DNA from: an uncultured Gammaproteobacteria bacterium | Lineage (GTDB): Bacteria > Patescibacteriota > Patescibacteriia > Magasanikbacterales > GWA2-37-8 | Length of the DNA: 64,000 nt | Direction: 5' to 3' | Assembly (NCBI GenBank): GCA_964511375.1 | Contig: CAZEEW010000002.1 | Location: forward strand, 36,157 to 100,156 | In this document: positions 1 to 64,000 of the stretch, piece after piece | Layout: each line of letters begins with the position of its first letter | Numbering within the stretch: the stretch's first letter is position 1 | The notes under the pieces: generated by a model | What the model saw: only the letters and a program-made list of their open reading frames with translations | The model's database searches: none | Told to the model about the DNA's origin: nothing | Position numbers and translations under genes: made by a program

Positions 1-1
1 A

Positions 2-115
2 ATCGTCTATAGGAATACTACTAACCAACACTTGCCAAAGCCTTACGCGAATAATTGGGAAGAAGTTGAAAAAATAGTACGAAAAGAATTCGAGGAGTGG
101 AAGAAGTTAAATTAG
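2..115 (+). CDS. 3' end of an unidentified gene (partial, runs off window start)
   Basis: Open frame from window edge to TAG at 113-115 (…EEVEKIVRKEFEEWKKLN*); followed by hairpin terminator. Confidence 0.3.
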   Translation: MVYRNTTNQHLPKPYANNWEEVEKIVRKEFEEWKKLN

Positions 116-118
116 TTA

Positions 119-152
119 AAAAAGAGTGGGTTACTTGCCCCACTCTTTTTTA
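119..152. terminator. Bidirectional rho-independent terminator (agagtggg…ccactct + T/A runs) shared by upstream gene and tgt
   Basis: GC stem-loop flanked by A-run and T-run; overlaps tgt stop codon. Confidence 0.6.
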
Positions 153-1372
153 AATTCTGGGAATCGATCGTCTACAATACTCTGTCGCATCTGTCGAACC
201 AGATTTAGCATGAAGTAAACATTGTGTAGCGTGATGTGTCGGAGTGCGCTTATTTCGTTTGCCCCTAACAAGTGGTGCAAATAAGCGCGCGAGTAACTCT
301 TACAAGTTGGGCATCCGCAATTTTCTTCAATCGGCTGACTGTCTTTCTCATGAGCAGCATTATTCAAATTAATTCGGTAACTATCTTCTTTGTTTTTTTG
401 CGGCTTAGAAACATAGGCAACACCGTGTCGGGCTAAGCGAGTTGGAGCAACGCAATCAAACATATCAATCCCTCGTTCCACAACTTCAAAGAAATCTAAA
501 GGAGATAGACCAAGCCCCATCGCATAATGTGGTTTGTTTTCTGGTAAGTACGGGTACACCCAGTCTAAAATATTTTTGGTTGCTTCCATGTTGTAACCAA
601 CCGATTCACCACCTAAAGCAATGCCATCAAAATCTTTGGATGCAATAAATCGGGCAGATTCTTCCCTCAGGGATTTAATATTTGAACCCTGGATAATGCC
701 GAATAAAAATCTTTGGTGTGGAGATTTAATAATTCCCTCCTTATTTTCTTTTAATTTTTTATGCTCCGTCAAACACCGTTCCGCCCAGCGATGGGTACGT
801 TCCATTGCCGCCCGGGTATATTCTTCAGGAATTGAGTCAGGTGTACATTCGTCAAAAGCCATAATAATGTCTGCCCCGATTTTGTGTTGGGTTTCAATGG
901 CTTTTTCGGGAGTAAAGCGATGAATACTGCCGTCAATATGTGAATGGAAAGTCACTCCTTCTTCATCGATCTCGACTAACTTAGCATTACTGCTCTTTTT
1001 TCCTTTATCTGTTTTTTCTTTTTGCAAACCTAGACTAAAAACTTGAAAACCACCGGAATCAGTGAGGATCGGGTGCGACCAATTCATAAATTTGTGCAGA
1101 CCGCCAAATTCGTTGACTAAGTCTTCACCTGGTCGTAAATGTAAGTGGTAATTGTTGCCAAGGATAATTTGCGCACCTAAATTTTCCAGATCTTTCGAAT
1201 CTAGTGTTTTGACGGTTGCTTGGGTGCCGACTGGCATAAAGACTGGTGTTTCAATATCTCCGTGGTCAGTATGCATTAAACCCGCTCTAGCACGCGTGTT
1301 TTTATCCTTGTGGATTAGTTGGAAAAATGTCATATTTTGCGCTAGTTTAAACCATTTTGATGATTTTGGCAA
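131..1372 (-). CDS. tgt: Queuine tRNA-ribosyltransferase
   Basis: MHTDHGDIETPVFMPVGTQATVK, DSGGFQ motifs and C-terminal CxCxxC…H zinc site (CGCPTCKSYSRAYLHHL). Confidence 0.9.
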   Translation of the reverse strand: MPKSSKWFKLAQNMTFFQLIHKDKNTRARAGLMHTDHGDIETPVFMPVGTQATVKTLDSKDLENLGAQIILGNNYHLHLRPGEDLVNEFGGLHKFMNWSHPILTDSGGFQVFSLGLQKEKTDKGKKSSNAKLVEIDEEGVTFHSHIDGSIHRFTPEKAIETQHKIGADIIMAFDECTPDSIPEEYTRAAMERTHRWAERCLTEHKKLKENKEGIIKSPHQRFLFGIIQGSNIKSLREESARFIASKDFDGIALGGESVGYNMEATKNILDWVYPYLPENKPHYAMGLGLSPLDFFEVVERGIDMFDCVAPTRLARHGVAYVSKPQKNKEDSYRINLNNAAHEKDSQPIEENCGCPTCKSYSRAYLHHLLGANEISALRHITLHNVYFMLNLVRQMRQSIVDDRFPEFKKEWGK

Positions 1373-1414
1373 GGTATGGTAAGATGAAGTACGTTTAATT
1401 AAAGAATTTATATT

Positions 1415-2077
1415 ATGCCCAATGAATATAATGGTTATGAAGAATTTATGGCAGCGTATGGTTTGCCAGGAGAGAGCGAAGAAACAAAAGAGAGAAGAGA
1501 GGGTAAAAGAAGTAAGTATAATCCTGGGGACAGGTTTAAGGTAAAGTATTCTCCATTTGGTGACCTCTCAGATCCAGAAAATCCGACGGTTCAAGAAAAT
1601 GAAACAAAGCAATTTTATACTTTAGAAGGCGAAGAAGCCATTCTTACGAAAGCCGGTGCGGCTTTATTGAGTGCTGAGTATAGTAAAATGAGGGATAATA
1701 TGAGATCTAATGCTTTGAGAAAGACCTTAGATGTGCCGGGAAAAGGCCGCCAAAGAGATGTTCCCGTCGCCAGACTTAACACAGAGAAGAGATTTGCCTG
1801 GAGAGAAGAATTTAAACAGCTATTAGGGCCAGAGACGCTTGAACTTATGACTAAATATGAGATAACCGCGAAAGTAATAGTTAAAAATGAGGGGACAGAA
1901 GAATACACTCTTCAATTAATACAAGGCGGCGGAATCCTCCTGAAGGAGTATGATTTTAATAGAAATAGTTTTGATAAGGTTTGTAGTAAGGCTATCGCCT
2001 TTATCCAAAGCCAGACAGAAAGTACCGATGGTGAGGGTGCCCAAGAACGGAAAAGTTTTAAACGCAAGCGGAAGTAA
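1415..2077 (+). CDS. Hypothetical charged protein (220 aa), divergent from tgt
   Basis: Long ORF, K/E-rich, no recognisable motif. Confidence 0.5.
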   Translation: MPNEYNGYEEFMAAYGLPGESEETKERREGKRSKYNPGDRFKVKYSPFGDLSDPENPTVQENETKQFYTLEGEEAILTKAGAALLSAEYSKMRDNMRSNALRKTLDVPGKGRQRDVPVARLNTEKRFAWREEFKQLLGPETLELMTKYEITAKVIVKNEGTEEYTLQLIQGGGILLKEYDFNRNSFDKVCSKAIAFIQSQTESTDGEGAQERKSFKRKRK

Positions 2078-2079
2078 AA

Positions 2080-4104
2080 ATGCAAGATTTCACACACGAA
2101 CTTAACCAGGAACAACTAGCCGTCGTTTTACAAGGCGACGGTCCTTGTTTGGTGTTAGCTGGAGCCGGTAGTGGGAAAACTCGGGTTATTACTTACCGCG
2201 TAGCGTATTTGCTTGCCAATGGTACAAGACCAGAAGAAATTCTTTTGGTAACTTTTACCAATAAAGCCGCTGGTGAGATGCTTTCTCGCGTTCAGAAAAT
2301 CACCGGCCATACTGAGCACTTGCCTTGGGCCGGTACTTTCCACCATGTAGCAAATAAAATCTTGCGTCAGTATGCGCCTCTGGTTGGTTATAAAAACAAT
2401 TTTACAATTTTAGACACTGATGACAGCGAGGCACTCCTTAAACTTTGTATTAAAGAATATAAGGATGAAAAGATGGGGAAAAGATTCCCGTCAGCGAAAG
2501 TTTTGAAAGACATTTTCAGTTATGCGAGGAATGCTGAAACTACTGTTGATGACGTGATCGATCGTCGCCATCCAGATTGGTATATTTATGCCGAAAAGAT
2601 CAAGGATATTTGGAGCGCCTATGAACGACGCAAAAAAGAGGCTAATGCCATGGATTTTGATGATCTCCTCTTTAATCTTCTCTTACTTTTAAACCAAGAA
2701 AAAGTTATTGCCAAATTCGCTGATCAATTTAGATATGTTTTAGTCGACGAATACCAGGACACTAATCGATTGCAGGCTTCGATCATCAGTAAATTAGCCA
2801 TAAAACATAAAAATCTTTTGGTCGTGGGAGACGATGCTCAAAGCATCTATTCTTTTCGAGCGGCTGATGTGCAAAATATTTTAGGTTTTAGTAAGGTTTA
2901 CCCAGACGCTAGGGTGTTTAAACTGGAAACCAATTACCGTTCTCATCAAGAAATTTTAAATTTAGCCAATGACGTTATCGCGAATAATTTTAAGCAGCTA
3001 AAGAAAAATCTTCGTACCGCCTTTGAACAAAAGACTAGTTTAGAAAAACCCGCTCTTCATCCCCAAATAGATGAAGCGGACGAAGCCGAGTTTGTAGTCA
3101 GAGAAATTAAAAAGCTAAAAGATAAGGGGGTAAGGCCAGAAGAAATTGCCGTGCTGTTTCGGGCGGCTGGTCATGCCCAGCGTTTAGAAATGGAGTTAGT
3201 AAAAGCCAATATCCCTTATGATTTTCGTGGTGGCCTCAGATTTTTTGAGCGGGCTCATGTTAAAGATGTCTTGTCGTATTTAAGGCTTTTAACCAATCTG
3301 TCTGATACAGCCGCTTGGATGCGAGTGCTTTTACACGAAGAAGGAATTGGCCCAACTGGTGCAACCAAGATTGCGAGTGAAGTAAAAAGATTGGTTGATG
3401 CTCGAGAAATTCTGGGGTTAGATTTGGTTGGGGTATCTGAAAAAGCGAAAGTTGGTTGGAATAACTTTGTAAATATTTTCCGCACCCTTATTAATACTGG
3501 CGCCAAACCCAGTGAATTAATTTCTGCTCTTATTGATTCGCCTTATCGCGATTACCTAGAGACCGAGTTTATTGACGCCGATGAACGAATTGAGGATTTG
3601 GAAGAAATGGCTGGCTTTGCCAGTCAATATGGTACGGTCGAGGATTTTCTAGCTGAGGCAACTTTGCAGGAAAGTTTTATTTTGCAAAAGGATCGTACGA
3701 GTAGCCCGAAGGACAAAGTAATTCTTTCCACCATCCATCAGGCTAAAGGTTTGGAGTGGGAAGCGGTATTTGTCATTAACCTAACCAACGGTGCTTTCCC
3801 TAATGAACGAGCTCTTAAAGAAGACGGTGGTCTAGAAGAAGAGCGTCGTCTGTTTTACGTTGCGGTTACACGTGCAAAAAAACATTTGTTCCTTACTTAC
3901 CCCATGGAACAAAAAGGCTGGGGTGGTCTGGGTGGCCCGAGCCTATTCTTAGATGAAATTGACCGAGATCTTATCGATGATCACTCTTTGCTAGGTGGAA
4001 GTAACTATACCGTGCTAAATGACGACGACGTTACCTACGAGCCAGAGGATCGCCCTTTAAGAATTAAACCCGGCAGTTTCTTACGTGACGTTGACGACCT
4101 CTAG
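2080..4104 (+). CDS. uvrD: ATP-dependent DNA helicase, UvrD/PcrA family
   Basis: Walker A AGAGSGKT, DEYQDTN, helicase motif VGDDAQSIYSFR, C-terminal TRAKK motif. Confidence 0.88.
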   Translation: MQDFTHELNQEQLAVVLQGDGPCLVLAGAGSGKTRVITYRVAYLLANGTRPEEILLVTFTNKAAGEMLSRVQKITGHTEHLPWAGTFHHVANKILRQYAPLVGYKNNFTILDTDDSEALLKLCIKEYKDEKMGKRFPSAKVLKDIFSYARNAETTVDDVIDRRHPDWYIYAEKIKDIWSAYERRKKEANAMDFDDLLFNLLLLLNQEKVIAKFADQFRYVLVDEYQDTNRLQASIISKLAIKHKNLLVVGDDAQSIYSFRAADVQNILGFSKVYPDARVFKLETNYRSHQEILNLANDVIANNFKQLKKNLRTAFEQKTSLEKPALHPQIDEADEAEFVVREIKKLKDKGVRPEEIAVLFRAAGHAQRLEMELVKANIPYDFRGGLRFFERAHVKDVLSYLRLLTNLSDTAAWMRVLLHEEGIGPTGATKIASEVKRLVDAREILGLDLVGVSEKAKVGWNNFVNIFRTLINTGAKPSELISALIDSPYRDYLETEFIDADERIEDLEEMAGFASQYGTVEDFLAEATLQESFILQKDRTSSPKDKVILSTIHQAKGLEWEAVFVINLTNGAFPNERALKEDGGLEEERRLFYVAVTRAKKHLFLTYPMEQKGWGGLGGPSLFLDEIDRDLIDDHSLLGGSNYTVLNDDDVTYEPEDRPLRIKPGSFLRDVDDL

Positions 4105-5507
4105 GCCTTGCTCATCACCCTGAAGCCAAGCTCTTTCCCACGCTTGGCTAGTTTTTTTGTTGGCTTAACCAGGGTAGCGTGTTTGACCACGCGGAGCATG
4201 CCAAAGTCATGCCAAGAATTGCCATAGGCAAAGCTTTTGCCGAGATCAATCTGGTATTCATGGGCCAGATCAACAATTTTTTCTTTCTTAAAATCGTCTT
4301 TCATAATATGCCCAACTACCCGCCCGGTGAATCTTCCTTCTTTTATTTCCGCCCGGGTGCCGTAGCTCGGTATTCCAAGCCAGGTAGCAATTGGCTTCAA
4401 AATTTCTTCTGGCTCTTCGCTCACGATAAACAATAAATTATTCTCCTTGCGGTGTAAGTCTAAGGCCTCGAGCATTTTTGGGAAGAATATATTTGTGTTT
4501 TTTTTATCTAAGTTCTCGTAGAAGTTTCCGATTAATTCTTCTGCCGAAACCCCGCGCAAAGATTTAATTGCTTGTAAATAAAACCACCCATGTTTTTTGA
4601 ATAGTTGGATTAGACCAAGATGGAGAAGCTGTAAGAATAAGCGGGGCGATTTTTTTCGCCAGACGTAGTTTAAAACTATTTCTTGGTAAATATTTTTTTT
4701 AGTTAAAGTCCCATCCAGGTCAAAGAATGCGGCTCGGATCCCTTCTGGATAATGAGGTATACTTTTTTCCGTAACGTATCTCTTTGGTAAGTGTTGGATA
4801 ATTATTTCTTCAATCACCTGGATATCCCGTATCTCGTCTTGTGCTACTTCGTGTAAAAGTATGGGTTTTTCAATCGTTATTTCTAATCCAGTTGGACTAA
4901 GTAGAAATTTGCCAGGTGGGAAAAGTTGGTCAGCCCCTTTTAACACCACTGGCACCACTGGACACTTGGCTTGTAGCGCTATTTTTGCCACCCCAGCGTG
5001 GAAGGGGAGAAGTTTGTGTTTGTACTCACGTGTACCTTCGGGAAAGATTAATAATGATTGACCATTTTGAATTATCTCTACTCCGTTTTTTACCACTTGC
5101 TCGTGGTGTAGGGCGCTTTTGTATTTAAGCTCTTCAAAAATGTCTCTGGCCACCTCAAAGTATTGCATTTTTCTAAACCAGGGAGCAATGGGGAAGGGGA
5201 AAACACCAAACGGTGCCGTAACGGCAATAAACGGCCGGCGTACCAGATGAGAAATAATAAGACCATCTAGATAGCTTTGGTGATTGGCGCAGAATACGGC
5301 TGCCCCGTCTGGAATATTTTCAAGTCCATGTACTTTAATTTTGATTCGACAGGCTTTAAACAAGTTATCTATTACTTTAAGGGATAGGACACGCCATTCT
5401 AACGGACCTTGTTTGTTTGTTAAAATGCCGTATACATAGTAAAGAATAAGTAGACCAGCAAAGACAGAATAGAAATACAATGTAAAAAGAAGATTTTTAA
5501 TTTTCAT
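4101..5507 (-). CDS. Fusion protein: 1-acyl-sn-glycerol-3-phosphate acyltransferase (PlsC-like) N-terminal domain + HAD-superfamily (SerB-like) phosphatase C-terminal domain
   Basis: N-terminal TM, HX4D (NHQSYLDG) and FPEGTR acyltransferase motifs; then HAD motif I FFDLDGTLT and motif IV GNSWHDFGML. Confidence 0.7.
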   Translation of the reverse strand: MKIKNLLFTLYFYSVFAGLLILYYVYGILTNKQGPLEWRVLSLKVIDNLFKACRIKIKVHGLENIPDGAAVFCANHQSYLDGLIISHLVRRPFIAVTAPFGVFPFPIAPWFRKMQYFEVARDIFEELKYKSALHHEQVVKNGVEIIQNGQSLLIFPEGTREYKHKLLPFHAGVAKIALQAKCPVVPVVLKGADQLFPPGKFLLSPTGLEITIEKPILLHEVAQDEIRDIQVIEEIIIQHLPKRYVTEKSIPHYPEGIRAAFFDLDGTLTKKNIYQEIVLNYVWRKKSPRLFLQLLHLGLIQLFKKHGWFYLQAIKSLRGVSAEELIGNFYENLDKKNTNIFFPKMLEALDLHRKENNLLFIVSEEPEEILKPIATWLGIPSYGTRAEIKEGRFTGRVVGHIMKDDFKKEKIVDLAHEYQIDLGKSFAYGNSWHDFGMLRVVKHATLVKPTKKLAKRGKELGFRVMSKA

Positions 5508-7137
5508 AATTCTCGTTAACAGTATTTAATAACGAATATACTTTCTGTTCCCCCATACCTTTAAGATGCAAAGTCCTTTCTTCATACTGGAATTTCTCCA
5601 TTAAGAAGTTTTTTAACTCCCGACCCAAGAGTATTTCGTTTTTTTCGGCATTCTGACACAACCGGGCGGCGTAGTTTACAGTTTCGCCTAAGAAATCCCA
5701 GATCCGTTCATGCTCGGGTCCCACTTCCCCGGAAATAAATTCACCGTATTCTAAACCTACTCGCAGTTGCCAGCCCATCTGGTTAACTAGAGATACTAAT
5801 TTCTGCGCCGCCTCGAGCGCATTTACACACAGAGCCGGGTAATCCTCGTCATCTTTGTACCCACCAAAGACAACCATAATTCCATCGCCTAGATATTTGT
5901 AAACCCAGCCACCGCGTGACTTAACCACACTGTTAGACAGATCAAAGAAACGATTTAAGTCATTTAACATTTCAGTAATGTTGGCGGCCTCATGTACACG
6001 ACCCGAAAAATTGACTAGGTCAGCAAACAAAACTACACCACGATTACGACTCGGTGGCAATTTTTTTGTCGTCATGAGATTAACCAGATCTTCTGGCAAG
6101 TGTGAAGCAAGAATTTGGCTTAGTTGGTTTTTTAATTTTTCAACCTGTCGTTTTTCGTCAGTGATAATCTTGTTTCGCTCTTTAATGGTTTCTTCTAATT
6201 CCTGCGCGTAACTTTGAAAGTAACTAATGCGCTCTTCCAGGTCTTTAAAAGAAACATTAGTTTTTGCAAAAGGATGGGCCAAATTTTTTAGACGCTGTGT
6301 AAAAGGTAAATGCTCCCAACTAATTTTAATAATAAAATACGGCACGTTATATATTTGCCCGGGAATAAGTAGAGGATAGGTTTTATACCAGAGTTCTTTG
6401 GTAATAAGCACACCTTTAGTGGCAAATGGACTTTCGACCGGTTTGGTTTTGCCAAGGCATAGTGAGCCGAGAGAAGTTTCTTCGTTTACCAATTCGACGA
6501 CCTCACCGTAGACCGTATCTTCAATGTACAGTTTATCGTTTCTAAGTTCAGCAAAGATTTGGAATTGGTTACGAAGGAGTTTTACCACATCATATTGCAA
6601 GATTACCTCCTCAACTCTAGCCGGAGGTAAATTCCAGATCTTTGGTAAGCTGGAAAAAACACCTTTCACAAGTGGGCCAGAGATAAAGTCTTCTTCAATG
6701 TCTATACCGCCTCGGAAGCGTACGCGCAGGTAAGCCATGTTCTGGCCGCAAGAAATTACCTCCATGTACTTGGTTCGGTTGAAAAACTGGTTGTATTCAG
6801 GAATTTTTTTAATAACAAAACTGGGATCGGCGAAAGTCGAACCGATTAGCCTCTTCAAAATCTCGACAATGCCAAGCCCCCCTTCCTCAGTGGCCAAAAG
6901 CCCAATCTGGTAAAAGATGTTTGGGTCGTTGTCGATTAAATGCTGAACCCGACTGCAAAGTTTTAAGAAAGTAGGAAGCGAAATCCAATGATCAGGGTTT
7001 TTTAAATAGTCGGCAGGGTAGCCTAAATTATCTAAAATGTCATTTTCAGATAATCCTTTTTTGCGACAATATGTTAGTACAAGACCAACATTACGGTTGC
7101 AAACCAAAAGCTCCTCCTTTTCGTAGGATTTCTCCAT
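5497..7137 (-). CDS. Class III adenylate/guanylate cyclase domain protein with unknown N-terminal domain
   Basis: C-terminal cyclase homology domain: VVLFADLVNFSG … KYLGDGIMVVFGG … NYAARL. Confidence 0.7.
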   Translation of the reverse strand: MEKSYEKEELLVCNRNVGLVLTYCRKKGLSENDILDNLGYPADYLKNPDHWISLPTFLKLCSRVQHLIDNDPNIFYQIGLLATEEGGLGIVEILKRLIGSTFADPSFVIKKIPEYNQFFNRTKYMEVISCGQNMAYLRVRFRGGIDIEEDFISGPLVKGVFSSLPKIWNLPPARVEEVILQYDVVKLLRNQFQIFAELRNDKLYIEDTVYGEVVELVNEETSLGSLCLGKTKPVESPFATKGVLITKELWYKTYPLLIPGQIYNVPYFIIKISWEHLPFTQRLKNLAHPFAKTNVSFKDLEERISYFQSYAQELEETIKERNKIITDEKRQVEKLKNQLSQILASHLPEDLVNLMTTKKLPPSRNRGVVLFADLVNFSGRVHEAANITEMLNDLNRFFDLSNSVVKSRGGWVYKYLGDGIMVVFGGYKDDEDYPALCVNALEAAQKLVSLVNQMGWQLRVGLEYGEFISGEVGPEHERIWDFLGETVNYAARLCQNAEKNEILLGRELKNFLMEKFQYEERTLHLKGMGEQKVYSLLNTVNENYEN

Positions 7138-7242
7138 AAAGTCAATTATTGTCCACTCGGTATATTACTGCTTTTTAGTGGAAAACACAATATACAATTT
7201 GTCAACTTTCGCAGAAAGAAGCGATGTGTTAAAATATATCCA

Positions 7243-8055
7243 ATGTTAAATTATCATTTATATATGAAATACATTGCAAGATTGGGGTTAATAATAGGTG
7301 TAGTGTTATTGCTCGGTGCTTCTTGTGTTCCACAAGGGAATCAAGTACCAAGAACGAATACTCCTGTAAACAATAATGTAGCAAGCACAACAGACTCAAA
7401 TTCTGTCAATTCTGAAGTGCGTAACTCTGCTCCAACTGTTACGGGTTTACCCAAAGCGACTACAACTAGACCAGTAGTTAAACCCGTTACAACTTCCACT
7501 AATCCCTTGCCCTGCAATTCAAATGCTCAGTGTGTGTCTGGTAAGTTGTGTGTTAATAGCGAGTGCGTTCCAGCGGAAACGGTTCTACCAAAAGATCCAG
7601 TAACTGGTGAATTGCTCTGCAACAACAATGCCCAGTGTATTCCTGGGAAGCTTTGTGTGAACCAACACTGTGTACCAGCTGAGACCGCGCTCCCCACCAA
7701 TACCACCACCGGACAATTGCTTTGTAGTAATGATGCCCAATGTGTCCACGGTAAGGTTTGTGTTAATGGGAATTGTGTGGCTTCTTCTACAACTTCAAAA
7801 AGCTTGCCATCAGTTACTAATTGCTCATCAGATAGCCAGTGTAAAACCGGCGAAGCTTGTTTCCAGGGACGATGTACTACTGTGCCAGCAACCTGTAAGT
7901 ACCATACGGAATGTTTAAGCGATGATTATGTTTGTAGTAACGGGACCTGTGTTTGGCCAGGCTCAAGTGGTCATACTTGTCAGAATTCTTCCGGTGAAAG
8001 ATGGCATTGTCTGAATACCCAGAAGTGTGGAGTCAAAGAATTTGAGTGTATATAA
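7243..8055 (+). CDS. Secreted/lipoprotein-like cysteine-rich repeat protein
   Basis: N-terminal signal/lipobox-like LLGASC; S/T/N-rich linker; 3-4 tandem ~35-aa repeats CxxxAQCxxGKxCVNxxCV; alternative start at M8 (7264). Confidence 0.65.
   Translation: MLNYHLYMKYIARLGLIIGVVLLLGASCVPQGNQVPRTNTPVNNNVASTTDSNSVNSEVRNSAPTVTGLPKATTTRPVVKPVTTSTNPLPCNSNAQCVSGKLCVNSECVPAETVLPKDPVTGELLCNNNAQCIPGKLCVNQHCVPAETALPTNTTTGQLLCSNDAQCVHGKVCVNGNCVASSTTSKSLPSVTNCSSDSQCKTGEACFQGRCTTVPATCKYHTECLSDDYVCSNGTCVWPGSSGHTCQNSSGERWHCLNTQKCGVKEFECI
7510..7810 (+). repeat. In-frame degenerate tandem repeats (~105 bp x3) encoding the Cys-rich modules
   Basis: tgcaa(t/c)…aatgc(t/c)cagtgt…ggtaag(t/c)t(t/g)tgtgt(t/g)aa repeated at ~7510, ~7615, ~7720. 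Confidence 0.7.
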
Positions 8056-8068
8056 TTTATCGTAAAAT

Positions 8069-8105
8069 AAACACACCACCAGCTAAACTGGTGGTGTGTT
8101 ATATA
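8069..8105. terminator. Hairpin acacaccaccag/ctggtggtgtgt after Cys-rich gene; start of GC-rich islet 1
   Basis: 12-bp perfect stem, short loop. Confidence 0.5.
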
Positions 8106-8217
8106 CTAAATTCCTGTTCACGCGTATCTCCTTGTTATTCCCCCAAAACTTTAGGAAAATAACGGGCGGCGCGAACGAGGAACTTCGAGGTGGAGAATGC
8201 CACCCGTTGGCGATCGG

Positions 8218-8478
8218 TCAGTAGGTGTAACCTAGCTGCCGACGCCGTTCAGCTTCCGCGCGACGCTCGCGCTCCGCCGGTGCGAGCTTTTCGCACCGCG
8301 GGAGGAGGTTGCAGTCGAAGCAGGTCGACTGGACCTGCCCACCCATGGCGCGGGTGACGCGCTCGACGAAGTCGTGGCACGGGCTGTTCTTCAGTCCGCC
8401 GGCCCTCTTCCTCTCTTGGCCGGCCTTCCTCGTGGCTTCCCGGACTCTCTCGCGAGCCCGCCGCTGTTTCGCTCCCAT
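8218..8478 (-). CDS. GC-rich islet 1: small Arg/Lys-rich protein with Cys cluster (putative zinc-ribbon), 86 aa from ATG (TTG-extended ORF to 8529)
   Basis: ~65% GC segment 8150-8545 in a ~40% GC genome; GGAG 5 nt upstream of ATG; C-x17-C-x2-C-x5-C. Confidence 0.45.
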   Translation of the reverse strand: MGAKQRRARERVREATRKAGQERKRAGGLKNSPCHDFVERVTRAMGGQVQSTCFDCNLLPRCEKLAPAERERRAEAERRRQLGYTY

Positions 8479-8578
8479 GGCTTCTCCATGCACCCAGTAA
8501 ACCGGGGTGCCTCGGTGGACAATATACAACCACTATTTTATCTTGTTGTCAATTGTTTGTTTGCTGGGCTAACTAGGT

Positions 8579-8613
8579 ATTGACAAAAGACAGGGGATAT
8601 AGTAGAATTTCCG
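8579..8613 (+). promoter_or_regulatory. Sigma70-like promoter for rpsL-rpsG-fusA (TTGACA-17-TAGAAT)
   Basis: ttgacaaaagacaggggatatagtagaat. Confidence 0.55.
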
Positions 8614-8684
8614 CAGAACGTTGAACAAAAATCTCGTGGCTGAGCAATTTCGTTCAGCTTTTTTGTATCCAAGTTAATTTATTT

Positions 8685-9113
8685 ATGCCTACATTAAACC
8701 AAATAATGCGCAAAGGCCGAACCCCAAAGGTTCAAAAAACCAAGTCTCCGGCCTTGCAATTTACGGTCGACAACTTACACCGTAAGAAAACAGTTTTTGC
8801 AAAGGGAACCAGTTTTAAGCGTGGTGTTTGTACCAAGGTGTACACCACTACTCCTAAAAAACCAAACTCTGCTTTGCGTAAAGTTGCCAAAGTTCGTTTG
8901 TCCAATGGTATGGAAGTTATCGCTTACATTCCAGGCGAAGGACACAATCTTCAGGAACACTCTATCGTCCTTATCCGCGGTGGTCGTGTAAAAGACTTAC
9001 CAGGTGTCCGCTACCACATTGTACGCGGTGTTTATGATACTCAAGGTGTAGAAAAGAGACGACGTGGTCGCAGTCGTTATGGTGCCAAGAGACCGAAAGA
9101 AGCGAAAAAGTAA
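8685..9113 (+). CDS. rpsL: 30S ribosomal protein S12
   Basis: MPTLNQ…KGR…[10 protein letters not shown] hallmark. Confidence 0.95.
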
Positions 9114-9137
9114 TCTGTATTAGTAATCTAGAATATT

Positions 9138-9614
9138 ATGCGTGGAAATAATACTAAAAAGCGTGCTGTTCAACCAGACTTGAAATATGGTAATGTGAAC
9201 TTAGCACGGTTTATCAACTTCGTAATGCAAAACGGGAAAAAATCTGTTGCTCAACAGATCGTGTATTCCGCACTCGAAAAAGCTTCTCAAGAATTAAAGA
9301 AGGATGCTATTGCAATCTTTGATGAAGTGGTTCGCACAATTTCTCCTCAATTAGAAATTCGTACTCGTCGTGTTGGTGGTGCTAACTACCAAGTTCCAAT
9401 GCCGGTACGTGGTGACCGTCAGGTGGCTCTAGCTTTCCGTTGGATTATTGGCGCTGCTCGCAACAAGAAAGGCAAACCAATGGCAGATAAGCTAGCAACT
9501 GTTTTAGTTGAAAGCTTCCAGGGTGTTGGTGACGCTGTTAAAAAGCGTGATGATGTACATAGAATGGCTGAAGCTAACAAGGCTTTTGCCCACTTCGCCA
9601 ATTTCTCTCGCTAG
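9138..9614 (+). CDS. rpsG: 30S ribosomal protein S7
   Basis: Conserved S7 sequence, position after rpsL. Confidence 0.95.
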   Translation: MRGNNTKKRAVQPDLKYGNVNLARFINFVMQNGKKSVAQQIVYSALEKASQELKKDAIAIFDEVVRTISPQLEIRTRRVGGANYQVPMPVRGDRQVALAFRWIIGAARNKKGKPMADKLATVLVESFQGVGDAVKKRDDVHRMAEANKAFAHFANFSR

Positions 9615-9643
9615 AATAATTATTCAATTCATTTAAATTAATT

Positions 9644-11719
9644 ATGCCTCGAGAATTTAGTTTAGATAAAACTCGTAATATCGGTATTGCCGCGCACATT
9701 GATGCCGGTAAAACCACTACGACCGAACGTGTGCTTTTTTACACAGGTCGTAAACACAAAATTGGTGAGGTGCACGAAGGTGCGGCCGAAATGGACTGGA
9801 TGGAACAGGAAAAAGAACGCGGCATTACCATTACTTCCGCTGCGACTACTTGTTTTTGGAAAGATCACCGCATTAACATCATCGATACACCAGGTCACGT
9901 GGACTTTACTGTAGAAGTAGAACGTTCTTTGCGTGTATTGGATGGTGCAGTGGCTGTTTTCGATGGTTCACAAGGTGTTGAACCGCAGTCTGAAACTGTC
10001 TGGCATCAAGCAGATAAATATCACGTACCTCGTGTTTGTTTTATTAACAAAATGGACAAGATGGGCGCGGACTTTTACATGAGCTTGGATTCTATCCGGG
10101 AACGTTTGTCTCCAAATGCTTTTGCTATTCAGTTACCAATCGGTCAAGAAAGTTCCTTTAGTGGTATCATTGATCTTATTGAAGAAAAAGCTTACAAATT
10201 TGAGGGTATGAATGGTGAAAAAATGATAGAAATTGACATTCCTGAGGACATGAAGGAAAAAGTGAAAGATCATCGCCATAAAATGGTAGAAAAAGTGGCT
10301 GAAGCCTCTGACGATCTCATGACCAAGTATTTGAACGGTGAAGCCTTAAGCATTGAGGAAATTAAAGCTGGGATCCGTGCTTTGGTAGTTAAAAATGCCA
10401 TGCAACCAGTTATCTGTGGCTCTGCTTTAGCCAACATTGGTGTTCAATTAATGTTAGATTCGGTTGTTTGGTACTTACCATCACCATTGGACGTACCTCC
10501 AGTAAAAGGTATTAATCCAAATAATGAACAAGAAGAAGAAAGAAAAACCAGCGACGACGAATCGTTCTCTGCTCTAGCTTTCAAGATTGCCACTGACCCC
10601 TTCGTTGGTAAACTCGCTTTCTTCCGTGTTTATTCTGGTAAGATTTCTGCTGGTAGTTATTTATACAATGCCACGACTGGTAACAAGGAGCGCTTAGGTC
10701 GTATCGTCCGCATGCATGCTAATCATCGGGAAGACGTAACTGATGTTTACGCTGGTGAAATCGCTGCCGCCATTGGTTTGAAAGAAGTTACTACTGGTGA
10801 CACTTTGTGTGATGAGAATAAACCAATTGTTTTGGAAAAGATTACTTTCCCAGAACCGGTTATCTCAGTTGCGATCGAACCAAAAACCAAGGCTGACCAA
10901 GAAAAGATTGGCTTGGCTTTACAGAAATTGGCTGAAGAAGATCCAACCTTCAAAGTCCATACTGACGAAGAAACTCTCCAGACTATTATTTCTGGTATGG
11001 GTGAGTTGCACTTGGATATTATCGTTGACCGCATGAAACGCGAGTTTAAAGTAGAAGCCAACGTCGGTGCCCCACAGGTTGCTTACAAAGAAGCAATTAA
11101 GATGAGCGCTGAAGGTGAAGGTAAATACATTAAACAGTCTGGTGGTCGTGGTCAGTACGGTCATTGTTGGTTACGTGTTGAGCCACAGGAGCGCGGTAAA
11201 GGTTTTGAATTTATTGATGAAGTTAAAGGTGGTGTAGTTCCTCGTGAATACTTACCAGCGATTGAAAAAGGTGTCAAAGAATCCATTTCACGTGGTATCC
11301 AAGCTGGGTACCCGGTTGTAGATGTTAAAGTTACTTGTTTTGATGGTTCTTACCACGAAGTTGACTCTTCAGAAATGGCCTTTAAAATGGCCGGCTCCAT
11401 GGCTTTCCAGGATGCCTGCCATAAAGGTAATCCGGTAATATTGGAACCAATCATGAAGGTGGAAGTAGTCACACCAGAACAATATATGGGTGAAGTAATT
11501 GGTGACCTTAACTCCAAGCGAGGTCAGATTCAAGAAATGACTGATCGTGGCCAGATGAAAGTTGTTCGGGCCATGGTACCCTTGGCAAGCATGTTTGGTT
11601 ATGCCACCTCTTTACGCAGTATGTCTCAGGGTCGCGCTAGTTACGCAATGGAATTCGATCATTACGCTGACGTACCAAACAATGTTGCTCAACAGATTAT
11701 TGAGGGAAAGAAGAAATAG
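9644..11719 (+). CDS. fusA: Elongation factor G
   Basis: [32 protein letters not shown]; 691 aa. Confidence 0.95.
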
Positions 11720-11735
11720 CCTCTTAAACGATGAA

Positions 11736-11764
11736 AGCCTCGCATTGAGCGGGGCTTTTCTTTT
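11736..11764 (+). terminator. Rho-independent terminator after fusA (aagcctcgc-attga-gcggggctt-TTTT)
   Basis: Stem-loop + T-run; near-identical copy at 12461-12487. Confidence 0.7.
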
Positions 11765-11827
11765 GCAACTCTCTTGTTGACTTAAGAAAAATATTTTATA
11801 CTATGACCGTAACTAATTTAGGATATT

Positions 11828-12457
11828 ATGGGAGATAAGCCAGCATTTTTTGGAGACAGAATCCACAACGCACTGGATCAGAAAGAAATTCAATACGAAA
11901 TTAAGACCCCGCCCGTCTGGTATATACAGGGCTCTTATGTCTTGGACAAAATATTTGGTGTACGTTTAGCGAGAGATGTAGACATTTTTGCCCCACAAGG
12001 AGGCAGCCCGCCTCAATTAGAAACTATTGATGATCTGCCTGTCCACCTGACTGAGGTCGGGGATAAATCATATTTTCCGCCTGTGCTTGGCACGTATAAT
12101 ACTGACCGCTATCTGCTTGATCCTGCTGGGCAGGTTATAAAACCAAGCGGTTTCCCGGAGCGGCCCATAAGATTAGAGTTGTTGCCCGGGAGAAAATTAA
12201 GTATTGTTAACGTTGTCCGTGGAGTTAAGGTTTGTAAAAGGTATGGTTTAGAATACTCTCCTGAATTAAAAGATGAGATGACTAAGTCACTACGCAAATT
12301 ACTAAGTAAACAATCGATGGCGATGCTCATGATATTTAGCGAATCAGATTTGGCTGAATTTATTAAAGAAACTGTTGAAGCAGAAACTTCTGAAGAAGAG
12401 AGAGGAAAAGTTTGGCAGGAAATGATAGCCTTGTGCCCGAAATTAGCTAGTAAATAA
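11828..12457 (+). CDS. Nucleotidyltransferase-fold (Pol beta superfamily-like) protein, hypothetical
   Basis: GS-x12-DVD motif (GSYVLDKIFGVRLARDVDIF) typical of minimal NTase fold. Confidence 0.45.
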   Translation: MGDKPAFFGDRIHNALDQKEIQYEIKTPPVWYIQGSYVLDKIFGVRLARDVDIFAPQGGSPPQLETIDDLPVHLTEVGDKSYFPPVLGTYNTDRYLLDPAGQVIKPSGFPERPIRLELLPGRKLSIVNVVRGVKVCKRYGLEYSPELKDEMTKSLRKLLSKQSMAMLMIFSESDLAEFIKETVEAETSEEERGKVWQEMIALCPKLASK

Positions 12458-12460
12458 ATC

Positions 12461-12487
12461 AAAGCCCCGCATTGTGCGGGGCTTTTG
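12461..12487. terminator. Bidirectional terminator (gccccgc-attgt-gcggggc), near-identical to the fusA terminator
   Basis: Perfect 7-bp GC stem + T-run; 24/26 identical to 11736-11761. Confidence 0.7.
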
Positions 12488-12793
12488 TTAGGCCGCTTCC
12501 TTGTTCTCTTCATCATCTGGACTTGAGACATCTGGATCTAATTCCAGTTCTTCATTTTCATCGTTTCCTGGTCCACCGAAAGCATCGCGCCTCAAACTTT
12601 CCTCTGTATCTTCATCATCAAACATCTCGTCTAGACTTTTCCCTGGCACTTCCGTACTTTTCAACTCGTGAACTGCTTTTTGTAAAGGTGTTTCTTTTCT
12701 TTTGGCACCGGGTATTTCTGGTGGTAATTCAGAGGTATCAAAAATCTCGTCTATAGATTTTCCTAGTTTAGGCTCACCATTTTTTCTTAGCAT
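12488..12793 (-). CDS. Small acidic protein with internal repeat (GKSIDEIFD… / GKSLDEMFD…)
   Basis: ORF with two ~35-aa acidic repeats; no known motif. Confidence 0.4.
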   Translation of the reverse strand: MLRKNGEPKLGKSIDEIFDTSELPPEIPGAKRKETPLQKAVHELKSTEVPGKSLDEMFDDEDTEESLRRDAFGGPGNDENEELELDPDVSSPDDEENKEAA

Positions 12794-12798
12794 ATAAA

Positions 12799-13770
12799 TT
12801 ATTTTAAAAATACATTACGAATAACTTGGTCGATTTCGACTTCGTTAATAAGAATATCATCAACCGGAAAATCATTCAAGAGTTTTATGGCAACTTGTTT
12901 CGCTTCTGTCTTTGGCACTTCTAAAACCGTTCGCTGCGGTGTTTTTTCTTTAATATTCCCTAATTTCTCTAAAGAACTATTTTGAATAGGTTCAGTAAAG
13001 GTCACTTCCAAAACTTTGTGATGTACGTATTGGTCGATTAATTTTCTTAGTCCACCATCGTAAATAATATTACCGTGATTAACAATGATTACCCTTTCAC
13101 ACAAAGCTTCAACATCTTCCATATAATGCGAAGTGAGTACGATCGTAATCTTTTTTTCTCTGTTGTACTTTTTTAAGAATTCTCTAATGTTGTTTTGAGA
13201 TATCACATCCAAACCAATCGTCGGCTCGTCCAAGAATAATACCTTGGGGGAATGAATTAAGGCCGCAACTAACTCACATTTCATTCTTTGGCCTAAAGAT
13301 AATTTACGAACTGGAATATCTAAGATGTCTTTAATATCTAGCAAAGTCGTTAATTCCTCTAAGGTTTGTTCAAACTGTTTTTTTGGTATTTCGTAAATTT
13401 CTTTGTTTAAAATAAAACTTTCCATGGCTGGTAAATCCCACCATAGCTGGTTTTTCTGACCCATGACTAGAGCAAATTGTTTCTGGAATTCTGCCTGTCG
13501 TTTCCAAGGAGTAAAGCCTAACACTTTCGCCTCTCCCGAGGTGGGGTAAAGAATACCGGAAAGCATTTTCAGTGTCGTCGTTTTACCGGCACCATTTGGT
13601 CCTAAGAAACCCACCATCTCTCCTTCTTGAATAGTAAAGTCTATTTGTTTTACTGCTTCAGTATAAAGTTTTTGTCGATGGAATAAACTTTTGACTGAGT
13701 TCCACAGCCCAGCTTGTTTTTTGTAATATTCGTAGGTTTTAGATAAACCTTTAACTTCAATAATCGCCAT
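12799..13770 (-). CDS. ABC transporter ATP-binding protein
   Basis: Walker A GPNGAGKTT, signature LSLGQ, Walker B LFLDEPT. Confidence 0.9.
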   Translation of the reverse strand: MAIIEVKGLSKTYEYYKKQAGLWNSVKSLFHRQKLYTEAVKQIDFTIQEGEMVGFLGPNGAGKTTTLKMLSGILYPTSGEAKVLGFTPWKRQAEFQKQFALVMGQKNQLWWDLPAMESFILNKEIYEIPKKQFEQTLEELTTLLDIKDILDIPVRKLSLGQRMKCELVAALIHSPKVLFLDEPTIGLDVISQNNIREFLKKYNREKKITIVLTSHYMEDVEALCERVIIVNHGNIIYDGGLRKLIDQYVHHKVLEVTFTEPIQNSSLEKLGNIKEKTPQRTVLEVPKTEAKQVAIKLLNDFPVDDILINEVEIDQVIRNVFLK

Positions 13771-13793
13771 ATGGTTTGGTTAGATTACTTTTA

Positions 13794-14587
13794 CTAAATG
13801 CCCACTCCCTCATATTTCTTAATACCAAAATGCCATGTGATTTTGATTGCAATAAATAAAATGCCGATCCACATTACTTCGATACCGATCCCTTTCCAAG
13901 CAGTTACTAGAGGCATCCTCCCTAAAAAGATTTGGGCAGGTACAAAGAAACTGTAGGCAAAAGGTAAGAAAAAACTCATAGTAACAAACCAAGTCGGTAA
14001 AAGATTGAGAGGAAAATATCCACCAGCAAAGAAACGGCGCAGGCGTAAGATAATAGTATTCAACCCATGTACTTCATCCTGCCAAAAGTAATAAGACCCG
14101 TAAGATATGAAATGAACATTTCAATTATAAATGATAACGCTACCATTATTAGTATTGTTATAATTACAATTGGATCACTATTTAATTTCAGTCGATCGAG
14201 AAAAAATAAAGTAATGACTAATTGTGTTGTAAAGGCAAGAATAGTTACTAGACCAATCCGACCGATTTCTCGAACTAAAATATATCTAAAATAGCTAATC
14301 GGTTTTAATATATGAGTAGTTAAAAGACCTTCTTTGATATCTCTGGCGACAACTTCATAAAGGAAGTTACGAATTGCGACTGAAATAAGATTGCCAATCA
14401 ATAAATAGGTTAGCATCTCTGGTAGAGTGTACCCACCAATAATATTATTTCCCTGATATATTGCTGACCACATTAATATAACAATGAGCATCTCAGCGAT
14501 ATCACCGAAACGATAAGCCACTATGTCAAAGCGGTAAGTTAACGAACGCTGGAATGCCATTTTGATGATCGTTGCATTTTTGCTCAT
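13794..14587 (-). pseudogene. ABC-2 family permease, third paralog, split by a -1 frameshift at ~14060 (N-part 14060-14587, C-part 13794-14063)
   Basis: 175-aa + 89-aa ORFs overlap by 4 nt; C-part ends GIKKYEGVGI like paralogs (…GIKKYSSEGI, …LKKYSSASS); combined ~264 aa vs 261/265 aa paralogs. Confidence 0.55.
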
Positions 14588-14588
14588 A

Positions 14589-15374
14589 CTAACTCGACGC
14601 GCTTGAATATTTTTTTAAGCTATTATTCCAAAACAGAATTGATCCGTAAATCCAAAGACCGGTAATTAAAAAAGCCAGTAATATATTTTGCCAGCTTAAT
14701 AATCCTAATAGCCCTTTCACGGGGAAAGCCACAATTACGAAAATAGGCAGGATGAAAGTAAAAAAGAATTGAAACGCTGAGTTAAATATTTCCGGTGGAA
14801 AGCTGCCAAGATACAACCCACGACGATACAGCCATATGACACTATCACTTTCTTCGGTCCTAATTGTAATAGCGGCTGTTAAAACATGCATGCCCATTAC
14901 AATTATCATTCCTAATATAATGAGTAATATGTACCATGCCATTTCCGCCCATCCCCAAGTAAGAGGTAACCTCTGGATTACTAGTATTGTGAGTACAATT
15001 AAAATAGAGCTGAAAATAATATCTAGTAGGTCGGTTAAACGGGAGAGGATGTAGAAAAGAGTGTTTACGGGTTTTGGTAAAAGATAATCCAATTGTCCTC
15101 GCTGGATATCGTTTTTAAATACATATACACCACGGAACAAAGCTTGGGCTAATGAATCGATGAGGTTAAATGTTAAAAAGAAAAGCAAGGCTTCGTATTT
15201 ACCGTAGCCAGAGATATTGTCGGTAAAACGAAAGATGGAAAAGATCATGAGGGCGAAGAAACCAAAACGTATAATTTTGCCAATAAAATAGCTTACCGTA
15301 TCAATACGATTTGTCGCATAGCTCATGAAAGCACAGTTGGTAAGTTGTACCCAGACTCGAACGTGTTTAATCAT
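14589..15374 (-). CDS. ABC-2 family transporter permease (paralog 2)
   Basis: 6 TM hydrophobic protein, C-terminal …LKKYSSASS shared motif, adjacent to ABC ATPase. Confidence 0.75.
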   Translation of the reverse strand: MIKHVRVWVQLTNCAFMSYATNRIDTVSYFIGKIIRFGFFALMIFSIFRFTDNISGYGKYEALLFFLTFNLIDSLAQALFRGVYVFKNDIQRGQLDYLLPKPVNTLFYILSRLTDLLDIIFSSILIVLTILVIQRLPLTWGWAEMAWYILLIILGMIIVMGMHVLTAAITIRTEESDSVIWLYRRGLYLGSFPPEIFNSAFQFFFTFILPIFVIVAFPVKGLLGLLSWQNILLAFLITGLWIYGSILFWNNSLKKYSSASS

Positions 15375-16168
15375 ATGCCTTCACTGGAATATTTTTTAAT
15401 TCCCGAATTAAACATCAGTCTATTTAGGCCTACTAAAATTATTAGCCACATCACACCGCCAAAAATGTAAAAAGGCATGTCAGTAAGTATTCCTTTTTTG
15501 AGGAAGATCATGAGTGGGTGGTAGATCATGTAGATGAAAGGTAGTTTATGTAGAATGGAAAAGAAAATCCCACCAGTTAAAATTGAGATTGGGAAATATG
15601 CTCCAGAAGCAAATTCCAGGATCCATTCAAATAAAAATCGCGGCCCCATTGCTTCGCGTGACCAAAAGGCTAGATAATTAAGTAGAGTGCTAAAAAAGAA
15701 GTAAAGTAACTGAGCAAGAATGATCGCCAGGATAAAATAAAACCAGGTTGTGTAACTGGTTGGTATAAACCAGTCAACCTTAAGAAGATAGGTTAAGATT
15801 AGTGTTTCAACTATGGCCGCTAAAGTTCCTACCAGGCGTTCTGCTAATTCTTCAAAATAATAGAAGGCTACAGAATTAAATGGTTTAACCAAATTGACAG
15901 AGTACGTACCTTTGTTGATATCACTCGCCATGCGCCTAGTTTGGCTGCCAAAAACAAAAGCCCGAAGGATGTTTACTAGAAGAACGTAAGTAGCGATTTC
16001 TTCCGGTGTAAACCCAGCAAATCGGCCGGTTTGGCGAGCGAGGGTGACCCAGAGGAAGTACAAAAGAAGAATAGTAACTAAACCTTGCAATCGGCCAATA
16101 AGAAAATTAAGTCGGTAGGCGAAAATCGATCCAATCCGATTCTTAAAAACTAGCCAGTATTTGTTCAT
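15371..16168 (-). CDS. ABC-2 family transporter permease (paralog 1)
   Basis: Polytopic membrane protein, C-terminal GIKKYSSEGI. Confidence 0.75.
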   Translation of the reverse strand: MNKYWLVFKNRIGSIFAYRLNFLIGRLQGLVTILLLYFLWVTLARQTGRFAGFTPEEIATYVLLVNILRAFVFGSQTRRMASDINKGTYSVNLVKPFNSVAFYYFEELAERLVGTLAAIVETLILTYLLKVDWFIPTSYTTWFYFILAIILAQLLYFFFSTLLNYLAFWSREAMGPRFLFEWILEFASGAYFPISILTGGIFFSILHKLPFIYMIYHPLMIFLKKGILTDMPFYIFGGVMWLIILVGLNRLMFNSGIKKYSSEGI

Positions 16169-16171
16169 AAC

Positions 16172-17725
16172 TTAAATTAGCGATTGGCTTGTCATTTCCT
16201 GGGGTTGATCTAAACCAAGTAGAGCGAGAATAGTTGGAGCAATCTGGTTTAAATAACCAGTTTGAGGAAGATTAAGGCCAGGTTTGGTAATGACCAACGG
16301 TACGTGGTTGAAGGTGTGAGCCGTATGAGGTTCCTCTCCGCTCCACATACTTTCGATGTTGCCGTGGTCAGCGGTAATAACCATAGTATATCCCAATTCC
16401 TCTGCCTTGGGAACTATGGAAGACAAAGCTTTATCAACTAATTGTACAGCTGTGGCCGCCGCTGTCATATCTCCACTGTGGCCAACCATGTCTCCATTTG
16501 CGATATTACAGACAATTAGAGAAAACTCATTGCGTTCAATTACGCGCAGTAAGCTGTTCGTTACTTCCGGTAAACTCATTTCTGGATTAGAAGCATAATT
16601 CATGAGACCAAGTGACGGAACCACTAATCTTTCTTCGCCTGGGAAAACGTCTTCGCGTCCGCCATTAAAGAAGTAGGTGATGTGAGCATATTTCTCTGTC
16701 TCGGCTACTCGGAATTGTTTTAATCCTTTTTTGCTTACCCACTCGCCGATGGTGTTAAGGGGAAGCTCATTGGGGAATAACACAGCTACGTTAGTGAAAT
16801 CTTTATCGTATTCAATTAGACTCGCTAAATACAGATTACTTGGTATCTGTAGAGTGTTTTGCACAGTATGTGGTGCACGTTTTGTAAGTAGGCGCACTAA
16901 TTGTCTCATGCGGTCAGCACGGAAATTGAAGAAAATAACGGCGTCGTTTTCTTTAACCACGTCATCACTAAAGCGTGTTGGCTGGATAAACTCGTCAGTG
17001 ATTTCCTCAGAGTATTGGCTGTCTAAGAATACCTCTGGCTTAACTAAAACCAACTCATCTTGTTCGGTCATCGCCTTATAAACAGTCGTGGTTCGATCCC
17101 AGTTTTCACTACGATCCATCGCAATCGCTCGGCCAGTCATTGTCGCAATTCTAATCCCTTCAGACAGGTGGGGCTTTAACGTTTCCAACAATTTTCTAGC
17201 GCTTTTCGGCGCCATGTCGCGGCCATCTAAGAATAAGTGAATCGCGGTTTTCAGGTTGTTATCCTTTGCCCACTCGACTAGGGCAATAATATGATTAATG
17301 TGTGAGTGGATGCCACCGTCGCTAAATAATCCTGCTAGATGCAGTATTCCCTTGTTTAGAGTTAAATGTTTTTTAACCTCTTCTAATTTTGGATTCGTTT
17401 TAAAAGTATTAGTTTCAATTGCGTTGTCGATTTTCGCCGCATTCTGGTAGATAATTCTGCCTGCACCCATGGTCATATGCCCTACTTCCGAACCAGACAA
17501 GCATCCTTTCGGTAAGCCCACTGATTCCTCTTTGGCATGTAAGACCGTGTTGGGGTAATTTTTGAGTAGCTCATTCCAGAATTTTGGTTGAGTTTGAAAA
17601 ATAGCATTGTGTTCATTGTTTTCACCGGTTCCCCAACCGTCTAAAATTAATAAGATTACTTTCTTGTCCCCCAGTTTTTTATGACTCATAAATATATTAG
17701 ATTTTAAACCTGACAGTGAGGGCAA
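16172..17725 (-). CDS. gpmI: 2,3-bisphosphoglycerate-independent phosphoglycerate mutase
   Basis: ILDGWG, 517 aa iPGM architecture, Mn-binding DHGN. Confidence 0.9.
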   Translation of the reverse strand: MPSLSGLKSNIFMSHKKLGDKKVILLILDGWGTGENNEHNAIFQTQPKFWNELLKNYPNTVLHAKEESVGLPKGCLSGSEVGHMTMGAGRIIYQNAAKIDNAIETNTFKTNPKLEEVKKHLTLNKGILHLAGLFSDGGIHSHINHIIALVEWAKDNNLKTAIHLFLDGRDMAPKSARKLLETLKPHLSEGIRIATMTGRAIAMDRSENWDRTTTVYKAMTEQDELVLVKPEVFLDSQYSEEITDEFIQPTRFSDDVVKENDAVIFFNFRADRMRQLVRLLTKRAPHTVQNTLQIPSNLYLASLIEYDKDFTNVAVLFPNELPLNTIGEWVSKKGLKQFRVAETEKYAHITYFFNGGREDVFPGEERLVVPSLGLMNYASNPEMSLPEVTNSLLRVIERNEFSLIVCNIANGDMVGHSGDMTAAATAVQLVDKALSSIVPKAEELGYTMVITADHGNIESMWSGEEPHTAHTFNHVPLVITKPGLNLPQTGYLNQIAPTILALLGLDQPQEMTSQSLI

Positions 17726-18564
17726 AAATGTGTCCCACGACCAACCAGGCGTACTTTTTTAATGATATGTTTTTTACATTTTTTACATTTTTTATTGCCT
17801 CGTCCATAGACATTGAGAAAATCATAATGTTTACCTTTTTGTCCCTTTAGATCAATGTAATTGCTAAAACTTGTTCCTCGGTTTTTAATTCCTAGTTCCA
17901 GTACCCTCCTACAAGCCGCATGCAGTTTTCTAACCTCATAGTCATTTAAAGATCTAGCTGTACGGTCTGGTAAAACTCCAGCGAAGAAGCATGCTTCATC
18001 GGCATAAATATTACCGAGGCCAGCAATCAGTGTTTGGTCTAAAAGTAAAGCCTTTAGTTTTGTTTTTCTTTTTTTTAATAAGTTTTTAAAGTAAGCCAGA
18101 GTAAATTTGTGATCTATTGGTTCAATACCAAATCTAGCGCGCGCTTTTTGTAGACCAACGTCATCGACAACTTGCATGAATCCGAATCGCCGCAAGTCAT
18201 TAAAATACAGTTTTGCCCCGCTGGAAAAACTGAAAACTACCCGGGTAAACTTATTTGGTAAACTGGCTTCAATATTTGTAAAAGGATGCCCACCAGAAAG
18301 ACGTTTCTTTTTTTCTTCCAAAATAAACTGACCAGTCATCTTTAAATGAGTGAGCAAATACTGGTCCTCTTGTAAAACAAAAATTAAGAGCTTACCAACA
18401 CGGTCGATTCTTTTGAAGCAGTTATTAAAAACAGGTTTTTTAAAATCACTAATTTTACCACGGATAGTTTGTGGAGACAGTACTTCAAGAGAAGTAATTT
18501 TTTTATTCAATATATGTGCTTCTAAGTCTCGACGAATTGTTTCGACTTCTGGCAATTCAGGCAT
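17704..18564 (-). CDS. mutM: Formamidopyrimidine-DNA glycosylase
   Basis: N-terminal MPELPEVETIRR, C-terminal zinc finger CxxC…CPHCQ. Confidence 0.9.
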   Translation of the reverse strand: MPELPEVETIRRDLEAHILNKKITSLEVLSPQTIRGKISDFKKPVFNNCFKRIDRVGKLLIFVLQEDQYLLTHLKMTGQFILEEKKKRLSGGHPFTNIEASLPNKFTRVVFSFSSGAKLYFNDLRRFGFMQVVDDVGLQKARARFGIEPIDHKFTLAYFKNLLKKRKTKLKALLLDQTLIAGLGNIYADEACFFAGVLPDRTARSLNDYEVRKLHAACRRVLELGIKNRGTSFSNYIDLKGQKGKHYDFLNVYGRGNKKCKKCKKHIIKKVRLVGRGTHFCPHCQV

Positions 18565-18741
18565 ATAGTTTATTAAATAACCAGTTAATCATATTACTGT
18601 AAAGACAGAAAAAAATCAACAATTTTTTCATTAAAAAGTCAAATTTATGGTCCACTAGCGTTGACTTATTGTACACCTGGGTTACTGTACTAAAATGGTA
18701 TGACTTCGTAGTCCCAGCGCAAGCTGGGGGAGGAGTACAAC

Positions 18742-19656
18742 ATGTGGTGGGTTTTCGTGGCTGCCGTTTCGGCTGCTGTCGGTCAGCCTCCTGACGAGTG
18801 TTGGCAACCGGCCCGAGCCGCGCTGGAATCAGTCGGCGCTGTCTGGACCGGCACGCAGCCAGACGACACCCGTGTCGGCTGCCGTGAGGTGGTCGACGGA
18901 ATGTGGGGATCCTGGGAGTACACTGAGGAGAAGCTGGCCCGCTCAGCCGAAAGAGACGGTTGTCGTGGAGCCAGAGTGCTCCATAGGAGCTATGCTGCTG
19001 GACCCGCCGGGTGCAGTGTCATCTGTGTGCGCCTCAAGTGTTACGCCGAGGATGTTGACCTGGCGCCGGAGATGGAGACCGGCATCGACGAAGTCACGCT
19101 CCTCGCTCTCCTCAGGAAATCGGAACCTGAGGAGCAGCTTCCTGAGGAAGACGACTACGCATCTCTGGAGGCTGCTTCGGAAGAAGCGGTCCACCCAGAC
19201 GAGGAGGAGCTTGTTCCTCCAGACCCTCCGTCTTCGGAGGATCCAGCTCGGCTCGCCGGCGACATGACTGGGCTGGCGGTTCTCCTCGAGAGACAGTCCG
19301 GGTCGTCCGAGACTGAGATGCGCTTTCCTCGTCGGAACGCGAAGCTGGCTCAGCCGGTGTATGAGCCGGAGCCTATCGCTGACTCGGTCGTGGCCGAGGC
19401 GAATCCTCAGCCAATTGCGATACTCGAGCAGGCTCCCTCAGTGCCGGAGTCCCCGCTGCCGGCTGCTTCCCCCGAACTTCGTGCGTTCCAGGTGGAGATT
19501 GGGGGTATGATCGACGAATTTCGCCGCTCGCGTGAGTCTCTCAGGGAGAAGCGGCGGGAGATGCGGGAACGTTCCCGCGCCATTCGCGATGACTGGCGGC
19601 GCAAGCGTGACGCTTTGCGTTTCCAGACTCGCCAACTCGGGGCAGCGCGTCCTTGA
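18742..19656 (+). CDS. GC-rich islet 2: 304-aa Pro/Glu/Arg-rich hypothetical protein
   Basis: ~63% GC block 18716-19735; GGAGG 8 nt upstream of ATG while native genes lack SD; hairpins after stop; no recognised domain. Confidence 0.4.
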   Translation: MWWVFVAAVSAAVGQPPDECWQPARAALESVGAVWTGTQPDDTRVGCREVVDGMWGSWEYTEEKLARSAERDGCRGARVLHRSYAAGPAGCSVICVRLKCYAEDVDLAPEMETGIDEVTLLALLRKSEPEEQLPEEDDYASLEAASEEAVHPDEEELVPPDPPSSEDPARLAGDMTGLAVLLERQSGSSETEMRFPRRNAKLAQPVYEPEPIADSVVAEANPQPIAILEQAPSVPESPLPAASPELRAFQVEIGGMIDEFRRSRESLREKRREMRERSRAIRDDWRRKRDALRFQTRQLGAARP

Positions 19657-19825
19657 AGGGGCAGCTGTCCTTCGCCCCTCGATCTGAGGTATCGGGTCGA
19701 GGGCTGTGTCACGAGCGTCAAATGTTTTGGCTCTGGTGAAACCGTATTCATACACAGTTAATACACACAATTTTCGTTGACGAGACGATATATTTTGTTA
19801 TAATGATGAGGTAATTATTGAATTT

Positions 19826-20308
19826 ATGAATAATAATCAATTGGATAGGGTTTTACGCTTAGTTAAGCGAACAGGAGACAAGGTGGTTGTTTTAGATCGT
19901 GCGAGCGATGCGGCAGTAGTACTCATGGATCTAGATGATTATGAATTATTACTAGAGGAAAGTTTTACGAACGATGGCGTTGGTCCTACGAATTTAGACA
20001 ACGATTCTTTCGCTGACTGGGAAATAGACGATGCACACAATGAAGATCAAGAGACTGAAGAAATAGCTCATGAAGACACAGATGAACCTCTAGCCCCACT
20101 CGATACTCTTGAAGAAGAGTTACCTTTAGAATCCTTCGAAAAGGAAGTTGCTGAACACGGTGACGGAGTAGGAGAAGATCTGGTGGCTGAGCCTATAGTT
20201 GAAGCATTGCCAACTCAAGATAGAAATATTTCGCTAGACAAAGAGGAAAAAATAGATGATTTGCCTGACGACGGCGAAGAAGAGCGCTTCTATTTAGAGC
20301 CGGTTTAG
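19826..20308 (+). CDS. Acidic protein with Phd/YefM-antitoxin-like N-terminus and long D/E-rich tail
   Basis: N-term DRVLRLVKRTGDKVVVLDRASDAAVVLMDLDDYELLLE resembles Phd/YefM fold; no adjacent toxin. Confidence 0.4.
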   Translation: MNNNQLDRVLRLVKRTGDKVVVLDRASDAAVVLMDLDDYELLLEESFTNDGVGPTNLDNDSFADWEIDDAHNEDQETEEIAHEDTDEPLAPLDTLEEELPLESFEKEVAEHGDGVGEDLVAEPIVEALPTQDRNISLDKEEKIDDLPDDGEEERFYLEPV

Positions 20309-20397
20309 TCCGTTTACTGGTCGGATTGAACACTATTTGTATTCAGGGTAGGTCAGTTTTTTCTCAAATTTTGGCCATTTGTCCACAGTTTTTCCCC

Positions 20398-20425
20398 TTG
20401 CCAAAATTTAAATATCTGCTATAAT
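20398..20425 (+). promoter_or_regulatory. Sigma70-like promoter for tuf (TTGCCA-16-TATAAT)
   Basis: ttgccaaaatttaaatatctgctataat. Confidence 0.55.
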
Positions 20426-20434
20426 GCACACGCT

Positions 20435-20453
20435 GTAATTGGTGAACCAATTA
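20435..20453 (+). promoter_or_regulatory. Palindrome gtaattggt-g-accaattac in tuf leader
   Basis: 9-bp inverted repeat arms just downstream of -10. Confidence 0.35.
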
Positions 20454-20556
20454 CGCTATTATTTTGTCTTAATTTATTATTTATATACAATTGTCGCGGC
20501 TGGATAACAAATCTGCACCGACCACTCGGTAGCAGTGCCGTGTAAGTATTAAATGT

Positions 20557-21744
20557 ATGGCTGATTTTCAAAGAAACAAGCCACACGTTAATATCGGTAC
20601 TATTGGTCACGTTGACCATGGTAAAACAACGTTAACTGCAGCTATCTTGCAGGTTTTGACGGCTCATGGCATGACCGCTCAAAAGAAGGGTGTTGATGAT
20701 TTGGATAAAGCTCCAGAATCAAAAGCCCGCGGTATCACCATCTCAACTGCTCATGTTGAGTATGAAACCGAAAAACGCCACTACGCTCACGTTGACTGTC
20801 CAGGTCACGCTGACTACGTAAAGAACATGATTACTGGTGCTGCTCAGATGGATGGTGCAATCTTGGTTGTTTCCGCTGCTGATGGTCCAATGCCTCAGAC
20901 TCGTGAACACATCTTGCTTGCTCGCCAGGTAGGTGTACCTTATATCGTTGTTTTCTTAAACAAAGTTGACCAAGTATCTGATCCAGAACTTGTTGACTTA
21001 GTTGAAGCCGAAGTTCGCGACTTATTAAATAAATACAAATTCCCAGGCGATACCACTCCGATCATCCGTGGTTCCGCTTTGAAAGCTTTAGAAAATCCAT
21101 CAGATCCTGCTGCTTCTCAACCTGTTATGGATCTTATGGCTAAAGTTGATGAATATATTCCAGAGCCAACTCGTGCTACTGACAAGCCAATGTTGATGCC
21201 AGTAGAAGACGTTTTCTCTATCGAAGGTCGTGGTACCGTAGTAACTGGTCGTATTGAGCGCGGCATGATCAGCTTAAACGATGAAGTAGAAATCGTTGGT
21301 TTACGCGATACTCAAAAGACCGTTGTGACTGGTATCGAAATGTTTAACAAGAGCTTAAAAGAAGGCCAAGCTGGTGACAATGCTGGTTTGTTACTTCGCG
21401 GTACTAAGAAAGAAGATGTTGAGCGTGGTATGGTTCTTGCTAAACCAGGTTCCATTACCCCACACACCGAATTCGAGGCCAACGTTTACGTTTTGACCAA
21501 AGAAGAAGGTGGCCGCCACAAACCATTCTTCAAGGGCTATAAGCCACAGTTCTACATCCGTACTACTGACGTAACTGGTGAGGTAGAGTTAGCTGAAGGC
21601 GTTGAAATGGTTATGCCAGGTGACACTGTTAACATCACCGTAAAATTGATCGTACCAGTTGCTATGGAAGAAAAGATGAACTTCGCTATCCGCGAAGGTG
21701 GCCGCACCGTTGGTGCTGGTGTTGTAACCAAGATTATTAAGTAA
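20557..21744 (+). CDS. tuf: Elongation factor Tu
   Basis: [25 protein letters not shown]. Confidence 0.97.
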
Positions 21745-21752
21745 ATTTAATG

Positions 21753-21790
21753 AGGGGGCCGTATTTAAACGGCCCCCTTAATTTAGTTCT
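21753..21790 (+). terminator. Rho-independent terminator after tuf (agggggccg-tatttaaa-cggccccct)
   Basis: 9-bp GC stem. Confidence 0.65.
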
Positions 21791-21804
21791 TTATTCTTTT
21801 TAAC

Positions 21805-22152
21805 ATGACGACAGCCATGAACCCGACCACCCAGAAAAAAGAGGAGCAAGGGAGTAGAATCCGTATCAAGATTCGTGCTTATGATAATCACATTCTTGAC
21901 CAGGCAGTAAAGACCATTATTGAAACTGCTGAACGCAATGACGCGAAAGTAGTTGGTCCAGTACCATTGCCAACGGAAAAGACCAAATTTACCATCCTCC
22001 GCTCCACTTTTGTGCACAAAGATGCTCGTGAACAATATGAAATGAGCGTGCACAAGCGCTTGGTCGACATTATGAACGCTAGCCCAAAATGCATTGATGC
22101 TTTAATGAGCTTATCTTTGCCAGCTGGTGTTGATGTCGAAATCAAGATGTAA
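21805..22152 (+). CDS. rpsJ: 30S ribosomal protein S10
   Basis: RIRIKIRAYD…LPTEKTKFTILRS…HKDAREQYE. Confidence 0.93.
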   Translation: MTTAMNPTTQKKEEQGSRIRIKIRAYDNHILDQAVKTIIETAERNDAKVVGPVPLPTEKTKFTILRSTFVHKDAREQYEMSVHKRLVDIMNASPKCIDALMSLSLPAGVDVEIKM

Positions 22153-22195
22153 AAATTAGGGGTTTTTTGACAACCGGATAGTCTTTCCTTTGTTC

Positions 22196-22224
22196 TTGAC
22201 AAATAGTCGGGTTTGTGTTATTAT
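22196..22224 (+). promoter_or_regulatory. Consensus-like promoter TTGACA-17-TATTAT inside the rpsJ-rplC gap
   Basis: ttgacaaatagtcgggtttgtgttattat; a second TTGACA at 22167 and a third at 22332. Confidence 0.45.
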
Positions 22225-22412
22225 TTTGGCACACCAATTTATCTTTATCTCGCGGTAAATAAGATTTTCTTCTCTCTGGGTAATTCAGAGAGGAAAAAAA
22301 CATTTAGACGAGCAAAAGATAAGAAAGGGTTTTGACAATAGTTAAACGACAATTAAAGCCAATCTTAGAAAAGCCATATTTTATGGCACTTCGGTATATG
22401 CCGGAAAAGAAA

Positions 22413-22467
22413 GGCTAGAAGCCCGGATTAGAAAGTAATATTTTTAGTCAGGGCTTCTAGTTTTTTG
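22413..22467 (+). terminator. Long stem-loop (ggctagaagccc … gggcttctag) + T6, 40 bp upstream of rplC: terminator/attenuator or 3' end of a small RNA
   Basis: 10-12 bp stem, 26-nt loop, followed by tttttt. Confidence 0.5.
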
Positions 22468-22509
22468 TTAAGACCCTCTAGGTCGGGGGTCCGCTAACAC
22501 ATTATATAT

Positions 22510-23256
22510 ATGAAATTCATTTTAGGTAAGAAATTAGGCATGACACAGGTCTTCCTTCCGAATGGCGAGGTAGTACCAGTCACACGCGTCCAAGCTGGAC
22601 CATGCTTTATCACAGCATTGAAGGAGGAAAAGGAGAAGGCGCAAAAAATGGTGCAGATTGGTTTTGGAGAAATTAAAGAATTTCGTTTAAGTAAGCCTGA
22701 AGCGGGTCATTTAAAGGATTTGACGCCAGTCCGCCATTTGCGCGAATTAGCTGTTGAAACTTTAGATAACTTAAAGCGTGGCGATCAAATAGATTTAAAT
22801 ACCTTTGTAACTGGTGATCGAATTGATGTCGTCGGTGAATCAAAAGGTAAAGGTTTTGCTGGCGTTGTAAAACGCCATCACTTTTCTGGTGGTCCAGCTA
22901 GCCATGGTCACAAAGATAACTTACGCGCTCCTGGTTCTATTGGTGCTGGTGGTGTACAACGTGTTTTTAAAGGTATGCGCATGGCTGGTCACATGGGTAG
23001 TGATCGCGTCACAGTTAAAAATTTAGAAATTATTGAGGTCCATCCAGAAACTAATGAGATTTTAGTAAAAGGTGCTGTTCCAGGTGCTCGCAATGGTTTG
23101 TTATTGCTTATTGGTACCGGCGAATTAAAAGTTAAACAAGAAGTTGCTCCAGTTGTTGAACAACCGGTAGCGATTGAAACACCAGTTGAAGAGGTCACTT
23201 CATCTGCTCCAGTTACTCCGGAAGAAACTACTGCTCCAGAAGCTAAAAATGAATAA
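22510..23256 (+). CDS. rplC: 50S ribosomal protein L3 (with low-complexity C-terminal extension)
   Basis: GKKLGMTQVF; tail PVVEQPVAIETPVEEVTSSAPVTPEETTAPEAKNE. Confidence 0.93.
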   Translation: MKFILGKKLGMTQVFLPNGEVVPVTRVQAGPCFITALKEEKEKAQKMVQIGFGEIKEFRLSKPEAGHLKDLTPVRHLRELAVETLDNLKRGDQIDLNTFVTGDRIDVVGESKGKGFAGVVKRHHFSGGPASHGHKDNLRAPGSIGAGGVQRVFKGMRMAGHMGSDRVTVKNLEIIEVHPETNEILVKGAVPGARNGLLLLIGTGELKVKQEVAPVVEQPVAIETPVEEVTSSAPVTPEETTAPEAKNE

Positions 23257-23267
23257 TTTTTACCACT

Positions 23268-23900
23268 ATGAAAGTTAAAGTATACAATTTAGACGGTAAA
23301 GAGAGTAAGGAACTAGAATTAAACGAAGCTATTTTTAACGTCAAAATTAAACCAGCCGTCGTTCATGAAGTTTTTGTCATCCAAAGTGGTAACCAACGCG
23401 AACCATGGGCTGACACCAAGAATCGCGGTGAAGTAAGCGGTGGTGGACGCAAACCCTGGAGACAGAAAGGAACAGGTCGCGCTCGTCATGGTTCTATCCG
23501 TTCTCCGATCTGGAAGGGCGGTGGCGTAACTTTCGGTCCTTTGAGCATTGAAAATTATAGCCGAAAAGTTAACAAGGCTACTCGTCGCTTAGCTACCAAG
23601 ATGTGTTTAAGTGACAAAGCTTTGAATAATTCCTTAGTTGTTTCCGAGAGTTTTGAATTTTCTGAAAAGAAGACCAAATTATTTGCTGGCTTCTTAAAGA
23701 AGTTGCCAGCTCAGTTTAAGCGTTATTTGGTTTTGACAGGTGAGAACGAGAAAGAATTATATAAGCAAACCCGTAACTTAGCTAAGGTGGTTACAATGCC
23801 GGCAGCTGATGTTAATGTCATGGAGTTAGTCGAGAACGAAGCGGTCGTTGTAAGTATGGATGGTTTGAAAACCTTAGAAAAAGTTTTTGCTAAAAAATAA
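23268..23900 (+). CDS. rplD: 50S ribosomal protein L4
   Basis: Order after L3; GGGRKPWRQKGTGRAR motif. Confidence 0.93.
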   Translation: MKVKVYNLDGKESKELELNEAIFNVKIKPAVVHEVFVIQSGNQREPWADTKNRGEVSGGGRKPWRQKGTGRARHGSIRSPIWKGGGVTFGPLSIENYSRKVNKATRRLATKMCLSDKALNNSLVVSESFEFSEKKTKLFAGFLKKLPAQFKRYLVLTGENEKELYKQTRNLAKVVTMPAADVNVMELVENEAVVVSMDGLKTLEKVFAKK

Positions 23901-23911
23901 TCTAGACTAAT

Positions 23912-24370
23912 TTGAACAATATGGGTTTACTAGATAAATGGACAAAAAAGAAAAAAGACGAACAACTAAAGGAAGTTGTTGACTCAGATCAGAAGGCCGC
24001 TGCTCCAGTTGTCAAAAAAGTTGTTGAAAAAGACGATAAAGCAGAAGAGGCTAAGACTACAGTCAAAGCTCCGGTGGCGCCAGAGAGCCAAGCTTACAAA
24101 GTACTCGTCCGTCCACTTGTGACTGAAAAATCGACTATCGCAGAAAGTCACAATCAGTACAGCTTTTTAGTCGCTAACGACACCACTAAAACCAAGATTA
24201 AAGAAGCGATAGAAAAAGTTTACGGTGTCAGACCAGTTAATGTCCGCATTATTAATGTTCAAGGCAAAATCGTTCGCTTCGGTCGTTCCTATGGTCGTCG
24301 TGGTGATTTCAAAAAAGCCGTGGTCGCTTTACCAAAGGGCAAGACCTTGAATTTACACGAAGGAGTGTAA
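23912..24370 (+). CDS. rplW: 50S ribosomal protein L23 (with ~60-aa K/E-rich N-terminal extension)
   Basis: Core YKVLVRPLVTEKS…; position between L4 and L2. Confidence 0.85.
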   Translation: MNNMGLLDKWTKKKKDEQLKEVVDSDQKAAAPVVKKVVEKDDKAEEAKTTVKAPVAPESQAYKVLVRPLVTEKSTIAESHNQYSFLVANDTTKTKIKEAIEKVYGVRPVNVRIINVQGKIVRFGRSYGRRGDFKKAVVALPKGKTLNLHEGV

Positions 24371-24398
24371 GAAATTAAAAACTTTTCTTCAAAGGATT

Positions 24399-25235
24399 AT
24401 GCCAATTAAAGTTTACAAACCAACAACCAGTGGACGTCGTGGTGCCAGCGTCGACGCTTTTAAGGATGTTACAAAATTTGAGCCAGAGAAGTCTTTGGTG
24501 AAAATTTTAAAACCAAAGTCTGGTCGTAACAACCAAGGTCACATTACTGTTCGCCATCAAGCTGGTGGAGCCAAGAAGTATTACCGTCTGGTGGATTTCA
24601 AGGGCCAGAAGTTTGATGTCGAAGCCACTGTTACTGCAATCGAATACGATCCAATCCGTGGACCTCGTATTGCTTTAATCCAATATACCGATGGAACTAA
24701 ATCCTACATTCTTTGCCCACAAGATTTGAAGGTTGGCGACAAAGTTATGTCTTCTCAGAAAGCCATTGAGGCAAAAGTAGGAAACCGCATGCCGCTAAAA
24801 CATATTCCAATCGGTTTATTTGTGTATAATATTGAACTAACCGCTGGTAAAGGTGGGCAGTTAGTCCGTGGCGCTGGTTTAGCCGCTCAGTTAGTTGGTC
24901 ATGAGGGGGACTATGCTCAGATCAAGTTGCCATCTGGTGAAATTCGTATGATCTCCAATGAGTGTGCCGCTTCTGTCGGTATGATGGGAAATCCAGATCA
25001 TCGCTTGGTTCGCCTTGGTAAGGCTGGTCGTATGAGACATCTTGGTGTTAAGCCACGCGTTAAAGGTAAAAACATGAACCCAGTTGACCACCCACATGGT
25101 GGTGGTGAGGGTCACTCTCCAATTGGTCAGAAACGTGGTCCACAGACTGTATATGGTAAGACTGCTATGGGTGTCCGAACTCGAAAACCAGATAAATGGA
25201 GCGATAAATTTATCATTAAATCTCGTAGAAAGTAA
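24399..25235 (+). CDS. rplB: 50S ribosomal protein L2
   Basis: HPHGGGEG motif, 278 aa. Confidence 0.95.
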
Positions 25236-25240
25236 TCTCT

Positions 25241-25570
25241 ATGTCCAGAAGTTTAAAAAAAGGACCATTTATTGATCCAAAGTTACAAGCTAAAGTAGCG
25301 GCTTTAAAAGCCAGCGGAAAACGCGAGAGTATCAAAACCTGGGCACGCGCTTCCGTTATAACTCCGGAAATGGTTGGTATGACTTTTATGGTTCATAACG
25401 GCAAGAATTTTATTAATGTTTTTGTTGAAGAAAACATGGTCGGCCACAAGTTGGGTGAATTTGCTTTAACTCGCAAGTTCATTGCCCATGGTGGTAAGAT
25501 GGCAAAAGAACAAGCCACTGCGGCAGCTGCAAAACCAGCTGCTCCAGCTGCCCCGGCTGCTAAAAAGTAA
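25241..25570 (+). CDS. rpsS: 30S ribosomal protein S19 (Ala/Pro-rich C-terminal tail)
   Basis: [10 protein letters not shown]; tail [16 protein letters not shown]. Confidence 0.93.
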
Positions 25571-25580
25571 TATTTAATAT

Positions 25581-25940
25581 ATGTCACAGGAAGTAACCGC
25601 TAATCTAAGATTTCTACGTATTGGCCCACGCAAGGTTAGACTCGTGGCTGATGCGATTCGTGGTCGAAAAGCAACCTTTGCGATCGATGTTTTGGAGATG
25701 ATGAACAAACGTGCTGCCAAGCCGATGATCAAATTGCTGAAGAGCGCTATTGCTAACGCTAAGCACAATCATAATTTAGAAGTGGAAACCTTGCGTGTGA
25801 AAAGCGTTATGGTCGATGGTGGACCAGTTTTAAAACGCTGGATGCCACGGGCCCATGGTCGAGCCACCCCAGTTCGCGAGCGTACTTCCCACATTAATCT
25901 AGTTTTATCTGAAATTGTTAAAAAAGATAAGCAGAAGTAA
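25581..25940 (+). CDS. rplV: 50S ribosomal protein L22
   Basis: Conserved L22 sequence and position. Confidence 0.92.
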   Translation: MSQEVTANLRFLRIGPRKVRLVADAIRGRKATFAIDVLEMMNKRAAKPMIKLLKSAIANAKHNHNLEVETLRVKSVMVDGGPVLKRWMPRAHGRATPVRERTSHINLVLSEIVKKDKQK

Positions 25941-25969
25941 ACTTTCTAAAATTTCTTTCTAATAATTCT

Positions 25970-26674
25970 ATGGGTCACAAAGTCCATCCGAAAATTCATC
26001 GCACCCCACTTATCTACGCTTGGGATTCCAAATGGTACGCCAAAGATGCAGTTCTACCAACTGTTTTGAAACAGGAAATCTTAACCCGTGAATATTTGGG
26101 TAAAAAATTAAGGGAGGCCGGTATTGATGCTATTTCAATCGAACGTACACCGAAGGAGGCTGTGGTTAATATTTTAGCGGCTAAACCCGGTGTGATCATT
26201 GGTCGTTCTGGCCAGGAATTGGATGAGATTAGAAAACATTTAGAGAAAAAGATTTTCCAGTTTAAGAGCAAGGTAAAGATTAACGTTTTGCCTTTACAAC
26301 AGCCAGCTTTGTCTGCTTCCGTTGTTGCTCAGAACGCTGCGACTGAAATCGAAAAACGTATTCCTTTCCGCCGAGTCATGAAGCAAGCTATCGAACGAGT
26401 TATGTCAGCTGGTGCTTTGGGTGTAAAGATCAAAATGGCTGGTCGTTTGAATGGTGTAGAAATTGCTCGCCGTGAAGTTTTAGGCGCTGGTAAAATGTCT
26501 TTGATTACCCTTCGCAGTGATGTTGATTATGCTTTTGTCGAAGCTAATACGATCTACGGAAAGATTGGTATCAAAGTCTGGATTTATAAAGGTGAATCAT
26601 TTGGTCGCCGCGACAAATTTGGTGTTAAAAACACCGAAGAGGCTACTAAAGAAAAACCGCGTAAACAGAGATAA
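25970..26674 (+). CDS. rpsC: 30S ribosomal protein S3
   Basis: MGHKVHP, KH domain. Confidence 0.95.
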   Translation: MGHKVHPKIHRTPLIYAWDSKWYAKDAVLPTVLKQEILTREYLGKKLREAGIDAISIERTPKEAVVNILAAKPGVIIGRSGQELDEIRKHLEKKIFQFKSKVKINVLPLQQPALSASVVAQNAATEIEKRIPFRRVMKQAIERVMSAGALGVKIKMAGRLNGVEIARREVLGAGKMSLITLRSDVDYAFVEANTIYGKIGIKVWIYKGESFGRRDKFGVKNTEEATKEKPRKQR

Positions 26675-26686
26675 TTTTCAACCTGT

Positions 26687-27100
26687 ATGTTAATACCAAA
26701 GAAAGTACAGCACCGTAAATGGCATAAAGGCCGCCGCCGTGGACTTGGTCTAGCCCAACGCGCCAATGGCGTTGATTTCGGTGAATTCGGTTTAAAGAGC
26801 GAAGACCATGGTCGTATCACTAGTCGTCAGATTGAATCTGCTCGTCGTGTTTTGACAAGATATGTTCGCCGTGGTGGAAAAATCTGGATTCGCATTTTTC
26901 CTGATCGTCCAATTACTAAAAAAGGTAATGAGACCCCGATGGGTGGTGGTAAAGGCGCTCCGGATCATTATGTTGCCGTGGTAAAACCAGGTACCGTTTT
27001 ATTCGAAATGGGTGGTATTACCAAAGAGTCAGCTAAGGAAGCAATGAATCTGGCTGGTTATAAATTTGGTGTTAAGACCAAATTCGTAGAAAGACAATAA
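26687..27100 (+). CDS. rplP: 50S ribosomal protein L16
   Basis: [16 protein letters not shown]. Confidence 0.95.
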
Positions 27101-27109
27101 TCTAAACTT

Positions 27110-27295
27110 ATGGATTACGCTGAATTAAAAAATAAAGGTGTCGCCGAACTGAATGAAATGTTAGGATCTTTGCGCGAAGAGGTTCGTGTTGCTAAAGCGG
27201 GGGCTCGCCTGGGTTCTTATCGACAAAATCATAAAATTAAAGAGTTACGCAAAACGATTGCTCGGATTAATTCCTTAATCAAGAGCACAAAATAA
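27110..27295 (+). CDS. rpmC: 50S ribosomal protein L29
   Basis: 61 aa, position and helical K/E composition. Confidence 0.85.
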   Translation: MDYAELKNKGVAELNEMLGSLREEVRVAKAGARLGSYRQNHKIKELRKTIARINSLIKSTK

Positions 27296-27296
27296 T

Positions 27297-27566
27297 TTGT
27301 ATACTATGGAAAAAACCGAGACAAAAAAAATGACCCGTGTAATTGAAGGTAAAGTGGTTTCTGCGAGCATGACAAAGACCATCACCGTTTTGGTTGAGAG
27401 CGTAAAAACCAACCTCAAGTATAAGAGAAAATATAAAACAACGAAGAAATTCCCAGTTCACGATGAAAAGGGTTTGGCTAAAGTTGGTGATGTTGTTCGC
27501 TTTATCGAATGCCGACCATTATCTAAGACCAAACGCTGGAGAATTTTCGAAGTGGTAAAGAAATAA
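27297..27566 (+). CDS. rpsQ: 30S ribosomal protein S17
   Basis: [14 protein letters not shown] motif. Confidence 0.92.
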
Positions 27567-27597
27567 TTATTATTCAAAAGTTTCTAGAGTTAAAAGT

Positions 27598-27969
27598 ATG
27601 ATCCAACACCGAACCATGTTGAATGTCGCCGATAACACTGGTGCTAAAAAGTTACAGTGCATCCGCGTTTTAGGTGGCTACAAAAAGCGTTATGCCCAAG
27701 TCGGAGACATTTTTACCGCTGTTGTTAAGGTCGCTGCTCCTCGTGGCATGGTTAAAAAGAGTGAAGTGGTACATGCGGTCGTTGTTCGCCAACACAAGGA
27801 GATTCGTCGACCCGATGGTACTTATATTCGTTTTGACGAAAATGCCGCGGTAATCGTCGATAAGAAATCAAAGGAACCAAAAGGTACACGTATTTTCGGC
27901 GGCGTTTGCCGTGAACTACGTGCTAAGGGATTCCAAAAGATCATTTCTTTAGCTCCGGAAGTTTTATAA
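27598..27969 (+). CDS. rplN: 50S ribosomal protein L14
   Basis: [17 protein letters not shown]. Confidence 0.95.
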
Positions 27970-27981
27970 CCAATTACCAAT

Positions 27982-28290
27982 ATGAAAATTAAAACTAACG
28001 ACCAAGTAAAAATTATTCAAGGCAAAGACCGCGGGAAAACCGGCAAGGTGATCCAGGTTTTTAAGGCTGAAAACAAAGTGGTCGTAGAAGGAATGAACAA
28101 AATTAAAAAACACCTCCGCGCTCGAAAGCAAGGCGAAAAAGGTCAGACTATTGAATTGTCTGCCCCCATGTCCGTGAGCAATGTGATGCTAGTTTGCGGA
28201 AAATGCCAAGCCGGAGCTCGCGTTGGTTATAAACTTGAAGGCGACAAAAAGATGCGTGTTTGCCGCAAGTGTAAAGAGGTAATTGACTAA
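27982..28290 (+). CDS. rplX: 50S ribosomal protein L24 (KOW + C-terminal CxxC…CxxC zinc ribbon)
   Basis: KIKTNDQVKIIQGKDRGKTGKV; CGKC…CRKC. Confidence 0.9.
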   Translation: MKIKTNDQVKIIQGKDRGKTGKVIQVFKAENKVVVEGMNKIKKHLRARKQGEKGQTIELSAPMSVSNVMLVCGKCQAGARVGYKLEGDKKMRVCRKCKEVID

Positions 28291-28296
28291 TCCTAT

Positions 28297-28839
28297 ATGA
28301 ATAACGCCTTATATCAACAATATAAAGAGAAGGTTGTCCCAGCTGTAATGACGGAGTTGAATTTAAAAAATCGCATGCAAGTGCCAAAAATCAAAAAAGT
28401 GGTTATCAATGTTGGTGTTGGTAAATTTGTAAAAGATACTGGTTATATCGATAACGTTGAAAAGACCCTTTTGAAAATTACTGGTCAGAAACCAGTGCGA
28501 ACCAAAGCGAAGAAAGCCATCTCCAACTTCAAGATCCGTGAAAACCAGGAGATTGGGGTGATGGTCACACTTCGTGGTCCACGCATGTATGACTTTTTAC
28601 AAAAATTGTTAGTGGTTACTTTTCCACGTGTTCGTGACTTTCATGGTATTTCTGACAAAGGTTTTGACCGCCAAGGAAATTTGACCATTGGTTTTAAGGA
28701 AAATGTTGCTTTCCCAGAAGTTAAGAACGATGAATTGGATAAGGTCCATGGTTTAGAAATTGTAATCAATACCAATGCCAAAGATCGTACTGCTGGAAAG
28801 GCATTATTAACTCACATGGGATTCCCTTTTATCAAATAA
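28297..28839 (+). CDS. rplE: 50S ribosomal protein L5
   Basis: Conserved L5 sequence, position. Confidence 0.93.
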   Translation: MNNALYQQYKEKVVPAVMTELNLKNRMQVPKIKKVVINVGVGKFVKDTGYIDNVEKTLLKITGQKPVRTKAKKAISNFKIRENQEIGVMVTLRGPRMYDFLQKLLVVTFPRVRDFHGISDKGFDRQGNLTIGFKENVAFPEVKNDELDKVHGLEIVINTNAKDRTAGKALLTHMGFPFIK

Positions 28840-28842
28840 GAT

Positions 28843-29028
28843 ATGGCGACACAAGCACAAAAAGCAAAATCCAATCGCAAACCAAAATTTTCCACTCGAG
28901 TTGTTCGTCGTTGTTGGAAATGTGGTCGAGGCCGTAGTGTGATTGGTAAATTCGAGCTCTGTCGTATTTGTTTTCGCGAATTAGCGAATGATGGAAAGAT
29001 TCCGGGTGTTCATAAATCTAGCTGGTAA
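28843..29028 (+). CDS. rpsZ: 30S ribosomal protein S14 type Z (zinc-binding)
   Basis: 61 aa, CWKCGRG…CRIC. Confidence 0.92.
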
Positions 29029-29067
29029 TTTATTTCTAAAAGCAATAATATATAATCACTTAATGTT

Positions 29068-29457
29068 ATGTTGACTGATCCTATCGCTGACATGTTAACC
29101 AGAATCCGCAATGCCTCTATGGCTCATAAGAAAGAGGTAGTGATGCCATTTTCCAAATTGAAATTGGCGATTGCGGAAATTTTGGTTCGCGAAGGCTATC
29201 TTTTAAAGGCCGAAGTAAGCGAAGAAAATCCAAAGACCTTAGCGGTTACTTTGAAATATAATCATGGTACCCCAGCTATCCAATCTTTGGTTCGCAAAAG
29301 TACTCCTGGCCACCGTCAATATGTAAAGAAGACGGAAATTAAGTCGGTTTTGAACGGCTATGGTTTGTCGATTTTATCTACTCCTGCCGGAATCAAGACT
29401 AACAAAGAGGCCATTAAAGAAAATGTTGGCGGCGAATTGCTTTGTGAAGTATATTAA
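29068..29457 (+). CDS. rpsH: 30S ribosomal protein S8
   Basis: MLTDPIADMLTRIRNA. Confidence 0.95.
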   Translation: MLTDPIADMLTRIRNASMAHKKEVVMPFSKLKLAIAEILVREGYLLKAEVSEENPKTLAVTLKYNHGTPAIQSLVRKSTPGHRQYVKKTEIKSVLNGYGLSILSTPAGIKTNKEAIKENVGGELLCEVY

Positions 29458-29468
29458 AGAATAATAAT

Positions 29469-30017
29469 ATGTCACGTATTGGAAAAAAAATTCGACCGAT
29501 TCCAACTGGAGTTACAGTCGAAATCAATAAAGTAAATTTGAAAGTTAAAGGGCCAAAAGGCGAATTAACTTTGAAATTACACCCTCGTGTAATCGTAACC
29601 CAAAAGGACAATAATTTAGAATTTTCTGTTCGGAATGAAAATGATAAGAACGAACGGGCACTTTGGGGTACTTTCTCCAGTCTAGTAAATAACATGATAG
29701 ACGGTGTAACCAACGGTTTTAAAAAAGAATTAGAAATTAATGGTGTTGGTTTCCGTGCTAGTATGAAAGGCCAAAATCTTAGTTTAGAAATTGGTTTTTC
29801 TCATCCGGTTGAAGTTAAACCAATGCCCGGAACTAGTTTGAAAGTAGAAAAGAACGTTATTACTGTTGAAGGAACAGATAAACAAGTAGTCGGTGAAATG
29901 GCCGCTATCATTCGGGGACTTAAGAAACCAGAGCCATATAAAGGTAAAGGTATTAAATATATGGATGAAGTGGTTCGTCGCAAGGCCGGTAAGACTGCCG
30001 CTAAGGGTGCTAAATAA
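29469..30017 (+). CDS. rplF: 50S ribosomal protein L6
   Basis: MSRIGKK…, two-domain L6. Confidence 0.93.
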   Translation: MSRIGKKIRPIPTGVTVEINKVNLKVKGPKGELTLKLHPRVIVTQKDNNLEFSVRNENDKNERALWGTFSSLVNNMIDGVTNGFKKELEINGVGFRASMKGQNLSLEIGFSHPVEVKPMPGTSLKVEKNVITVEGTDKQVVGEMAAIIRGLKKPEPYKGKGIKYMDEVVRRKAGKTAAKGAK

Positions 30018-30039
30018 TTAGGAACTAATAAGGATACAT

Positions 30040-30414
30040 ATGCGAAGAATTTTCAATAAATCTAAAAACAGTTTACGCCAAGTCCGTCACAGTCGCGTTC
30101 GTGCTCGTGTGGTAGGCTCAGCAACAATCCCGCGTTTATCGGTCTTTCGTGGTTTGCGCTCAATGGTCGCACAGTTAATTGATGACACTAAAGGTCAAAC
30201 TTTGTGCCAAGCTACTTCCAAGGAAGTGCAGGGCAAGAAAGCTGAAGGCCGAACTGGCAAGGTCGCAGAAAGCTATTTACTTGGTCAATTACTAGCTGAA
30301 AAAGCCAAAGCTAAAGGTGTTTCCGTCGTTGTCTTTGATCGTGGTGGTTACAGCTATCACGGCCGTGTGGCAGCTTTAGCTGACGGTGCTCGCGAAGGCG
30401 GCTTAAAATTCTAA
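30040..30414 (+). CDS. rplR: 50S ribosomal protein L18
   Basis: Position; …VFDRGGYSYHGRVAALADGAREGGLKF. Confidence 0.92.
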   Translation: MRRIFNKSKNSLRQVRHSRVRARVVGSATIPRLSVFRGLRSMVAQLIDDTKGQTLCQATSKEVQGKKAEGRTGKVAESYLLGQLLAEKAKAKGVSVVVFDRGGYSYHGRVAALADGAREGGLKF

Positions 30415-30428
30415 TAATTCTTTGAACT

Positions 30429-30908
30429 ATGAGTAAACCTTTAAGTAGAGGACGCCGTGATGGCCGACCAGTCGAGAAACCCGAGTTTGATCAAAATATT
30501 TTAGATCTTGCTCGTGTTACTCGTGTTACCGAAGGCGGCAAACATTTAAGTTTTCGCGCTTGTGTGGTCCTAGGTGATCGCAAGGGACGTGTAGGTATTG
30601 GCTTGGCCAAAGGTAAGGATGTGCAGCTTGGCGTTGAGAAAGCTGTGAACAAGGCCAAGAAAAGTATGATCCGCGTGCCAGTATTAAAAGAAACGATTCC
30701 CCACGCTGTTGTAAAGAAGTTTAAGGCAGCCAAAATTATGTTAAAGCCAGCACCTCCTGGTTCTGGTATTATTGCTGGTGGTGCTGTACGTGTTGTTCTT
30801 GAACTAGCCGGTGTACCTAATGTTTCTTCCAAAATTTTAGGTAAGACAAAAAATAAAATCTCAATTGCTAAAGCCACTTTCCAAGCTTTGCAGTTGTTTA
30901 AAAAATAA
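30429..30908 (+). CDS. rpsE: 30S ribosomal protein S5
   Basis: Conserved S5 domains; followed directly by L15 (no L30). Confidence 0.93.
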   Translation: MSKPLSRGRRDGRPVEKPEFDQNILDLARVTRVTEGGKHLSFRACVVLGDRKGRVGIGLAKGKDVQLGVEKAVNKAKKSMIRVPVLKETIPHAVVKKFKAAKIMLKPAPPGSGIIAGGAVRVVLELAGVPNVSSKILGKTKNKISIAKATFQALQLFKK

Positions 30909-30913
30909 TTATT

Positions 30914-31354
30914 ATGACTTTACGAGCCCATACCTTGAAACCGGCTCCGGGCGCCCGCCACTCTTTAAAGCGAGTTGGTCGTGGCAATGCCTCAGGACAC
31001 GGTAACTACTCTGGCCATGGTGGCAAGGGTCAAACCGCTCGCTCTGGTGGTAACGCTGGTTTGAAACTCAAAGGTTTTAAAATGTTGTTACAATCAACTC
31101 CAAAGCTACGTGGCTTCAAGAGTTTATCTAACAAACCACGCACCTTGACCTTAACGGACTTAGAAAAGAATTTTAATGAAGGTGAGGTAGTAACAATCGC
31201 AACTCTTCGTGAAAAGAAGGTTGTTGGTAAAACCGTTAGTGCTGTAAAAGTAGTTAATACCGGTGAATTGAAAAAGAAGTTAGTTCTTGAAGGTATTAAG
31301 ACTACTAAAACCGTAATGGAAAAAATCACGAGTTTAGGCGGTGAAGTTAAATAG
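30914..31354 (+). CDS. rplO: 50S ribosomal protein L15
   Basis: GRGNASGHGNYSGHGGKGQTARSG. Confidence 0.93.
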   Translation: MTLRAHTLKPAPGARHSLKRVGRGNASGHGNYSGHGGKGQTARSGGNAGLKLKGFKMLLQSTPKLRGFKSLSNKPRTLTLTDLEKNFNEGEVVTIATLREKKVVGKTVSAVKVVNTGELKKKLVLEGIKTTKTVMEKITSLGGEVK

Positions 31355-31391
31355 GGGATAAACATTTCCCCTTTTTCCTTATCTAATTACT

Positions 31392-32666
31392 ATGTGGGAA
31401 AAATTTAAACAAATTTGGCAGATTAAGGAATTACGAAACAAAATCTTATTTGTTCTTGCTCTTTTAGTTGTCTTCCGTCTGGTTGCTCATATTCCGATTC
31501 CTGGTGTAAATGTAGAGAATCTACGTAACTTTTTCCAAAGCAATCAGTTGCTTGGATTATTGAATGCGTTTACCGGTGGTACGATGGAAAACTTTTCTGT
31601 AGTCATGCTTGGTGTTGGCCCTTACATTACTGCTTCGATCATCTTCCAGCTTTTAGCGATGATCGTGCCGAAACTTGAAGAAATGACCAAAGAAGGCGAA
31701 TCTGGACAACAGAAAATTAACATGTACACTCGCTGGCTTACTGTTCCCTTAGCTTTTCTACAGGCTTATAGCATGATCAAGTTGTTAGGCCAGTCTTCTC
31801 AACCAATCATTGGAAATCTCGATACTTTCCAGTTTATTACTGTCATGTTAACCATTACCGCTGGTACCATGTTTCTTATGTGGATCGGTGAAATCATTAC
31901 TGAACAAAAGGTTGGTAATGGCATCTCTCTTTTAATCTTTGCTGGTATTGTGTCTGGTTTACCTGGCGCTGTACGTAATGTTTTTTTGAACTACACCTCA
32001 GCTGACCTTTACACCGTCATTCTCTTTGCGGCTATTGCGGTTCTAACTGTTGTTGGTGTTGTATTCATTAACGAAGGTCAAAGAAATATTCCGGTTAGCT
32101 ACGCTAAACAGGTCCGTGGTAACAAGATATATGGTGGTTCTAACACTCACTTGCCAATGCGCGTTAACATGGCTGGTGTTATCCCAATCATCTTTGCTAT
32201 CTCTTTAGTTTTGTTCCCGCCGATGATCGCACAATTCTTTGTAAACGCGAGAACGGCGTGGGTTGCTAACCTGGCTGAATGGGTTATTACTACTTTCCAG
32301 AATCAAGTTTTCTACGCTATTGCTTACTTCTTACTAGTTTTTGGTTTTACCTATTTCTACACTGCCGTCGTATTTCATCCTCAGAAGATTGCTGAGAATT
32401 TGCAAAAGCAAGGTGGTTTTATTCCTGGTATTCGACCGGGCAAAGAGACTGAGAACTACTTACATCGCACCATGAATCGCATTAACCTAATCGGAGCATT
32501 GTTTCTGGGTGTAATCGCCATCCTCCCTCTTATCTTACAAGGTGCTCTTGGTACACAAAGTCTAGCCATTGGTGGTACCAGTTTGCTGATCGTGGTGGCT
32601 GTTGCGATTGAAACAGCTAAGCAGATCGAAGCCCAGGTAACAATGCATGAGTACGATAGGATATAA
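31392..32666 (+). CDS. secY: Preprotein translocase subunit SecY
   Basis: 10-TM protein, position after L15. Confidence 0.95.
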   Translation: MWEKFKQIWQIKELRNKILFVLALLVVFRLVAHIPIPGVNVENLRNFFQSNQLLGLLNAFTGGTMENFSVVMLGVGPYITASIIFQLLAMIVPKLEEMTKEGESGQQKINMYTRWLTVPLAFLQAYSMIKLLGQSSQPIIGNLDTFQFITVMLTITAGTMFLMWIGEIITEQKVGNGISLLIFAGIVSGLPGAVRNVFLNYTSADLYTVILFAAIAVLTVVGVVFINEGQRNIPVSYAKQVRGNKIYGGSNTHLPMRVNMAGVIPIIFAISLVLFPPMIAQFFVNARTAWVANLAEWVITTFQNQVFYAIAYFLLVFGFTYFYTAVVFHPQKIAENLQKQGGFIPGIRPGKETENYLHRTMNRINLIGALFLGVIAILPLILQGALGTQSLAIGGTSLLIVVAVAIETAKQIEAQVTMHEYDRI

Positions 32667-32694
32667 TGACAAGACAGAACTAAAACTAGAAATC

Positions 32695-32735
32695 AAAAAC
32701 CCAGTACTATATAGTGCTGGGTTTTATTGTTTCGG
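32695..32735 (+). terminator. Terminator after secY (aaaaacccagtact-atat-agtgctgggttttattgtt); near-duplicate after asnS
   Basis: Stem + T-run; same frame aaaacccag…ctgggttttattgt as 37478-37512. Confidence 0.6.
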
Positions 32736-32741
32736 TTTATA

Positions 32742-32797
32742 CTTCTCGACTCTCCAGAAAAGTCTATCTTAAACTTCTCTGGAGTCCAGTCGAGAAG
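32742..32797. repeat. Imperfect ~20-bp-arm inverted repeat (cttctcgactctccaga … tctggagtccagtcgagaag) at edge of GC-rich islet 3
   Basis: Seen directly; no T-run, so not an obvious terminator. Confidence 0.5.
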
Positions 32798-32834
32798 CGC
32801 GGGGTGAAGGCGCGACGCGTCTGTCCTCCGCCCC

Positions 32835-33125
32835 TTAGGTCAAGAATGCCTCGAGCAGGGCTCTGACGATCGTTCGTCCGAGCTGGTTCTGCAGGGTCGG
32901 CATTGCCGAGCCCGTCATCCCGGCTAGGAAGAAAATCGCCGCAACCGCACCGAGCGCTACCCCGGTAAGGGGAGGGTGCGGAGGGTTCTTGAGTCCGTCG
33001 TTAATCGCTGCCGCAGTTGCGACAGCAAGCGTCAGTGCTCCTAGTACGGTCCAGATCATATTCTTTCCTCCTCTTGTTTCCGTTGCGAAACAGCCAACTT
33101 TATCACAAACTCCGCCCATTGTCAA
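32835..33125 (-). CDS. GC-rich islet 3: small two-TM membrane protein (74 aa from ATG at 33059 with AGGAGG SD; longer 96-aa ORF to 33125)
   Basis: ~62% GC block between secY and adk; strong SD; two hydrophobic helices with G/A-rich faces. Confidence 0.45.
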   Translation of the reverse strand: MTMGGVCDKVGCFATETRGGKNMIWTVLGALTLAVATAAAINDGLKNPPHPPLTGVALGAVAAIFFLAGMTGSAMPTLQNQLGRTIVRALLEAFLT

Positions 33126-33147
33126 GTCTAAAAACCTATGGTATAAT
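33119..33147 (+). promoter_or_regulatory. Sigma70-like promoter for adk (TTGTCA-17-TATAAT)
   Basis: ttgtcaagtctaaaaacctatggtataat. Confidence 0.5.
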
Positions 33148-33225
33148 CCTTTTTGTTGGAAATTAGGCTAAATATAGCCCATGCCCCTTTTGGGGCGTTT
33201 TTCTTTCAGAACATTAATTATTATC

Positions 33226-33885
33226 ATGAAAAAAGTAATAATTCTTATCGGTCCTCCTGGATCAGGTAAAGGTACGCAAGCTAAGAGATTGGCGGCTAAG
33301 TTTAGGTATGGACATATATCCACTGGAGATTTACTGCGTCGTTTAATGACGAAAGGAAATAACGAACCAGAAATTGAAGTAATCTTAGAAGAGGTGCGCT
33401 CCGGTAAACTTGCTCCTGATTGGCTTATTTACAAACTTGCCTTTGAAGAAATGGATAAATATCTAGACGAAGATAAAGGAGTTGTCCTAGACGGTGCAAT
33501 TCGTAATACACTCCAAGCAGAAAAGTACGAAGAATATTTTAAAAATAAAAATTTGGAAACCGAAGTGGTGGCAATCGAGATTGCTTTGTCCGACGAAGAA
33601 TCTTACAAGCGTCTAACTCGACGCAAGGTCTGCAACGGTTGTGGGGATATTGTTACCTGGACAAAATTTACCGGTCAGGTTGAAAAGTGTATTAAGTGTG
33701 GTGGCAACTTAGTCATTCGCATGGATGATAATCCGGAAACAGTGAAGAAGAGAATAGCGAGCCAAGGGAATGCTGCTATGGCCCCAATTGTCGATTTTTA
33801 TAGCAATCTAGGCCTGTTACAACGTGTTGATGGAGCAGTTAGCATCCCTGAGGTGGACAAACAAATCGAACAAGTGTTACAGTAA
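33226..33885 (+). CDS. adk: Adenylate kinase (zinc-lid type); ORF also open from 33181
   Basis: MKKVIILIGPPGSGKGTQA; lid CNGCGD…CIKCGG. Confidence 0.92.
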   Translation: MKKVIILIGPPGSGKGTQAKRLAAKFRYGHISTGDLLRRLMTKGNNEPEIEVILEEVRSGKLAPDWLIYKLAFEEMDKYLDEDKGVVLDGAIRNTLQAEKYEEYFKNKNLETEVVAIEIALSDEESYKRLTRRKVCNGCGDIVTWTKFTGQVEKCIKCGGNLVIRMDDNPETVKKRIASQGNAAMAPIVDFYSNLGLLQRVDGAVSIPEVDKQIEQVLQ

Positions 33886-33909
33886 AGTGGTAAAACTAAT
33901 CTTTATCCC

Positions 33910-34734
33910 ATGCTAATAAAGGCCAAAGAAGATATTAAATCCCTGGAAAAAAGCGGCAAAATCATTGGCGAAATTCTTGAAGAACTCGGTAAAATGTGTA
34001 AGGCTGGTGTTTCCACCTACGACATTGATGTTGCTGCCGAAAAAATGATTCTTGAAGCTGGTGGCCGTCCTGCTTTTAAAGGTTATTGTGCCTCTTCTAC
34101 CGACACTCCTTTTCCAGGTACGATTTGCGCTTCTTTAAATCATGAAATTGTTCATGGTATTCCTCGACCGGAAATTGTTTTAAAAAATGGAGACATTTTT
34201 ACGATTGACATTGGTATGGAATGGCCGTATGCTAAAAAGTCACGTGGTAAACAAAAACAAAAAAGAGGGGTGTATACCGACACCGCGATTACAGTCGCCA
34301 TTGGTGACATAAATGAAAAAGTGCAGAAATTGATGCGCGTGACCCAAGAAGCTTTAGAGATGGCTATTCAAGCTGTTGTACCTGGCCATACTATCGCGAG
34401 CATTGGTAAAGCCGTTGAAGAATACGTGAAAAGCCAAGGTAAATATGGGATTATTCGGGATTTAGTGGGACACGGTGTTGGTTATGCCGTGCATGAGGAA
34501 CCCCGTATTCCGAATTATTATGATCAGCGTTTAGAAAGCTGGCTAATCCAACCTGGTATGGTTTTAGCACTTGAGCCCATGATTGCACTCGGTGATCATC
34601 GAATTGCTTCTGGTGCCGACGGTTGGACCATTGAGACTCTCGATCGTTCGCTTTGTGCCCATTACGAGCACACTGTTGTTGTTACTAACAAGGGTTGCAA
34701 AGTAATTACTCGTCGACCAGAAGAATTAGTATGA
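33910..34734 (+). CDS. map: Methionine aminopeptidase type I
   Basis: Pita-bread fold with metal-ligand D/H/E motifs (GHGVG, EPM); position after adk. Confidence 0.9.
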   Translation: MLIKAKEDIKSLEKSGKIIGEILEELGKMCKAGVSTYDIDVAAEKMILEAGGRPAFKGYCASSTDTPFPGTICASLNHEIVHGIPRPEIVLKNGDIFTIDIGMEWPYAKKSRGKQKQKRGVYTDTAITVAIGDINEKVQKLMRVTQEALEMAIQAVVPGHTIASIGKAVEEYVKSQGKYGIIRDLVGHGVGYAVHEEPRIPNYYDQRLESWLIQPGMVLALEPMIALGDHRIASGADGWTIETLDRSLCAHYEHTVVVTNKGCKVITRRPEELV

Positions 34735-35117
34735 ACATTTTAGCTATTGATTTCGGGACAAAAAATATTGGTTTAGCTTGGGCGGACACTGGTATTGGCA
34801 CGGCTCTACCATTTGGTTTAGTAGATAGCCGAGATAAGGGAAAAAGGAATCGTGAATTAGAGAAACTGGTAGAAAGAGAAAGTATCGACAAAATTGTGAT
34901 TGGTTTACCGCTCGGCATGGATGGAAAAGAGAATGACAACACCGCCCGTGTTAGAAAATTTGCCGAGGAACTGGAAGAGTTTGTACCTGTCCCCATAGAT
35001 TTCTTTGATGAGCGCTTAAGTTCATATGAAGCTGATCGGGCTGGAGACACAGGAGTGTCTCGCGATGAAATGTCAGCGGTCGTAATCTTGAATGCCTATT
35101 TGGAGAAAATAAAATAA
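34731..35117 (+). CDS. ruvX: Holliday junction resolvase-like protein RuvX/YqgF
   Basis: MNILAIDFGTKNIGLAWAD; start overlaps map stop (ATGA). Confidence 0.85.
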   Translation: MNILAIDFGTKNIGLAWADTGIGTALPFGLVDSRDKGKRNRELEKLVERESIDKIVIGLPLGMDGKENDNTARVRKFAEELEEFVPVPIDFFDERLSSYEADRAGDTGVSRDEMSAVVILNAYLEKIK

Positions 35118-35118
35118 T

Positions 35119-35850
35119 ATGCAAGCCATTATCTTGCGTCGCCAAGATTTCCGGGAATATGATGAGATTATTACGTTATACACCCTAGAAGGAGGCAAAG
35201 TAAACGCCCTGGCGAGAAGCGTAAAAAAAATTACCAGTAAAAATTCGGCTCATCTTGAGCCTTTTTCTTTAGTCGAAGCGGAGATTATTAAGGGCCAGGA
35301 AGTCCAACATATTATTAAGGCCCGCGGTTTGAATATCTTCTTAGGCTTAAGAAACAATCTTAAGAAAATGTCCATGGCGGCATTTATTGTTCATCTTTTT
35401 GACCAGCTTTTAGAAGTGGGGGAAAGAGATGAACAGCTTTTTTATCTGCTGCAAAGTTGGTTGGAGTTTCTGGATGTTTGTCATACTCCAAATAATATCC
35501 TAGTTTTAGGCTTAGAGATTAAGTTACTGCAACGCTTAGGTTTTACACCAATTCTCGACGACTGTGGCTTGGACCATGAGCGCCTTGGAGAAACTAATTT
35601 CTTTTTTTACCCAGCTGGTGGGATGTTGCTTTGTGAAAGTTGCGCCAAATTTAAAAGACAAAGCAACGAGGAATTGGTTGTTTTTAATCGAGGTCTTCAA
35701 GATGGTTTGAAAGTTTTGTTATATGGTGATTGGAAGAAAATTAGTGAATTAACTTTGAGCGAAAAAGAGATGAAGCACTTAGAAATTTCAGTATACTTGT
35801 TTTTGCGTTACCACACAGAGAAAAAGATTATAAGATTTAAAGGAGTTTAA
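35119..35850 (+). CDS. recO: DNA repair protein RecO
   Basis: N-terminal OB region MQAIILRRQDFREYDEIITLYT, CxxC zinc motif. Confidence 0.8.
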   Translation: MQAIILRRQDFREYDEIITLYTLEGGKVNALARSVKKITSKNSAHLEPFSLVEAEIIKGQEVQHIIKARGLNIFLGLRNNLKKMSMAAFIVHLFDQLLEVGERDEQLFYLLQSWLEFLDVCHTPNNILVLGLEIKLLQRLGFTPILDDCGLDHERLGETNFFFYPAGGMLLCESCAKFKRQSNEELVVFNRGLQDGLKVLLYGDWKKISELTLSEKEMKHLEISVYLFLRYHTEKKIIRFKGV

Positions 35851-35858
35851 TTAGAGAA

Positions 35859-35880
35859 CCCCACGACCGTGGTCGTGGGG
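35859..35880. terminator. Perfect GC hairpin ccccacgacc-gt-ggtcgtgggg after recO; edge of GC-rich islet 4
   Basis: 10-bp perfect stem; no T-run. Confidence 0.45.
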
Positions 35881-35906
35881 GCTGTGGGCCTTGCGCTTGG
35901 ACGGGT

Positions 35907-36041
35907 TTAACCACCACAAGCTGCTCGCAGGGCCAGGACAATAAATCCGACGATGATCAGGGCGCCAATCGCCCTAAATATCCCGCCGAAGATGAGGCAG
36001 ATCAGGCCGAGCGCAAACCCGGCCAAAAACCAACTTAGCAT
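35907..36041 (-). CDS. GC-rich islet 4: 44-aa hydrophobic single/double-TM peptide (MLSWFLAGFALGLICLIFGGIFRAIGALIIVGFIVLALRAACGG); below the ORF-track size cutoff
   Basis: GGAGG 5 nt upstream of ATG; ~62% GC; translated by hand. Confidence 0.4.
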   Translation of the reverse strand: MLSWFLAGFALGLICLIFGGIFRAIGALIIVGFIVLALRAACGG

Positions 36042-36153
36042 TTGTCCCTCCTAGTCGCCTTATTGAATTTTATATCATTCTATCCTCTTCAGCAAAACTT
36101 GCTAAAATTAGCGAAAAATGGTAAGCTAAAAAGGCTTTAAGCTTTGAAAACAT

Positions 36154-37446
36154 ATGTATTCCCTAATAAAAGATTTATCTAAACATGTTGGTGAAGAAGT
36201 AGTAATAAAAGGGTGGTTGTATAACAAGCGTTCTTCTGGCCCGATTGCTTTTCTTGAACTTCGAGATGGTTATGGTTGGGTACAGGGCGTGGTTGTTAAA
36301 AACGACGTCTCTGAGAAAGTGTGGCAAGACGCTGAGAAATTAACACAAGAGTCTTCTCTTGAATTAGTCGGTGTTGTGACTAAACATCCTAAAAAGGAAA
36401 ATATTTTTGAACTCCAAGTTAAAGACATTAAAGTAATTCAAATATCAGGAGAATATCCAATTGCTTTAAAAGAACATGGCCCGGACTTTTTAATGGATAA
36501 CCGTCATTTGTGGCTAAGAAGTAAAAAACAATGGGCGCTCTTACGTCTCAGGGATGCAATTATTACTGCTGTTAATGAATATCTGCATCAAGAGAATTTT
36601 ATTAAAGTTGATTCACCGATTTTTACACCAAATGCTTGTGAAGGCACAACCACATTATTCCCGGTGCCATATTTTGATCTTGGTACAGCTTATTTGTCTC
36701 AATCCGGTCAGTTGTATATTGAGGCTGCTATTGCTTCCGTTGGCCGTTGTTATGACTTTGGTCCAGTGTTTCGCGCCGAGAAGAGTAAGACCAAGCGCCA
36801 TTTAACCGAATTTTGGATGATGGATGCCGAAGGTGCCTTTATGGAGCATGAGGATAATTTAAAAAACCAAGAGGGTTTAGTACGTTATGTCGTACGTTAC
36901 GTTTTAGAACATTGTGATGAAGAATTAACTGTAATGGAAAGAGATAAAGAAAGATTGCGTCAAGCTGATGCTCCATTTACACGATTGACATATGACCAAG
37001 CGATTGAAAAACTTCATGAATTAGGATCAGATATTAAGTACGGTGAAGATCTGGGTAATGACGATGAAGGTCTTTTGACCAAAGATAGTGTTGTGCCAGT
37101 GTTTATTGAAAAATGGCCGAAAAGTATTAAGCCGTTTTACATGAAGCGTGACCCAAATAATGCTGAGCTGGTTTTAAATGACGACCTAATTGCCACCGAT
37201 GGTGGGGGAGAATTAATTGGTGGTAGCCAGCGCGAAGATAATTTTGATCTTTTGCTTGAACGTATTAAACATGAAGGCCTCCCAGTGGAAGATTATGAGT
37301 GGTATTTAGATTTACGTCGCTACGGCGCAGTGCCACATTCAGGATTTGGTATTGGTCTAGAACGCACTGTGCGCTGGATCTCTGGTACCGAACACATTCG
37401 TGAGTGTATCCCATTCCCGAGGACGATTGGAAGATTGAAACCGTAA
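36154..37446 (+). CDS. asnS: Asparaginyl-tRNA synthetase (class IIb)
   Basis: Motif 2 FRAEKSKTKRHLTEFWMMDAE, motif 3 GFGIGLERTV, 430 aa. Confidence 0.8.
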   Translation: MYSLIKDLSKHVGEEVVIKGWLYNKRSSGPIAFLELRDGYGWVQGVVVKNDVSEKVWQDAEKLTQESSLELVGVVTKHPKKENIFELQVKDIKVIQISGEYPIALKEHGPDFLMDNRHLWLRSKKQWALLRLRDAIITAVNEYLHQENFIKVDSPIFTPNACEGTTTLFPVPYFDLGTAYLSQSGQLYIEAAIASVGRCYDFGPVFRAEKSKTKRHLTEFWMMDAEGAFMEHEDNLKNQEGLVRYVVRYVLEHCDEELTVMERDKERLRQADAPFTRLTYDQAIEKLHELGSDIKYGEDLGNDDEGLLTKDSVVPVFIEKWPKSIKPFYMKRDPNNAELVLNDDLIATDGGGELIGGSQREDNFDLLLERIKHEGLPVEDYEWYLDLRRYGAVPHSGFGIGLERTVRWISGTEHIRECIPFPRTIGRLKP

Positions 37447-37477
37447 CGAGAAAAGGAGCATTAAAGTTCAAGAAACA

Positions 37478-37512
37478 AAAACCCAGCGCTAATTGCACTG
37501 GGTTTTATTGTG
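37478..37512 (+). terminator. Terminator after asnS (aaaacccagcgc-taatt-gcactgggttttattgt)
   Basis: Near-duplicate of secY terminator. Confidence 0.6.
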
Positions 37513-37525
37513 TTCCTTGATCTTA

Positions 37526-37583
37526 CGCTTCGCAGTTGATCTGAAATAACAATTGTTATTATCTCAGACCGACACTGCGAAGC
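37526..37583. repeat. Inverted repeat cgcttcgcagt … actgcgaagc enclosing a perfect 16-bp palindrome AATAACAATTGTTATT (37545-37560)
   Basis: Seen directly; operator-like symmetric site at the edge of GC-rich islet 5. Confidence 0.6.
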
Positions 37584-37612
37584 ATCGGACGCGCACACGC
37601 GCATGTTGGGGA

Positions 37613-38002
37613 TCAGAATCGGAGGGGGGTCGATGCCAGCTTGTCCCGTAAGTCCTTGAGGACCTGGTTTCGGTAGGGGAAGTACTCTGACCCGGTGCTG
37701 AGCTCGAGCCACATGCACCGCTCGCCGTGCTGTAGGTAGACTTCTACCGCGTCGTTGGAACAGCTTGGTGCACACCAGGGATCGATCTTGTACATCTCTG
37801 GGATGCGATCGAAGCTGTTCTCCAGCGCGTAGAAGACACCCTTGTCACAGTAAGACTTGACGACGAGCAGACGCCCTTCAGTTTGCGAGCGCAGAACTTG
37901 GTTGCTCTCGCGGTACAGCCGTGGACAAAACCACCCGAACAAGAACCAGATCACCGCGATCGTCGTCGCCGTCTTCATCGCCGCCGAGGTAAGCCTTTTC
38001 AT
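37613..38002 (-). CDS. GC-rich islet 5: 129-aa signal-anchored/secreted protein with 4+ Cys
   Basis: GGAG 7 nt upstream of ATG; N-terminal hydrophobic MKTATTIAVIWFLFGWF; ~60% GC. Confidence 0.45.
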   Translation of the reverse strand: MKRLTSAAMKTATTIAVIWFLFGWFCPRLYRESNQVLRSQTEGRLLVVKSYCDKGVFYALENSFDRIPEMYKIDPWCAPSCSNDAVEVYLQHGERCMWLELSTGSEYFPYRNQVLKDLRDKLASTPLRF

Positions 38003-38119
38003 CACTTAACTCCATGCGCCATCCAGGCGCTCTGTTGTCGAGGAACAAGTGATTATAGCAAAGAGAGAGAGAGTTGTCAAGATGGTCTAACAGAATTGTC
38101 TTTAATATTACCCAAAAAA

Positions 38120-38156
38120 TAACAAAACAAGCCTGGTTTCGAGGCTTGTTTTTTAT
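38120..38156. terminator. Bidirectional terminator (caagcct-ggtttcg-aggcttg) after metallophosphoesterase gene
   Basis: 7-bp stem with A-run upstream and T-run downstream. Confidence 0.65.
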
Positions 38157-38168
38157 CCTTTTTCGCTA

Positions 38169-39131
38169 TTATTTTAAATTTAACTGTACCACTTCAGGTG
38201 CGGCCATAAAGCGTAAAGGTCCACCAGATTCGCCCGCTCCAACTGAGGTATAAATTGGAATGCCTTTGTAGTAATTTAATCCACGATAATAGTTCTTCCA
38301 AAGGTCAATCTCCGCATCGCCCAAAGGTCCAATTAGTGGCAACCAGACCTGCCCACCGTGGGTATGTCCGGATAAAACAAGATCTGGATGCTTCGTGTTT
38401 TCTGGCCAGGTGAGAATGCCGTCAGGGTTATGCACTAAGAAAATTAAGGGAATATTTTGATCCCAGTCTTTAAGTTCCTCAAAATTAGGATTACCACCCC
38501 AGATATCGTCTAGACCAAAGATGCAAATTTTTTGGGACTTAATTTCCGGGCAAATCAAGTTGTTCTTTAGAAGGGGGATACCAATTTGTTCCATTTCTTT
38601 TACCACCTCAGGTGCACGGTTGCCGGTTTGTCTTTCCGGAAATTTAATCACTCGGCGACTAACTCCATATTCGTGATTACCCAAGACATAATATGTCGGA
38701 TATTTACCAACCAAATTTTCTAACGGTGCTAAGTATTTTTCTTCACCAGGAGGGGTGCCTTCGTTGTCAATCATATCACCGCCAAAGAGTATTAAATCAG
38801 GCTTAAGTTCATCAACTCTTTTTGCAACTTTCTCCATCCAGTCAGCTTTTTTATGGTTACCGACTTGTGGATCAGTTATTAGAATCACTTTTAAGTCTGA
38901 TATTTCTCTTATGTTTATATCCACTCTTGTTGTTACTAGGCGCCAGGGTTCGATGAAACGAGCATAAATTAGGGCTAGCAATACTAAAAAAGTAATTGAA
39001 ATTAAGGTCCATCCGAACCAGCGGTGTTTGCCTAAGAAATAGTCGGGTCTTTTCTGGTCGCGAAAAAAAATAGCGATGAGAACCAAGGATACTACCATTA
39101 GACCGACAGATAAAATAGAGTACAGATTCAT
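38169..39131 (-). CDS. Membrane-anchored calcineurin-like metallophosphoesterase
   Basis: N-terminal TMs; GDMIDNEG, GNHEY, GHTHGGQ motifs. Confidence 0.8.
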   Translation of the reverse strand: MNLYSILSVGLMVVSLVLIAIFFRDQKRPDYFLGKHRWFGWTLISITFLVLLALIYARFIEPWRLVTTRVDINIREISDLKVILITDPQVGNHKKADWMEKVAKRVDELKPDLILFGGDMIDNEGTPPGEEKYLAPLENLVGKYPTYYVLGNHEYGVSRRVIKFPERQTGNRAPEVVKEMEQIGIPLLKNNLICPEIKSQKICIFGLDDIWGGNPNFEELKDWDQNIPLIFLVHNPDGILTWPENTKHPDLVLSGHTHGGQVWLPLIGPLGDAEIDLWKNYYRGLNYYKGIPIYTSVGAGESGGPLRFMAAPEVVQLNLK

Positions 39132-39132
39132 G

Positions 39133-39705
39133 TTAATCTTTGACTAGTTTAATCAATTTAATAAAAATGTCAGTATTTTTTGAAATACGAATATTATATC
39201 TAATTTTACCTTTTGTTTTGATTTTGTAAAGATGTGCTGGTATAGAAAGAGATTCTAACATTTTCATTACATCTCGAGCTAAGTTAGGTATCATAGACAC
39301 AAAATTTACCATTTTGTATCCTCTGTCGATATATATTGACCCGTCTGTTTGGAATAAACCACGTAAACATTCAATTACTGTTTGTTCCTTTTTCATAATC
39401 CAGGTTGGAACCGACACTCCTTGTTTTTCTTTTGATCCACCTAGGGTTTTCCAGCCTAATAAACTTTCCCATTTGTTAGAATAGCAGCTTATATCTTTGC
39501 AATTTCTTTTAATGTTAATTATGTTAACTTTATTCCTTGGCATAAATGATCTTAAGGAATCGGCTATTGTTCGGATTAAATTCGGGTACTTAAGATCACA
39601 GGAAATTCTAAGACGGACCGCCCTACGATTAGGGTTAGAAAGATTGCCGTCCCCAAGTGCAAGGCCGGTAATATACGCCAGAAGCTTTTCCTCCTTTTTA
39701 AGCAT
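39133..39705 (-). CDS. Free-standing double-motif LAGLIDADG homing endonuclease
   Basis: Two LAGLIDADG motifs: LAYITGLALGDGNL and LRGLFQTDGSI; 190 aa; starts 7 nt after tRNA-Leu 3' end. Confidence 0.8.
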   Translation of the reverse strand: MLKKEEKLLAYITGLALGDGNLSNPNRRAVRLRISCDLKYPNLIRTIADSLRSFMPRNKVNIINIKRNCKDISCYSNKWESLLGWKTLGGSKEKQGVSVPTWIMKKEQTVIECLRGLFQTDGSIYIDRGYKMVNFVSMIPNLARDVMKMLESLSIPAHLYKIKTKGKIRYNIRISKNTDIFIKLIKLVKD

Positions 39706-39711
39706 AAGTCG

Positions 39712-39793
39712 TGCCGATGGTGGGAATCGAACCCACAGGCCTTACGGCACACGATTTTGAGTCGTGCATGTTTACCAATTTCATCACATCGGC
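39712..39793 (-). tRNA. tRNA-Leu (anticodon CAA), type II with long variable arm
   Basis: Hand-folded: acceptor GCCGATG/CATCGGC, anticodon stem CACGA/TCGTG, loop CTCAAAA, variable hairpin GCC-GTAA-GGC, T-arm GTGGG-TTCGATT-CCCAC; CCA not encoded. Confidence 0.75.
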
Positions 39794-39871
39794 ATTTTGT
39801 GACTGGCATTATACCCGAATTTTGCTTGGTTGTCAATTGTATGGTATAATTACTGCACTTAAAGAATAGTT

Positions 39872-40645
39872 ATGTCCGTTATTATTTCTATCGTTAACCA
39901 AAAGGGTGGGGTGGGCAAAACTACAACGGCCGTTAACTTGGCTGCTGCCCTTTCTGAGGCGGGTAAATTTGTGCTTTTAGTAGATTTAGACCCTCAAGCT
40001 AATGCAACTTCTGGATTAGGCATTAAACACAAGGAATTAGATAAGGGTTTATACCATTCGCTCATGGGCATTCATCGACTGCATGACGTTGTGCATAATA
40101 GTGCTCATGCTGGTTTGCGTGTAGTACCGTCCACGACCGATTTGGCCGGGGCAAATGTGGAACTAGTTAGTGTTGAAGGTCGCGAGTCTAAGCTGTCCGA
40201 CATACTTAGTGAGGCCCGTCATGCCTATGATTACATTATTATTGATTCACCCCCATCGCTTGGTCTATTGACACTAAACGGCTTAGTGGCGGCTGATCAT
40301 ATCCTTATCCCGGTCCAAGCTGAGTACTATGCCCTTGAAGGCCTTGGACAACTATTAAAAACAATAGAACTGGTTAGAGATAATATTAAGCCCAATCTCC
40401 AAGTACTCGGTGCGGTTTTAACAATGTTTGACGGTCGTAACCGTTTAAGCGAAGAGGTTTTACAAGAACTTTACAAATATTTTCCAAACAATATTTTCCG
40501 AACCGTTATCCCGCGTACGGTTCGCTTGGCTGAAGCTCCGAGCTTTGGGCAAAGTATTTTCCATTATGAACCACGCGGTAAAGCTGCCAAAGCCTACGAG
40601 CGTTTAGGTCGGGAAATTATGGATATTTTTGAAATCAAAGAATAA
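39872..40645 (+). CDS. parA: Chromosome partitioning ATPase ParA/Soj
   Basis: KGGVGKTTT deviant Walker A. Confidence 0.9.
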   Translation: MSVIISIVNQKGGVGKTTTAVNLAAALSEAGKFVLLVDLDPQANATSGLGIKHKELDKGLYHSLMGIHRLHDVVHNSAHAGLRVVPSTTDLAGANVELVSVEGRESKLSDILSEARHAYDYIIIDSPPSLGLLTLNGLVAADHILIPVQAEYYALEGLGQLLKTIELVRDNIKPNLQVLGAVLTMFDGRNRLSEEVLQELYKYFPNNIFRTVIPRTVRLAEAPSFGQSIFHYEPRGKAAKAYERLGREIMDIFEIKE

Positions 40646-40666
40646 TTTAGTAGTAAATAAAAATAT

Positions 40667-41512
40667 ATGGCACTAGGGAGAGGATTGGGCGCCTTGATCT
40701 CCTCAACTGGCCCCCAAAAATCTAAAGAATCTTCAAGCGATCTACAAAAAGTATGGCATGTTGCAATAGACAAAATTACTCCTAACCGCCAACAGCCCCG
40801 TACGGAATTTGATCCAGAAGCTTTAAAAGAGCTGTCTGATTCAATACGTGTTCACGGCGTTATTCAACCGTTAGTTGTTGTGGAAGACGCTAGCGGGGGT
40901 TATGAGTTAATCGCCGGCGAACGACGCCTGCGTGCTTCAAAATTAGCCGGTTTGAAAGAAGTACCGGTAATTGTGAAAAATCACTTAGAGGATCAGGCTA
41001 AGCTTGAAATTGCGCTAATTGAAAATATTCAACGCGCCGATCTAAATCCTATTGAAGAAGCCAAGGCTTACCGCGAACTAGCTGACGTGTTTGGTTTGAC
41101 CCAACAGGAAATTGCCGATAAAATGGGGCGTAGTCGTCCGGCCGTAGCTAACATCATGCGTTTACTAGATTTGCCAATTGAGGTTCAGAATGCCTTAAGT
41201 GAGGGCAAGATAAATACAGGCCAGGCACGTGCACTTCTCACATTAGAGAATCGCGAAAAGCAGTTAGAGATGCTCCAGTCTATGCTAGGTCAAAAGATTA
41301 GCGTACGTGAACTGGAGCGAGAAGCAGTAAAACAAAATCCCGCCCATGCTAGGCGGGATCCGAATATAATGTATCTGGAAGAAAAGTTACGATTAGCTCT
41401 CGGGACGAAAGTGTCCATCACTGAAAAGAGTGGAAAGGGGCAAATTACTGTTAGTTATTACTCAAAAGACGAACTGAAAAATCTTGTCTCCAGAATCGGC
41501 GGCGACCATTAA
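40667..41512 (+). CDS. parB: Chromosome partitioning protein ParB/Spo0J
   Basis: ParB box GERRLRA, HTH. Confidence 0.9.
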   Translation: MALGRGLGALISSTGPQKSKESSSDLQKVWHVAIDKITPNRQQPRTEFDPEALKELSDSIRVHGVIQPLVVVEDASGGYELIAGERRLRASKLAGLKEVPVIVKNHLEDQAKLEIALIENIQRADLNPIEEAKAYRELADVFGLTQQEIADKMGRSRPAVANIMRLLDLPIEVQNALSEGKINTGQARALLTLENREKQLEMLQSMLGQKISVRELEREAVKQNPAHARRDPNIMYLEEKLRLALGTKVSITEKSGKGQITVSYYSKDELKNLVSRIGGDH

Positions 41513-43011
41513 TGCTCTCGATTTGGTAAGATAATCTTTAGCCAGTTCTTAACCGCAGAATTCAAATTGTTTTTGATGTGGTTTCTAGCCACATGGGTCT
41601 TCACAAACTTTAACCAATTTGGACTTGGTCCTTTTCGGTTTTTGTCGACCATGATTTCAATCACATCGCCACTTTTCAAAGCCGTGTCCAAACTAACGAT
41701 TTGGTCATTAACTTTTGCTCCACCGCATTTATTACCAATGTCGGTATGAATGTGGTAGGCAAAATCAATTGGAGTTGCATTCTCGGGTAGGTCAATAACA
41801 TCTCCCCTGGGAGTAAAGACAAAGATACGATTCTGGAAAAAGTCGACTTTAATTTCTTCTAAATCCGAGAGATTGTTTAGCACCTCTTTTTGTAAACGCG
41901 CTAGTTCTTTAGCCCATTCAATATCTCTCGGTGCCATGCGGACTCCTTTTTCATCATAATGCCAATGGGCCGCGATACCATACTCGGCTTCGTTGTGCAT
42001 GTCTACGGTCCGAATTTGGAATTCCACCATTTTACCATCATCACAGAAAACCGTTGTGTGTAAAGATTGGTAGCCATTGGGTTTCGGTTGCGCTATGTAG
42101 TCCTTGATACGCCCTTTAATAGGCCGCCACAACTTATGGATTATACCTAGTGCCGCATAACAGTCACCGACATCTTGGACTAACACACGTAGAGCAAATA
42201 TATCGTAAATATTTTCCGTATCCCAGCCTTTTTTCATCAACTTTTGGTATAAGCTGTAAAGCTGCTTTTGTCTGCCCTGCACCTCGGCGGTCTTAAATCC
42301 CGCTTTATACAGCTCACCTTTAACTGTTTTCATTATTTTACTAATATATGCTTCTTGCCCAGTAACAATTCTTTCGCGAAGAGATTTTACTTTCTCAAAT
42401 TCTTTCGGATAAACATGCTTAAAGGATAAATCCTCGAGCATCCCCTTTATTTCATTCATGCCGAGACGGTTAGCAATTGGCGCATAGATTTCTAAACTCT
42501 CAAGGGCAATGCGGTAACGTTTTTTTTCCGGTAGCGCCTCAAGGGTGCTTAGATTATGGATACGATCGGCAAATTTAATAATCATGACCCGAACGTCTTC
42601 AGCCATGGCGACGAACATTTTGCGAAGGTTCTCGATATATCTTTCAACGCCACGGTATTTTAGTTTACCTAATTTGGTGATGCCTTTGATCAAAGAGGCA
42701 ATGTCTTCGCCAAAGTTTTTTTCAACGTCCTCGATCGTGACCGGCGTATCTTCCGGGACATCGTGTAGTATACCAGCGGTGACTAGATTAAGATCAAAAC
42801 GCATACCCGCTAAAATATATGCCGTCATTAAAGGGTGTTGGATATATGGTTCGCCAGATTTACGGGCTTGTCCAGCATGAGCCTTTTCGGCGTAATCATA
42901 AGCCAAACGAACTAATTCTATTTCTTTAGCCGTGTTGTATTTTTTGAGACTAGCGATGAGATCGTCGATAGTCACTGGCTTAGTTGTCGAGAGTAATGTT
43001 TCTAGGTCCAT
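41509..43011 (-). CDS. relA: RelA/SpoT-homolog (p)ppGpp synthetase/hydrolase (HD + synthetase + TGS), 500 aa
   Basis: HD motif ILHDVPEDT, synthetase domain motifs, C-terminal TGS-like region. Confidence 0.85.
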   Translation of the reverse strand: MDLETLLSTTKPVTIDDLIASLKKYNTAKEIELVRLAYDYAEKAHAGQARKSGEPYIQHPLMTAYILAGMRFDLNLVTAGILHDVPEDTPVTIEDVEKNFGEDIASLIKGITKLGKLKYRGVERYIENLRKMFVAMAEDVRVMIIKFADRIHNLSTLEALPEKKRYRIALESLEIYAPIANRLGMNEIKGMLEDLSFKHVYPKEFEKVKSLRERIVTGQEAYISKIMKTVKGELYKAGFKTAEVQGRQKQLYSLYQKLMKKGWDTENIYDIFALRVLVQDVGDCYAALGIIHKLWRPIKGRIKDYIAQPKPNGYQSLHTTVFCDDGKMVEFQIRTVDMHNEAEYGIAAHWHYDEKGVRMAPRDIEWAKELARLQKEVLNNLSDLEEIKVDFFQNRIFVFTPRGDVIDLPENATPIDFAYHIHTDIGNKCGGAKVNDQIVSLDTALKSGDVIEIMVDKNRKGPSPNWLKFVKTHVARNHIKNNLNSAVKNWLKIILPNREH

Positions 43012-43096
43012 ACATTGTTATTAAACCGCAAAATTCACCTTTTGGCAAGTACAAAAAAACGCTACTTTACAATTAAAGCAGCGTTTTTTGGTGTGT

Positions 43097-45319
43097 TTAT
43101 TCGGCCATTTTTGTAAAGTCGCATTCTTTACTGCTGCACTTTATTTGCCCTTTAGCAGCAAAGATTAAGAGAGAAGAACATTTTGGGCACTTTTCTCCGT
43201 TTGGTTTTTCCCAGAGAGCAAAATCGCAGTTTGGATATTGGTTACAGGCATAGAAAATTTTCCCGCGTTTACTTCGTTTCTCAATAATATCTCCTTTTTC
43301 ACACTTTGGACATTTAACATTGGTTTTTTTCTCAATACTTTTAATTGTCTTACATTCTGGATAATTAGAACAACTTAAGAAAGGTCCAAAGCGGCCAACT
43401 TTTTGCACCATTGGACTGCCACATTTTTCACATTTTTCGTCAGTTGGTACAGCGATGGGAGCCGCAGCGCTTCCCTCACCAGCTAATTGCTTGGTGCTTT
43501 TGCAATCTGGGTAGCCAGTGCAGGCCAAGAATTTTCCAAAGCGACCCATTTTAATGACCATGGGTTTACCACATTTATCGCAAGTCTCTTCTGTCGCAGT
43601 TTCGGTTAATTCTTTTTTGTTTAACTCTTGATCTTTAGCTAAAAGATTTTCTTTAAACGGCGTATAAAAACTTTTAATGATCGGTTGCCATTCCTTTTTC
43701 CCCTCAGCGATTTCGTCCAAGTTATTCTCCATCTCAGCAGTGAAGTTAAAATCCACAATATGCGGAAAATGTTCAACTAAAAGGTCGTTAACCACATAAG
43801 CTATTTCCGTTGGTTTTAAGCGCTTTTTTTCATCACGCTCGATATATCCACGATCTTCAATGGTCGCGATAGTTGGCGCATAGGTGGACGGGCGGCCAAT
43901 GCCGTACTCTTCAAGTGTTTTAACTAGTGTGGCATCAGAATAGCGGGCTGGTGGCTCAGTAAAATGCTGCTCTGGTTTCAATTCTAAGCAGTTAATTTTT
44001 TCGCCAATCGAAACAACTGGTAAAATATTCTCCTTGGCTTTATCGGGGTATAGTTTTAGGAAACCATCAAAAACAATTGTTTGACCAGTGGCGCGGAATG
44101 TATAGTCGCCACTTTTGATGTCAATATTTTTAGCCGACAATTCTGCAGCAGCCATCTGGGTCGCAAGGGCTCGTCGCCAGATTAAGTCATATAGCTTAAA
44201 CAGCTTTGGCTCGACAAATGGCTTGATTAATTCTGGGGAGCGGGAAGCGCTAGTAGGGCGGATTGCCTCATGGGCTTCTTGAGCATTTTTACTTTTCTTT
44301 TTATAAGAGCGAACTGATTCTAAGGCATACTTGTTTCCGAAACTTTTTGTAATCTCTGTCTTGGCTTCTTGGAGGAATTTATCTGACAAGTTTACCGAAT
44401 CTGTACGCATATAAGTGATTAAACCCACTGATCCTTCACTGCCTAATTCCACACCTTCGTAAAGTTGTTGGGCTAAACGCATGGTTTGTTTAGCTGAAAA
44501 ACCCAAGTGGTTGTTCGCCTCTTGTTGTAAAGAAGAAGTAGTAAAAGGGGGAGAAGGATTGCGTTTAACAGTTTTTTCCTCAAGATTGCTAACTTCGTAA
44601 TTAGCCCCAGTTAAGGATTTAATAATCTCATCTACTCCGTCTTTGTTTTTAAGATCTAATTTATCTAGTTTTTTGTCTTTGATCGCTTGTAACCTTGCGA
44701 TGATCTGTTCCTTAGAATCTAATTTTTCAAAAGTGGCCTCAAGCGACCAGTATTCGACCGGTTTGAAGTTTTGGATTTCTCTTTCCCGTTCTACAACCAG
44801 ACGGACAGATACGGATTGTACACGCCCAGCCGACAAACCCTTTGCGACCTTGCGCCAGAGAAAAGGGGAGAGCTCGTAACCAACTAAACGGTCTAGGACG
44901 CGACGAGCTTGTTGGGCGTCCACCAAGCGTAGGTTTAAGGCCCTTGGGTGCTCTAAAGCATCTTTAATAGCATGTTCAGTAATTTCATGAAAAACCATGC
45001 GCTCGGCTTTGTCTGGATTAATACCTAAAACATGGGCGAGGTGCCAGGAAATAGCCTCACCCTCACGGTCCTCATCAGTTGCGAATATGACACCGTCACT
45101 TTTTTGAGCAAGTTCTTTCAGCTTTTTTACTTGAGCGCTTTTATCTCGGGGAATAACATAGCTTGGTTCAAAAGTTTGCCCTTCAATGTCTACTCCCATT
45201 TTGCTTTTTGGTAGATCGCGGATATGGCCAAAAGAAGACTCGACTTTGAAGCCTTTTCCTAGGAATTTTGTAATTGTTTTTGCCTTTGTTGGGGACTCAA
45301 CAATGATTAATTTAGCCAT
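43097..45319 (-). CDS. topA: DNA topoisomerase I with multiple C-terminal zinc ribbons
   Basis: TOPRIM N-terminus, active-site region, four CxxC…CxxC zinc ribbons. Confidence 0.92.
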   Translation of the reverse strand: MAKLIIVESPTKAKTITKFLGKGFKVESSFGHIRDLPKSKMGVDIEGQTFEPSYVIPRDKSAQVKKLKELAQKSDGVIFATDEDREGEAISWHLAHVLGINPDKAERMVFHEITEHAIKDALEHPRALNLRLVDAQQARRVLDRLVGYELSPFLWRKVAKGLSAGRVQSVSVRLVVEREREIQNFKPVEYWSLEATFEKLDSKEQIIARLQAIKDKKLDKLDLKNKDGVDEIIKSLTGANYEVSNLEEKTVKRNPSPPFTTSSLQQEANNHLGFSAKQTMRLAQQLYEGVELGSEGSVGLITYMRTDSVNLSDKFLQEAKTEITKSFGNKYALESVRSYKKKSKNAQEAHEAIRPTSASRSPELIKPFVEPKLFKLYDLIWRRALATQMAAAELSAKNIDIKSGDYTFRATGQTIVFDGFLKLYPDKAKENILPVVSIGEKINCLELKPEQHFTEPPARYSDATLVKTLEEYGIGRPSTYAPTIATIEDRGYIERDEKKRLKPTEIAYVVNDLLVEHFPHIVDFNFTAEMENNLDEIAEGKKEWQPIIKSFYTPFKENLLAKDQELNKKELTETATEETCDKCGKPMVIKMGRFGKFLACTGYPDCKSTKQLAGEGSAAAPIAVPTDEKCEKCGSPMVQKVGRFGPFLSCSNYPECKTIKSIEKKTNVKCPKCEKGDIIEKRSKRGKIFYACNQYPNCDFALWEKPNGEKCPKCSSLLIFAAKGQIKCSSKECDFTKMAE

Positions 45320-45369
45320 ATTTTAGAGCAATTCTCGCTATTTTACCGGATTTATCTACCCCTGTCAAA

Positions 45370-46701
45370 CTAGAAGGTGTTTTTAACTAAATTACCCCGG
45401 AGTTCCCCGCTGATGAAAATAGAGCCAGTTACGAGTATTAAGTCGTCCTTTTTGGCCTTTCCTTTGGCTGCTTCAAAAGCCTCTTGGGGGTCGAGAAATA
45501 TGGGGGTAGGAGTTTGTGGTAAGAGCTTCTTAAAATCTTGCGCCATGGTTTGCGGACTTAACACTTTACGGAATGGATTCATGGTGTTCCGAGAGCAGTA
45601 GACAACTTTTGGTTTTAAGGTACTTAAATATTTCATCATCAGGCGGGTGTTTTTGTTTTCCGAACTGCCAATTATGAGATAGATGTCTTTAATGTTTTTC
45701 AATTGTTTAACGGCATCAACGGTTGTTTTGATTTTGTCTGGATTGTGAGCTGCGTCAAGGATAATCAGGGGATTGTGTTTAACTATTTCTAACCGCAATG
45801 GTTGGTCAACCTTTTTAAGTCCTTCGTAAATATGCTGGTACTTTATCTTAAGATGTTTGGTTATCTCAATACAAAGAACAGCATTTTTTATCTGGTGCAC
45901 CCCGAACATTGGTAAAGAGTATTCCTCGTTGTTATATACAAACCTTGTGTTCGCAAAGCTGGATTCAATGACTTTAAACTTCGGAATGTTAAAAACGTTT
46001 AACTTCACTCGTTGTTTCTTACATTCCCTTTCAAAAATGGCTCGAATGTTTTTGTCTCGTTCGCTTGTAAATACGCTACAGTTTGGTTTAATTATACCCG
46101 CTTTTTCATAAGCAATTTCACGTTTGTTATTGCCAATAATACCAATATGATCAACCCCAACGTTAGTAATAACAGCCACATCTTTATGCGGAATAATATT
46201 TGTTGCATCATACCTACCACCACAGGCAACTTCCATTACCGCCCACTTTACTTTGTTTTTTGCAAACCAGAGCATACCCAAGACCTCGGTCAATTCAAAG
46301 AAAGATAGCATGTCGTAAGGAGTTGTCCTAATATATTCGTCTAATTTTGGTTTGAGATATGTAACTAGCTCAATAAATTCACTACGTGTCATATACCGAT
46401 TACCAATTTTCCACCGCTCGTTGATGTAGGTTGGGTGAGGTGAAAAAGTGGCACCAACTTTTTGTCCACTGGCATTGAGAATGCTGTGTAAGTAAGCAGT
46501 GACTGAGCCTTTGCCGCTTGTACCAGTAACGTGGATGTAATGGGGGATCTTTTTCTCGGGGTTGCCAATCATGTTCAAAAAGAACTGGACGCGCTTTAAA
46601 TAAATTCCGGTATGTCTTGGGTCACGCATGTATTCCAGGCGAGGCAAGTTACCAAAAGACAGTACGTAATTGTAAGCCTCTTCAAAGGTCATTTTTTTCA
46701 T
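45370..46701 (-). CDS. folC: Mur ligase family protein, folylpolyglutamate synthase-like
   Basis: P-loop HVTGTSGKGS typical of FolC; 443 aa. Confidence 0.65.
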   Translation of the reverse strand: MKKMTFEEAYNYVLSFGNLPRLEYMRDPRHTGIYLKRVQFFLNMIGNPEKKIPHYIHVTGTSGKGSVTAYLHSILNASGQKVGATFSPHPTYINERWKIGNRYMTRSEFIELVTYLKPKLDEYIRTTPYDMLSFFELTEVLGMLWFAKNKVKWAVMEVACGGRYDATNIIPHKDVAVITNVGVDHIGIIGNNKREIAYEKAGIIKPNCSVFTSERDKNIRAIFERECKKQRVKLNVFNIPKFKVIESSFANTRFVYNNEEYSLPMFGVHQIKNAVLCIEITKHLKIKYQHIYEGLKKVDQPLRLEIVKHNPLIILDAAHNPDKIKTTVDAVKQLKNIKDIYLIIGSSENKNTRLMMKYLSTLKPKVVYCSRNTMNPFRKVLSPQTMAQDFKKLLPQTPTPIFLDPQEAFEAAKGKAKKDDLILVTGSIFISGELRGNLVKNTF

Positions 46702-46716
46702 ATATACTTTAAAAAA

Positions 46717-47580
46717 TTATTGTAAAGCCTGTATTACGTCCAGGCTAGTAGTAATGACTCTGGCTCCTAGTTTAAGCAGATTATTGTTTCCTTGTCCAGT
46801 CTCTGAAGTTAAAGAGTGGGGGATGGCCATAACCTCGCGATTGTAATCTAAAGCTAATCTGGCAGTAATTAGCGCACCAGATCGTTCTGGTGCCTCAATT
46901 AATAATAGTCCTTGAGACAGACCGGCCACAATGCGGTTTCTCTCTGGAAAGGTGTATTTGGTTGGCAGAAAGCCGGGTGGGTATTCAGATATGAGTGCTC
47001 CACCAGAATCAATTATTTCCCTTGCCATTTTTAGATGTTCCCGAGGATAAATTGTTTCGTCGCCTATTCCACCGCCGAGGACAGCATAAGTAATCCCTTG
47101 GTTGTCCAACGTTGTCTGGTGGGCAATGCCGTCAATACCAAGGGCCAAGCCGCTGACAATTTGTAGACCGGCTTTTACCAATTCACTAACAATATTCTCG
47201 CAAGTCTCTTTGCCATAGGCTGTATATTTTCTGGTGCCAACTATGGATAATAGAATACGGGGTGATGTCGGTAAAGTGCCACGGTAAAATAAGGTATGTG
47301 GCGGGTCAGTAATTTCTTTCAAGAGCCGGGGATAGTCTGGTTCACTTAAGGAAACAGTTTTAATATTATGCTGTAATAGATTGTGCGCAATTTGTTGTAG
47401 CGAAGTATTGTGACGCCAGGATAGAAAATCGTGAGCAACCTTTTCTTCCAGTCCAGCGTGGATTAAGTCAGAAAACTTGGCCTGCCAGAGTTCGCTTAAA
47501 TGATTAAAATAAGCCGCCAAAAGGCGGTAACGTCGGTAAGTAATTTTAGGGAAGTGGGCAAGTGCCGCGTGGTAGTTCAC
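46717..47580 (-). CDS. dprA: DNA processing protein DprA/Smf
   Basis: Rossmann-like VSGLALGIDGIAHQ motif. Confidence 0.82.
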   Translation of the reverse strand: MNYHAALAHFPKITYRRYRLLAAYFNHLSELWQAKFSDLIHAGLEEKVAHDFLSWRHNTSLQQIAHNLLQHNIKTVSLSEPDYPRLLKEITDPPHTLFYRGTLPTSPRILLSIVGTRKYTAYGKETCENIVSELVKAGLQIVSGLALGIDGIAHQTTLDNQGITYAVLGGGIGDETIYPREHLKMAREIIDSGGALISEYPPGFLPTKYTFPERNRIVAGLSQGLLLIEAPERSGALITARLALDYNREVMAIPHSLTSETGQGNNNLLKLGARVITTSLDVIQALQ

Positions 47581-47583
47581 AGA

Positions 47584-48105
47584 CTAGACCATTTCGGAAA
47601 GTCTCACAGTAATTTCCGAAAATATTTTTTTAAGTCGCTTTTTTTCTTCACTGTTAAAGTTTGCTACCACAAAGTCCGCTGTATCACCATTAATGCCATC
47701 CTTTGGCAGCACGCCAATTCTAATGCGGGTAAAATTTTGTGTTCCAAGGTGCTCGATCAATGAACGAATTCCATTGTGCCCGGCTGGCCCGCGATCAGTT
47801 TGAATTTTGAATTCACCAAAGGCAATGTCTTTATCGTCCTGGATTATGATCAGATCACTTGGCTTCAGGTTATATTTTTTTAAAGCCTGGGCAACCGCAA
47901 CTCCGGAGTTGTTCATATAGGTCATCGGTTTCAAAACTTCTATCTCTTTTCCTTCAAATTCTACAGCAGTGTATTCACTTTTAAGTTTGTCGCTTTTATG
48001 CCACTTAGCTTTAGGGAAAATAGAATCCAAAAATATCCACCCAATATTATGTCTGGTCTGTTCGTACTTTTTACCGGGGTTACCTAAACCAACAACTAGT
48101 TTCAT
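47584..48105 (-). CDS. pth: Peptidyl-tRNA hydrolase
   Basis: MKLVVGLGNPGKKYEQTRHNIGW. Confidence 0.92.
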   Translation of the reverse strand: MKLVVGLGNPGKKYEQTRHNIGWIFLDSIFPKAKWHKSDKLKSEYTAVEFEGKEIEVLKPMTYMNNSGVAVAQALKKYNLKPSDLIIIQDDKDIAFGEFKIQTDRGPAGHNGIRSLIEHLGTQNFTRIRIGVLPKDGINGDTADFVVANFNSEEKKRLKKIFSEITVRLSEMV

Positions 48106-49481
48106 AATGGACGTCGTAACTTAGTCATCTTAATTATAATCGGATTGGCAAAAAAACTATATTTCTCCCGTAGCCGGTTGGTTAAATAGTTTACGTAGGA
48201 AGAATGCAGGGAGGTCTTTTGTTTAATAACGATGTCAAACATTGGTGGGCCGCTTGCAATTTGTCGCATAGCCAAAATATCTGGTTGGCGAACACCTTTG
48301 CCGCGTGTTGGTAATCTTTTGCTCTTAACATTTTTTAAAAACGCCTTTAATTCGTCATCGGGTATTTCAATGTTTCGCTCTTTCCAAGCACGGGCAATGA
48401 GTGGGAATATTTGGTGAACACGGTAGCCGCTCTTCGCACTAATGAATACTATTGGTGCATAGCGTAGGTGGGGGAAGGAGTGATAAATTCTTTCCTCGAC
48501 TTCGCGGCGGAAAGCATCGTCATTATCTTCCGCTAAGTCCCACTTGTTAATGATAATAATTACACTTTTGGTGTGCTCACGCAACAATCCGGCTAACTGT
48601 TGGTCTTGATCGGTGATGGGTTCAGAAGTATCTAAAAGTAATAGTACAATGTCGGCACGTTTAATTGCCTCAATACTTTTCCCAATGCCGTATCTCTCTA
48701 ATTCACCTTTGACTTTGGTCTTTCGGCGGATGCCAGCAGTATCAACAAAAAGGTAGTGTTGCCCGTCGGTCTCTACCAAAGTATCGTGAGGTTCGCGAGT
48801 AGTATGTGGCATGTCAGAGACGATCACTCTTTCCTCGCCAATCAGCTTGTTGAACAAAGTAGATTTGCCAACGTTTGGTTTCCCTACCAAGGCGATGCTA
48901 ACCGGTTTAAAATCCAAAGATTCTTTGGCCTTTTTAATTCCTTTTTTCCCAAAGTGTTTGTAAATCAAATCCAACATGTCGCCTACATTGCCACCGTTAG
49001 CAGCCGAAACTGGTAATGGTTCGCCAAAACCAAGCGACTTCCATTCTGGGTCATAAATTCTTAAACGGATATTGGCATGATCAGCTTTGTTGGAAACTAA
49101 AACCACTGGCTTGTTTTTGTATTTACGTCGAATCAGTTTAGCCAGTTCTCTTTCTTGGGCCAACACACCGGATTGTAAATCAGTTACAAACACAATGACA
49201 TCTGCCGTATCAAGTGCTTTTTCTGTCTGTTCAACAATGTCCTTTTCTAGGGGTACGTCTTCATCAAAAGTTAACCCACCAGTATCTACCAAAACAAAAT
49301 TCTTACCTCGCCACATAGCTTCTTTAATGTTGCGCGTGCGAGTCGTACCAGGAATATCCGAAACAATTGCCTGACTGGTTTCAGTAATACGGTTAAATAG
49401 GGTGGATTTACCAACATTAACACGGCCAACTAGAACAACATTTGGCAAATTTTGATCAACTATCTTGGCAGGTGTTGGCAT
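48102..49481 (-). CDS. der: GTPase Der/EngA (tandem GTPase domains + KH-like)
   Basis: Two G1 motifs GRVNVGKSTLFN and GKPNVGKSTLFN. Confidence 0.92.
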   Translation of the reverse strand: MPTPAKIVDQNLPNVVLVGRVNVGKSTLFNRITETSQAIVSDIPGTTRTRNIKEAMWRGKNFVLVDTGGLTFDEDVPLEKDIVEQTEKALDTADVIVFVTDLQSGVLAQERELAKLIRRKYKNKPVVLVSNKADHANIRLRIYDPEWKSLGFGEPLPVSAANGGNVGDMLDLIYKHFGKKGIKKAKESLDFKPVSIALVGKPNVGKSTLFNKLIGEERVIVSDMPHTTREPHDTLVETDGQHYLFVDTAGIRRKTKVKGELERYGIGKSIEAIKRADIVLLLLDTSEPITDQDQQLAGLLREHTKSVIIIINKWDLAEDNDDAFRREVEERIYHSFPHLRYAPIVFISAKSGYRVHQIFPLIARAWKERNIEIPDDELKAFLKNVKSKRLPTRGKGVRQPDILAMRQIASGPPMFDIVIKQKTSLHSSYVNYLTNRLREKYSFFANPIIIKMTKLRRPL

Positions 49482-49490
49482 AAAAAAAGA

Positions 49491-50984
49491 TTAAATATTT
49501 AAATCGTTCCCAACAATAATTAAGATATCCGTATCCAAACTGTGTTTTAAACCAAATTCACTTTCTGGTGTGTCGGGATTATCGTATTCCTCTCCCAACC
49601 ATTCGGGTAGAGAAGTGGCAGCTTTGAGGCCAGTTTCTTTTTCTAAAGATTTAATTACGTCTCCTGAAATATTACTTCTTAATAAATAGATTTTACTTGC
49701 GTCAACTGGCCGGTAAACACTGTTGCCAATCGTCACAACTGTAAAGCCTTTGTCTTCTAATTTTTTTTGAAATTTACTAGCCAAGCCCACTTTCCATGTG
49801 CCGTTTTGTATTTCAAGCTTGGCACTTGGGAATACACTTTTATTAGCTTCGGGTACAGCTGTGGTTGTGGTAGCTATAGTGTAGTTCTCATTGAAGATAT
49901 TTTCAATGGCATCATTAATTTCGTTAAAGTTACCAGTACGGGGAGAAAGAATGTATGCACCGGACGGCGAGATGCTGTTGGTTAATAATCCAGTGCCGCC
50001 ATTGTCTAAAACTAAGGTTTTGCTCACCCCGCTCGTTTCTCGAGCCAGGCTGGCGAGATACATAATTTGTCCAAAGTTTAAATTGGTGCTGACGTGGTTA
50101 GACAATGATTCTAGCATTTTTTGCACTTTCACTGGGTTGGTATATGTCCCAAAGGATAGCAGGCGTTCTTTTAAAGCGACGATTATTTGCTGTTGTCGTT
50201 TGGCCCGCGCAAAGTCAGAACCTTCACCATTGTTACCATGGCGGGAGCGCGCGTATTGCAGAGCCTGTGTGCCATTCATGGCTTGAACACCGGCTTGGAA
50301 ACTAACAGTTTGGTAAGAATGGTTAGGTCCAGGAAACTGTGTATCGGTAAAAGCTCGTTCGACATTCACTTCTACGCCACCCACCTCGTCAATTAGTTCA
50401 GTAAATGCAGCAAAGTCAACTCGGATATAATACGGAATGTCTAGATCAAAAGTTTCGGCAAAGATTTTTCTGGCGTAATCTCCTCCCTGACCGGATTTTT
50501 CTATTTCACCAAAAGAATTGGCGTGATTAATTTTTCTCCAGCCATATTGGTTAATTTTCACCCCCAAATCACGGGGTACGGAAACCATGGCTACGGTTTT
50601 TTCTCTCGGCTTAATGCTTAAGATAATATTGGTATCCGTTAGGTATGGTCCGTCATGTCCCGGGCCACCCATACCAAGTAATAATATGTTAATGCGATCT
50701 TCCTTTTGCCCTTCCAAAATATTATCTGAATTGAAAATAAAGTTTTTAACAGTTTGTAAAAGCCCTACTTTTTTTGGTTGTAGGGTAATTGGGTCGTAAG
50801 CACTTCCATCGTTTGCTTGCCTGGCAGAGGAAAAAGCCTTAAAAGTGTAAACTAAGGCAATAATAAGCAAAATAACAACAAAAAAAGAAAAGAAGGGCTT
50901 CTTTTTTTTTGGTGGTTCCTCCAACCCACCACCGTTTAGTTCATCAGGTTTTAGAAAGTTAATTTGTGTACGGTACATAGCCAT
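49491..50984 (-). CDS. LytR-CpsA-Psr (LCP) family cell-envelope protein with N-terminal TM and extra C-terminal domain
   Basis: TM anchor, LCP core (INILLLGMGGPGHDGPYLTDTNIILSI…VSVPRDL). Confidence 0.8.
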   Translation of the reverse strand: MAMYRTQINFLKPDELNGGGLEEPPKKKKPFFSFFVVILLIIALVYTFKAFSSARQANDGSAYDPITLQPKKVGLLQTVKNFIFNSDNILEGQKEDRINILLLGMGGPGHDGPYLTDTNIILSIKPREKTVAMVSVPRDLGVKINQYGWRKINHANSFGEIEKSGQGGDYARKIFAETFDLDIPYYIRVDFAAFTELIDEVGGVEVNVERAFTDTQFPGPNHSYQTVSFQAGVQAMNGTQALQYARSRHGNNGEGSDFARAKRQQQIIVALKERLLSFGTYTNPVKVQKMLESLSNHVSTNLNFGQIMYLASLARETSGVSKTLVLDNGGTGLLTNSISPSGAYILSPRTGNFNEINDAIENIFNENYTIATTTTAVPEANKSVFPSAKLEIQNGTWKVGLASKFQKKLEDKGFTVVTIGNSVYRPVDASKIYLLRSNISGDVIKSLEKETGLKAATSLPEWLGEEYDNPDTPESEFGLKHSLDTDILIIVGNDLNI

Positions 50985-51121
50985 TCACGAGTAAAAATAA
51001 CCGTTTCAGATATAATATCACACCCGGGGAATAGGGAGTAAAGGGAGAAGATCAAACAGGTAAAAGAATTATATCAGACCGGAGGGTTTTAGACAAGCCG
51101 GGGATAAGCCAAATTTTCCCC

Positions 51122-51150
51122 TTGATTTTCTCAAATTCTTGTGGTATACT
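51122..51150 (+). promoter_or_regulatory. Promoter for tRNA-Val (TTGATT-17-TATACT)
   Basis: ttgattttctcaaattcttgtggtatact. Confidence 0.5.
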
Positions 51151-51172
51151 CCCCCTAGGTTTCGCGAAAAGG

Positions 51173-51246
51173 GGTCGCATGGCTCAGTTGGTTAGAGCGT
51201 CGCATTCACATTGCGAAGGTCCCTGGTTCGAATCCAGGTGCGACCA
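51173..51246 (+). tRNA. tRNA-Val (anticodon CAC)
   Basis: Hand-folded: acceptor GGTCGCA/TGCGACC, D-stem GCTC/GAGC, anticodon stem TCGCA/TGCGA loop TTCACAT, T-arm CCTGG-TTCGAAT-CCAGG. Confidence 0.8.
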
Positions 51247-51295
51247 CTGACCATTGAAAACCTCCAAACGCACCTTTCACAGCTAAAACTAATCT

Positions 51296-51802
51296 ATGCC
51301 AAAAGATATCCATAAAGAAGACGTTAATCCAGGCAAGGTTGTTTTTGAATGGACCGTGAAGGAATACGAGGAACAAGAGCGAGAAAGGCGCTGGTACTAC
51401 CTCATGGGAGTAATTGCAGTCGCCCTAGTCGTCTATGCGTTAATCGCTCAAAATTATTTGTTTGCTCTTGTCGTGGTACTTTTCGGCATCATCCTGTTCT
51501 TACAGGATATACAAAAGCCCAAAGAAGTATATTTCGCCCTTACTCAAAGTGGTATAATTGTGAGTTCCAGGTTTTACCGCTTTAGCGAAATAAAGAATTT
51601 TTGGTTGATATATAATCCACCAACGGTAAAGAATCTTTACTTCTCTTTAAATAGTGTGGTAAAGCATCGTTTACAGGTACCGCTTTTGGATTATGATCCC
51701 CGGCCGATTCGGGACTTCCTAAAACAGTATTTAGAGGAAGATCTTGAACAAGAAGATGAACCAGTAAGTGACAAGTTGGGTAGAATTTTAAAATTACACT
51801 AA
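51296..51802 (+). CDS. Hypothetical two-TM membrane protein (168 aa) flanked by tRNA genes
   Basis: Central hydrophobic hairpin; no known motif. Confidence 0.5.
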   Translation: MPKDIHKEDVNPGKVVFEWTVKEYEEQERERRWYYLMGVIAVALVVYALIAQNYLFALVVVLFGIILFLQDIQKPKEVYFALTQSGIIVSSRFYRFSEIKNFWLIYNPPTVKNLYFSLNSVVKHRLQVPLLDYDPRPIRDFLKQYLEEDLEQEDEPVSDKLGRILKLH

Positions 51803-51813
51803 TTACATAGTAC

Positions 51814-51885
51814 GCACCCGTCGTTCAACGGATAGGACACTGGCCTGCGAAGCCGGAAATTTAGGTTCGATTCCTAACGGGTGCA
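51814..51885 (+). tRNA. tRNA-Arg (anticodon read as GCG)
   Basis: Hand-folded: acceptor GCACCCG/CGGGTGC, anticodon stem CTGGC/GCCGG loop CTGCGAA, T-arm TTAGG-TTCGATT-CCTAA. Confidence 0.65.
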
Positions 51886-51995
51886 CTAAAAATGACGCTG
51901 TAAGGCGTTATTTTTATTATCTGTTTGATCTTTAAGATTTAATAAGCTAAAATCATTTTGGAATAAACTGGAACCTTTGGTTGTATTAAACTAAT

Positions 51996-52565
51996 ATGGA
52001 GACCAACCTAACGGACGAAGAGCTAATTGAAGAAATACGCGCTAAAGACAAAGAATTATACAGTGAAATTATTCGGCGCTATGAGACTAAGCTAGCCCAT
52101 TATTTGCGCAAGTTTTTTCGTGATAGCGACCAGTTGGCAGATGTTTTACAAGAGGTGTTCATTAAAGCTTATAGGAATTTGTATGGCTTTGACATAAAAA
52201 AACGTTTCTCCCCCTGGATCTACCGCATTGCGCACAATGAAGCCTTAAATCATATTAAAAAAAATCGTCGGGAATCAGTTTCCTTGGACGAATCGGAGTG
52301 GGAAATTATTGATGAAGATATTGATTTGAAAAAAGAAGTTGATGCTACTTTGTTAAAAGAGAAAATGGAGGTCGCTTTGCTGAGAATTAAAGAAAAATAC
52401 CGCGAACCAATTATATTGTATTATTTTGAACAAAAAACTTATGAAGAAATTTCCGACATCCTGCGTTTGCCTCGTAATACCGTCGGCACCCTAATTATGC
52501 GCGGAAAAAAAATGTTAAAAGAATTTTTGTTACAAGAAATGTATGGAGTCAAAACAAAATCCTAA
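51996..52565 (+). CDS. RNA polymerase ECF-type sigma factor (sigma-70 regions 2 and 4)
   Basis: Region 2 YRIAHNEALNHIKKNRR; region 4 HTH EISDILRLPRNTVGTLIMRGKKMLKE. Confidence 0.85.
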   Translation: METNLTDEELIEEIRAKDKELYSEIIRRYETKLAHYLRKFFRDSDQLADVLQEVFIKAYRNLYGFDIKKRFSPWIYRIAHNEALNHIKKNRRESVSLDESEWEIIDEDIDLKKEVDATLLKEKMEVALLRIKEKYREPIILYYFEQKTYEEISDILRLPRNTVGTLIMRGKKMLKEFLLQEMYGVKTKS

Positions 52566-53358
52566 CCTGGAAGATCAGGTGATGGGAAAAATTAAATGCG
52601 GACAGGTTAAGTTACGATCACGTTATATTTTTCTCGCCGAAAAGCTTGGTATCGGAAGCGTGTTAGTATTTACGGTATTACTCGCTGTGTTGCTTTTTTC
52701 GCTGGCCCTTTTTTATCTTCAGGCCACTGACAATTTGTGGTACTTAAGTTTTGGGTCTCGAGGTATCTATGCTTTTTTGGAATCATTTCCGTACTTTTTA
52801 GTAGTATGTCTAGTTCTAGTTATACTTTTATCTGGTTGGATTTTAAAAAAGAGCGGAGTTTTTTACCAAAAACCGTTCACTTATTCAATCATTGGCCTTC
52901 TGTGTCTAATATTTTTTGTCGGAACAGCTCTGGCTTTTACCGGTTTATCTGAAAAGATTGAAAATGAAACTTTTAGCAACGGTGATGCAGCAATATTTTT
53001 CCGGCCTTTCATTGGTCATGGAATAAAGCAGCGACAAAAAGGAACCGCCGGTAAGATTATTGAGGTGGGGGATGGGTATATACAGATTCAAACGCCGGCT
53101 TGTCAAAAGAAAGTATACTTAAACCGTCTAGTTCGACCGCTAGAAACAGATCTTAAACCAGGAATGTTTGTGGTGGCCGTGGGTGGACATGATGGCCCTG
53201 AATTTGTTGCTTATGACATGCGTATACTGGCCGAAGAGGATCTCCCAATGATCAAACGTGGCATTAGACGAGAATTTGGCCCAAATAATAACCGCCGCCC
53301 ACTTTTACCTTGCGGGAGTCCGGAAAACAACTTTAAGACAAAAATAATTGTTCAGTAA
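52543..53358 (+). CDS. Polytopic membrane protein, putative anti-sigma factor partner
   Basis: Overlaps sigma gene 3' end; 4+ TM helices; soluble C-terminal domain. Confidence 0.5.
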   Translation: MESKQNPNLEDQVMGKIKCGQVKLRSRYIFLAEKLGIGSVLVFTVLLAVLLFSLALFYLQATDNLWYLSFGSRGIYAFLESFPYFLVVCLVLVILLSGWILKKSGVFYQKPFTYSIIGLLCLIFFVGTALAFTGLSEKIENETFSNGDAAIFFRPFIGHGIKQRQKGTAGKIIEVGDGYIQIQTPACQKKVYLNRLVRPLETDLKPGMFVVAVGGHDGPEFVAYDMRILAEEDLPMIKRGIRREFGPNNNRRPLLPCGSPENNFKTKIIVQ

Positions 53359-53375
53359 ATGTATTAATAAATTTT

Positions 53376-53771
53376 TTGGTTATGCAAAAATTGGGTTTGT
53401 TAGGAGGAATGTTGGTTTTTGCAACATTGTTATCTGGTTGCGGGGCAACTTCGCTCACAGAGCCAGTTACTTCGAATGCTGATATCAATAGCAATGCGGT
53501 TGTCACTAATAACAGTGGACAAACAGCAGCACCAACTACTTTTACCATGGATGACGTGGCGAAGCACAATGTCAAAGAAGATTGTTACACAGTTGTCAAT
53601 GGATCGGTGTATAATCTAACTACTGCCATCTCCTCCCACCCGGGCGGTCCGCTTGCCGTCATTGGTTTGTGTGGTAAAGACGGAACAGAAAAATTCATTA
53701 ATAAACATGGTGGGCAAGACGGACCAGAGGCTAATATGGCCAAATTAAAAATTGGCGAGCTGGTGAATTAA
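53376..53771 (+). CDS. Lipoprotein with cytochrome b5-like heme-binding domain
   Basis: Lipobox LLSGC; b5 signature DVAKHN…CYTVVNGSVYNLT…HPGG. Confidence 0.7.
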   Translation: MVMQKLGLLGGMLVFATLLSGCGATSLTEPVTSNADINSNAVVTNNSGQTAAPTTFTMDDVAKHNVKEDCYTVVNGSVYNLTTAISSHPGGPLAVIGLCGKDGTEKFINKHGGQDGPEANMAKLKIGELVN

Positions 53772-53788
53772 ATTATCACCTTATATAA

Positions 53789-53820
53789 TACGAGCCGCTT
53801 AAACGGCTCGTATTAATTTC
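53789..53820 (+). terminator. Hairpin acgagccg-cttaa-acggctcgt after b5-like gene
   Basis: 9-bp stem; weak T-run. Confidence 0.45.
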
Positions 53821-53930
53821 TCTTGAAATTTGAAATAAATTATTTTCTTTGTGTGTATTAATAGTAGGTAACCACATATTTGAGAGGATTAGTGGATACT
53901 GGCTAGCCATTTAATTAACTTAACATATAT

Positions 53931-54386
53931 TTGTCTATGAAGAAAAAAGCTTTAATTATCGTTCCTGCCATTGCTTTGTTTACGCTTTTTGGTGCTACGA
54001 CTGCCTTTGCCCACGGGGGTTTTGGCGGAATGTGGAAGTCTGACCCCGCTGCTGCCGCTACTCATTGGGAGAATATGATCAAAGAGCAGGCCGGCTTACT
54101 AGGCATATCTCAAGATGAGATGAGATCTAAGTGGGCAGAAGGGAAGACTTTAAGAGAAATTGCTGCTGAAAAAGGAATATCGGAAACAGATTTGCACACA
54201 AAAATGAAAGCCGCGCGTGAAAAAGAGATGAAAGAACAATTACAGAGTTTGGTTAGCCAGGGTAAATTAACTCAAGCTCAGGCTGATGCTCGATTAAAAT
54301 TCATGCAGGCACAGCAAGAGAAAATGAATGGGAAGAAAATGGGTGGTGGCCGTCATGGGGGAATGGGCATGATGAGGGGTCTCTAA
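53931..54386 (+). CDS. Secreted protein with His/Gly/Met-rich termini (HGGFGGMW … GGGRHGGMGMMRGL), putative metal-binding periplasmic protein
   Basis: Signal peptide MKKKALIIVPAIALFTLFGATTAFA; Met/His clusters. Confidence 0.5.
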   Translation: MSMKKKALIIVPAIALFTLFGATTAFAHGGFGGMWKSDPAAAATHWENMIKEQAGLLGISQDEMRSKWAEGKTLREIAAEKGISETDLHTKMKAAREKEMKEQLQSLVSQGKLTQAQADARLKFMQAQQEKMNGKKMGGGRHGGMGMMRGL

Positions 54387-54401
54387 AGTTTAATTTTTAC
54401 G

Positions 54402-54438
54402 CAAACCTTGTTTCTTAAAGAAACAAGGTTTTGTTTTA
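54402..54438 (+). terminator. Rho-independent terminator (aaccttgtttc-ttaaa-gaaacaaggtt-TTTGTTTT)
   Basis: 11-bp perfect stem + T-run. Confidence 0.75.
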
Positions 54439-54498
54439 TTGACCGTTTTGTAATTTTAATATATATTAAAGGCATTAGACCTAATTACAAGGAAATAT

Positions 54499-54897
54499 AT
54501 GCATGGTTACAAAGACAACATTGAAAAACTTACTTTAGAAAATGATAATTTTCGTAAAGTATTATATAGCGGTCCATACAGTCAGTTAGTACTAATGAGT
54601 CTTCGTCCAGGCGAAGAAATAGGTTTGGAAGTTCACACGGAGAACGACCAATTTTTTCGTTTTGAAGCCGGAAACGGTAAAGTCGTAATTGATGATGCTG
54701 AATACACTGTCGGAGATGGTGATGCCGTAGTTGTGCCGGCCGGTGCTAAGCACAATGTCACTAATATTTCCGAAACTGAAAGTCTTAAGTTGTATACCAT
54801 CTACTCTCCAGCACACCATAAAGATGGAATTGTGCGGGCAACCCGTGAAGAAGCGATGACCAACGAAGCAGAATTTGACGGTAAAACGACCGAGTAA
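54499..54897 (+). CDS. Cupin-2 domain protein
   Basis: Cupin motifs G-x5-HxH… (EVHTEND) and VVVPAGAKHNVTN. Confidence 0.7.
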   Translation: MHGYKDNIEKLTLENDNFRKVLYSGPYSQLVLMSLRPGEEIGLEVHTENDQFFRFEAGNGKVVIDDAEYTVGDGDAVVVPAGAKHNVTNISETESLKLYTIYSPAHHKDGIVRATREEAMTNEAEFDGKTTE

Positions 54898-54907
54898 AAT
54901 TAAACTT

Positions 54908-54940
54908 TAAAACAGCTTTACCAAAGGCTGTTTTTTTGTT
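54908..54940 (+). terminator. Rho-independent terminator (acagcttt-accaa-aggctgt-TTTTTTT)
   Basis: Stem + T7. Confidence 0.7.
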
Positions 54941-54967
54941 AAAATTTAAGTATATTTATCGCTAATT

Positions 54968-57076
54968 ATGCAGCTAAATACGCCGGTTGGCGCTTTAACT
55001 AGAGTAGGAGTTGCGACCCAAAAGTATTTGGCTCGCTTGGGTGTAAAAAATGCCCGTGATCTTTTATTTTACTTTCCTTTTCGGTACGAGGACTATAGTC
55101 GATTATTAAAAATCAAAGAAGTTCATGAAGGGGAGATAGTTACTGTAAAAGTCAAAATAGAATTGATTTCTAATAAACGTACCCCGCGTTGGAAAAAAAT
55201 TATTACTGAAGCACTAGTTTCCGATGATACCGGTAGTTTACGAGTTGTGTGGTTTAACCAACCCTTTTTAATAAAAAATCTTAAACCGGGTGATTTGGTT
55301 TACTTGTCCGGTAAGGTGCAAACTGACATGATTGGTCCGGAATTAGTTAGCCCAACCTATGAGAAAGTAACAATTAAGGAAACCGCCAATACTGCCAGGT
55401 TAGTGCCTATTTATCCGTTAACAGATGGTATTACACAAAAACAGCTTCGTTTCCTAGTTACTCAGGTCATTGATCTCGTCGAACGTTTAACCGAGTGGAT
55501 TCCGGATATAATTAGACAAGAATTTAACTTGGTTAAACTCCCTGACGCTATAAAAGGCATTCATTTCCCTGATGACCAGAGACATTTGGATCTCGCCACT
55601 CGGCGGTTAAAATTTGATGAGATATTTATACTTCAGTTGCAGGCTGAATTAGCACGGCGCGAGAAAAACACTATTACCGCTCCGGCGATAAAATTCAAAG
55701 AAAAAGAAATTAAGGAATTTGTACAGAATTTACCTTTTACTTTAACTAATGCTCAAAAAATAGCCACCTGGGAAATTCTCAAGGATACTGGTCAAGCTCG
55801 TCCAATGAATCGTTTGTTATCTGGTGACGTTGGGTCAGGTAAAACAGTTATCGCGGCAGTCTCTGTTTTGAACGCGGTCCTAAATGGTTTTCAGGCCACG
55901 CTCATGGCGCCAACAGAAATATTAGCGAAACAACATTTTGATTCTTTCACTAAGCTTTTAGGAGATAAAATAACGATCGCGTTATTGACCAGGAGTCAGA
56001 TATGTTTGCATGGTGCAACTTTTGCGTCTCAAACTAAAAAAGGCCAGAAAGAGGAGTTGTTGGCTAAAATAAGAAGTGGCGAAGTCGAGACAGTTATTGG
56101 CACTCACGCTCTTTTAAGTGAAAATATTGCTTACCAAAATTTGGGATTAGTGGTCGTTGACGAGCAGCATCGTTTTGGTGTTAACCAGAGACGAATAATT
56201 AAAGAAAAAGGGGAAGGGGTGCACTTTTTGAGTATGACCGCTACACCTATTCCGCGCTCTCTGGCTTTAATGTTGTATGGTGATCTCGATGTCTCGGTTT
56301 TAAACGAAATGCCGGTGGGGAGGAAGAAAATTTTAACTCGACTAGTGGAACCACATAATCGAAACAAGGCCTATGAATTTATTCGAGCACAGGTTAAAGC
56401 GGGCCGACAAGTATTTGTAATCTGCCCTCTAATCCAAAACAAGAATGGGGAGGAAAACGGGACTGAAAATTTTTTGTCTCCCTTTGCACTTGCCAATGAA
56501 AAGAAAACAGTCATGAGTGAATATGAAAAACTGTCTAAAAAAGTTTTTCCGGATTTAAAAGTTAACTATCTGCATGGAAAGATGAGAGGGGAGGAGAAGG
56601 AGAAAATAATGCAGGATTTTAAGAATCAGGTTTTTGATATCCTTGTTTCTACCTCAGTGGTTGAAGTCGGCGTTGATGTGCCCAATTCTTCAGTTATGAT
56701 GATCGAAGATGCCGAAAAATTTGGTCTGGCACAGCTGCACCAATTCCGGGGACGAGTTGGTCGCTCTGTTTACCAGTCATATTGTTTCGTCTTTACGAGT
56801 AATAGTACTAAAAAAGTCTTGGAAAGGTTAAAGTTTTTTGAAGCAACTAGCGATGGATTTAAATTGGCTGAAAAAGACCTGGAGAATCGCGGACCTGGTG
56901 AAGTTTACGGCACTGTTCAGAGCGGTTTAATGAATTTTCGCTTGGCGAAATTGACTGATCGGGATATAATAAAGTCCGCTCGGGACGCGGCTAAGATTGT
57001 TGTGGAAGGCTGGGAAAAGTATCCAGCCATACATAAGGAACTCAAAGAATGGGAGGATAAAGTACATTTGGAATAA
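54968..57076 (+). CDS. recG: ATP-dependent DNA helicase RecG
   Basis: Wedge domain, GDVGSGKTV, DEQHRFGV, 702 aa. Confidence 0.9.
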   Translation: MQLNTPVGALTRVGVATQKYLARLGVKNARDLLFYFPFRYEDYSRLLKIKEVHEGEIVTVKVKIELISNKRTPRWKKIITEALVSDDTGSLRVVWFNQPFLIKNLKPGDLVYLSGKVQTDMIGPELVSPTYEKVTIKETANTARLVPIYPLTDGITQKQLRFLVTQVIDLVERLTEWIPDIIRQEFNLVKLPDAIKGIHFPDDQRHLDLATRRLKFDEIFILQLQAELARREKNTITAPAIKFKEKEIKEFVQNLPFTLTNAQKIATWEILKDTGQARPMNRLLSGDVGSGKTVIAAVSVLNAVLNGFQATLMAPTEILAKQHFDSFTKLLGDKITIALLTRSQICLHGATFASQTKKGQKEELLAKIRSGEVETVIGTHALLSENIAYQNLGLVVVDEQHRFGVNQRRIIKEKGEGVHFLSMTATPIPRSLALMLYGDLDVSVLNEMPVGRKKILTRLVEPHNRNKAYEFIRAQVKAGRQVFVICPLIQNKNGEENGTENFLSPFALANEKKTVMSEYEKLSKKVFPDLKVNYLHGKMRGEEKEKIMQDFKNQVFDILVSTSVVEVGVDVPNSSVMMIEDAEKFGLAQLHQFRGRVGRSVYQSYCFVFTSNSTKKVLERLKFFEATSDGFKLAEKDLENRGPGEVYGTVQSGLMNFRLAKLTDRDIIKSARDAAKIVVEGWEKYPAIHKELKEWEDKVHLE

Positions 57077-57096
57077 AAAATTTTAAATAATATATT

Positions 57097-59652
57097 ATGA
57101 TTGAATTTGGCCCTAAACCGGAGGGGCTAAAGATAGAAGCAAAAGAGCAAGAAAGGGTTAATGATGTCGCTCGGGTTTTTTTAGTTACAACCAGAACCTC
57201 AAGAGAGTTAACGCCCGATTATATCGAAGATCTAGGTGGTTTATCCCAAGTATTTTTAACAACTGGTTTATGGCTGGAAAAAGGGGAGGGTAGCGTTAAT
57301 GAGGGGCAGGTGATGCCAGTCGGTGGTAACAGAAAACTGAGGAAAAACGGTGAACCCGCAGAATCACTAAGAGCAACCGCCAGCCGCGAAAGTCGAGAAG
57401 AAGCCAGGTTAAATGTGGAGGAAAGCAGCCTCAAGGAATTGGGAGACGTTAAATATGTCATTGACCATCCTACAAAAGGGAGGTTAAAAATTAAGAGTCA
57501 TTATTATTTGGGTCGAATAAGCCCTCACGACGAAGCGCGTCAGTTGTATGAAGATGAAGACAAGATTCGCAATTTTTTACGGTTAGATGCACTCGGCCAT
57601 GCCACGTTGATGGGAGGGGTACGAGTAGACCAGAGGACAGAAGATGAATTCAAAGGGTGGGTCCGTGATCCCAGATTATTAGACAGTCTACAAAGTCCAT
57701 CCTTACCTAGTCGACCAAATTTATTGCCGACAAAAAATAAAGTGGCCCAAGCAGTTTTTGTAAACCCGGGTGAGGACAAGACCTTGACCACTGAAGAGAA
57801 AAAGAAGGCTGAAATAGAGTATGACGAGTCAGTACGCACCTTACAGATGAACTTAATGGTCGAGATGCAAAAGATCGAGGCAGATACAAAGCTTGCTATT
57901 TTAAGGGCTTTTTTAAGAAATTACCCACCAGAATCTGAGGAGTTAGAATACCAAAAGTTTGCACAGTTATTAAATAATAATGATGAAGAAGTATTAACCC
58001 CGGGCATCGTTGTTGGCGATCTTTGGCCTGGGATGATTAGATACCTTGAAAAAAGATATTCTAAGAGCGTGATACGCAAAAAATTTTACGAAGAGTTGGA
58101 CAAACAAAATTTAAATTTTGATGTTGAAGCAGCGGAGTCGCCGGCGGAAATTGTAATTAGATCAGTGTACACTCTCCTTGAATCTCATAATTTTTCGGGC
58201 GAATATTTTACGAGCAGTCGCCCAGAAATGAAAAAATTTGTTGAATCTATTATGAGGTTTATTGACGATGTAATTAAAAAATACGGATTAACTAAGCCGA
58301 AAAGACTAGGTCTGGCTGAGAAAATGGGCTACGTCAAAGATCTATTGGAGGATGTGGCGGGCGAGCCTCGAAAATGCGAAAAAGTTGAACAGATGTTTGC
58401 TCGCGATTTGGATTTACCCGAGAGACAGCTGGTTGAATTTAGAAACTCAGTTAATAATTTCCTAGTAATAATGGCGAATAAGATTATTGAGCGTTATCAG
58501 AGGCTACATAAAGGTAAAGCTGTCGCGGTCGACCCCGATCCTTTAAACGATATTAAAGACGGTGCGTTAGTTGATGTGATAAATGTTGCTTTGCCCGATT
58601 CCAGCAAGGGTGTGCGGCGAGATTGGAAAGTGCGAGAAAAGGTAGGAGAAGAGGAAGACGCAAAAAATAATTTACGACGAAAAGTTTTTGAGGCTAGACG
58701 TCTAATCGCTCTTATGTACTCCTTAAATCGTAGCTTTGATTTTTATAATCGTACAATTCTTAATGGTCGCGCACCAGTTGAGCGTATTTTTACCAGTTTA
58801 ACCAGTGGTGCAGAACAACGAAGAAAAAGAATAAAAATTGCGCAAGGTAAAAAAGGTGGATATATTGAAAATGTTGAGATTTTAAGTAGCGATAAACAAA
58901 GGGAGGAAAATAGCAGCCCAGTTGTTCTGCGTCAGGCCAGAGGTGTTTTGGCTGAATTATCCCCGGGCTTAAAAATGGAGGTGGATTCCCATGTCAAAAC
59001 TTTGCCATCATTTTATCGCAAAATACTACAATTCCGATTTGATGACGACCCCTCTACAAAAGTGCAAGACATATACCGTCGCGCGCTTACTCTTGAAAAC
59101 AGTAGCTTAAAACGGGTCGTAATTTCTGAAAGAATGGGTAAATATATTGCCGACGGTAAATTTACCATGGTTGAACCAAGATCAAAATTACAGAAAACTG
59201 TCTCGGCGGACGAACCAGACTACGAAGATGCCTTAAACATTGCGGAAGCGATTTTAATCGAAGGAAATCAGCACCCTGGGCAGCAGGTAAGAGTCATCGA
59301 TTATCGTCCTTGTGCGGCTGAAGGTGCAGGTTATGAAAGTCCATTTGGATCAGGAAGAATTCGTTTCAGTAAGTTTACGATTGAGCATACGGACGAAAAA
59401 GGTAATAAACGCTACGAGGAAGTCCAAATATATTTCCCAACTAGCGACGGCAAAAGTGCCTTTTATTGGAAAGAATTAAAAAAACGCGATGATGAATTCT
59501 TTTTCTTCGATCGCATTTTAAAAAGTCCTTACGCTCATTCTTTGGCAGATTTACTATTCCCGCCACAAATCTATGGAGAACTAGTGCATTTAGTGCACTA
59601 TAAGGATAAACAACAAGAGCTAGAAGATTTGATGAGTTTAAAAATTGGATAG
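57097..59652 (+). CDS. Large (851 aa) hypothetical protein with degenerate Nudix-like N-terminal domain
   Basis: N-term VARVFLVTT…GLWLEKGEG…GGNRKLRKNGEPAESLRATASRESREEARL (E-x7-REUxEE remnant of Nudix box); remaining ~700 aa unmatched. Confidence 0.5.
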   Translation: MIEFGPKPEGLKIEAKEQERVNDVARVFLVTTRTSRELTPDYIEDLGGLSQVFLTTGLWLEKGEGSVNEGQVMPVGGNRKLRKNGEPAESLRATASRESREEARLNVEESSLKELGDVKYVIDHPTKGRLKIKSHYYLGRISPHDEARQLYEDEDKIRNFLRLDALGHATLMGGVRVDQRTEDEFKGWVRDPRLLDSLQSPSLPSRPNLLPTKNKVAQAVFVNPGEDKTLTTEEKKKAEIEYDESVRTLQMNLMVEMQKIEADTKLAILRAFLRNYPPESEELEYQKFAQLLNNNDEEVLTPGIVVGDLWPGMIRYLEKRYSKSVIRKKFYEELDKQNLNFDVEAAESPAEIVIRSVYTLLESHNFSGEYFTSSRPEMKKFVESIMRFIDDVIKKYGLTKPKRLGLAEKMGYVKDLLEDVAGEPRKCEKVEQMFARDLDLPERQLVEFRNSVNNFLVIMANKIIERYQRLHKGKAVAVDPDPLNDIKDGALVDVINVALPDSSKGVRRDWKVREKVGEEEDAKNNLRRKVFEARRLIALMYSLNRSFDFYNRTILNGRAPVERIFTSLTSGAEQRRKRIKIAQGKKGGYIENVEILSSDKQREENSSPVVLRQARGVLAELSPGLKMEVDSHVKTLPSFYRKILQFRFDDDPSTKVQDIYRRALTLENSSLKRVVISERMGKYIADGKFTMVEPRSKLQKTVSADEPDYEDALNIAEAILIEGNQHPGQQVRVIDYRPCAAEGAGYESPFGSGRIRFSKFTIEHTDEKGNKRYEEVQIYFPTSDGKSAFYWKELKKRDDEFFFFDRILKSPYAHSLADLLFPPQIYGELVHLVHYKDKQQELEDLMSLKIG

Positions 59653-59659
59653 GCAATCT

Positions 59660-61033
59660 TTACTGGTTAACTACTTTCTCCACGACTTCTTGAACATTTT
59701 TTATAGGGGCAAGTTTGAGACCAACTGCTTTTCCGTATTTTGATCCAGTTGGGAATACAGCAAATTCAAAACCCATATTCTTTATTTCGTTTAATCTTTT
59801 ATCGGTCTGGTTCACACTCCTTACCTCGCCACCTAAACCCACCTCGCCAAAGGCAGCGAGGTTTTTTGGTAAAGTCTTATTTTTTATACCTGAAGCAATA
59901 GCGAGAACAACTGCCAGATCGGCTGCTGGCTCATCCGCTTGCAGGCCGCCAACTACATTTAGAAATACATCGTAGGAGTCTAAGGGTAGGCCGGCTCGAC
60001 GGGAGAGTACGCCAATTAATACCTGAAGGCGGTTTAAATCAAAGCCTGATGCGCGTCGCTGCGGATACCCAAAGTTCGTTTTGGTTACCAAGGCCTGTAC
60101 TTCAACCAGAATAGGCCGTGTTCCTTCTAATAAACAAGTAATAACACTACCCGGAACATTATCACCGCGTTCAGCTAGAAACACAGCAGAAGGGCTTTTA
60201 ACTTCTTTGAGGCCGTTTTCTTCCATCGAAAACACTCCCACTTCGTCTATCGAGCCGAAACGATTTTTAGCGGCCCTTAAAATTCGGTGTTCATGGAATC
60301 GATCTCCTTCAAGATAGAGAACAGTATCAACTAAATGCTCAAGTGTTTTCGGGCCAGCCACCAAACCTTCTTTTGTAACTTGACCGATAATGACCACAGT
60401 AACACTACTAGTTTTAGCTAGATCCATCAATTTAGTAGTGCAGGCGCGAACCTGGTTCACATTTCCTGGAGTGCCTTCAACTTCGTCAGTATACACAGTT
60501 TGGATAGAATCTACGATCACTAAGTTCGGACGGTCATTATTTTTTATCAAATCATTAATCGTGGCAATAATACTGTCAATATTTGTGGCACTGGCCAGTC
60601 GTAAATTAGTATAGGTTAATTTTAATCTTTCCGAACGCAGTTTAACCTGTTCAGCAGATTCTTCACCAGAAAAATATACACAGTTAGGTGAAGAGATGGC
60701 TATTTGTAAGGCTAAAGTAGATTTTCCAATACCCGGCTCGCCACCAAGTAAGATTAGAGAGCCAGGAACAATCCCGCCTCCCAATACCCGATCAAGTTCA
60801 CTGTTGCTGGTTGAAAATCTTTTAAAGTTTGCAGCCTTAATCTCTTTTAGAGCAGAGATTTTTAAAGCGGCGTGACTCTTTCCGTCAGAAGTTGAAGAAA
60901 AACGGATCTTTTCTTCAGGTTGTTCTTCAACAACTGTACCCCATTTTCCGCATTCTAGACACTTGCCCATCCATTTATGGAATTGGGCTCCACAGTTGGT
61001 ACAGGTAAATAGTTTATCAGCATTTTTAGGCAT
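59660..61033 (-). CDS. radA: DNA repair protein RadA/Sms
   Basis: N-terminal C4 zinc finger CTNCGAQF…CLECGKW, Walker A GGEPGIGKST, Lon-like C-domain. Confidence 0.92.
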   Translation of the reverse strand: MPKNADKLFTCTNCGAQFHKWMGKCLECGKWGTVVEEQPEEKIRFSSTSDGKSHAALKISALKEIKAANFKRFSTSNSELDRVLGGGIVPGSLILLGGEPGIGKSTLALQIAISSPNCVYFSGEESAEQVKLRSERLKLTYTNLRLASATNIDSIIATINDLIKNNDRPNLVIVDSIQTVYTDEVEGTPGNVNQVRACTTKLMDLAKTSSVTVVIIGQVTKEGLVAGPKTLEHLVDTVLYLEGDRFHEHRILRAAKNRFGSIDEVGVFSMEENGLKEVKSPSAVFLAERGDNVPGSVITCLLEGTRPILVEVQALVTKTNFGYPQRRASGFDLNRLQVLIGVLSRRAGLPLDSYDVFLNVVGGLQADEPAADLAVVLAIASGIKNKTLPKNLAAFGEVGLGGEVRSVNQTDKRLNEIKNMGFEFAVFPTGSKYGKAVGLKLAPIKNVQEVVEKVVNQ

Positions 61034-61034
61034 A

Positions 61035-62801
61035 TTAGTTTGGTCGGAATGTTTTAATCAATGGTTTCATTTTATCTCCGCAAGCAGTCTTTAGGCAAGT
61101 CTCACTGAGGCGTGCTGGTTTTCCAGCACTACCATTCAGTGTGATGGCCCATCCACTACTTGCATCACCATTTTTCCAGCCTAGAAACATACCGGTATGC
61201 AAACCAGACGAATAAACTGTTTTTTCACCAATCACTTGTCCCTTTTTATCCTTAATTTTTTTAATTGAAGTTACCCCCAGAGAGTTTGCGTTATATATCC
61301 AGTAAGAATCCCCTGGTTGCAACTCGTTTGCCCACTCGTCAGGCCAACCAGGAATTCCTGCCGCCCTGATACCGGCCGCGGCCTTTTTCATTGCCTCTTC
61401 TTGAGTCTTGCTGCACGTAGGGCAGTTATACTTTTCGCCGGTTGAAAGTACTATTTCTTTTGGAAGGGACTTCATCCCTCTAGCTGATTGTAAAATACTG
61501 CAGCCACCTTTAATAAATAAACATGATGGGTCGTAGGCGCCAGTATTAGCACGGGCAAGACGGTAAATAGTTCCAGCAGTTCTTCCACATGAACCAAAAT
61601 GCACGTTGCATTTTAGAGCTGCATCGGCGACTTGTTTAACTCTTTCTGCCACTGACCCGCCGGTTACAATCTTGCTAACGCTATTAAAGAATTCTTTATT
61701 TCGAGGTTCAGACTCTGGATGGCCTGAAGGATTAAACGGTGACGTTAGTGGTAATGGACAATCGGGATATGCTGAAGAATAACTTCCAGTGTAGGCAGGG
61801 GTTGCCACACTTCCCGTACTGGCGAACGAACCTGAATCAGAAATATTTGTAGTATCAAATTCAGTTGTTTGCATTTCCTCAAAAGCGGGGAGGTCCTCTT
61901 GCTCTATGTATAGGATTTTTAAGCTTTTAAATCTGACAAGCTCAGGGTTGATTGTATATAAAATAACGTATGATCCCCACATGACTATCAAGCCGATCAC
62001 CGCCTTTGTAATTCCTTTGTAGGCTTCGCTTTTGGCTGATCCACCAGCAGAAACAACTACCTTAGCTCCTTGGATTATTATCATTACCACAGCTACAATA
62101 CTAACTATACCCAAGGCAAAATTAAATATTGCTCCCATATATTCACCAATCCAGGGTATTAGGATAAAAGTACCTTCTGGTTCTTCTACAACATTTTTAC
62201 TTACGTCGCTAAAACCACCCGATAAAGTGGGGAGCTTAATATTAGTTTTAGGCTGGAATAGTTCAATGTCAGATTTAATTACTGGGAGCTGGTTCGCCTG
62301 ACTTTGTTGGTAAAATGCAAATGACTGCTCAGTTAGATAACAACTTCCACCCATACATTTATTATTTGGGTCAGTACCTAAAACACGACATAAGGTATCA
62401 TCATCTTGTTCAGCATCATTTTTGCATTCTTTGGTAGATTTTTTTAAACACAAGCCGCCGGTGTTTGGAGCATTGTTACACAGCTCACCAACTGCACAGA
62501 TAACCTGACCGCAGGTATGTGCGGTTGGTGCCTTGCAGATTTTTGTAGTGCCACTTTGTAATAAACACGTTAATCCACTACGGCAATCTGAGGTGTACTG
62601 GCAGACTGCACCTTCACCGCCTGGTGGTTGGCAAGTGTGCCCGGCAATTGCTGAACATATAAGAGCCGGTAGACAATCTGAAGTGTCTTGACACTGATCA
62701 CCCGTGCTTCCAACTGCCAAGACCTGGGCCGGTAAGAGAAAGAGTATTGAAAATAATACCCCTAAACTTGATGCTGCGATTTTATTTTTAAATAGATTCA
62801 T
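61035..62801 (-). CDS. Secreted Cys-rich surface protein (paralog 1) with two-TM hairpin module and C-terminal CHAP/NlpC-P60-like putative peptidoglycan peptidase domain; start taken at MNLFKNK signal peptide (ORF extends to 62873)
   Basis: Signal peptide; ~20-Cys module; hairpin AIFNFALGIVSIVAVVMIIIQGAKVVVSAGGSAKSEAYKGITKAVIGLIVMWGSYVIL; C-terminal Cys (GSCGRTAGTIY) … His (GLHTGMFLGW) pair. Confidence 0.6.
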   Translation of the reverse strand: MNLFKNKIAASSLGVLFSILFLLPAQVLAVGSTGDQCQDTSDCLPALICSAIAGHTCQPPGGEGAVCQYTSDCRSGLTCLLQSGTTKICKAPTAHTCGQVICAVGELCNNAPNTGGLCLKKSTKECKNDAEQDDDTLCRVLGTDPNNKCMGGSCYLTEQSFAFYQQSQANQLPVIKSDIELFQPKTNIKLPTLSGGFSDVSKNVVEEPEGTFILIPWIGEYMGAIFNFALGIVSIVAVVMIIIQGAKVVVSAGGSAKSEAYKGITKAVIGLIVMWGSYVILYTINPELVRFKSLKILYIEQEDLPAFEEMQTTEFDTTNISDSGSFASTGSVATPAYTGSYSSAYPDCPLPLTSPFNPSGHPESEPRNKEFFNSVSKIVTGGSVAERVKQVADAALKCNVHFGSCGRTAGTIYRLARANTGAYDPSCLFIKGGCSILQSARGMKSLPKEIVLSTGEKYNCPTCSKTQEEAMKKAAAGIRAAGIPGWPDEWANELQPGDSYWIYNANSLGVTSIKKIKDKKGQVIGEKTVYSSGLHTGMFLGWKNGDASSGWAITLNGSAGKPARLSETCLKTACGDKMKPLIKTFRPN

Positions 62802-62802
62802 A

Positions 62803-64000
62803 CTAGTGATAAAACTTCGGGAATGGGCACTTGTTATACATTTCAATCGCCCGATCAACTGACGCCTCACCAAGGCCCATACAGAACCACATCGCTTTTA
62901 GATCGCGATTAGCATGAGCTGTTTGACAGTCTTTCCTTTTGAATTTTTGTAAATGCCAATCCATCAAAGCACGAGTAGAACCCTCAATGTTGAGTAAATC
63001 AGTAACGGTATAAAAATGTTCACCAAATTGTATAGCCCACTCATCGCCATTCGGTCCTTTGACTTTAATAGGCCTTTTGGCTGGATTAATTGTAATTTGT
63101 CGAAGTCCCAAACCCTTCGAAAAACGCCAGTCATAACCGTAATCTGGCGGTTCGTTTTTCTTCGGATTCTTTGTAAAGTCACCAGTGCCGGGAGCGTCAT
63201 TCATAATTTTGTAGCCATCTGGAGTGCGCGCATCGTTATGACAGTGGGTGTAGTTAACGTTTGGATCCGGAAGTTTAACTAATTTGTCTTTGGGGTAGGG
63301 GTTAAGTTTGCTTGAACAGTCAGACGTATCCGGTCCCCATAAATCTTTGGTATCAAATGTTTTGCCTGAATATTTTACACCAGACATTATGAATTGACGG
63401 CGGGCAGCGATTTTCGCTGGACGGCCTTTTCTATCTGTTGTTTTGGCGACGTTTTCATCTATGCCGACGCGTTGTACCGATCGAGATTCTTTACGTACGC
63501 CTGCCCAGAGGAAGCAGCGATCTAGCTTGGACCCGTCAGGCAGAGTAGCAGCATCGGCTAATCCGGCAATTTGGGCGTCAGTTAGTGTTCCGTCTGGTCC
63601 AGTGTTTGCAGCATGAGTGAAATTATCTGAAAATGTAACCGGAACTATATTGCCACTGAAAACCGTTGTGTCATCCCAAGTGTTGTCCTCATTTATTTCT
63701 ATTTCGTCAACTTCAATCGGGTCAATGTATTGGATTTTTAAAGCCTTGAATTTTACTAAATCCGGATTGATTGTATAGAGTAGAGCGTAGGATATCCAAA
63801 GAATGGAAAGACCAATCGCAATCTTTGTTACCTTTTTATACGCCTCACTTTTACCCGAGCCGCCAGCTGAAACTACGACTTTGGCACCCTGGACAATAAT
63901 CATAACGACTCCGACGATGCTTGCTACAGCCAAGCCGAAATTATAAATTCCGGCCAGATATTCGCCGACCCAGGGCAGATGGAGGTAACCTTCTTCGTCA
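62803..64000 (-). CDS. Paralog 2 of the surface protein (5' end beyond window): same two-TM module + C-terminal lytic-transglycosylase (SLT)-like domain
   Basis: Frame stays open to window end (…LPWVGEYLAGIYNFGLAVASIV…); shared hairpin VVMIIVQGAKVVVSAGGSGKSEAYK…; SLT-like ES (VRKESRS) and GLGLRQI motifs; stop 1 nt before paralog 1 start. Confidence 0.55.
   Translation of the reverse strand, partial: DEEGYLHLPWVGEYLAGIYNFGLAVASIVGVVMIIVQGAKVVVSAGGSGKSEAYKKVTKIAIGLSILWISYALLYTINPDLVKFKALKIQYIDPIEVDEIEINEDNTWDDTTVFSGNIVPVTFSDNFTHAANTGPDGTLTDAQIAGLADAATLPDGSKLDRCFLWAGVRKESRSVQRVGIDENVAKTTDRKGRPAKIAARRQFIMSGVKYSGKTFDTKDLWGPDTSDCSSKLNPYPKDKLVKLPDPNVNYTHCHNDARTPDGYKIMNDAPGTGDFTKNPKKNEPPDYGYDWRFSKGLGLRQITINPAKRPIKVKGPNGDEWAIQFGEHFYTVTDLLNIEGSTRALMDWHLQKFKRKDCQTAHANRDLKAMWFCMGLGEASVDRAIEMYNKCPFPKFYH

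Follow-up and report, generated by a model that had tools for sequence, protein, structure and literature searches.

In the 64,000-nucleotide stretch of DNA analysed here (the window), the gap between rpsJ and rplC (22153-22509, 357 bp) probably holds a promoter and a structured leader/attenuator of about 235 nt that serves the rplC-rplD-rplW-rplB... operon and senses a ribosomal protein, by precedent L4. The DNA comes from a member of the Patescibacteria (CPR) that resembles Magasanikbacteria. The core of this reading, a promoter-driven, structured, cis-acting leader with an attenuator-type terminator before rplC, is strongly supported by sequence comparison. An attenuator or leader had been one of the options raised in the initial annotation of the window, and the comparative evidence strongly supports a cis-acting leader of this kind.

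The boundaries of the spacer agree with the flanking reading frames, which end at 22152 and start at 22510, and the features ascribed to it in the initial annotation are present within a few bases (Table 1). On the upstream side, rpsJ adjoins the terminator of tuf, a strong hairpin that follows tuf and directly precedes rpsJ. The S10 homologues encoded in related loci show 55-96% identity. Since the element lies 3' of rpsJ, S10 is excluded from the controlled unit; rpsJ is expressed with tuf. The S10-L3 gap measures 104-954 nt in the loci of Patescibacteria versus 10-93 nt in Chloroflexota. When the whole 357-bp spacer was folded as the + strand, a free energy of -113 kcal/mol was obtained (z = -7.7 against shuffled sequences). 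No tRNA or tmRNA was found in the spacer, and no Shine-Dalgarno sequence lies 5' of the rplC ATG. Across 19 leaders, no small ORF was conserved in presence, frame, start or end. The spacer's ORFs of 40 aa and 53 aa and a 28-codon ORF starting with TTG are not shared by relatives, and a leader-peptide attenuator or small protein was therefore rejected.

Table 1. Features of the rpsJ-rplC region, in coordinates of the window.
Feature	Position	Strand	Description
rpsJ (ribosomal protein S10)	21805-22152	+	ORF and translation; 5' of the element
Upstream GGGGTTTTTTGACAAC copy	22160-22175	+	rpsJ 3' region, 5' of the promoter; no -10 partner
Sigma-70-type promoter	22196-22224	+	-35 TTGACA 22196-22201; 17-nt spacer; -10 TATTAT 22219-22224
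5' hairpin domain	22239-22322	+	Fold -24.4 kcal/mol, z = -4.7
P1a	22239-22246/22315-22322	+	In 5' hairpin domain
P1b	22249-22252/22309-22312	+	In 5' hairpin domain
P2	22256-22260/22302-22306	+	UAAAU/AUUUA; in 5' hairpin domain
Invariant 4x4 internal loop	22261-22264/22298-22301	+	AAGA/AAAC; in 5' hairpin domain
P3 hairpin	22265-22297	+	Tip of 5' hairpin domain
Purine-rich and A/U-rich linker	22323-22356	+	AAAGGG is the counterpart of the nearly invariant GGAG(A)AAA of relatives
GGGUUUUGACAAUAG	22327-22341	+	In linker; third copy of the motif of the initial annotation; BoxA-like
P4 three-way junction	22357-22416	+	Segment fold -19.6 kcal/mol, z = -3.4
P5a	22373-22387	+	Hairpin inside P4 junction
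P5b	22390-22405	+	Hairpin inside P4 junction
Intrinsic terminator/attenuator	22415-22466	+	Stem CUAGAAGCCC..GGGCUUCUAG 22415-22460, then U6 22461-22466
Post-terminator hairpin	22467-22498	+	GUUA 22467-22470/UAAC 22495-22498; GACCC 22472-22476/GGGUC 22487-22491; -12.2 kcal/mol
rplC (L3)	22510-23256	+	ORF; first gene of the operon rplC-rplD-rplW-rplB...

The promoter that had been proposed initially is present and agrees with the consensus at 11 of 12 positions; a TG at 22216-22217 lies upstream of the -10 box. Transcription would start at about 22228-22233, some 7 nt past that box. A perfect TTGACA, a 17-nt spacer and a TAnnnT -10 box were found in 76 of the 79 distinct related loci that could be evaluated, mostly 27-43 nt before the conserved ATAAGAT; the distance of the promoter to the hairpin domain is nearly fixed. 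In the spacer, TTGACAA occurs at 22167, 22196 and 22332, always on the + strand, and longer GGGTTTTTGACAA-like copies lie at 22161-22173 and 22326-22338. The copies that had been described as a repeated GGGTTTT(T)TGACAA motif thus exist, but the motif does not characterise the family: the conserved -35 hexamer accounts for one TTGACA, and the two extra copies are lineage-specific. The upstream GGGGTTTTTTGACAAC copy is shared with the closest relatives, L165 and L084, alone; other M-type loci lack it at this position. Counts over the whole window showed no enrichment of TTGACAA (14 found, 15 expected) or of the 13-mer GGGTTTTTGACAA with 2 mismatches (3 found, 3.9 expected); only the local clustering of the TTGACAA copies is unusual. 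With no enrichment and with retention only in the three closest sequences, GGGTTTTTGACAA was rejected as a family or genome-wide motif.

The conserved 5' part of the leader is a long hairpin that is interrupted by an invariant internal loop. The small hairpin that had been noted at 22271-22295 is real but not free-standing; it forms the P3 tip of this much longer structure. The covariance model R1 matched the window at 22243-22320 with 44.6 bits (E = 1e-7). Covariation over P1b, P2 and P3 was determined in two alignments, A2 with 21 sequences and the independent A3 with 79, and amounted to 0.469 and 0.470, respectively, compared with about 0.23 for shuffled alignments (0/500) and 0.07-0.22 for slid controls. 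Individual pairs in this domain were exchanged in A3 (UA in 36 and CG in 30 sequences, AU in 43 and GC in 24, CG in 34 and UA in 34). The R1 model found exactly one copy per locus, and no second copy was detected in 681 kb of GTDB loci plus the window or in 606 kb of metagenome loci plus the window. The pattern ATAAGAT..AAACAT likewise occurs once in the window; additional occurrences in L016, L018 and L019 were considered as second domains and rejected, as they lie in coding sequence and have no flanking helices. A helix-flanked internal loop of the same type was found in 17 of the 41 spacers outside the M-type training set (16 non-M-type loci and the M-type L021), where 0.15 would be expected by chance, and leaders of other Patescibacteria, although variant, contain an internal loop of this kind.

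Beyond the linker, P4 pairs AGCC (22357-22360) and UCUU (22363-22366) with AAGA (22407-22410) and GGCU (22413-22416). The P4 extension covaries, the cognate pairing reaching -7.71 kcal/mol versus -6.99 +/- 0.13 kcal/mol for permuted partners (0/2000), and P5 shows compensatory changes relative to L165 and L084. The CU of the P4 GGCU doubles as the bottom of the terminator stem, an overlap of 2 nt. The terminator itself, the only match to the terminator pattern in the window, is stronger than the 10-bp stem and T6 tract initially described: in isolation it folds into an interrupted stem of 11+9 bp at 22414-22461 (-28.3 kcal/mol, z = -7.7), and 43 nt separate the end of its T-tract from the ATG. 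No sequence variation was seen in the stem base, CUAGAA/UUCUAG, and the inner stem covaries (81% paired versus 56% when partners were shuffled). A classical long antiterminator that would exclude the terminator was not found, the sole competitor being P4 with its overlap of two base pairs. Pairing of the AGCCAUUCUAA block with the 5' half of the terminator was considered as an antiterminator and rejected (at most 5 bp by inspection, not conserved). Downstream of the U-tract, a GUUA-stem-CAA-UGAC/UAAC hairpin recurs in many relatives with differing stem sequences, and this hairpin may be a translational operator. At -28 kcal/mol, the terminator stem looks very efficient, and it has to be asked how sufficient read-through into an essential operon is achieved.

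The leader blocks were found in the same order in 19 GTDB species representatives and 84 metagenome contigs; the spacer is therefore a conserved RNA element rather than a quirk of one genome. Lack of conservation in relatives had been named at the outset as grounds for abandoning the proposal, and the opposite was clearly found. It is because of this conservation that the promoter, the hairpin domain and the terminator stand beyond chance. The metagenome scan used the terminator stem base alone as its query and returned 90 loci. In 83 of them the L3 gene lies on the same strand 3-119 nt past the terminator, and one further locus is a truncated contig with S10 upstream. Among the matches that form a hairpin, 84 of 85 lie directly 5' of rplC, the exception being an unrelated high-GC terminator. 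The 5' domain was present in 78 of those contigs, none of which had been used for training, once in each and only there. The terminator module alone is retained in L017 and L022, whose spacers of 104-122 nt have no promoter or 5' domain. In five relatives, the rplC ATG begins 2-7 nt after the U-tract; no second promoter fits into that distance, and the operon transcripts must therefore read through the terminator.

The element was also compared with known RNA families and with rRNA. When the whole window was searched against Rfam 15 at the gathering score, only tRNAs and chance miRNA-like matches were returned, and a search of 21700-22700 at E <= 10 placed none of the families that Rfam 15 includes on the spacer. 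In 14 related loci, no family matched the leader at the gathering score, and no riboswitch, T-box or housekeeping RNA was found. A sub-threshold match to L20_leader (25 bits versus a gathering score of 58.7) fell on the tuf terminator and not on the leader. Conserved blocks of the leader were compared with E. coli 16S and 23S rRNA, a stand-in for the organism's own rRNA, and no likeness exceeded that of shuffled sequences; a two-helix scan of the same rRNAs for a helix-flanked AAGR/WAAC loop gave nothing beyond one weak match. Two likenesses picked by eye, 23S 189-207 (GAACUGAAACAUCUAAGUA) and helix 43 (GGCUUAGAAGCAGCCAUC), were rejected as below significance.

Ribosomal-protein leaders are defined by several features (PMC7247131). 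Covariation supports the structure of the 5' domain, the terminator inner stem and P4. The element occupies the 5' UTR of a ribosomal-protein mRNA, as judged from the predicted transcription start, and it includes a candidate expression platform, a canonical conserved terminator with a competing P4 that shares 2 nt with its base. Resemblance to the rRNA site of the protein, which is frequent but not obligatory, was not seen against E. coli 16S and 23S rRNA. The terminator has the stable stem-loop and U-tract of an intrinsic terminator, and the promoter is of the sigma-70 type. Known ribosomal leaders control expression either with a Rho-independent terminator that forms conditionally or by masking the ribosome-binding site (PMC7247131). 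In the proposed mechanism, transcription would begin about 7 nt after the -10 box, and the nascent RNA would fold in the order of the AAGA/AAAC hairpin, the linker, the P4 junction and the terminator, the last of which would serve as the attenuator of the rplC operon. A ribosomal protein encoded in the operon, with L4 as the most likely candidate and L3 as the second, would attach to the internal loop, the junction or both once it exceeded free rRNA, and its binding would shift the balance between two structures. Read-through would be favoured when P4 engages the lowest two nucleotides of the terminator stem, and termination when that stem is complete; translational control could be added by the conserved hairpin that follows the terminator and precedes the ATG. 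A simple attenuator does not explain why the base of the terminator stem is conserved at the level of sequence.

Among the unpaired parts of the leader, the linker shows the highest conservation. A motif search of 82 linkers yielded GGAGAAAA followed by WUUURAMAAUU. In the window, the GGGUUUUGACAAUAG region can pair 12/12 with 22465-22476 (-17 kcal/mol) and does so in the minimum-free-energy fold; a helix between linker and U-tract was rejected as a family feature, given that cognate pairing barely beat non-cognate pairing over 83 leaders (48/2000 permutations). Alternatively, the linker could be a BoxA-like loading site for Nus-factor antitermination: S10 (NusE), made upstream with EF-Tu, would bind it together with NusB, polymerase would pass the attenuator, and the operon would be positively coupled to the supply of S10. 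We consider this account conceivable but unlikely. The BoxA consensus GYTCTTTAANA, which is gammaproteobacterial and may differ from that of CPR bacteria, was matched with up to 3 mismatches in 45 of 82 linkers, compared with about 21 in shuffled sequences; however, no linker matched with fewer than 2 mismatches, the critical C4 was mostly missing, and in an A/U-rich linker such matches come cheaply. In the rRNA leader of the related contig L153, GUACUUUGACAAUUUA, which resembles E. coli boxA, follows a hairpin and shares the 9-nt UUUGACAAU with 22330-22338 of the window, but the linkers of L153 and L158 showed no clear likeness to the elements in their own rRNA leaders, the two that were compared. 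BoxA-like sites have been reported in gammaproteobacteria 5' of rpsJ and of translation genes (PMC5725501). The leader linker is like BoxA in being unpaired, U-rich and then A-rich, of similar sequence, and placed after a hairpin and before the termination point (PMC5725501); it differs in falling below the published consensus, in its mRNA-leader context and in preceding an intrinsic rather than a Rho-dependent terminator. Moreover, loading of Nus factors gives no account of why the internal loop in the 5' hairpin is invariant. In an elaboration of this account, to which we likewise assign a low probability, S10 with NusB would license read-through via the linker while a feedback protein such as L4 on the internal loop opposed it, an antitermination device of the rRNA type having been recruited for the coordination of ribosomal-protein synthesis. 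The S10 operon of Patescibacteria would in this view be split in an archaeal-like manner, with S10 (NusE) made alongside EF-Tu and about 25 other ribosomal-protein genes behind their own promoter and a family of attenuator leaders found throughout the phylum. These leaders would have in common one small internal-loop module on at least four scaffolds, including circular permutations.

The remaining explanations bear less directly on the linker. A small RNA of about 230 nt had been suggested initially, and as a purely independent gene it is disfavoured, with rplC 2-119 nt after the U-tract and an operon that must read through. In its present form, this explanation posits a trans-acting or housekeeping RNA of about 235 nt with the operon fed by leaky read-through, and we find it improbable. 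Given a discrete, strong promoter and a very strong terminator, terminated RNA would be abundant, and the 5' hairpin, whose loop is invariant, could itself be a protein-binding module. Nevertheless, the position directly 5' of rplC is fixed, no other copy was found elsewhere in the GTDB and metagenome loci searched, rplC has no promoter of its own, and no RNA family was matched, including 6S, SRP, RNase P and tmRNA. The element may have a dual role as small RNA and leader. To a similar degree improbable is a non-regulatory function, in which a constitutive partial stop sets the amounts of downstream ribosomal proteins relative to EF-Tu and S10 and the upstream structure does no more than stabilise or process the mRNA. 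The strong hairpin between tuf and rpsJ suggests stepwise attenuation in the cluster, and the bare terminator modules of L017 and L022 would fit as well, but mRNA stability alone fails to explain an invariant 4x4 loop across lineages and scaffolds, and neither the covarying P4 that shares terminator nucleotides nor the sequence conservation of the terminator stem base is accounted for. A riboswitch-like leader for a small molecule, ion or other signal (for example Mg2+, (p)ppGpp or tRNA) is very improbable. An aptamer-like domain is indeed followed by a terminator, and the nucleotides of the internal loop and the junction are highly conserved. However, the downstream genes are all ribosomal-protein genes, whose established mode of control is feedback by protein (PMC7247131, PMC10931766), no riboswitch or T-box of Rfam was matched even at E <= 10, and a core of one small loop in a long variable hairpin more readily suggests the binding site of a protein than a pocket for a ligand.

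In E. coli, L4 causes NusA-dependent termination at the attenuator hairpin of the S10 leader and also represses translation, and leaders of this type are confined to some gammaproteobacteria (PMC10931766). Like the E. coli leader, the CPR element is a long structured 5' UTR before L3-L4-L23-L2..., has an intrinsic terminator within the leader and near the first controlled gene, and is structured on both sides of that terminator, so that it could serve transcriptional as well as translational control (PMC10931766). In contrast to the E. coli leader, which lies 5' of rpsJ and governs the whole operon, it is placed between rpsJ and rplC, belongs to a different lineage and shows no homology detectable with Rfam models. 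An L4 leader has been proposed before rplC-rplD-rplW-rplB in Archaeoglobi and was rated uncertain by Eckert & Weinberg 2020 (PMC7247131). The regulated genes (rplC, rplD, rplW, rplB...) are the same, and S10 is encoded elsewhere in both cases, whereas the CPR element differs from the archaeal candidate in its bacterial sigma-70 promoter and intrinsic terminator and has no Rfam match. In archaea, the S10 gene follows that of EF-1alpha. The order of structured leader and Rho-independent terminator is shared with leaders of the Firmicutes type, such as those of B. subtilis for L10(L12)4 (rplJL) and L20 (PMC10931766). These have clear antiterminator and anti-antiterminator alternatives, while the CPR element has only the 2-bp overlap between P4 and the terminator, and the proteins and motifs also differ.

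Patescibacteria (CPR) are a huge lineage of ultra-small, uncultured, genome-reduced bacteria with unusual ribosomes. Leaders of ribosomal-protein mRNAs are the main known way in which bacteria balance the synthesis of ribosomal proteins with that of rRNA. None is known to have been described for Patescibacteria, and a CPR rplC leader did not appear in the literature searched. The motif is new and well supported, being represented by more than 100 examples with clear covariation; it comprises a promoter and a putative expression platform and stands before the largest ribosomal-protein operon. It could enter RNA family databases and improve the annotation of CPR genomes, and it offers a concrete target for asking if these bacteria use feedback of the L4 type or a mechanism based on Nus factors. 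For the evolution of the operon, it marks the uncoupling of S10 from the rest of its operon. With one internal loop recurring on scaffolds that differ or are permuted, the leader also serves to illustrate the evolution of protein-binding RNA regulators.

All features that the initial annotation had listed between rpsJ and rplC, namely a promoter, TTGACAA copies, a small hairpin and a terminator, were found in the gap, and the hairpin proved to be the tip of a nested inverted repeat. For the plus strand of the spacer the folding energy is -113 kcal/mol, compared with -76 ± 4.8 kcal/mol for shuffled sequences (z = -7.7); the minus strand is likewise structured (z = -6.3), as expected because the DNA is hairpin-rich.

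Coordinates of the rpsJ-rplC region and its neighbours in the window
Feature	Position	Remarks
tuf	20557-21744	ORF map
Strong hairpin between tuf and rpsJ	21751-21780	terminator-like; 12-bp stem, 8 G-C pairs
rpsJ	21805-22152	ORF map
rpsJ-rplC gap		357 bp
TTGACAA, three copies	22167, 22196, 22332	
Promoter	22196-22201 and 22219-22224	TTGACA, 17 nt, TATTAT; TG extension
Terminator in the gap		long interrupted stem, then T6
Post-terminator hairpin	22467-22498	
rplC	22510-23256	then rplD, rplW, rplB and the remaining S10/spc-type cluster

The interval that separates the tuf stop from the rpsJ start (21745-21804) has a terminator-like hairpin, and no promoter-like site was found in it; it thus seems that rpsJ relies on read-through from tuf, in an EF-Tu-S10 unit that recalls archaea. 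A sub-threshold Rfam match to L20_leader (25 bits) is simply this hairpin. S10 has an N-terminal extension of ~15 residues, L3 a Pro/Glu/Thr-rich C-terminal tail of ~45 residues (23100-23256) and L23 (23912-24370; 152 aa, TTG start) a Lys/Ala/Glu-rich N-terminal extension of ~55 residues, all typical of ribosomal proteins of the CPR (Patescibacteria).

With the L3 protein as query, 80 species-representative loci were collected, and S10 and L3 were located in each. The best L3 matches belonged to Candidatus Magasanikbacteria and other Patescibacteria (66-72% identity), and the more distant ones to Chloroflexota. In essentially all Patescibacteria loci the S10-L3 gap was 104-954 nt, mostly 200-450 nt, whereas it was 10-93 nt in the Chloroflexota/Dehalococcoidia loci; the long spacer is thus a clade-wide trait and no accident of the window genome. 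The initial annotation had given lack of spacer conservation in relatives as grounds for refutation, but the spacer is conserved: in a side-by-side comparison with the 28 closest loci, the window and 18 of them, later 20 with the addition of L009 and L021, shared one set of blocks in a common order (M-type leaders). These blocks are CTTGACA-17 nt-TAnnnT; rUAAAUAAGAUy, a variable hairpin and GAAAACAUUUAy; GGAG(A)AAA; an A/U-rich stretch, e.g. UAUUUAAAAAUU; AAGCCAUUCU; one or two variable hairpins; AAGGCUAGAAGC, a variable insert and GCUUCUAGUUUUUUGUUA; often an additional hairpin; and the rplC ATG.

Two Magasanikbacteria, L003 (3047-4000) and L009 (3209-4000), have spacers of 954 and 792 nt with an apparent extra ORF of ~130-170 codons between rpsJ and the leader (or leader promoter), and L009 has no recognisable promoter. 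The short spacers of the Patescibacteria loci L017 (3879-4000; 122 nt) and L022 (3897-4000; 104 nt) contain solely a CAGAAG...CUUCUGG-U6-GUUA terminator module, without promoter or 5' hairpin, and of all leader parts this module thus seems to be the one kept most widely. A Shine-Dalgarno sequence is absent before the rplC ATG in the window (22499-22512) and in most relatives; a near-invariant GGAG lies ~180 nt upstream of the ATG, inside the leader and directly after the 5' hairpin, and might serve as a standby site for ribosomes, belong to a protein site or be the partner of CUUCU.

The upstream sequence was long enough for evaluation in 79 distinct loci, and 76 of these had a perfect TTGACA and a TAnnnT -10 element spaced by exactly 17 nt; from the end of the -10 hexamer to ATAAGAT the distance is mostly 27-43 nt. 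On sequence grounds, the promoter is real. Since it is conserved upstream of the structure, the order promoter, structure, terminator, gene is that of a leader and differs from the arrangement in which the terminator of one gene precedes the promoter of the next. In five relatives (L093, L157, L161, L162 and L090) the ATG lies 2-7 nt past the U-tract, so that rplC has no promoter of its own there and transcription through the terminator is required. As for the repeats reported in the initial annotation, three TTGACAA copies are indeed present, but the middle one supplies the conserved -35 hexamer (TTGACA), and the two extra copies are conserved solely in the nearest sequences (L165, with an L3 84.5% identical, L084 and L124). 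One extra copy (22160-22175) follows the rpsJ stop and precedes the promoter; the other (22326-22338) lies in the leader linker, where most relatives read GGAG(A)AAA-N-UAUUUAAAAAUU. Within the latter, GGGUUUUGACAA (22327-22338) is able to pair 12/12 with UUGUUAAGACCC (22465-22476), just past the terminator. Family-wide, cognate linker:U-tract pairing was barely better than non-cognate pairing (48/2000), and a lineage-specific pairing is a possibility.

When the 5' region was folded separately, one common long hairpin was obtained in 19 of 19 sequences, which runs from P1a and P1b through a small loop and P2 (5-6 bp) to a 4x4 internal loop (AAGA/AAAC) and a variable P3; the sequences of P1 and P3 differ considerably between loci. 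RNAalifold predicted P2, the base of P3 and the terminator from the full leader (14 sequences), with compensatory changes in 17 of 31 pairs. In A2, a gap-free-flank alignment of the 5' domain (21 sequences), the named structure gave 77.9% paired cells, and covariation was 0.469, compared with 0.231 ± 0.022 for shuffles (0/500) and 0.10-0.22 for slid controls with partners shifted by 1-3 columns. R1, the covariance model built from A2, matched exactly once per M-type locus (window match 22243-22320, 44.6 bits, E = 1e-7), and no further match was found in the 681 kb searched except a weak one in the spacer of locus L059. A3, an alignment of 69 distinct rows from metagenome loci, gave 0.470 versus 0.230 ± 0.012 (0/500; slid controls, 0.07-0.18), a signal still far above the bias towards the structure introduced by fitting A3 to R1. 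Its pairs with balanced alternatives were UA:36/CG:30, AU:43/GC:24, CG:34/UA:34 and CG:30/UA:30.

The metagenome collection was scanned with the terminator stem base alone (AAGGCTAGAA-N22-52-TTCTAGTTTTTT), without the use of rplC. Among 90 matching stretches, 83 had an L3 homologue on the same strand 3-119 nt past the T-tract, and one further match had S10 upstream on a contig ending 80 nt past it. Five are chance matches lacking stem complementarity (two pairs among them are duplicates), and one, L138, is an ordinary terminator behind a gene in an unrelated high-GC organism. R1, whose training set excluded all metagenome scan sequences, found the 5' domain once in each of 78 of these sequences, always just upstream of the terminator. 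Ten terminator positions inside the invariant CUAGAA/UUCUAG base were 81% paired across 90 distinct terminators, versus 56% with the 3' arms swapped. Past the U-tract, many leaders have an additional covarying hairpin (GUUA, stem, CAA, then UGAC/UAAC).

Helix P4 is formed by AGCC and the GGCU at the start of the conserved GGCUAGAAGC, and is extended by lineage-specific complementary bases (AGCCUU/AAGGCU, AGCCAA/UUGGCU, GGCCAU/AUGGCU and AGCCAUUCUUGA/UCAAGAAGGCU). The P4 duplex energy was -7.71 kcal/mol for cognate strands versus -6.99 ± 0.13 kcal/mol for permuted ones (0/2000), and window segment 22355-22418, which is made before the 3' arm of the terminator, folds as P4 around two hairpins (-19.6 kcal/mol, z = -3.4). 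Within GGCU, the C and the U also take part in the terminator stem, as its two lowest pairs next to the U-tract, so P4 and the complete terminator compete for two nucleotides. Since the bottom stem pairs are the critical ones for intrinsic termination, P4 would favour read-through.

In distant Patescibacteria the spacers have different scaffolds and a module of like kind: helix, 5' strand N-A/G-A-G-N, U:A, helix, 3' strand W-A-A-C, helix (e.g. GGAG/AAAGA/UCCC...GGGGA/AAAC/CUCC and GGAG/UAAGU/UGCC...GGCA/UAAC/CUCC). A pattern search with helix requirements found it in 17 of 41 spacers (16 non-M-type loci and the M-type L021), versus 0.15 in shuffles (maximum, 1). By eye, some ten more loci appear to have both strands in permuted order (UAAC, capped helix, AAGU). 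Many variant leaders end in a CYAGAAG...CUUCURG-U-tract or CUGG...CCAG-U-tract terminator, and in one variant group the linker AUAUCUUAAAAAUU is, by inspection, complementary to the terminator loop and 5' arm, an arrangement like a classical antiterminator.

No conserved small ORF was found in the leader. A 28-codon TTG ORF in the window (22332-22419) terminates precisely with the UAG of the invariant GGCUAGAAG, and a GGAG-7 nt-UUG AAA mini-ORF occurs in some relatives (L004, L007, L012 and L092); frame, length and start of the leader mini-ORFs are not conserved across the family. Rfam gave no match in the spacer region at gathering score or E <= 10 and none in 14 loci covering all leader types, and neither tRNA nor tmRNA was found in the spacer. 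We found no description of a CPR rplC leader in the literature; in the catalogue of Eckert and Weinberg, Archaeoglobi are the only group with an L4 candidate preceding rplC, and the S10 leader listed there is from Firmicutes (PMC7247131).

What is shown to be conserved is a promoter, a covarying leader structure, an intrinsic terminator directly before an essential ribosomal-protein operon and a helix competing for the terminator base. Ribosomal leaders act by protein-dependent terminator formation or ribosome-binding-site occlusion (PMC7247131), and in the E. coli S10 leader L4 stabilises the NusA-paused complex at the attenuator hairpin, with translation repressed too (PMC10931766). In the present leader, a protein of the operon (L4 as first candidate, L3 as second) would increase termination by binding the junction and/or the invariant internal loop. 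In a comparison with E. coli rRNA only, no rRNA mimicry pointing to a particular protein was found. Helix 43 of E. coli 23S rRNA (L171, 1062-1085; GGCUUAGAAGCAGCCAUC), part of the L11/thiostrepton site, was compared with the P4/terminator junction (22357-22424): both have a GGCU:AGCC helix and an adjacent (U)AGAAGC, in permuted order. This match was not above chance, and L11 is not encoded in the rplC operon.

NusB-S10 antitermination, with the linker as a BoxA-like site, is conceivable, since the gene just upstream encodes S10, which is NusE. BoxA (GYTCTTTAANA; PMC5725501), with up to three mismatches, occurs in the unpaired linker at about twice the shuffle frequency, and one related contig has, after a hairpin in its 16S leader, GUACUUUGACAAUUUA, which has UUUGACAAU in common with the window linker. 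However, this evidence is thin, and we consider such antitermination improbable. Two related contigs have a 16S gene and its leader upstream of tuf. In many M-type relatives a 16S gene, co-directional with tuf, ends ~1 kb before it, giving the order 16S, tuf, rpsJ, leader, rplC (L016, L018, L019, L089, L090, L103, L132, L145, L153, L158, L161 and L169; e.g. L158:1537-3000 and L018:~115); no rRNA gene was found in the window. This gene order may bear on the Nus-factor/BoxA idea. The rRNA leaders of L153 (reverse strand, ~170-195 nt before the 16S start) and L158 (1120-1540) have a common long hairpin, GGGAAGAAAAAAGAG...CUCUUUUUUCUUUC, followed by AAAGAU, by a BoxA-like GUACUUUGACAAUUUA in L153 or CCCAUUACAAUUUAA in L158 and, further along, by a conserved GUGACAAA element.

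The spacer holds a genuine ribosomal-protein operon leader with a predicted attenuator, which is conserved and had not been described before. The leader is of a known functional kind, but its structure, its lineage and its position are new, as it splits rpsJ from the remaining S10 operon.

What the first reader, a model, noticed from the sequence alone, without database searches (positions are those of the whole stretch)
32742..33125. Islet 3 bounded by a 56-bp imperfect inverted repeat; small two-TM protein antisense between secY and adk
An inverted repeat (32742-32797) with ~20-bp arms sits between the secY terminator and the islet. The 74-aa two-TM protein (alternative 96-aa form overlapping the adk promoter) resembles small membrane toxins or holin-like peptides. 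The secY-adk junction is normally tight (L30-L15-secY-adk-map), so any insert here is notable.
Basis: seen in the sequence. Interest (0 to 1): 0.5.

Follow-up and report, generated by a model that had tools for sequence, protein, structure and literature searches.

The report
Swappable gene cassette between secY/adk
Between two core housekeeping genes of an uncultured Magasanikbacteria (CPR) genome lies a small, GC-rich gene with its own promoter and terminator; relatives carry unrelated genes at the same spot, and the noticed inverted repeat is the conserved hairpin at the tail of this swappable unit.

Summary
32742-32797 is a strong bulged hairpin (z about -7), and a 74-aa ORF with two hydrophobic segments lies antisense between secY and adk. 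It is not a pair of terminal repeats bounding the islet: both arms lie on one side.

The islet is a complete antisense transcription unit:
- a sigma70-type promoter (33125-33097),
- a GGAGG Shine-Dalgarno site,
- the ORF (33059-32835),
- a short GC hairpin,
- the long hairpin,
- a bidirectional terminator (32696-32725) that also ends secY.

In other Magasanikbacteria the spacer is either tight (77-117 bp) or holds an equivalent unit with unrelated cargo of 66 to about 249 aa. These cargos are membrane-anchored or Cys-rich proteins with no detectable relatives. Closer relatives share the hairpin/terminator and promoter modules. The cargo that close relatives carry at secY-adk has its homologue at another locus in this window (islet 5).

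The hairpin shows compensatory changes, folds better on the cargo-sense strand in 6 of 7 cases, and marks the left edge of the variable segment. Cargo genes are GC3-rich and all carry a Shine-Dalgarno site, which the backbone genes lack.

Best reading: a moron-like, replaceable accessory cassette whose hairpin is a 3'-UTR RNA element. The toxin/holin reading has no support, and the protein's function is unknown.

The parts
32696..32725 (.). Bidirectional intrinsic terminator (AAAACCCAG..CTGGGTTTT, A-tract before and T-tract after). It ends secY on the + strand and the cassette transcript on the - strand.
   Evidence: Terminator scan and fold at -18.7 kcal/mol, z -6.2. The motif AACCCAG-N-CTGGGTT occurs only twice in the window, next to the islet 3 and islet 5 hairpins, with 0 expected. 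It is also present in the L007 group.
32742..32797 (-). The reported inverted repeat. It is a long bulged stem-loop (outer stem 10 bp, 3-nt bulge, inner stem about 12-15 bp on the - strand RNA) in the 3' UTR of the antisense gene, and it marks the left edge of the variable segment.
   Evidence: -34.1 vs -26.8 kcal/mol. Homologous hairpins in W5, the L001 group and the L007 group. Covariation: 7 pairs changed on both sides, 83% of cells paired against about 47% with slid partners. 98.5% identical between L001 and L011, whose backbone is 88-91% identical.
32801..32834 (-). Short GC-rich hairpin directly after the stop codon.
   Evidence: Fold of 32730-32840 on the minus strand and palindrome I4.
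32835..33059 (-). ORF for a 74-aa protein with no detectable relatives: hydrophobic segments at about 1-20 and 31-50 plus a C-terminal helix.
   Evidence: AlphaFold2 predicts helices 2-24, 31-48 and 54-73 at pLDDT 69.7. Only itself among 5.8 billion proteins. GC by codon position 0.64/0.51/0.67. Whether it is translated is not shown.
33067..33071 (-). Shine-Dalgarno GGAGG, 7 nt upstream of the ATG.
   Evidence: Sequence. 5 of 5 islet ORFs have a GGAG/GGAGG core against 3 of 64 backbone genes.
33097..33125 (-). Cassette promoter TTGACA-17-TAAAGT with a TG extension (10 of 12 consensus positions).
   Evidence: Promoter scan. This is a consensus match only.
33119..33147 (+). adk promoter TTGTCA-17-TATAAT (11 of 12). 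Its -35 overlaps the cassette promoter's -35, and backbone homology with relatives resumes here.
32800..33115 (.). The segment that differs completely from the L007-group spacer: cargo ORF, 3' trailer, 5' UTR and -10 box.
   Evidence: blastn of the spacers. Similarity to L007 is limited to window 32691-32799 (75%) and 33116-33201 (81%).
33181..33205 (+). Terminator-like hairpin plus T-run in the adk leader, about 20 nt before the adk ATG. It may be the ancestral secY terminator or an attenuator.
   Evidence: The adk leader is 97.8% identical between L001 and L011. In L020 the secY terminator sits at the same distance from adk.
37478..38080 (-). Sister cassette (islet 5) with the same terminator motif, a homologous hairpin (37525-37586), a 129/130-aa ORF (37613-38005) and a perfect 12-of-12 promoter with a (CT)6 spacer. 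It is homologous to the cassette that sits at secY-adk in the L001 group.
   Evidence: (71% over 580 bp).

Best explanation
The islet is a self-contained, replaceable accessory gene cassette lodged antisense in the secY-adk spacer of a Candidatus Magasanikbacteria genome. Its layout matches what phage biologists call a moron.

Shown by sequence:
- It has a sigma70-type promoter whose -35 overlaps the adk promoter's -35, a short 5' UTR, a GGAGG ribosome-binding site and a 74-aa ORF with two hydrophobic segments.
- After the ORF come a short GC hairpin, the long bulged hairpin (the reported repeat) and a bidirectional intrinsic terminator that also ends secY.
- The same slot is tight in some relatives and holds unrelated cargo in others.
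- Closer relatives share homologous promoter and hairpin/terminator modules.
- A homologue of the relatives' secY-adk cargo sits at a different locus in this window.

Inferred:
- The unit is transcribed on the minus strand from about 33090 to about 32696.
- The long hairpin acts in the RNA, protecting or processing the 3' end and insulating the convergent secY and cassette transcripts.
- Cargo turnover occurs by recombination in the conserved flanks, with the base of the hairpin as the left breakpoint.
- The product is a small envelope protein of strain-specific use, such as phage exclusion or contact with a partner cell. Its actual function is unknown.
For: Anatomy.

Composition:
- The islet is about 60-65% GC against 41.6% for the window.
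- GC3 of islet ORFs is 0.62-0.77, and 0.76-0.85 for cargo in relatives, against 0.31-0.41 for backbone genes.

Translation signal: 5 of 5 islet ORFs carry a GGAG/GGAGG core against 3 of 64 backbone genes. My own hypergeometric arithmetic gives p of about 5e-6.

States of the slot:
- 77 bp (L020), 117 bp (L029) and 237 bp with no ORF (L024).
- Cargo of 126 aa (L001 group), 239/249 aa (L007 group), 87 aa (L014), 146 aa on the + strand (L021), 66 aa (L026) and 143 aa on the + strand (L027).

Shared flanks. Inter-locus homology of islet 5 with the L001 cassette.

Hairpin:
- Covariation is present.
- The cargo-sense strand is the more stable in 6 of 7 hairpins (L026 is the exception).
- Its orientation follows the cargo in L021.
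- It is 98.5% conserved where the backbone is 88-91% identical.

Definition of a moron: own promoter and terminator, GC content differing from the neighbours, placed between genes that are adjacent in related genomes; the first example, HK97 gp15, is a small inner-membrane exclusion protein (PMC3594210).
Against: - No expression data exist. The promoter, Shine-Dalgarno site and terminator are consensus matches only.
- The 74-aa ORF is a singleton, so coding cannot be tested by comparison, and its codon-position GC signal is weak.
- GC-rich DNA yields long ORFs by chance.
- The sense-strand advantage of the hairpin would equally fit a single-stranded DNA intermediate.
- The hairpin lies exactly at a recombination breakpoint, which also fits a DNA-level role.
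- No mechanism for movement between loci was identified.
- The covariation rests on only 4 distinct sequences, in an alignment fitted to the model.
Confidence: 0.6

Rival explanations
1. The long bulged hairpin is a DNA-level recombination site. It would be folded from single-stranded DNA and recognised by a recombinase or HUH-type enzyme encoded elsewhere. Cassettes would then be cut out and inserted at such hairpins, in a dispersed, integron-like or IS200/IS605-like exchange.
For: - The hairpin base coincides with the left boundary of the variable segment.
- The same hairpin family is joined to three unrelated cargos and occurs at two loci.
- The geometry (lower stem, one-sided 3-5-nt bulge, upper stem) recurs even in hairpins with no sequence homology, in L021 and L026.
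- It is 98.5% conserved where the backbone is about 89% identical.
- The L001 and L011 cargo is more similar (93.4%) than their housekeeping genes, which suggests recent exchange.
- L024 has a terminator plus a long hairpin and no cargo.
Against: - No recombinase, transposase or integrase was found. The ORF list was inspected by eye and Pfam was run on 10 unassigned ORFs, but the window was not scanned exhaustively.
- The attC core motifs (RYYYAAC/GTTRRRY) are absent from the stem base.
- The cassettes carry their own promoters.
- There is no hairpin at the right end, no target-site duplication and no cassette array.
- The right boundary is simply the -35 box.
Confidence: 0.2
2. The 74-aa protein is a small membrane toxin (type I toxin-antitoxin) or a holin-like peptide. 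The hairpin would then stabilise or regulate the toxin mRNA.
For: - The protein is small, with two hydrophobic segments and a C-terminal helix.
- It is encoded in an intergenic region with a structured 3' UTR and shares a bidirectional terminator with a convergent transcript.
Against: - There is no homology to any toxin or holin family and no significant viral fold match.
- No convincing antisense-RNA promoter was found. The only + strand candidate scores 9 of 12, lies inside the terminator loop and has no evident counterpart in the islet 5 terminator on reading the sequence.
- No endolysin or other phage genes are nearby.
- Equivalent slots in relatives hold anchored, Cys-rich ectodomain proteins of 126-249 aa.
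Confidence: 0.1
3. The GC-rich segment is a non-functional remnant of foreign DNA or a non-coding RNA gene, and the 74-aa ORF is a chance ORF of the kind GC-rich DNA readily produces.
For: - It is a singleton with no homologue.
- Its codon-position GC periodicity is weak.
- Other long open frames overlap it.
- The only similarity is weak, to TPR_10/12 repeat units of long TPR-CHAT proteins. It may mark a gene fragment.
Against: - It is the only frame with an ATG preceded by GGAGG at 7 nt and a near-consensus promoter at the right distance.
- All five islets show the same promoter, Shine-Dalgarno and ORF layout.
- The sister cargo family shows coding-type substitution, with third-position changes of 54 against 32 and 28 at the first and second positions.
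- There is no Rfam match.
Confidence: 0.1

Closest known systems
Phage morons (for example HK97 gene 15, lambda lom/bor)
   Same: An independent transcription unit with its own sigma70 promoter and intrinsic terminator. It is inserted between genes that are adjacent in related genomes, and its GC content differs from its neighbours. The cargo is often a small membrane protein; HK97 gp15 is an inner-membrane superinfection-exclusion protein (PMC3594210).
   Different: It sits in the ribosomal-protein/secY/adk cluster of a cellular CPR chromosome, not in a phage or prophage. It carries a conserved long bulged hairpin between the ORF and the terminator. The cargo is replaced within a conserved promoter and hairpin frame. 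No phage relatives were found.
Integron gene cassettes with attC sites
   Same: An ORF followed by an imperfect, bulged inverted repeat whose structure is more conserved than its sequence. Unrelated ORFs are joined to the same kind of hairpin, and the cargo is mostly proteins with no known relatives.
   Different: There are no R''/R' core motifs, no integrase nearby and no cassette array. The cassettes have their own promoters and terminators and are scattered as single units in intergenic sites.
Replacement-type flexible genomic islands and hotspots between conserved core genes
   Same: The same chromosomal position between conserved genes holds different, unrelated genes in closely related strains. 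This is compatible with exchange by homologous recombination in the flanks.
   Different: The scale is tiny: one gene of 0.3-1 kb. The site lies inside one of the most conserved gene clusters in bacteria. The expression signals are conserved around the variable ORF, and the cargo is markedly GC-rich and Shine-Dalgarno-bearing.
Type I toxin-antitoxin loci and small holins
   Same: A small hydrophobic protein encoded in an intergenic region, with a structured UTR and a bidirectional terminator shared with a convergent transcript.
   Different: No antisense RNA partner was identified, there is no homology, there is no lysis context, and the sister cargos are not toxin-like.
Phase-variable promoters with a simple-sequence repeat in the -35/-10 spacer (from my own knowledge: Haemophilus hif, Neisseria opc/porA)
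   Same: The sister cassette family has a (CT)n tract in the promoter spacer, with n = 5, 6 or 7 giving spacers of 15, 17 or 19 nt in otherwise homologous promoters.
   Different: The islet 3 promoter has no repeat tract. Switching within a population was not observed, only differences between assemblies.

Membership tests
Moron-type autonomous unit | Own promoter | tested here: met
   TTGACA-17-TAAAGT with a TG extension, 10 of 12, at 33125-33097 on the minus strand. Consensus match only; no transcription data.
Moron-type autonomous unit | Own factor-independent terminator | tested here: met
   Hairpin 32696-32725 with T-tracts on both strands. The same motif accompanies the islet 5 cassette.
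Moron-type autonomous unit | Base composition different from the flanking genes | tested here: met
   65% GC over 32800-32999 against a 41.6% window mean. GC3 0.67 against 0.31-0.41 for backbone genes.
Moron-type autonomous unit | Lies between genes that are adjacent in related genomes | tested here: met
   The secY-adk spacer is 77 bp in L020 and 117 bp in L029.
Moron-type autonomous unit | Resides in a phage or prophage genome | tested here: not met
   The neighbours are ribosomal protein genes, secY, adk and map. There are no phage-family hits for the cargo and no match in the phage or viral collections.
Integron cassette / attC | Imperfect inverted repeat with unpaired bases downstream of the ORF | tested here: met
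   Bulged hairpin 32742-32797 lies 3' of the ORF. The resemblance is structural only.
Integron cassette / attC | Conserved core sites R'' (RYYYAAC) and R' (GTTRRRY) at the base of the stem | tested here: not met
   The stem base is CTTCTCGACT/AGTCGAGAAG, with no AAC/GTT cores on either strand. The motif definition comes from my own knowledge.
Integron cassette / attC | Integrase gene, attI and a cassette array nearby; promoterless cassettes | tested here: not met
   No recombinase was seen in the 64-kb window: the ORF list was inspected by eye and Pfam was run on 10 unassigned ORFs, not on all. The units are single and each has its own promoter. The rest of the genome was not available.
Type I toxin-antitoxin | Homology to a known small toxin family | tested here: not met
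   No Pfam, NCBIfam or PADLOC hit.
Type I toxin-antitoxin | Cis-encoded antisense RNA with its own promoter overlapping the toxin mRNA | tested here: inconclusive
   The only + strand promoter-like site upstream of the ORF scores 9 of 12, lies inside the terminator and has no evident counterpart in the islet 5 terminator on reading the sequence. RNA data are needed.
Holin | Membership of a holin family, or adjacency to an endolysin in a lysis cassette | tested here: not met
   No PHROG or Pfam hit. The best viral fold match has E = 0.83. The neighbours are secY and adk.
MITE / insertion sequence | Terminal inverted repeats at both ends, target-site duplication and many copies | tested here: not met
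   Both arms of the repeat lie at one end. No matching repeat exists at the right end. The hairpin family has only 2 copies in the window.
TPR_10/TPR_12 repeat proteins | Significant match to the repeat profile | tested here: inconclusive
   Pfam TPR models do not hit at E <= 1. phmmer gives E = 9e-11 only by summing 5-8 weak stretches on long TPR-CHAT proteins. The real score is 57.6 bits against a maximum of 40.2 in 2000 shuffles. The best single stretches (28-33 bits) are only slightly above those of unrelated islet controls (24-27 bits).

The most novel reading that the evidence does not exclude
Magasanikbacteria may possess a dispersed, hairpin-guided cassette system. Promoter-equipped, GC-rich, Shine-Dalgarno-bearing genes with no known relatives, drawn from a shared mobile pool, would be exchanged at conserved bulged hairpins. 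These hairpins would act as recombination sites for an enzyme encoded elsewhere. Cassettes could then be slotted into intergenic sites even inside the ribosomal-protein/secY/adk cluster, and some would be switched on and off by (CT)n tracts in their promoters. That would be a new kind of gene-cassette platform for strain-specific surface proteins in episymbiotic CPR bacteria.
Probability: 0.15. Interest if true: 0.85.

Novelty: new variant of a known kind. Interest (0 to 1): 0.55.

Why it matters
CPR bacteria have tiny genomes, and many are thought to live attached to other cells. How they vary their surface between strains is largely unknown.

This locus shows a compact way of doing so. Single-gene expression slots sit inside the most conserved operon region. 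They keep their promoter and 3' hairpin/terminator while the coding part is replaced by unrelated small envelope proteins.

The cargo has a composition (GC3 up to 0.85) and a translation signal (Shine-Dalgarno) foreign to the host genome. That raises testable questions:
- Where do these genes come from?
- How is their GC content maintained?
- Can the host ribosome, whose own genes lack Shine-Dalgarno sites, use this signal selectively?

The finding also has a practical side. Annotation pipelines call these ORFs inconsistently: on the opposite strand for the identical spacer in L008/L009 compared with L007, and not at all in L010.

Tried and rejected
- **Repeat family in the window.** The repeat sequence is unique, and no dispersed repeat family exists at 18 nt or longer.
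- **Known RNA families.** Only three tRNAs reach Rfam gathering scores in the window. Nothing is significant in 32600-33300.
- **Homologues of the 74-aa protein.** It finds only itself among 5.8 billion proteins. The exhaustive search of representatives returned only long TPR-CHAT repeat proteins through summed weak stretches. I treat that as an unproven lead. There is no hit in Pfam, PHROGs, PADLOC, NCBIfam or PDB sequences, nor to viral structures.
- **Phage or plasmid origin.** Nothing was found in viral contigs for three cargos (the single L019 hit is an 18-residue chance match). There is no DNA match in the phage or plasmid collections.
- **Structure of the sister cargo.** The AlphaFold2 model has pLDDT 43.7 and is unusable, so no fold search was run on it.
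- **Wider comparative set.** The genome and metagenome scans with Adk found only a few relatives. SecY cluster members and SecY homologues were more productive.
- **Covariance model of the hairpin.** It found no further copies in 190 kb of held sequence. The hairpins of islet 1, L021 and L026 are therefore structural analogues, not demonstrable homologues.
- **Target-site duplications or IS608-like TTAC/TCAA ends.** TTAC precedes the hairpin in islet 5 and L001 but not in islet 3 or L007. I rejected this as coincidence.
- **The window's own genome.** It is not indexed in the contig look-up, so nothing beyond the 64 kb could be examined.
- **Literature.** Four full-text searches found no description of such cassettes in CPR bacteria.

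Full report
**1. What is there**

The window has 41.6% GC and carries the gene order S10/spc ribosomal proteins, secY, adk, map. SecY homologues carry the source name Candidatus Magasanikbacteria, Patescibacteria.

secY ends at 32666 and adk starts at 33226, leaving a 559-bp spacer. Read on the minus strand, the spacer contains these elements in order:
- a promoter, TTGACA-17-TAAAGT with a TG extension (33125-33097, 10 of 12 consensus positions);
- a 5' UTR of about 30 nt;
- a GGAGG site 7 nt before an ATG at 33059;
- a 74-codon ORF ending at 32835;
- a short GC-rich hairpin (32834-32801);
- a hairpin with A- and T-tracts on both sides (32725-32696), which the scan calls a terminator.

The long hairpin is far beyond chance. 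It folds at -26.8 kcal/mol on the + strand and -34.1 on the - strand, with z = -6.8 and -7.2, and 0 of 200 shuffles fold as well. It is among the most stable 70-nt hairpins of moderate GC in the whole window. The others of that kind lie next to islets 1 and 5.

Both arms lie on the same side of the GC-rich segment. It is therefore a stem-loop, not a pair of terminal repeats.

The 96-aa alternative ORF starts at the first base of the -35 hexamer of the predicted promoter, so it should not be on that transcript.

**2. The protein**

The 74-aa product has two hydrophobic segments. AlphaFold2 predicts three helices at modest confidence (pLDDT 69.7).
- It has no relative among 5.8 billion proteins other than itself.
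- It has no hit in Pfam, PHROGs, PADLOC, NCBIfam or PDB sequences.
- It has no significant match to viral structures.

The exhaustive search returned long TPR_10/12-CHAT proteins, matched in 3-8 stretches each. The summed score (57.6 bits) exceeds all 2000 shuffles, whose maximum is 40.2. Single stretches (28-33 bits) are barely above those of unrelated islet controls (24-27 bits), and the Pfam TPR models do not hit. I record this as an unproven lead: the cargo may descend from a fragment of a TPR gene.

Coding of this ORF cannot be tested by comparison. Its codon-position GC signal is weak (0.64/0.51/0.67).

**3. Relatives: one slot, many cargos**

Contigs whose SecY falls in the same 90%-identity cluster (the cluster representative is 95% identical) have a backbone about 82% identical in DNA (L001-L003). 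Homology stops at the secY stop codon and resumes at 33119, the -35 of the adk promoter.

| Loci | Spacer | Content |
|---|---|---|
| L001/2/3/6/10/11 | 736-742 bp | GC-rich antisense 126-aa ORF |
| L007/8/9 | 1126 bp | GC-rich antisense Cys-rich ORF, 239 aa as called (about 249 aa from an upstream ATG) |
| L014 | 920 bp | antisense 87-aa ORF with a Shine-Dalgarno site |
| L021/22 | 838 bp | the same kind of unit in the + orientation (146 aa) |
| L026 | 859 bp | antisense 66-aa ORF with two hydrophobic segments on inspection |
| L027/28 | 673 bp | + strand 143-aa Cys-rich lipoprotein-like ORF |
| L024/25 | 237 bp | terminator and a long AT-rich hairpin, no ORF |
| L020 | 77 bp | terminator only |
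| L029 | 117 bp | empty |

L014 to L029 are more distant, with SecY 75-79% identical.

The tight junction therefore exists in the clade, and the spacer is a hotspot. None of the six cargos scanned (74, 126/130, 239/249, 87 aa and two islet-4-type peptides) matched a family. The cargos of L021, L026 and L027 have no Pfam hit on record or were not scanned.

**4. Shared modules and movement between loci**

Against the L007 group, the window's spacer is similar only over 32691-32799 (terminator plus long hairpin, 75%) and 33116-33201 (adk promoter and leader, 81%). The stretch 32800-33115 is unrelated.

The left end of three cassettes with different cargo aligns. All have a terminator, about 15 nt, and then a hairpin with the outer stem GCTTCNC.../...GNGAAGC.

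The 126-aa cargo of the L001 group is homologous to the window's islet 5 ORF at 37613-38005.
- The proteins are 58% identical, and the DNA is 71% identical over 580 bp, including hairpin and promoter.
- Islet 5 lies downstream of asnS, not at secY-adk.
- At that site L006 has a different, non-GC-rich gene, and L024 has no spacer at all.
- Substitutions in this cargo family are of the coding type: 32, 28 and 54 changes at codon positions 1, 2 and 3.

The terminator motif AACCCAG..CTGGGTT occurs exactly twice in the window, beside the islet 3 and islet 5 hairpins.

Between L001 and L011 the housekeeping genes are 88-91% identical. The cargo ORF is 93.4% identical, with 9 synonymous and 12 non-synonymous codon changes. 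The hairpin is 98.5% and the adk leader 97.8% identical. This fits recent exchange of the cassette plus constraint on the hairpin.

Terminator type, hairpin type and cargo occur in different combinations, so the modules are mosaic.

**5. The hairpin**

- A covariance model built from five copies finds only those copies in 190 kb.
- On the model alignment, 7 of 23 pairs show changes on both sides among 4 distinct sequences, and 83% of cells are paired against about 47% when partners are slid. N is small and the alignment was fitted to the model.
- As RNA, the cargo-sense strand is the more stable in 6 of 7 hairpins. In L026 the order is marginally reversed (-36.7 vs -37.7).

| Hairpin | Cargo-sense strand (kcal/mol) | Other strand (kcal/mol) |
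|---|---|---|
| Islet 3 | -34.1 | -26.8 |
| Islet 5 | -35.9 | -26.0 |
| L001 | -34.7 | -21.9 |
| L007 | -36.2 | -33.9 |
| Islet 1 | -34.5 | -21.3 |
| L021 | -36.0 | -32.9 |

- In L021 the cassette is inverted and the hairpin is inverted with it.
- The hairpin has no U-tract, so it is not itself an intrinsic terminator. The terminator follows 16 nt later.

These facts favour an element that acts in the cassette's transcript. They would also fit a single-stranded DNA form of the same strand. The hairpin also sits exactly at the left breakpoint of the variable segment.

**6. Foreign signature of the cargo**

Five GC-rich islets occur in the window: 8148-8540, 18694-19747, 32760-33062, 35837-36060 and 37555-38052.
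- Each holds an ORF with GC3 of 0.62-0.77, against 0.31-0.41 for backbone genes.
- Each ORF is preceded by GGAG or GGAGG, whereas only 3 of 64 backbone genes have such a core. My own arithmetic gives p of about 5e-6.
- Islets 3 and 5 have near-consensus or perfect promoters.

The host otherwise starts translation without a Shine-Dalgarno site. The cargo may therefore come from a genome that uses such sites. Alternatively, it may need one because its GC-rich mRNA is structured.

The sister cargo stays at GC3 0.77-0.85 in two genomes even though the two copies differ at 29% of bases. The high GC is therefore not simply fading towards the host value. I cannot explain this. A circulating pool of cassettes or GC-biased conversion at a recombination hotspot are possibilities.

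**7. Interpretation**

The best-supported reading is a moron-like autonomous cassette. It has its own promoter and terminator, a deviant composition, and a position between genes that are adjacent in some relatives. It encodes a small envelope protein. This matches the definition and first example in PMC3594210, except that it lies in a cellular core operon rather than a phage.

The reported repeat is the conserved 3'-UTR stem-loop of that cassette family. Its probable roles are 3'-end protection or processing, and insulation between the convergent secY and cassette transcripts.

Rivals:
- The hairpin is a DNA recombination site (0.2).
- The protein is a type I toxin or holin (0.1).
- The ORF is a non-functional or non-coding remnant (0.1).

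Membership in integron, insertion-sequence/MITE, holin and type I toxin families fails on defining features tested here.

**8. Limits**

- There are no expression data, and only 64 kb of this genome was available.
- The 74-aa ORF is a singleton.
- The direction of change (insertion against deletion) is inferred from the tight state in L020 and L029 and from the general bacterial gene order.
- The mechanism of relocation is unknown.

Noticed in passing
window 38052-38080 (-); L001 7895-7921; L011 2876-2906; L026 4156-4184: The promoters of the sister cassette family carry a (CT)n tract between the -35 and -10 boxes. n = 5, 6 or 7 gives spacers of 15, 17 or 19 nt in otherwise homologous promoters. 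This is the classic layout of slipped-strand phase-variable promoters. The window copy has the optimal 17 nt (12 of 12 consensus).
   Followed up: partly
window 33181-33205 (+): A terminator-like hairpin plus T-run lies in the adk 5' leader, about 20 nt before the start codon and downstream of the adk promoter. The leader is 97.8% identical between L001 and L011, whose backbone is about 89% identical. It may be the ancestral secY terminator (L020 has one at the same distance) or an attenuator. There is no Rfam match.
   Followed up: partly
window 35837-36060 (islet 4); L001 10690-11125; L007 9496-9932: The recO-asnS gap holds GC-rich antisense genes for 43-47-aa hydrophobic peptides that all end in ACGG. 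Each has GGAGG or a similar site and a GC hairpin after it. There is one copy in the window and two in L001 and L007. L020 has only 4 bp between recO and asnS.
   Followed up: partly
window, 64 backbone genes: Backbone genes almost never have a Shine-Dalgarno core (3 of 64). Nearly all have T directly before the ATG in an A/T-rich context. All five GC-rich islet ORFs have GGAG or GGAGG.
   Followed up: yes
window 8111-8540 (islet 1): A GC-rich antisense ORF (86-103 aa, very basic, with a CFDC...C motif) lies upstream of rpsL. It is followed on its sense strand by a long hairpin (8110-8186; -34.5 vs -21.3 kcal/mol) and a bidirectional terminator (8070-8100). The layout is the same as islet 3, but the hairpin has no sequence homology to it.
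   Followed up: partly
window 18694-19747 (islet 2) and 19826-20308: This is the largest islet. It holds a 304-aa acidic, GC-rich ORF on the + strand with no relatives in its 90%-identity cluster, a GGAGG site and a GC-rich 3' hairpin. The gene immediately downstream has an N-terminus that weakly matches Phd/YefM antitoxins (E = 1.7e-4, below the Pfam cut-off).
   Followed up: no
window 39133-39705 (-), next to tRNA-Leu 39711-39793: A free-standing 190-aa ORF with a LAGLIDADG-like motif (LAYITGLALGDGNL). It weakly matches the intein/homing-endonuclease parts of intein-containing NCBIfam models.
   Followed up: partly
L024 7338-7445: This relative's secY-adk spacer has, after the terminator, a 108-nt AT-rich hairpin with perfect 17-bp arms (TTCCAATGTCAAATCAA/TTGATTTGACATTGGAA) and no cargo gene. 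It may be an empty slot or a remnant.
   Followed up: no
L014 7085-7300: The spacer of this more distant relative contains a 131-nt branched structure (-57.8 kcal/mol, z -5.7) and a 46-nt GC hairpin in addition to its antisense ORF. Their nature is unknown.
   Followed up: no
L007 vs L008/L009; L010 vs L011: Gene callers disagree on identical GC-rich spacers. They aa on the minus strand in L007, 218 aa on the plus strand in L008 and L009, and nothing in L010, while L011 has the 126-aa gene. Database annotation of these cassettes is therefore unreliable.
   Followed up: partly

What the first reader, a model, noticed from the sequence alone, without database searches (positions are those of the whole stretch)
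35859..36045. Islet 4: 44-aa hydrophobic peptide gene hidden below the ORF-track size cutoff
Hand translation of the minus strand gives MLSWFLAGFALGLICLIFGGIFRAIGALIIVGFIVLALRAACGG with GGAGG-N5-ATG. It lies in a 190-bp GC-rich patch just after a perfect 10-bp GC hairpin that ends recO. Size and composition resemble type I toxin or small membrane regulator peptides.
Basis: seen in the sequence. Interest (0 to 1): 0.5.

Follow-up and report, generated by a model that had tools for sequence, protein, structure and literature searches.

The report
Small membrane-peptide gene on GC-rich cassette
The 44-codon reading frame is very probably a real gene for a tiny membrane peptide. It belongs to a previously unrecorded family seen so far in only two related groundwater-type CPR bacteria, and it sits on a compact GC-rich insert between two housekeeping genes; what the peptide does (a toxin-like role is the leading guess) is untested.

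Summary
ORF 35907-36041(-) encodes MLSWFLAGFALGLICLIFGGIFRAIGALIIVGFIVLALRAACGG, preceded by GGAGGG-N4-ATG, inside a 195-bp patch of 59% GC flanked by 30-31% GC DNA. The window comes from a Candidatus Magasanikbacteria (CPR) genome.

An ORF of this length alone is not significant (44% of shuffles). ORF plus Shine-Dalgarno site (SD) plus this hydrophobicity never occurs in 5000 shuffles.

The decisive evidence is a syntenic relative (L085; AsnS 94% identical, synonymous sites saturated). Its recO-asnS gap holds two uncalled tandem homologues, 43 and 47 aa, on the same antisense strand. Each has an SD-like purine-rich stretch before its start and its own hairpin with a T-rich tail. All three copies are extremely hydrophobic in the same frame and end in ACGG-stop.

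The 10-bp hairpin is the peptide gene's own terminator, not recO's. More distant relatives have a tight, AT-rich recO-asnS junction, so the islet is a lineage-specific insert.

Host genes here almost never use an SD. The islet is one of at least five GC-rich single-gene islets, four of them SD-led, and one of them occupies different intergenic sites in the two genomes.

No known family matches and no antisense promoter was found. Most likely it is a new small membrane peptide, possibly like a type I toxin.

The parts
36077..36105 (-). Promoter-like element for the peptide gene: TTAGCA-N17-TAGAAT. It overlaps an extended -10-like TG-n-TATAAA at 36069-36077.
   Evidence: Consensus scan, coordinates verified. 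TTAGCA is also present upstream of L085 ORF A, and the block GAATGATATAA (36070-36080) is shared with the upstream region of L085 ORF B. Such matches are not enriched over shuffles, so promoter function is inferred, not shown.
36046..36051 (-). Shine-Dalgarno site GGAGGG, 4 nt before the ATG (GGAGG-N5-ATG).
   Evidence: L085 ORF A has a canonical GGGAGG before its ATG; ORF B has GGGAAGGGGG before GTG or AGGAG before an alternative TTG. 0 of 58 host genes in the window have GGAGG or AGGAG.
35907..36041 (-). 44-aa ORF including the stop codon: MLSWFLAGFALGLICLIFGGIFRAIGALIIVGFIVLALRAACGG. Two hydrophobic stretches are joined by GGIFRA, and the C-terminus is ACGG.
   Evidence: Homologues: L085 ORF A and ORF B. 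Called as a 44-aa gene in NCBI and Logan records. AlphaFold single-sequence model: helix 2-42, pLDDT 92.
35886..35924 (-). Stop-codon hairpin. The last codons (GCU UGU GGU GGU) pair with CCGUC..CAAGC just downstream, leaving UAA in the 6-nt loop UUAAAC.
   Evidence: MFE -12.2 kcal/mol, z = -1.1. The same architecture is predicted in L085 ORF B (GGCGG-UUAAAC-CCGCC) and strongly in ORF A (16 bp, z = -5.2). The A-to-B difference is compensatory (GGUGG/CCACC versus GGCGG/CCGCC).
35881..35906 (-). C-rich 3' UTR, ACCCGTCCAAGCGCAAGGCCCACAGC.
   Evidence: Together with the hairpin it is 76% identical to the 3' UTR of L085 ORF B, although synonymous sites between the two genomes are saturated. It is therefore under purifying selection.
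35847..35880 (-). Intrinsic-terminator-like hairpin CCCCACGACC-AC-GGTCGTGGGG (35859-35880) with the tail TTCTCTAATTAA on the minus strand.
   Evidence: (I6). The orthologous hairpin in L085 is CCCCTCCGACC-AC-GGTCGGAGGGG with tail CTTCTGTTTA, reached by compensatory change. ORF A has its own GCCCCCAC-TTCA-GTGGGGGC with tail TTGTGTTTTT. There is no T-tract on the recO strand.
36099..36127 (+). Neighbouring divergent asnS promoter-like element, TTGCTA-N17-(TG)G-TAAGCT, back to back with the peptide promoter.
   Evidence: Read from the sequence. The asnS-proximal flank is 80% identical to L085 despite saturated neutral divergence. Function is inferred.

Best explanation
It is a real, translated gene for a small integral membrane peptide, carried on a compact self-contained unit of about 250 bp: promoter-like element, strong Shine-Dalgarno site, 44-codon ORF, stop-codon hairpin, C-rich 3' UTR and intrinsic terminator. 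The unit was inserted, antisense, into the normally tight recO-asnS junction of one small Magasanikbacteria clade.

Shown:
- The gene-like anatomy.
- Three homologous copies in two genomes that keep an open, extremely hydrophobic frame, an SD-like purine-rich stretch before the start, a stop-codon hairpin and a terminator, although neutral sites are saturated.
- Absence of the insert from more distant relatives.
- Composition (GC3 0.64 against 0.31-0.41 for host genes) and a translation signal that are foreign to the host.

Inferred:
- The peptide inserts into the cytoplasmic membrane as two short helices joined by a turn (GGIFRA, LGK or PWPGWQAP in the three copies), with the conserved Cys-Gly-Gly end on the same side as the N-terminus.
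- Its level is kept low by mRNA structure and by antisense read-through from recO, because the hairpin has no T-tract on the recO strand.

Function: my best single guess, at about 0.3, is a type I-toxin-like membrane-perturbing peptide. A benign small membrane modulator is about equally likely. The confidence given below is for 'real small membrane-peptide gene on a lineage-specific insert', not for the toxin role.
For: Anatomy.

Chance tests:
- ORF plus SD plus hydrophobicity in 0 of 5000 shuffles; phase bias p = 6e-4.
- Hydropathy of each of the three copies is reached in at most 1 of 20000 shuffles, and every other frame is far less hydrophobic (mean hydropathy at most 0.21 against 1.30-2.21).

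Homologues:
- L085 gap 6616-7213 holds ORF A (43 aa) and ORF B (47 aa) on the antisense strand.
- Identity to the target is 39% and 29%; IG.L and ACGG are invariant.
- A profile of the three finds only these copies in about 0.9 Mb of related loci.

Divergence and constraint:
- Genome divergence: AsnS 94% and RecO 71% identical; pS 0.72-0.75, i.e. saturated.
- In the peptide pN is about 0.5, below pS of about 0.75; 29 of 40 ungapped columns are hydrophobic or small in all three copies.
- The 3' UTR plus hairpin is 76% identical, and the terminator stem changes are compensatory.

Insertion: the recO-asnS gap is 1-156 bp and AT-rich in 14 relatives.

Foreign signals: 0 of 58 host genes have GGAGG or AGGAG, while islet ORFs 2-5 all have a canonical SD core; host GC3 is 0.31-0.41 against 0.64.

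Independent assembly: a Logan assembly of SRR5011273 is 100% identical over 12.4 kb and calls the 44-aa gene.

Toxin-like traits, judged against Fozo et al. 2010: tandem or single copy, under 60 aa, TM region, similarity beyond the CDS.
Against: - Only two genomes and three copies, and no transcript, ribosome-footprint or peptide data.
- The peptide sequence evolves almost as fast as neutral sites, so conventional dN/dS cannot be computed.
- The invariant ACGG end is confounded by an RNA hairpin built from the same codons, with one compensatory change.
- Host genes in this window almost never use an SD, and about half of Parcubacteria reportedly lack the 16S anti-SD motif (PMC9297842), so efficient translation in this host is not assured.
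- The promoter match is not above chance.

Specifically against the toxin reading:
- No hit to any toxin family.
- No charged or bulky C-terminal cluster.
- No conserved antisense promoter.
- SD-sequestering fold-back is significant only in the window copy.
Confidence: 0.72

Rival explanations
1. It is a real small membrane protein with a benign role: an accessory subunit or regulator of a membrane complex, or a stress or envelope peptide, in the manner of AcrZ, MgtS, KdpF or CydX. It would be neither toxic nor RNA-antagonised.
For: It shares the coding evidence of the best explanation. No antitoxin RNA signal was found. The C-terminus lacks the charged or bulky cluster typical of type I toxins (criteria). 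The conserved Cys near the C-terminus and the Gly-rich helices (8 Gly in 44 aa, including GxxxG at residues 8-12) suit helix-helix packing with a partner; this last point is inference from the sequence.
Against: - Known accessory peptides usually lie inside the operon of the complex they serve. This gene is a stand-alone antisense insert between recO and asnS.
- It is absent from all but one small clade.
- It evolves very fast (pN about 0.5) and is duplicated in tandem in the relative. These traits are more typical of selfish or conflict-related genes.
Confidence: 0.3
2. The conserved and functional thing is nucleic-acid structure, not a peptide. On this view the islet is a structured RNA or DNA element: either the end of a mobile element, or a bidirectional 3'-end and terminator module for recO. 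The hydrophobic ORF would then be incidental.
For: The non-coding 3' UTR and hairpins are more conserved (76%) than the CDS (about 53% DNA identity). A stop-codon hairpin is present in all three copies, with a compensatory change. The neighbouring islet-5 cassette likewise has non-coding ends better conserved than its CDS. ORFs of this length are common in GC-rich DNA (44% of shuffles).
Against: - All three copies keep an open frame of 43-47 codons that starts after an SD-like purine-rich stretch and is extremely hydrophobic (at most 1 of 20000 shuffles). Codon position 2 has A in 0-4 codons and T in 19-27, although synonymous sites are saturated.
- ORF A is not adjacent to recO, yet it has the same gene architecture and its own terminator.
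- T-tracts follow the hairpins only on the peptide strand.
- There is no Rfam match in the islet, and no covariation support beyond the hairpins (covariation term +0.9).
Confidence: 0.1
3. It is a recently acquired, non-expressed piece of foreign GC-rich DNA (a horizontal-transfer remnant) that happens to contain a small donor gene. It would be silent because the host does not use SD-led initiation.
For: GC content, GC3 and the SD are all foreign to the host. The peptide is an ORFan in 5.8 billion and 1.84 billion protein libraries. Larger GC-rich genes of ordinary enzyme families (OTCase, RNase J, NUDIX, 2OG oxygenase) occupy the same junctions in relatives.
Against: - The insert predates the split of two genomes whose synonymous sites are saturated. 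It has nevertheless kept its frame, its SD-like start signal, its hairpins and its high GC3 (0.64-0.70) instead of decaying toward the host's 0.31-0.46.
- It has also been duplicated, or reduced from a pair, in tandem.
- No donor was found in plasmid, phage, viral or metagenome searches.
Confidence: 0.06

Closest known systems
Chromosomal type I toxin genes found as tandem or single small hydrophobic ORFs in intergenic regions (for example z3289/z3290 = ZorO, Ibs and Ldr of E. coli; Fst-like toxins). Search criteria are in Fozo et al. 2010, PMC2887945.
   Same: - 43-47 aa and highly hydrophobic, with a predicted TM helix or helices.
- Own promoter-like element, strong SD and own terminator.
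- Two tandem copies in one intergenic region in one genome, a single copy in a sister genome, and none, with a correspondingly short spacer, in other relatives.
- Similarity extends beyond the CDS.
- Missed by gene callers.

   Different: - No sequence match to any toxin family.
- No conserved antisense or divergent sRNA promoter.
- The C-terminus is Arg/Gln-x-Ala-Cys-Gly-Gly, not a cluster of charged or bulky residues.
- SD sequestration by a conserved fold-back is not demonstrated.
- Toxicity is untested.
- The library search for type I toxin-antitoxin systems in CPR bacteria returned no paper.
Bacterial small membrane proteins that modulate larger complexes (AcrZ, MgtS, KdpF, CydX; reviewed in PMC10730256).
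   Same: Size, hydrophobicity, helical prediction, and being overlooked by annotation.
   Different: Those genes are normally encoded with, or co-regulated with, their partner complex and are conserved across wide clades. This gene is a stand-alone, antisense, clade-restricted, fast-evolving insert.
Pfam DUF3040 (a small two-TM membrane protein family of unknown function) and DUF3566.
   Same: There is a weak profile similarity of residues 4-38 to the C-terminal TM part of DUF3040 (E = 0.12). A 13-residue identity run (FGGIF.AIGA.I) matches DUF3566 proteins from GC-rich metagenome contigs.
   Different: The DUF3040 score is far below its gathering cut-off (13.1 against 24.7 bits). The DUF3566 match is confined to the residues the search pattern demanded, so it is a selected chance match.
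Single-gene mobile cassettes with structured 3' ends, such as integron cassettes with attC sites or MITE/PATE-like elements carrying a passenger ORF.
   Same: - A compact one-gene unit whose 3' end carries conserved imperfect palindromes.
- The cargo is often an ORFan or a small protein.
- A sister cassette (P0002/P0004) occupies different intergenic sites in two genomes, with conserved non-coding ends.
   Different: - The cassettes are dispersed singly, not in an array next to an integrase.
- They carry their own promoters.
- No attC R'/R'' architecture, terminal inverted repeats, target-site duplication, transposase or integrase was identified.
- The islets share no sequence with one another.

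Membership tests
Type I toxin-antitoxin system (toxin component) | Small (under 60-70 aa), highly hydrophobic protein with a predicted transmembrane region. | tested here: met
   44 aa, mean Kyte-Doolittle hydropathy 2.04, only two charged residues. AlphaFold predicts a helix over residues 2-42. Criteria from PMC2887945.
Type I toxin-antitoxin system (toxin component) | Tendency to tandem duplication within one intergenic region, with presence or absence and copy number varying between relatives and similarity extending beyond the CDS. | tested here: met
   L085 has ORF A and ORF B in tandem in the recO-asnS gap, the window has one copy, and 14 relatives have none, with a 1-156 bp gap. The 3' UTR is 76% identical.
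Type I toxin-antitoxin system (toxin component) | [quoted passage not shown] | tested here: inconclusive
   There is no sigma-70-like promoter on the antisense strand in the window. One weak antisense match in L085 ORF B (TTGCCA-16-AAGAAT) is not conserved in the other copies. Read-through from recO could supply antisense RNA, but that is inference. Consensus scans cannot exclude an sRNA; RNA-seq is needed.
Type I toxin-antitoxin system (toxin component) | [quoted passage not shown] | tested here: not met
   The C-termini are LRAACGG, VRGACGG and WQACGG: one basic or aromatic residue followed by small residues.
Type I toxin-antitoxin system (toxin component) | Growth arrest or membrane damage on overexpression. 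| not testable with these tools
   This requires an inducible-expression experiment.
Known type I toxin sequence families (Hok/Gef, Ldr, Fst, Ibs, TisB, ShoB, TxpA and others, as represented in Pfam and NCBIfam) | A significant profile match. | tested here: not met
   Pfam at E up to 1 returned only DUF3040 (0.12) and DUF7322 (0.65). NCBIfam returned only MPN565 (0.14, 11.8 bits against a 130-bit cut-off). PHROGs and PADLOC returned nothing.
Pfam DUF3040 | Score at or above the gathering threshold (24.7 bits). | tested here: not met
   13.1 bits, E = 0.12, and only the TM part of the model is matched.
Structured non-coding RNA (any Rfam family) | A covariance-model match, or covariation-supported structure without coding constraint. 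| tested here: not met
   There is no Rfam match in the islet at gathering score or at E up to 10. Fold z-scores are only -2.2 and -1.9 and are driven by the terminator. The alifold covariation term is +0.9. A strong protein-frame signal is present.
Integron gene cassette / attC | An attC site with R''/L''-L'/R' inverted cores at the cassette's 3' end, cassettes arranged in arrays, and usually a nearby intI. | tested here: inconclusive
   Imperfect palindromes follow the ORFs. However, no RYYYAAC...GTTRRRY pairing architecture was recognised by eye, the islets are dispersed, and no integrase was seen in the parts of the window examined. No dedicated attC model was available.

The most novel reading that the evidence does not exclude
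The 44-aa gene may be one example of an undescribed class of GC-rich, Shine-Dalgarno-led, self-contained single-gene cassettes (promoter, 5' UTR, ORF, structured 3' end). On this reading the cassettes colonise, and relocate among, a few intergenic 'landing pads' such as recO-asnS, secY-adk and asnS-downstream in Magasanikbacteria genomes. They usually lie antisense to housekeeping operons whose own genes do not use SD-led initiation. Their non-coding ends and high GC3 would be held by selection while their membrane or secreted protein cargo evolves rapidly, suggesting a selfish or conflict-related mobile gene pool in CPR bacteria.
Probability: 0.25. Interest if true: 0.75.

Novelty: new member of a known kind. 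Interest (0 to 1): 0.52.

Why it matters
Small membrane peptides are almost unexplored in CPR/Patescibacteria, which are organisms with tiny genomes and an episymbiotic lifestyle in which membrane-active or surface factors are likely to matter. This locus offers three things.

1. A concrete, conserved, testable small-protein family that standard annotation and billion-scale protein libraries essentially miss.
2. A candidate type I toxin-like gene in this group, for which the literature search here found no report.
3. A window onto a broader pattern, in which compositionally foreign, SD-led mini-genes sit in the junctions of core operons of a genome that otherwise does not use SD-led initiation, and keep their high GC content over long divergence.

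If that broader pattern holds up, it bears on how reduced genomes acquire and express accessory genes, and on whether the ribosomes of these organisms still read SD signals.

Tried and rejected
1. Homology searches with the peptide. The word-indexed 5.8-billion library and index-free HMMER on 1.84 billion representatives returned only the query itself. Homologues existed but were either uncalled or too short and divergent to score.
2. A degenerate DNA pattern for FGGIFRAIGA in metagenome contigs gave four hits. All are one DUF3566 gene from about 57% GC organisms, with similarity limited to the selected 13 residues, so I rejected them as a chance match and not a donor. The viral collection gave none.
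3. Plasmid and phage BLAST of the islet DNA found no match.
4. Exact-sequence look-ups of the peptide, RecO and ParA found nothing. L14 found only an identical Logan assembly of the same organism.
5. The idea that the islets are repeats of one element was rejected: they share no DNA or protein similarity.
6. A non-coding RNA reading has no Rfam support and only weak fold z-scores.
7. A hok-like SD:3'UTR fold-back is significant only in the window copy (p = 0.04) and not in ORF A or B (p about 0.66), so it is left as inconclusive.
8. I guessed that the window held the L11-L10 cluster and could reveal uL1 loss, which would act as a proxy for anti-SD loss. That was wrong: those ORFs are a sigma factor, a cytochrome b5-like protein and a cupin.
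9. A lipoprotein lipobox at Cys15 was rejected: position -1 is Ile, and the Cys is not conserved in the homologues (reading).
10. An assembly-chimera explanation for the islets was rejected. A second, independent assembly (same organism, possibly the same reads) gives the identical sequence, and a second genome has the homologous inserts.
11. PDB sequence search found nothing. A fold search on a single-helix model was judged meaningless and was not run.
Full report
OBSERVATION

GGAGGG lies at 36051-36046, and an in-frame TAG three codons upstream fixes the start. The GC-rich patch 35859-36053 is 59% GC, between flanks of 30% and 31%. The perfect 10-bp inverted repeat CCCCACGACC/GGTCGTGGGG is at 35859-35880 and begins 9 nt after the recO stop codon (I6). 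The flanking genes are recO (35119-35850, RecO_N and RecO_C) and asnS (36154-37446), both on the plus strand.

IS IT MORE THAN CHANCE?

An ORF of at least 44 codons appears in 44% of dinucleotide-preserving shuffles of the patch, so length alone is worthless. With an SD 4-10 nt upstream the figure is 4.5%. With an SD and mean hydropathy of at least 1.5 it is 0 of 5000. Codon position 2 carries no A in 44 codons and T in 23 (phase chi-square p = 6e-4). The other five frames are far less hydrophobic (mean hydropathy 0.02 down to -2.11, against 2.04).

ORGANISM AND ANCESTRAL STATE

AsnS finds Candidatus Magasanikbacteria / Patescibacteria MAGs, at best 81% identity among species representatives. 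In 14 of these relatives recO and asnS are adjacent, separated by an AT-rich spacer of 1-156 bp. In others the junction holds unrelated inserts. None has the peptide by tblastn. The islet is therefore a lineage-specific insertion into a recurrently used junction.

THE DECISIVE COMPARISON

The peptide itself is an ORFan in the 5.8-billion and 1.84-billion protein libraries. The neighbouring islet-5 protein P0002, however, has one homologue, P0004 (58% identity). The contig carrying P0004, L085, is syntenic with the window: r-protein operon, secY, adk, map, ruvX, recO, asnS, metallophosphoesterase, parAB.

Protein identities are AsnS 94%, SecY 96% and RecO 71%, and synonymous sites are saturated (pS 0.72-0.75).

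The recO-asnS gap in L085 (6616-7213) has no called gene on that contig, but it contains two tandem small ORFs on the strand antisense to recO and asnS:
- ORF A: MSVLTFFAIGIVLFILWTILGKFIGFLIFIAIFLLIVRGACGG (43 aa; GGGAGG-N5-ATG).
- ORF B: (V/M)GPGEYILAILVSFVLAISPWPGWQAPIGILAVLFFFGWAIWQACGG (47 aa from GTG; alternative TTG start after AGGAG).

They are 39% and 29% identical to the target, with IG.L and the C-terminal ACGG invariant. A profile of the three copies recovers only these copies in all 90 loci fetched plus the window.

Each copy is as hydrophobic as at most 1 in 20000 shuffles of its own sequence, and 29 of 40 ungapped columns are hydrophobic or small in all three. A at codon position 2 occurs 0, 1 and 4 times; T occurs 23, 27 and 19 times. 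pN is about 0.5, below pS of about 0.75. This is what a peptide constrained mainly for hydrophobicity, length and a few positions looks like. It is hard to obtain from non-coding DNA at saturating divergence.

By its flanks the window copy is the orthologue of ORF B: the -10 block GAATGATATAA is shared, and the 3' UTR plus hairpin is 76% identical. The asnS-proximal flank is shared with the region upstream of ORF A at 80%. So L085 has gained a copy, or the window lineage has lost one.

An independent Logan assembly of run SRR5011273 reproduces window 25553-37969 exactly and calls the 44-aa gene. ORF A is called only in another Logan assembly. The 'hidden below the size cut-off' remark is therefore fair.

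THE HAIRPINS

The 10-bp hairpin has its T-rich tail (TTCTCTAATT) on the minus strand; on the recO strand it is followed by GCTGTGGG.

In L085 the orthologous stem is CCCCTCCGACC/GGTCGGAGGGG, reached by compensatory change, with tail CTTCTGTTTA. ORF A has its own terminator, GCCCCCAC-TTCA-GTGGGGGC plus TTGTGTTTTT. The hairpin is therefore the peptide gene's terminator. Because it lacks a T-tract on the recO strand, recO transcripts may read through it as antisense RNA. That last step is inference.

A second, unexpected structure appears in all three copies. The last codons (UGU GGY GGY) form the 5' arm of a hairpin with the stop codon in its loop:
- Window: GGUGG-UUAAAC-CCGUC inside GCUUG/CAAGC.
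- ORF B: GGCGG-UUAAAC-CCGCC.
- ORF A: a 16-bp stem, -34 kcal/mol, z = -5.2.

The A-to-B difference is compensatory. The invariance of ACGG therefore cannot be credited to the protein alone.

OTHER RNA-LEVEL TESTS

- Rfam finds nothing in the islet.
- Whole-transcript fold z-scores are -2.2 and -1.9.
- The alifold covariation term is +0.9.
- SD pairing with the 3' UTR beats shuffles only in the window copy.
- No conserved antisense promoter exists.

CONTEXT: FOREIGN SIGNALS AND SISTER ISLETS

The window (41.6% GC) has five clear GC islets: 8127-8553, 18671-19761, 32739-33089, 35833-36066 and 37547-38054. Each carries one ORF with GC3 of 0.59-0.78, against 0.31-0.41 for host genes. Four of the ORFs are on the minus strand, and the islets are mutually unrelated.

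Host genes almost never have an SD. None of 58 has GGAGG or AGGAG, and 5 of 58 have any 4-mer core. Instead CTAAT (14 observed against 1.3 expected) and TAATT are enriched upstream of starts, including inside the r-protein operon. Islet ORFs 2-5, by contrast, all have a canonical SD core. A hypergeometric estimate computed by hand from the counts gives p of about 2e-4.

Tsurumaki et al. 2022 report that the 16S anti-SD motif is detected in only 48% of Parcubacteria (PMC9297842). The 16S gene of this genome is not in the window, so whether its ribosome reads GGAGG is open. Retention of a G-rich SD-like stretch in all three copies across saturating divergence argues that it does.

The P0002/P0004 cassette is conserved from its -35 box through a 5' UTR hairpin, SD, CDS (dN/dS about 0.23) and a 3' palindrome of about 65 nt. 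Yet it lies downstream of asnS in the window and between secY and adk in L085. The secY-adk junction is empty (37-184 bp) in six relatives and filled in others; L003 and L004 carry minus-strand GC-rich ORFs there (L004's with a GGAG upstream).

Relatives' islet ORFs mostly lack Pfam families. A few are ordinary enzymes: OTCase, RNase J, NUDIX and a 2OG oxygenase. GC3 stays high in islet genes of both genomes despite saturation, so GC-richness is maintained and is not a fading transfer signature.

MECHANISM

Shown:
- A compact gene with all the canonical bacterial expression signals.
- Protein-level constraint for a hydrophobic peptide of about 45 aa.
- Constraint on the 3' UTR and terminator.

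Inferred:
- Membrane insertion. AlphaFold without an alignment gives one helix over residues 2-42 at pLDDT 92, which single-sequence models tend to do for hydrophobic peptides.
- The Gly/Pro/basic centre of the three copies (GGIFRA, LGK, PWPGWQAP) suggests a helix-turn-helix hairpin instead.

For function I weigh two readings about equally: a type I-toxin-like membrane-perturbing peptide and a benign membrane modulator.
- For the toxin reading: tandem or single or absent distribution, stand-alone antisense placement, fast evolution, strong SD, structured UTRs, and the match to the discovery heuristics of Fozo et al. 2010 (PMC2887945).
- Against it: no toxin-family match, no antitoxin RNA signal, and an atypical C-terminus.

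KNOWN FAMILIES

No membership can be claimed:
- DUF3040 scores E = 0.12, below its cut-off.
- The DUF3566 metagenome hits are an artefact of the search pattern.
- PDB, PHROGs and PADLOC give nothing for the family.
- The held literature has no paper combining type I toxin-antitoxin systems with CPR bacteria, and none describing GC-rich intergenic islets in Patescibacteria.

VERDICT

- Confidence that it is a real translated gene: about 0.7.
- Confidence in the toxin function specifically: about 0.3.
- Novelty: a new member of a known kind (small hydrophobic or toxin-like bacterial peptides).
- The broader pattern of relocatable, SD-led GC-rich cassettes is the more novel reading. It rests on two genomes and needs wider sampling.

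Noticed in passing
whole window; for example upstream of 8685, 25970, 30429, 31392, 33910, 51296, 59660(-): Host genes almost never have a Shine-Dalgarno sequence (0 of 58 with GGAGG or AGGAG). Instead CTAAT (14 observed against 1.3 expected) and TAATT (18 against 2.7) are enriched within about 20 nt upstream of starts, including inside the ribosomal-protein operon. This points to a non-SD initiation signal in this Magasanikbacteria genome (compare PMC9297842).
   Followed up: partly
window 8127-8553, 18671-19761, 32739-33089, 37547-38054: Four further GC-rich islets (56-62% GC in a 41.6% GC window), each with one ORF of high GC3.
- 103-aa basic protein on the minus strand.
- 304-aa acidic protein P0003 on the plus strand (ORFan).
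- 74-aa two-TM protein P0006 on the minus strand, wedged between secY and adk.
- 129-aa protein P0002 on the minus strand, with an N-terminal hydrophobic segment and six cysteines, behind a perfect TTGACA-17-TG-TATAAT promoter at 38080-38052.
All lack family matches and are unrelated to one another.
   Followed up: partly
window 37447-38168(-) versus L085 9829-10570(+): The islet-5 cassette (P0002/P0004) is conserved across about 600 bp, from its -35 box to a 3' palindrome of about 65 nt (GCTTCGCAGT...ACTGCGAAGC); the whole 755-column alignment, flanks included, has 81% mean column identity. It lies downstream of asnS in the window but between secY and adk in the sister genome. Its non-coding ends are better conserved than its protein (58-60% aa identity, dN/dS about 0.23). 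This suggests that the islets relocate as units.
   Followed up: partly
L003 1659-2228(-), L004 918-1322(-), L009 3697-4509(-), L019 3588-3911(+), L029 4648-4923(-), L038 2178-4880(+), L040 3242-3895(+): In relatives, the recO-asnS and secY-adk junctions are either tight and AT-rich or filled with unrelated GC-rich ORFs, several of them SD-led. One example is a 91-aa two-TM ORF in L029 at the same place and in the same orientation as the target. These junctions look like recurrent insertion hotspots.
   Followed up: partly
window 35886-35924(-); L085 7139-7177(+), 6838-6882(+): In all three family copies a hairpin encloses the stop codon in its loop, and its 5' arm is made of the final Cys-Gly-Gly codons. 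In ORF A the stem is 16 bp (z = -5.2). One compensatory change separates ORF A from ORF B. Its function is unknown, and it confounds the protein-level reading of the conserved ACGG end.
   Followed up: yes
window 32690-32725 and 37478-37506: Two host-type bidirectional terminators, abutting islets 3 and 5, share nearly the same sequence: AACAATAAAACCCAG-loop-CTGGGTTTTTG. They may be a repeated terminator family, or part of the landing site for the islets.
   Followed up: no
window 39133-39705(-) and 39711-39793(-): A free-standing 190-aa LAGLIDADG-domain ORF sits immediately next to tRNA-Leu(CAA). That tRNA is a conserved neighbour of this region in many relatives.
   Followed up: no
window 7243-8055(+): A 270-aa probable secreted protein built of repeated Cys-rich modules (approximately ...N[AS]QC..GK.CVN..CVPAET...), just upstream of islet 1.
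   Followed up: no
L081-L084 (metagenome contigs Ga0209648_10000267, WNFJ01111881.1, WNFT01031038.1, Ga0209648_10000611): A 101-aa DUF3566 membrane protein from organisms of about 57% GC contains FGGIFSAIGAVI, nearly identical to residues 18-29 of the target. I judged this a pattern-selected coincidence, because nothing outside that run aligns.
   Followed up: yes
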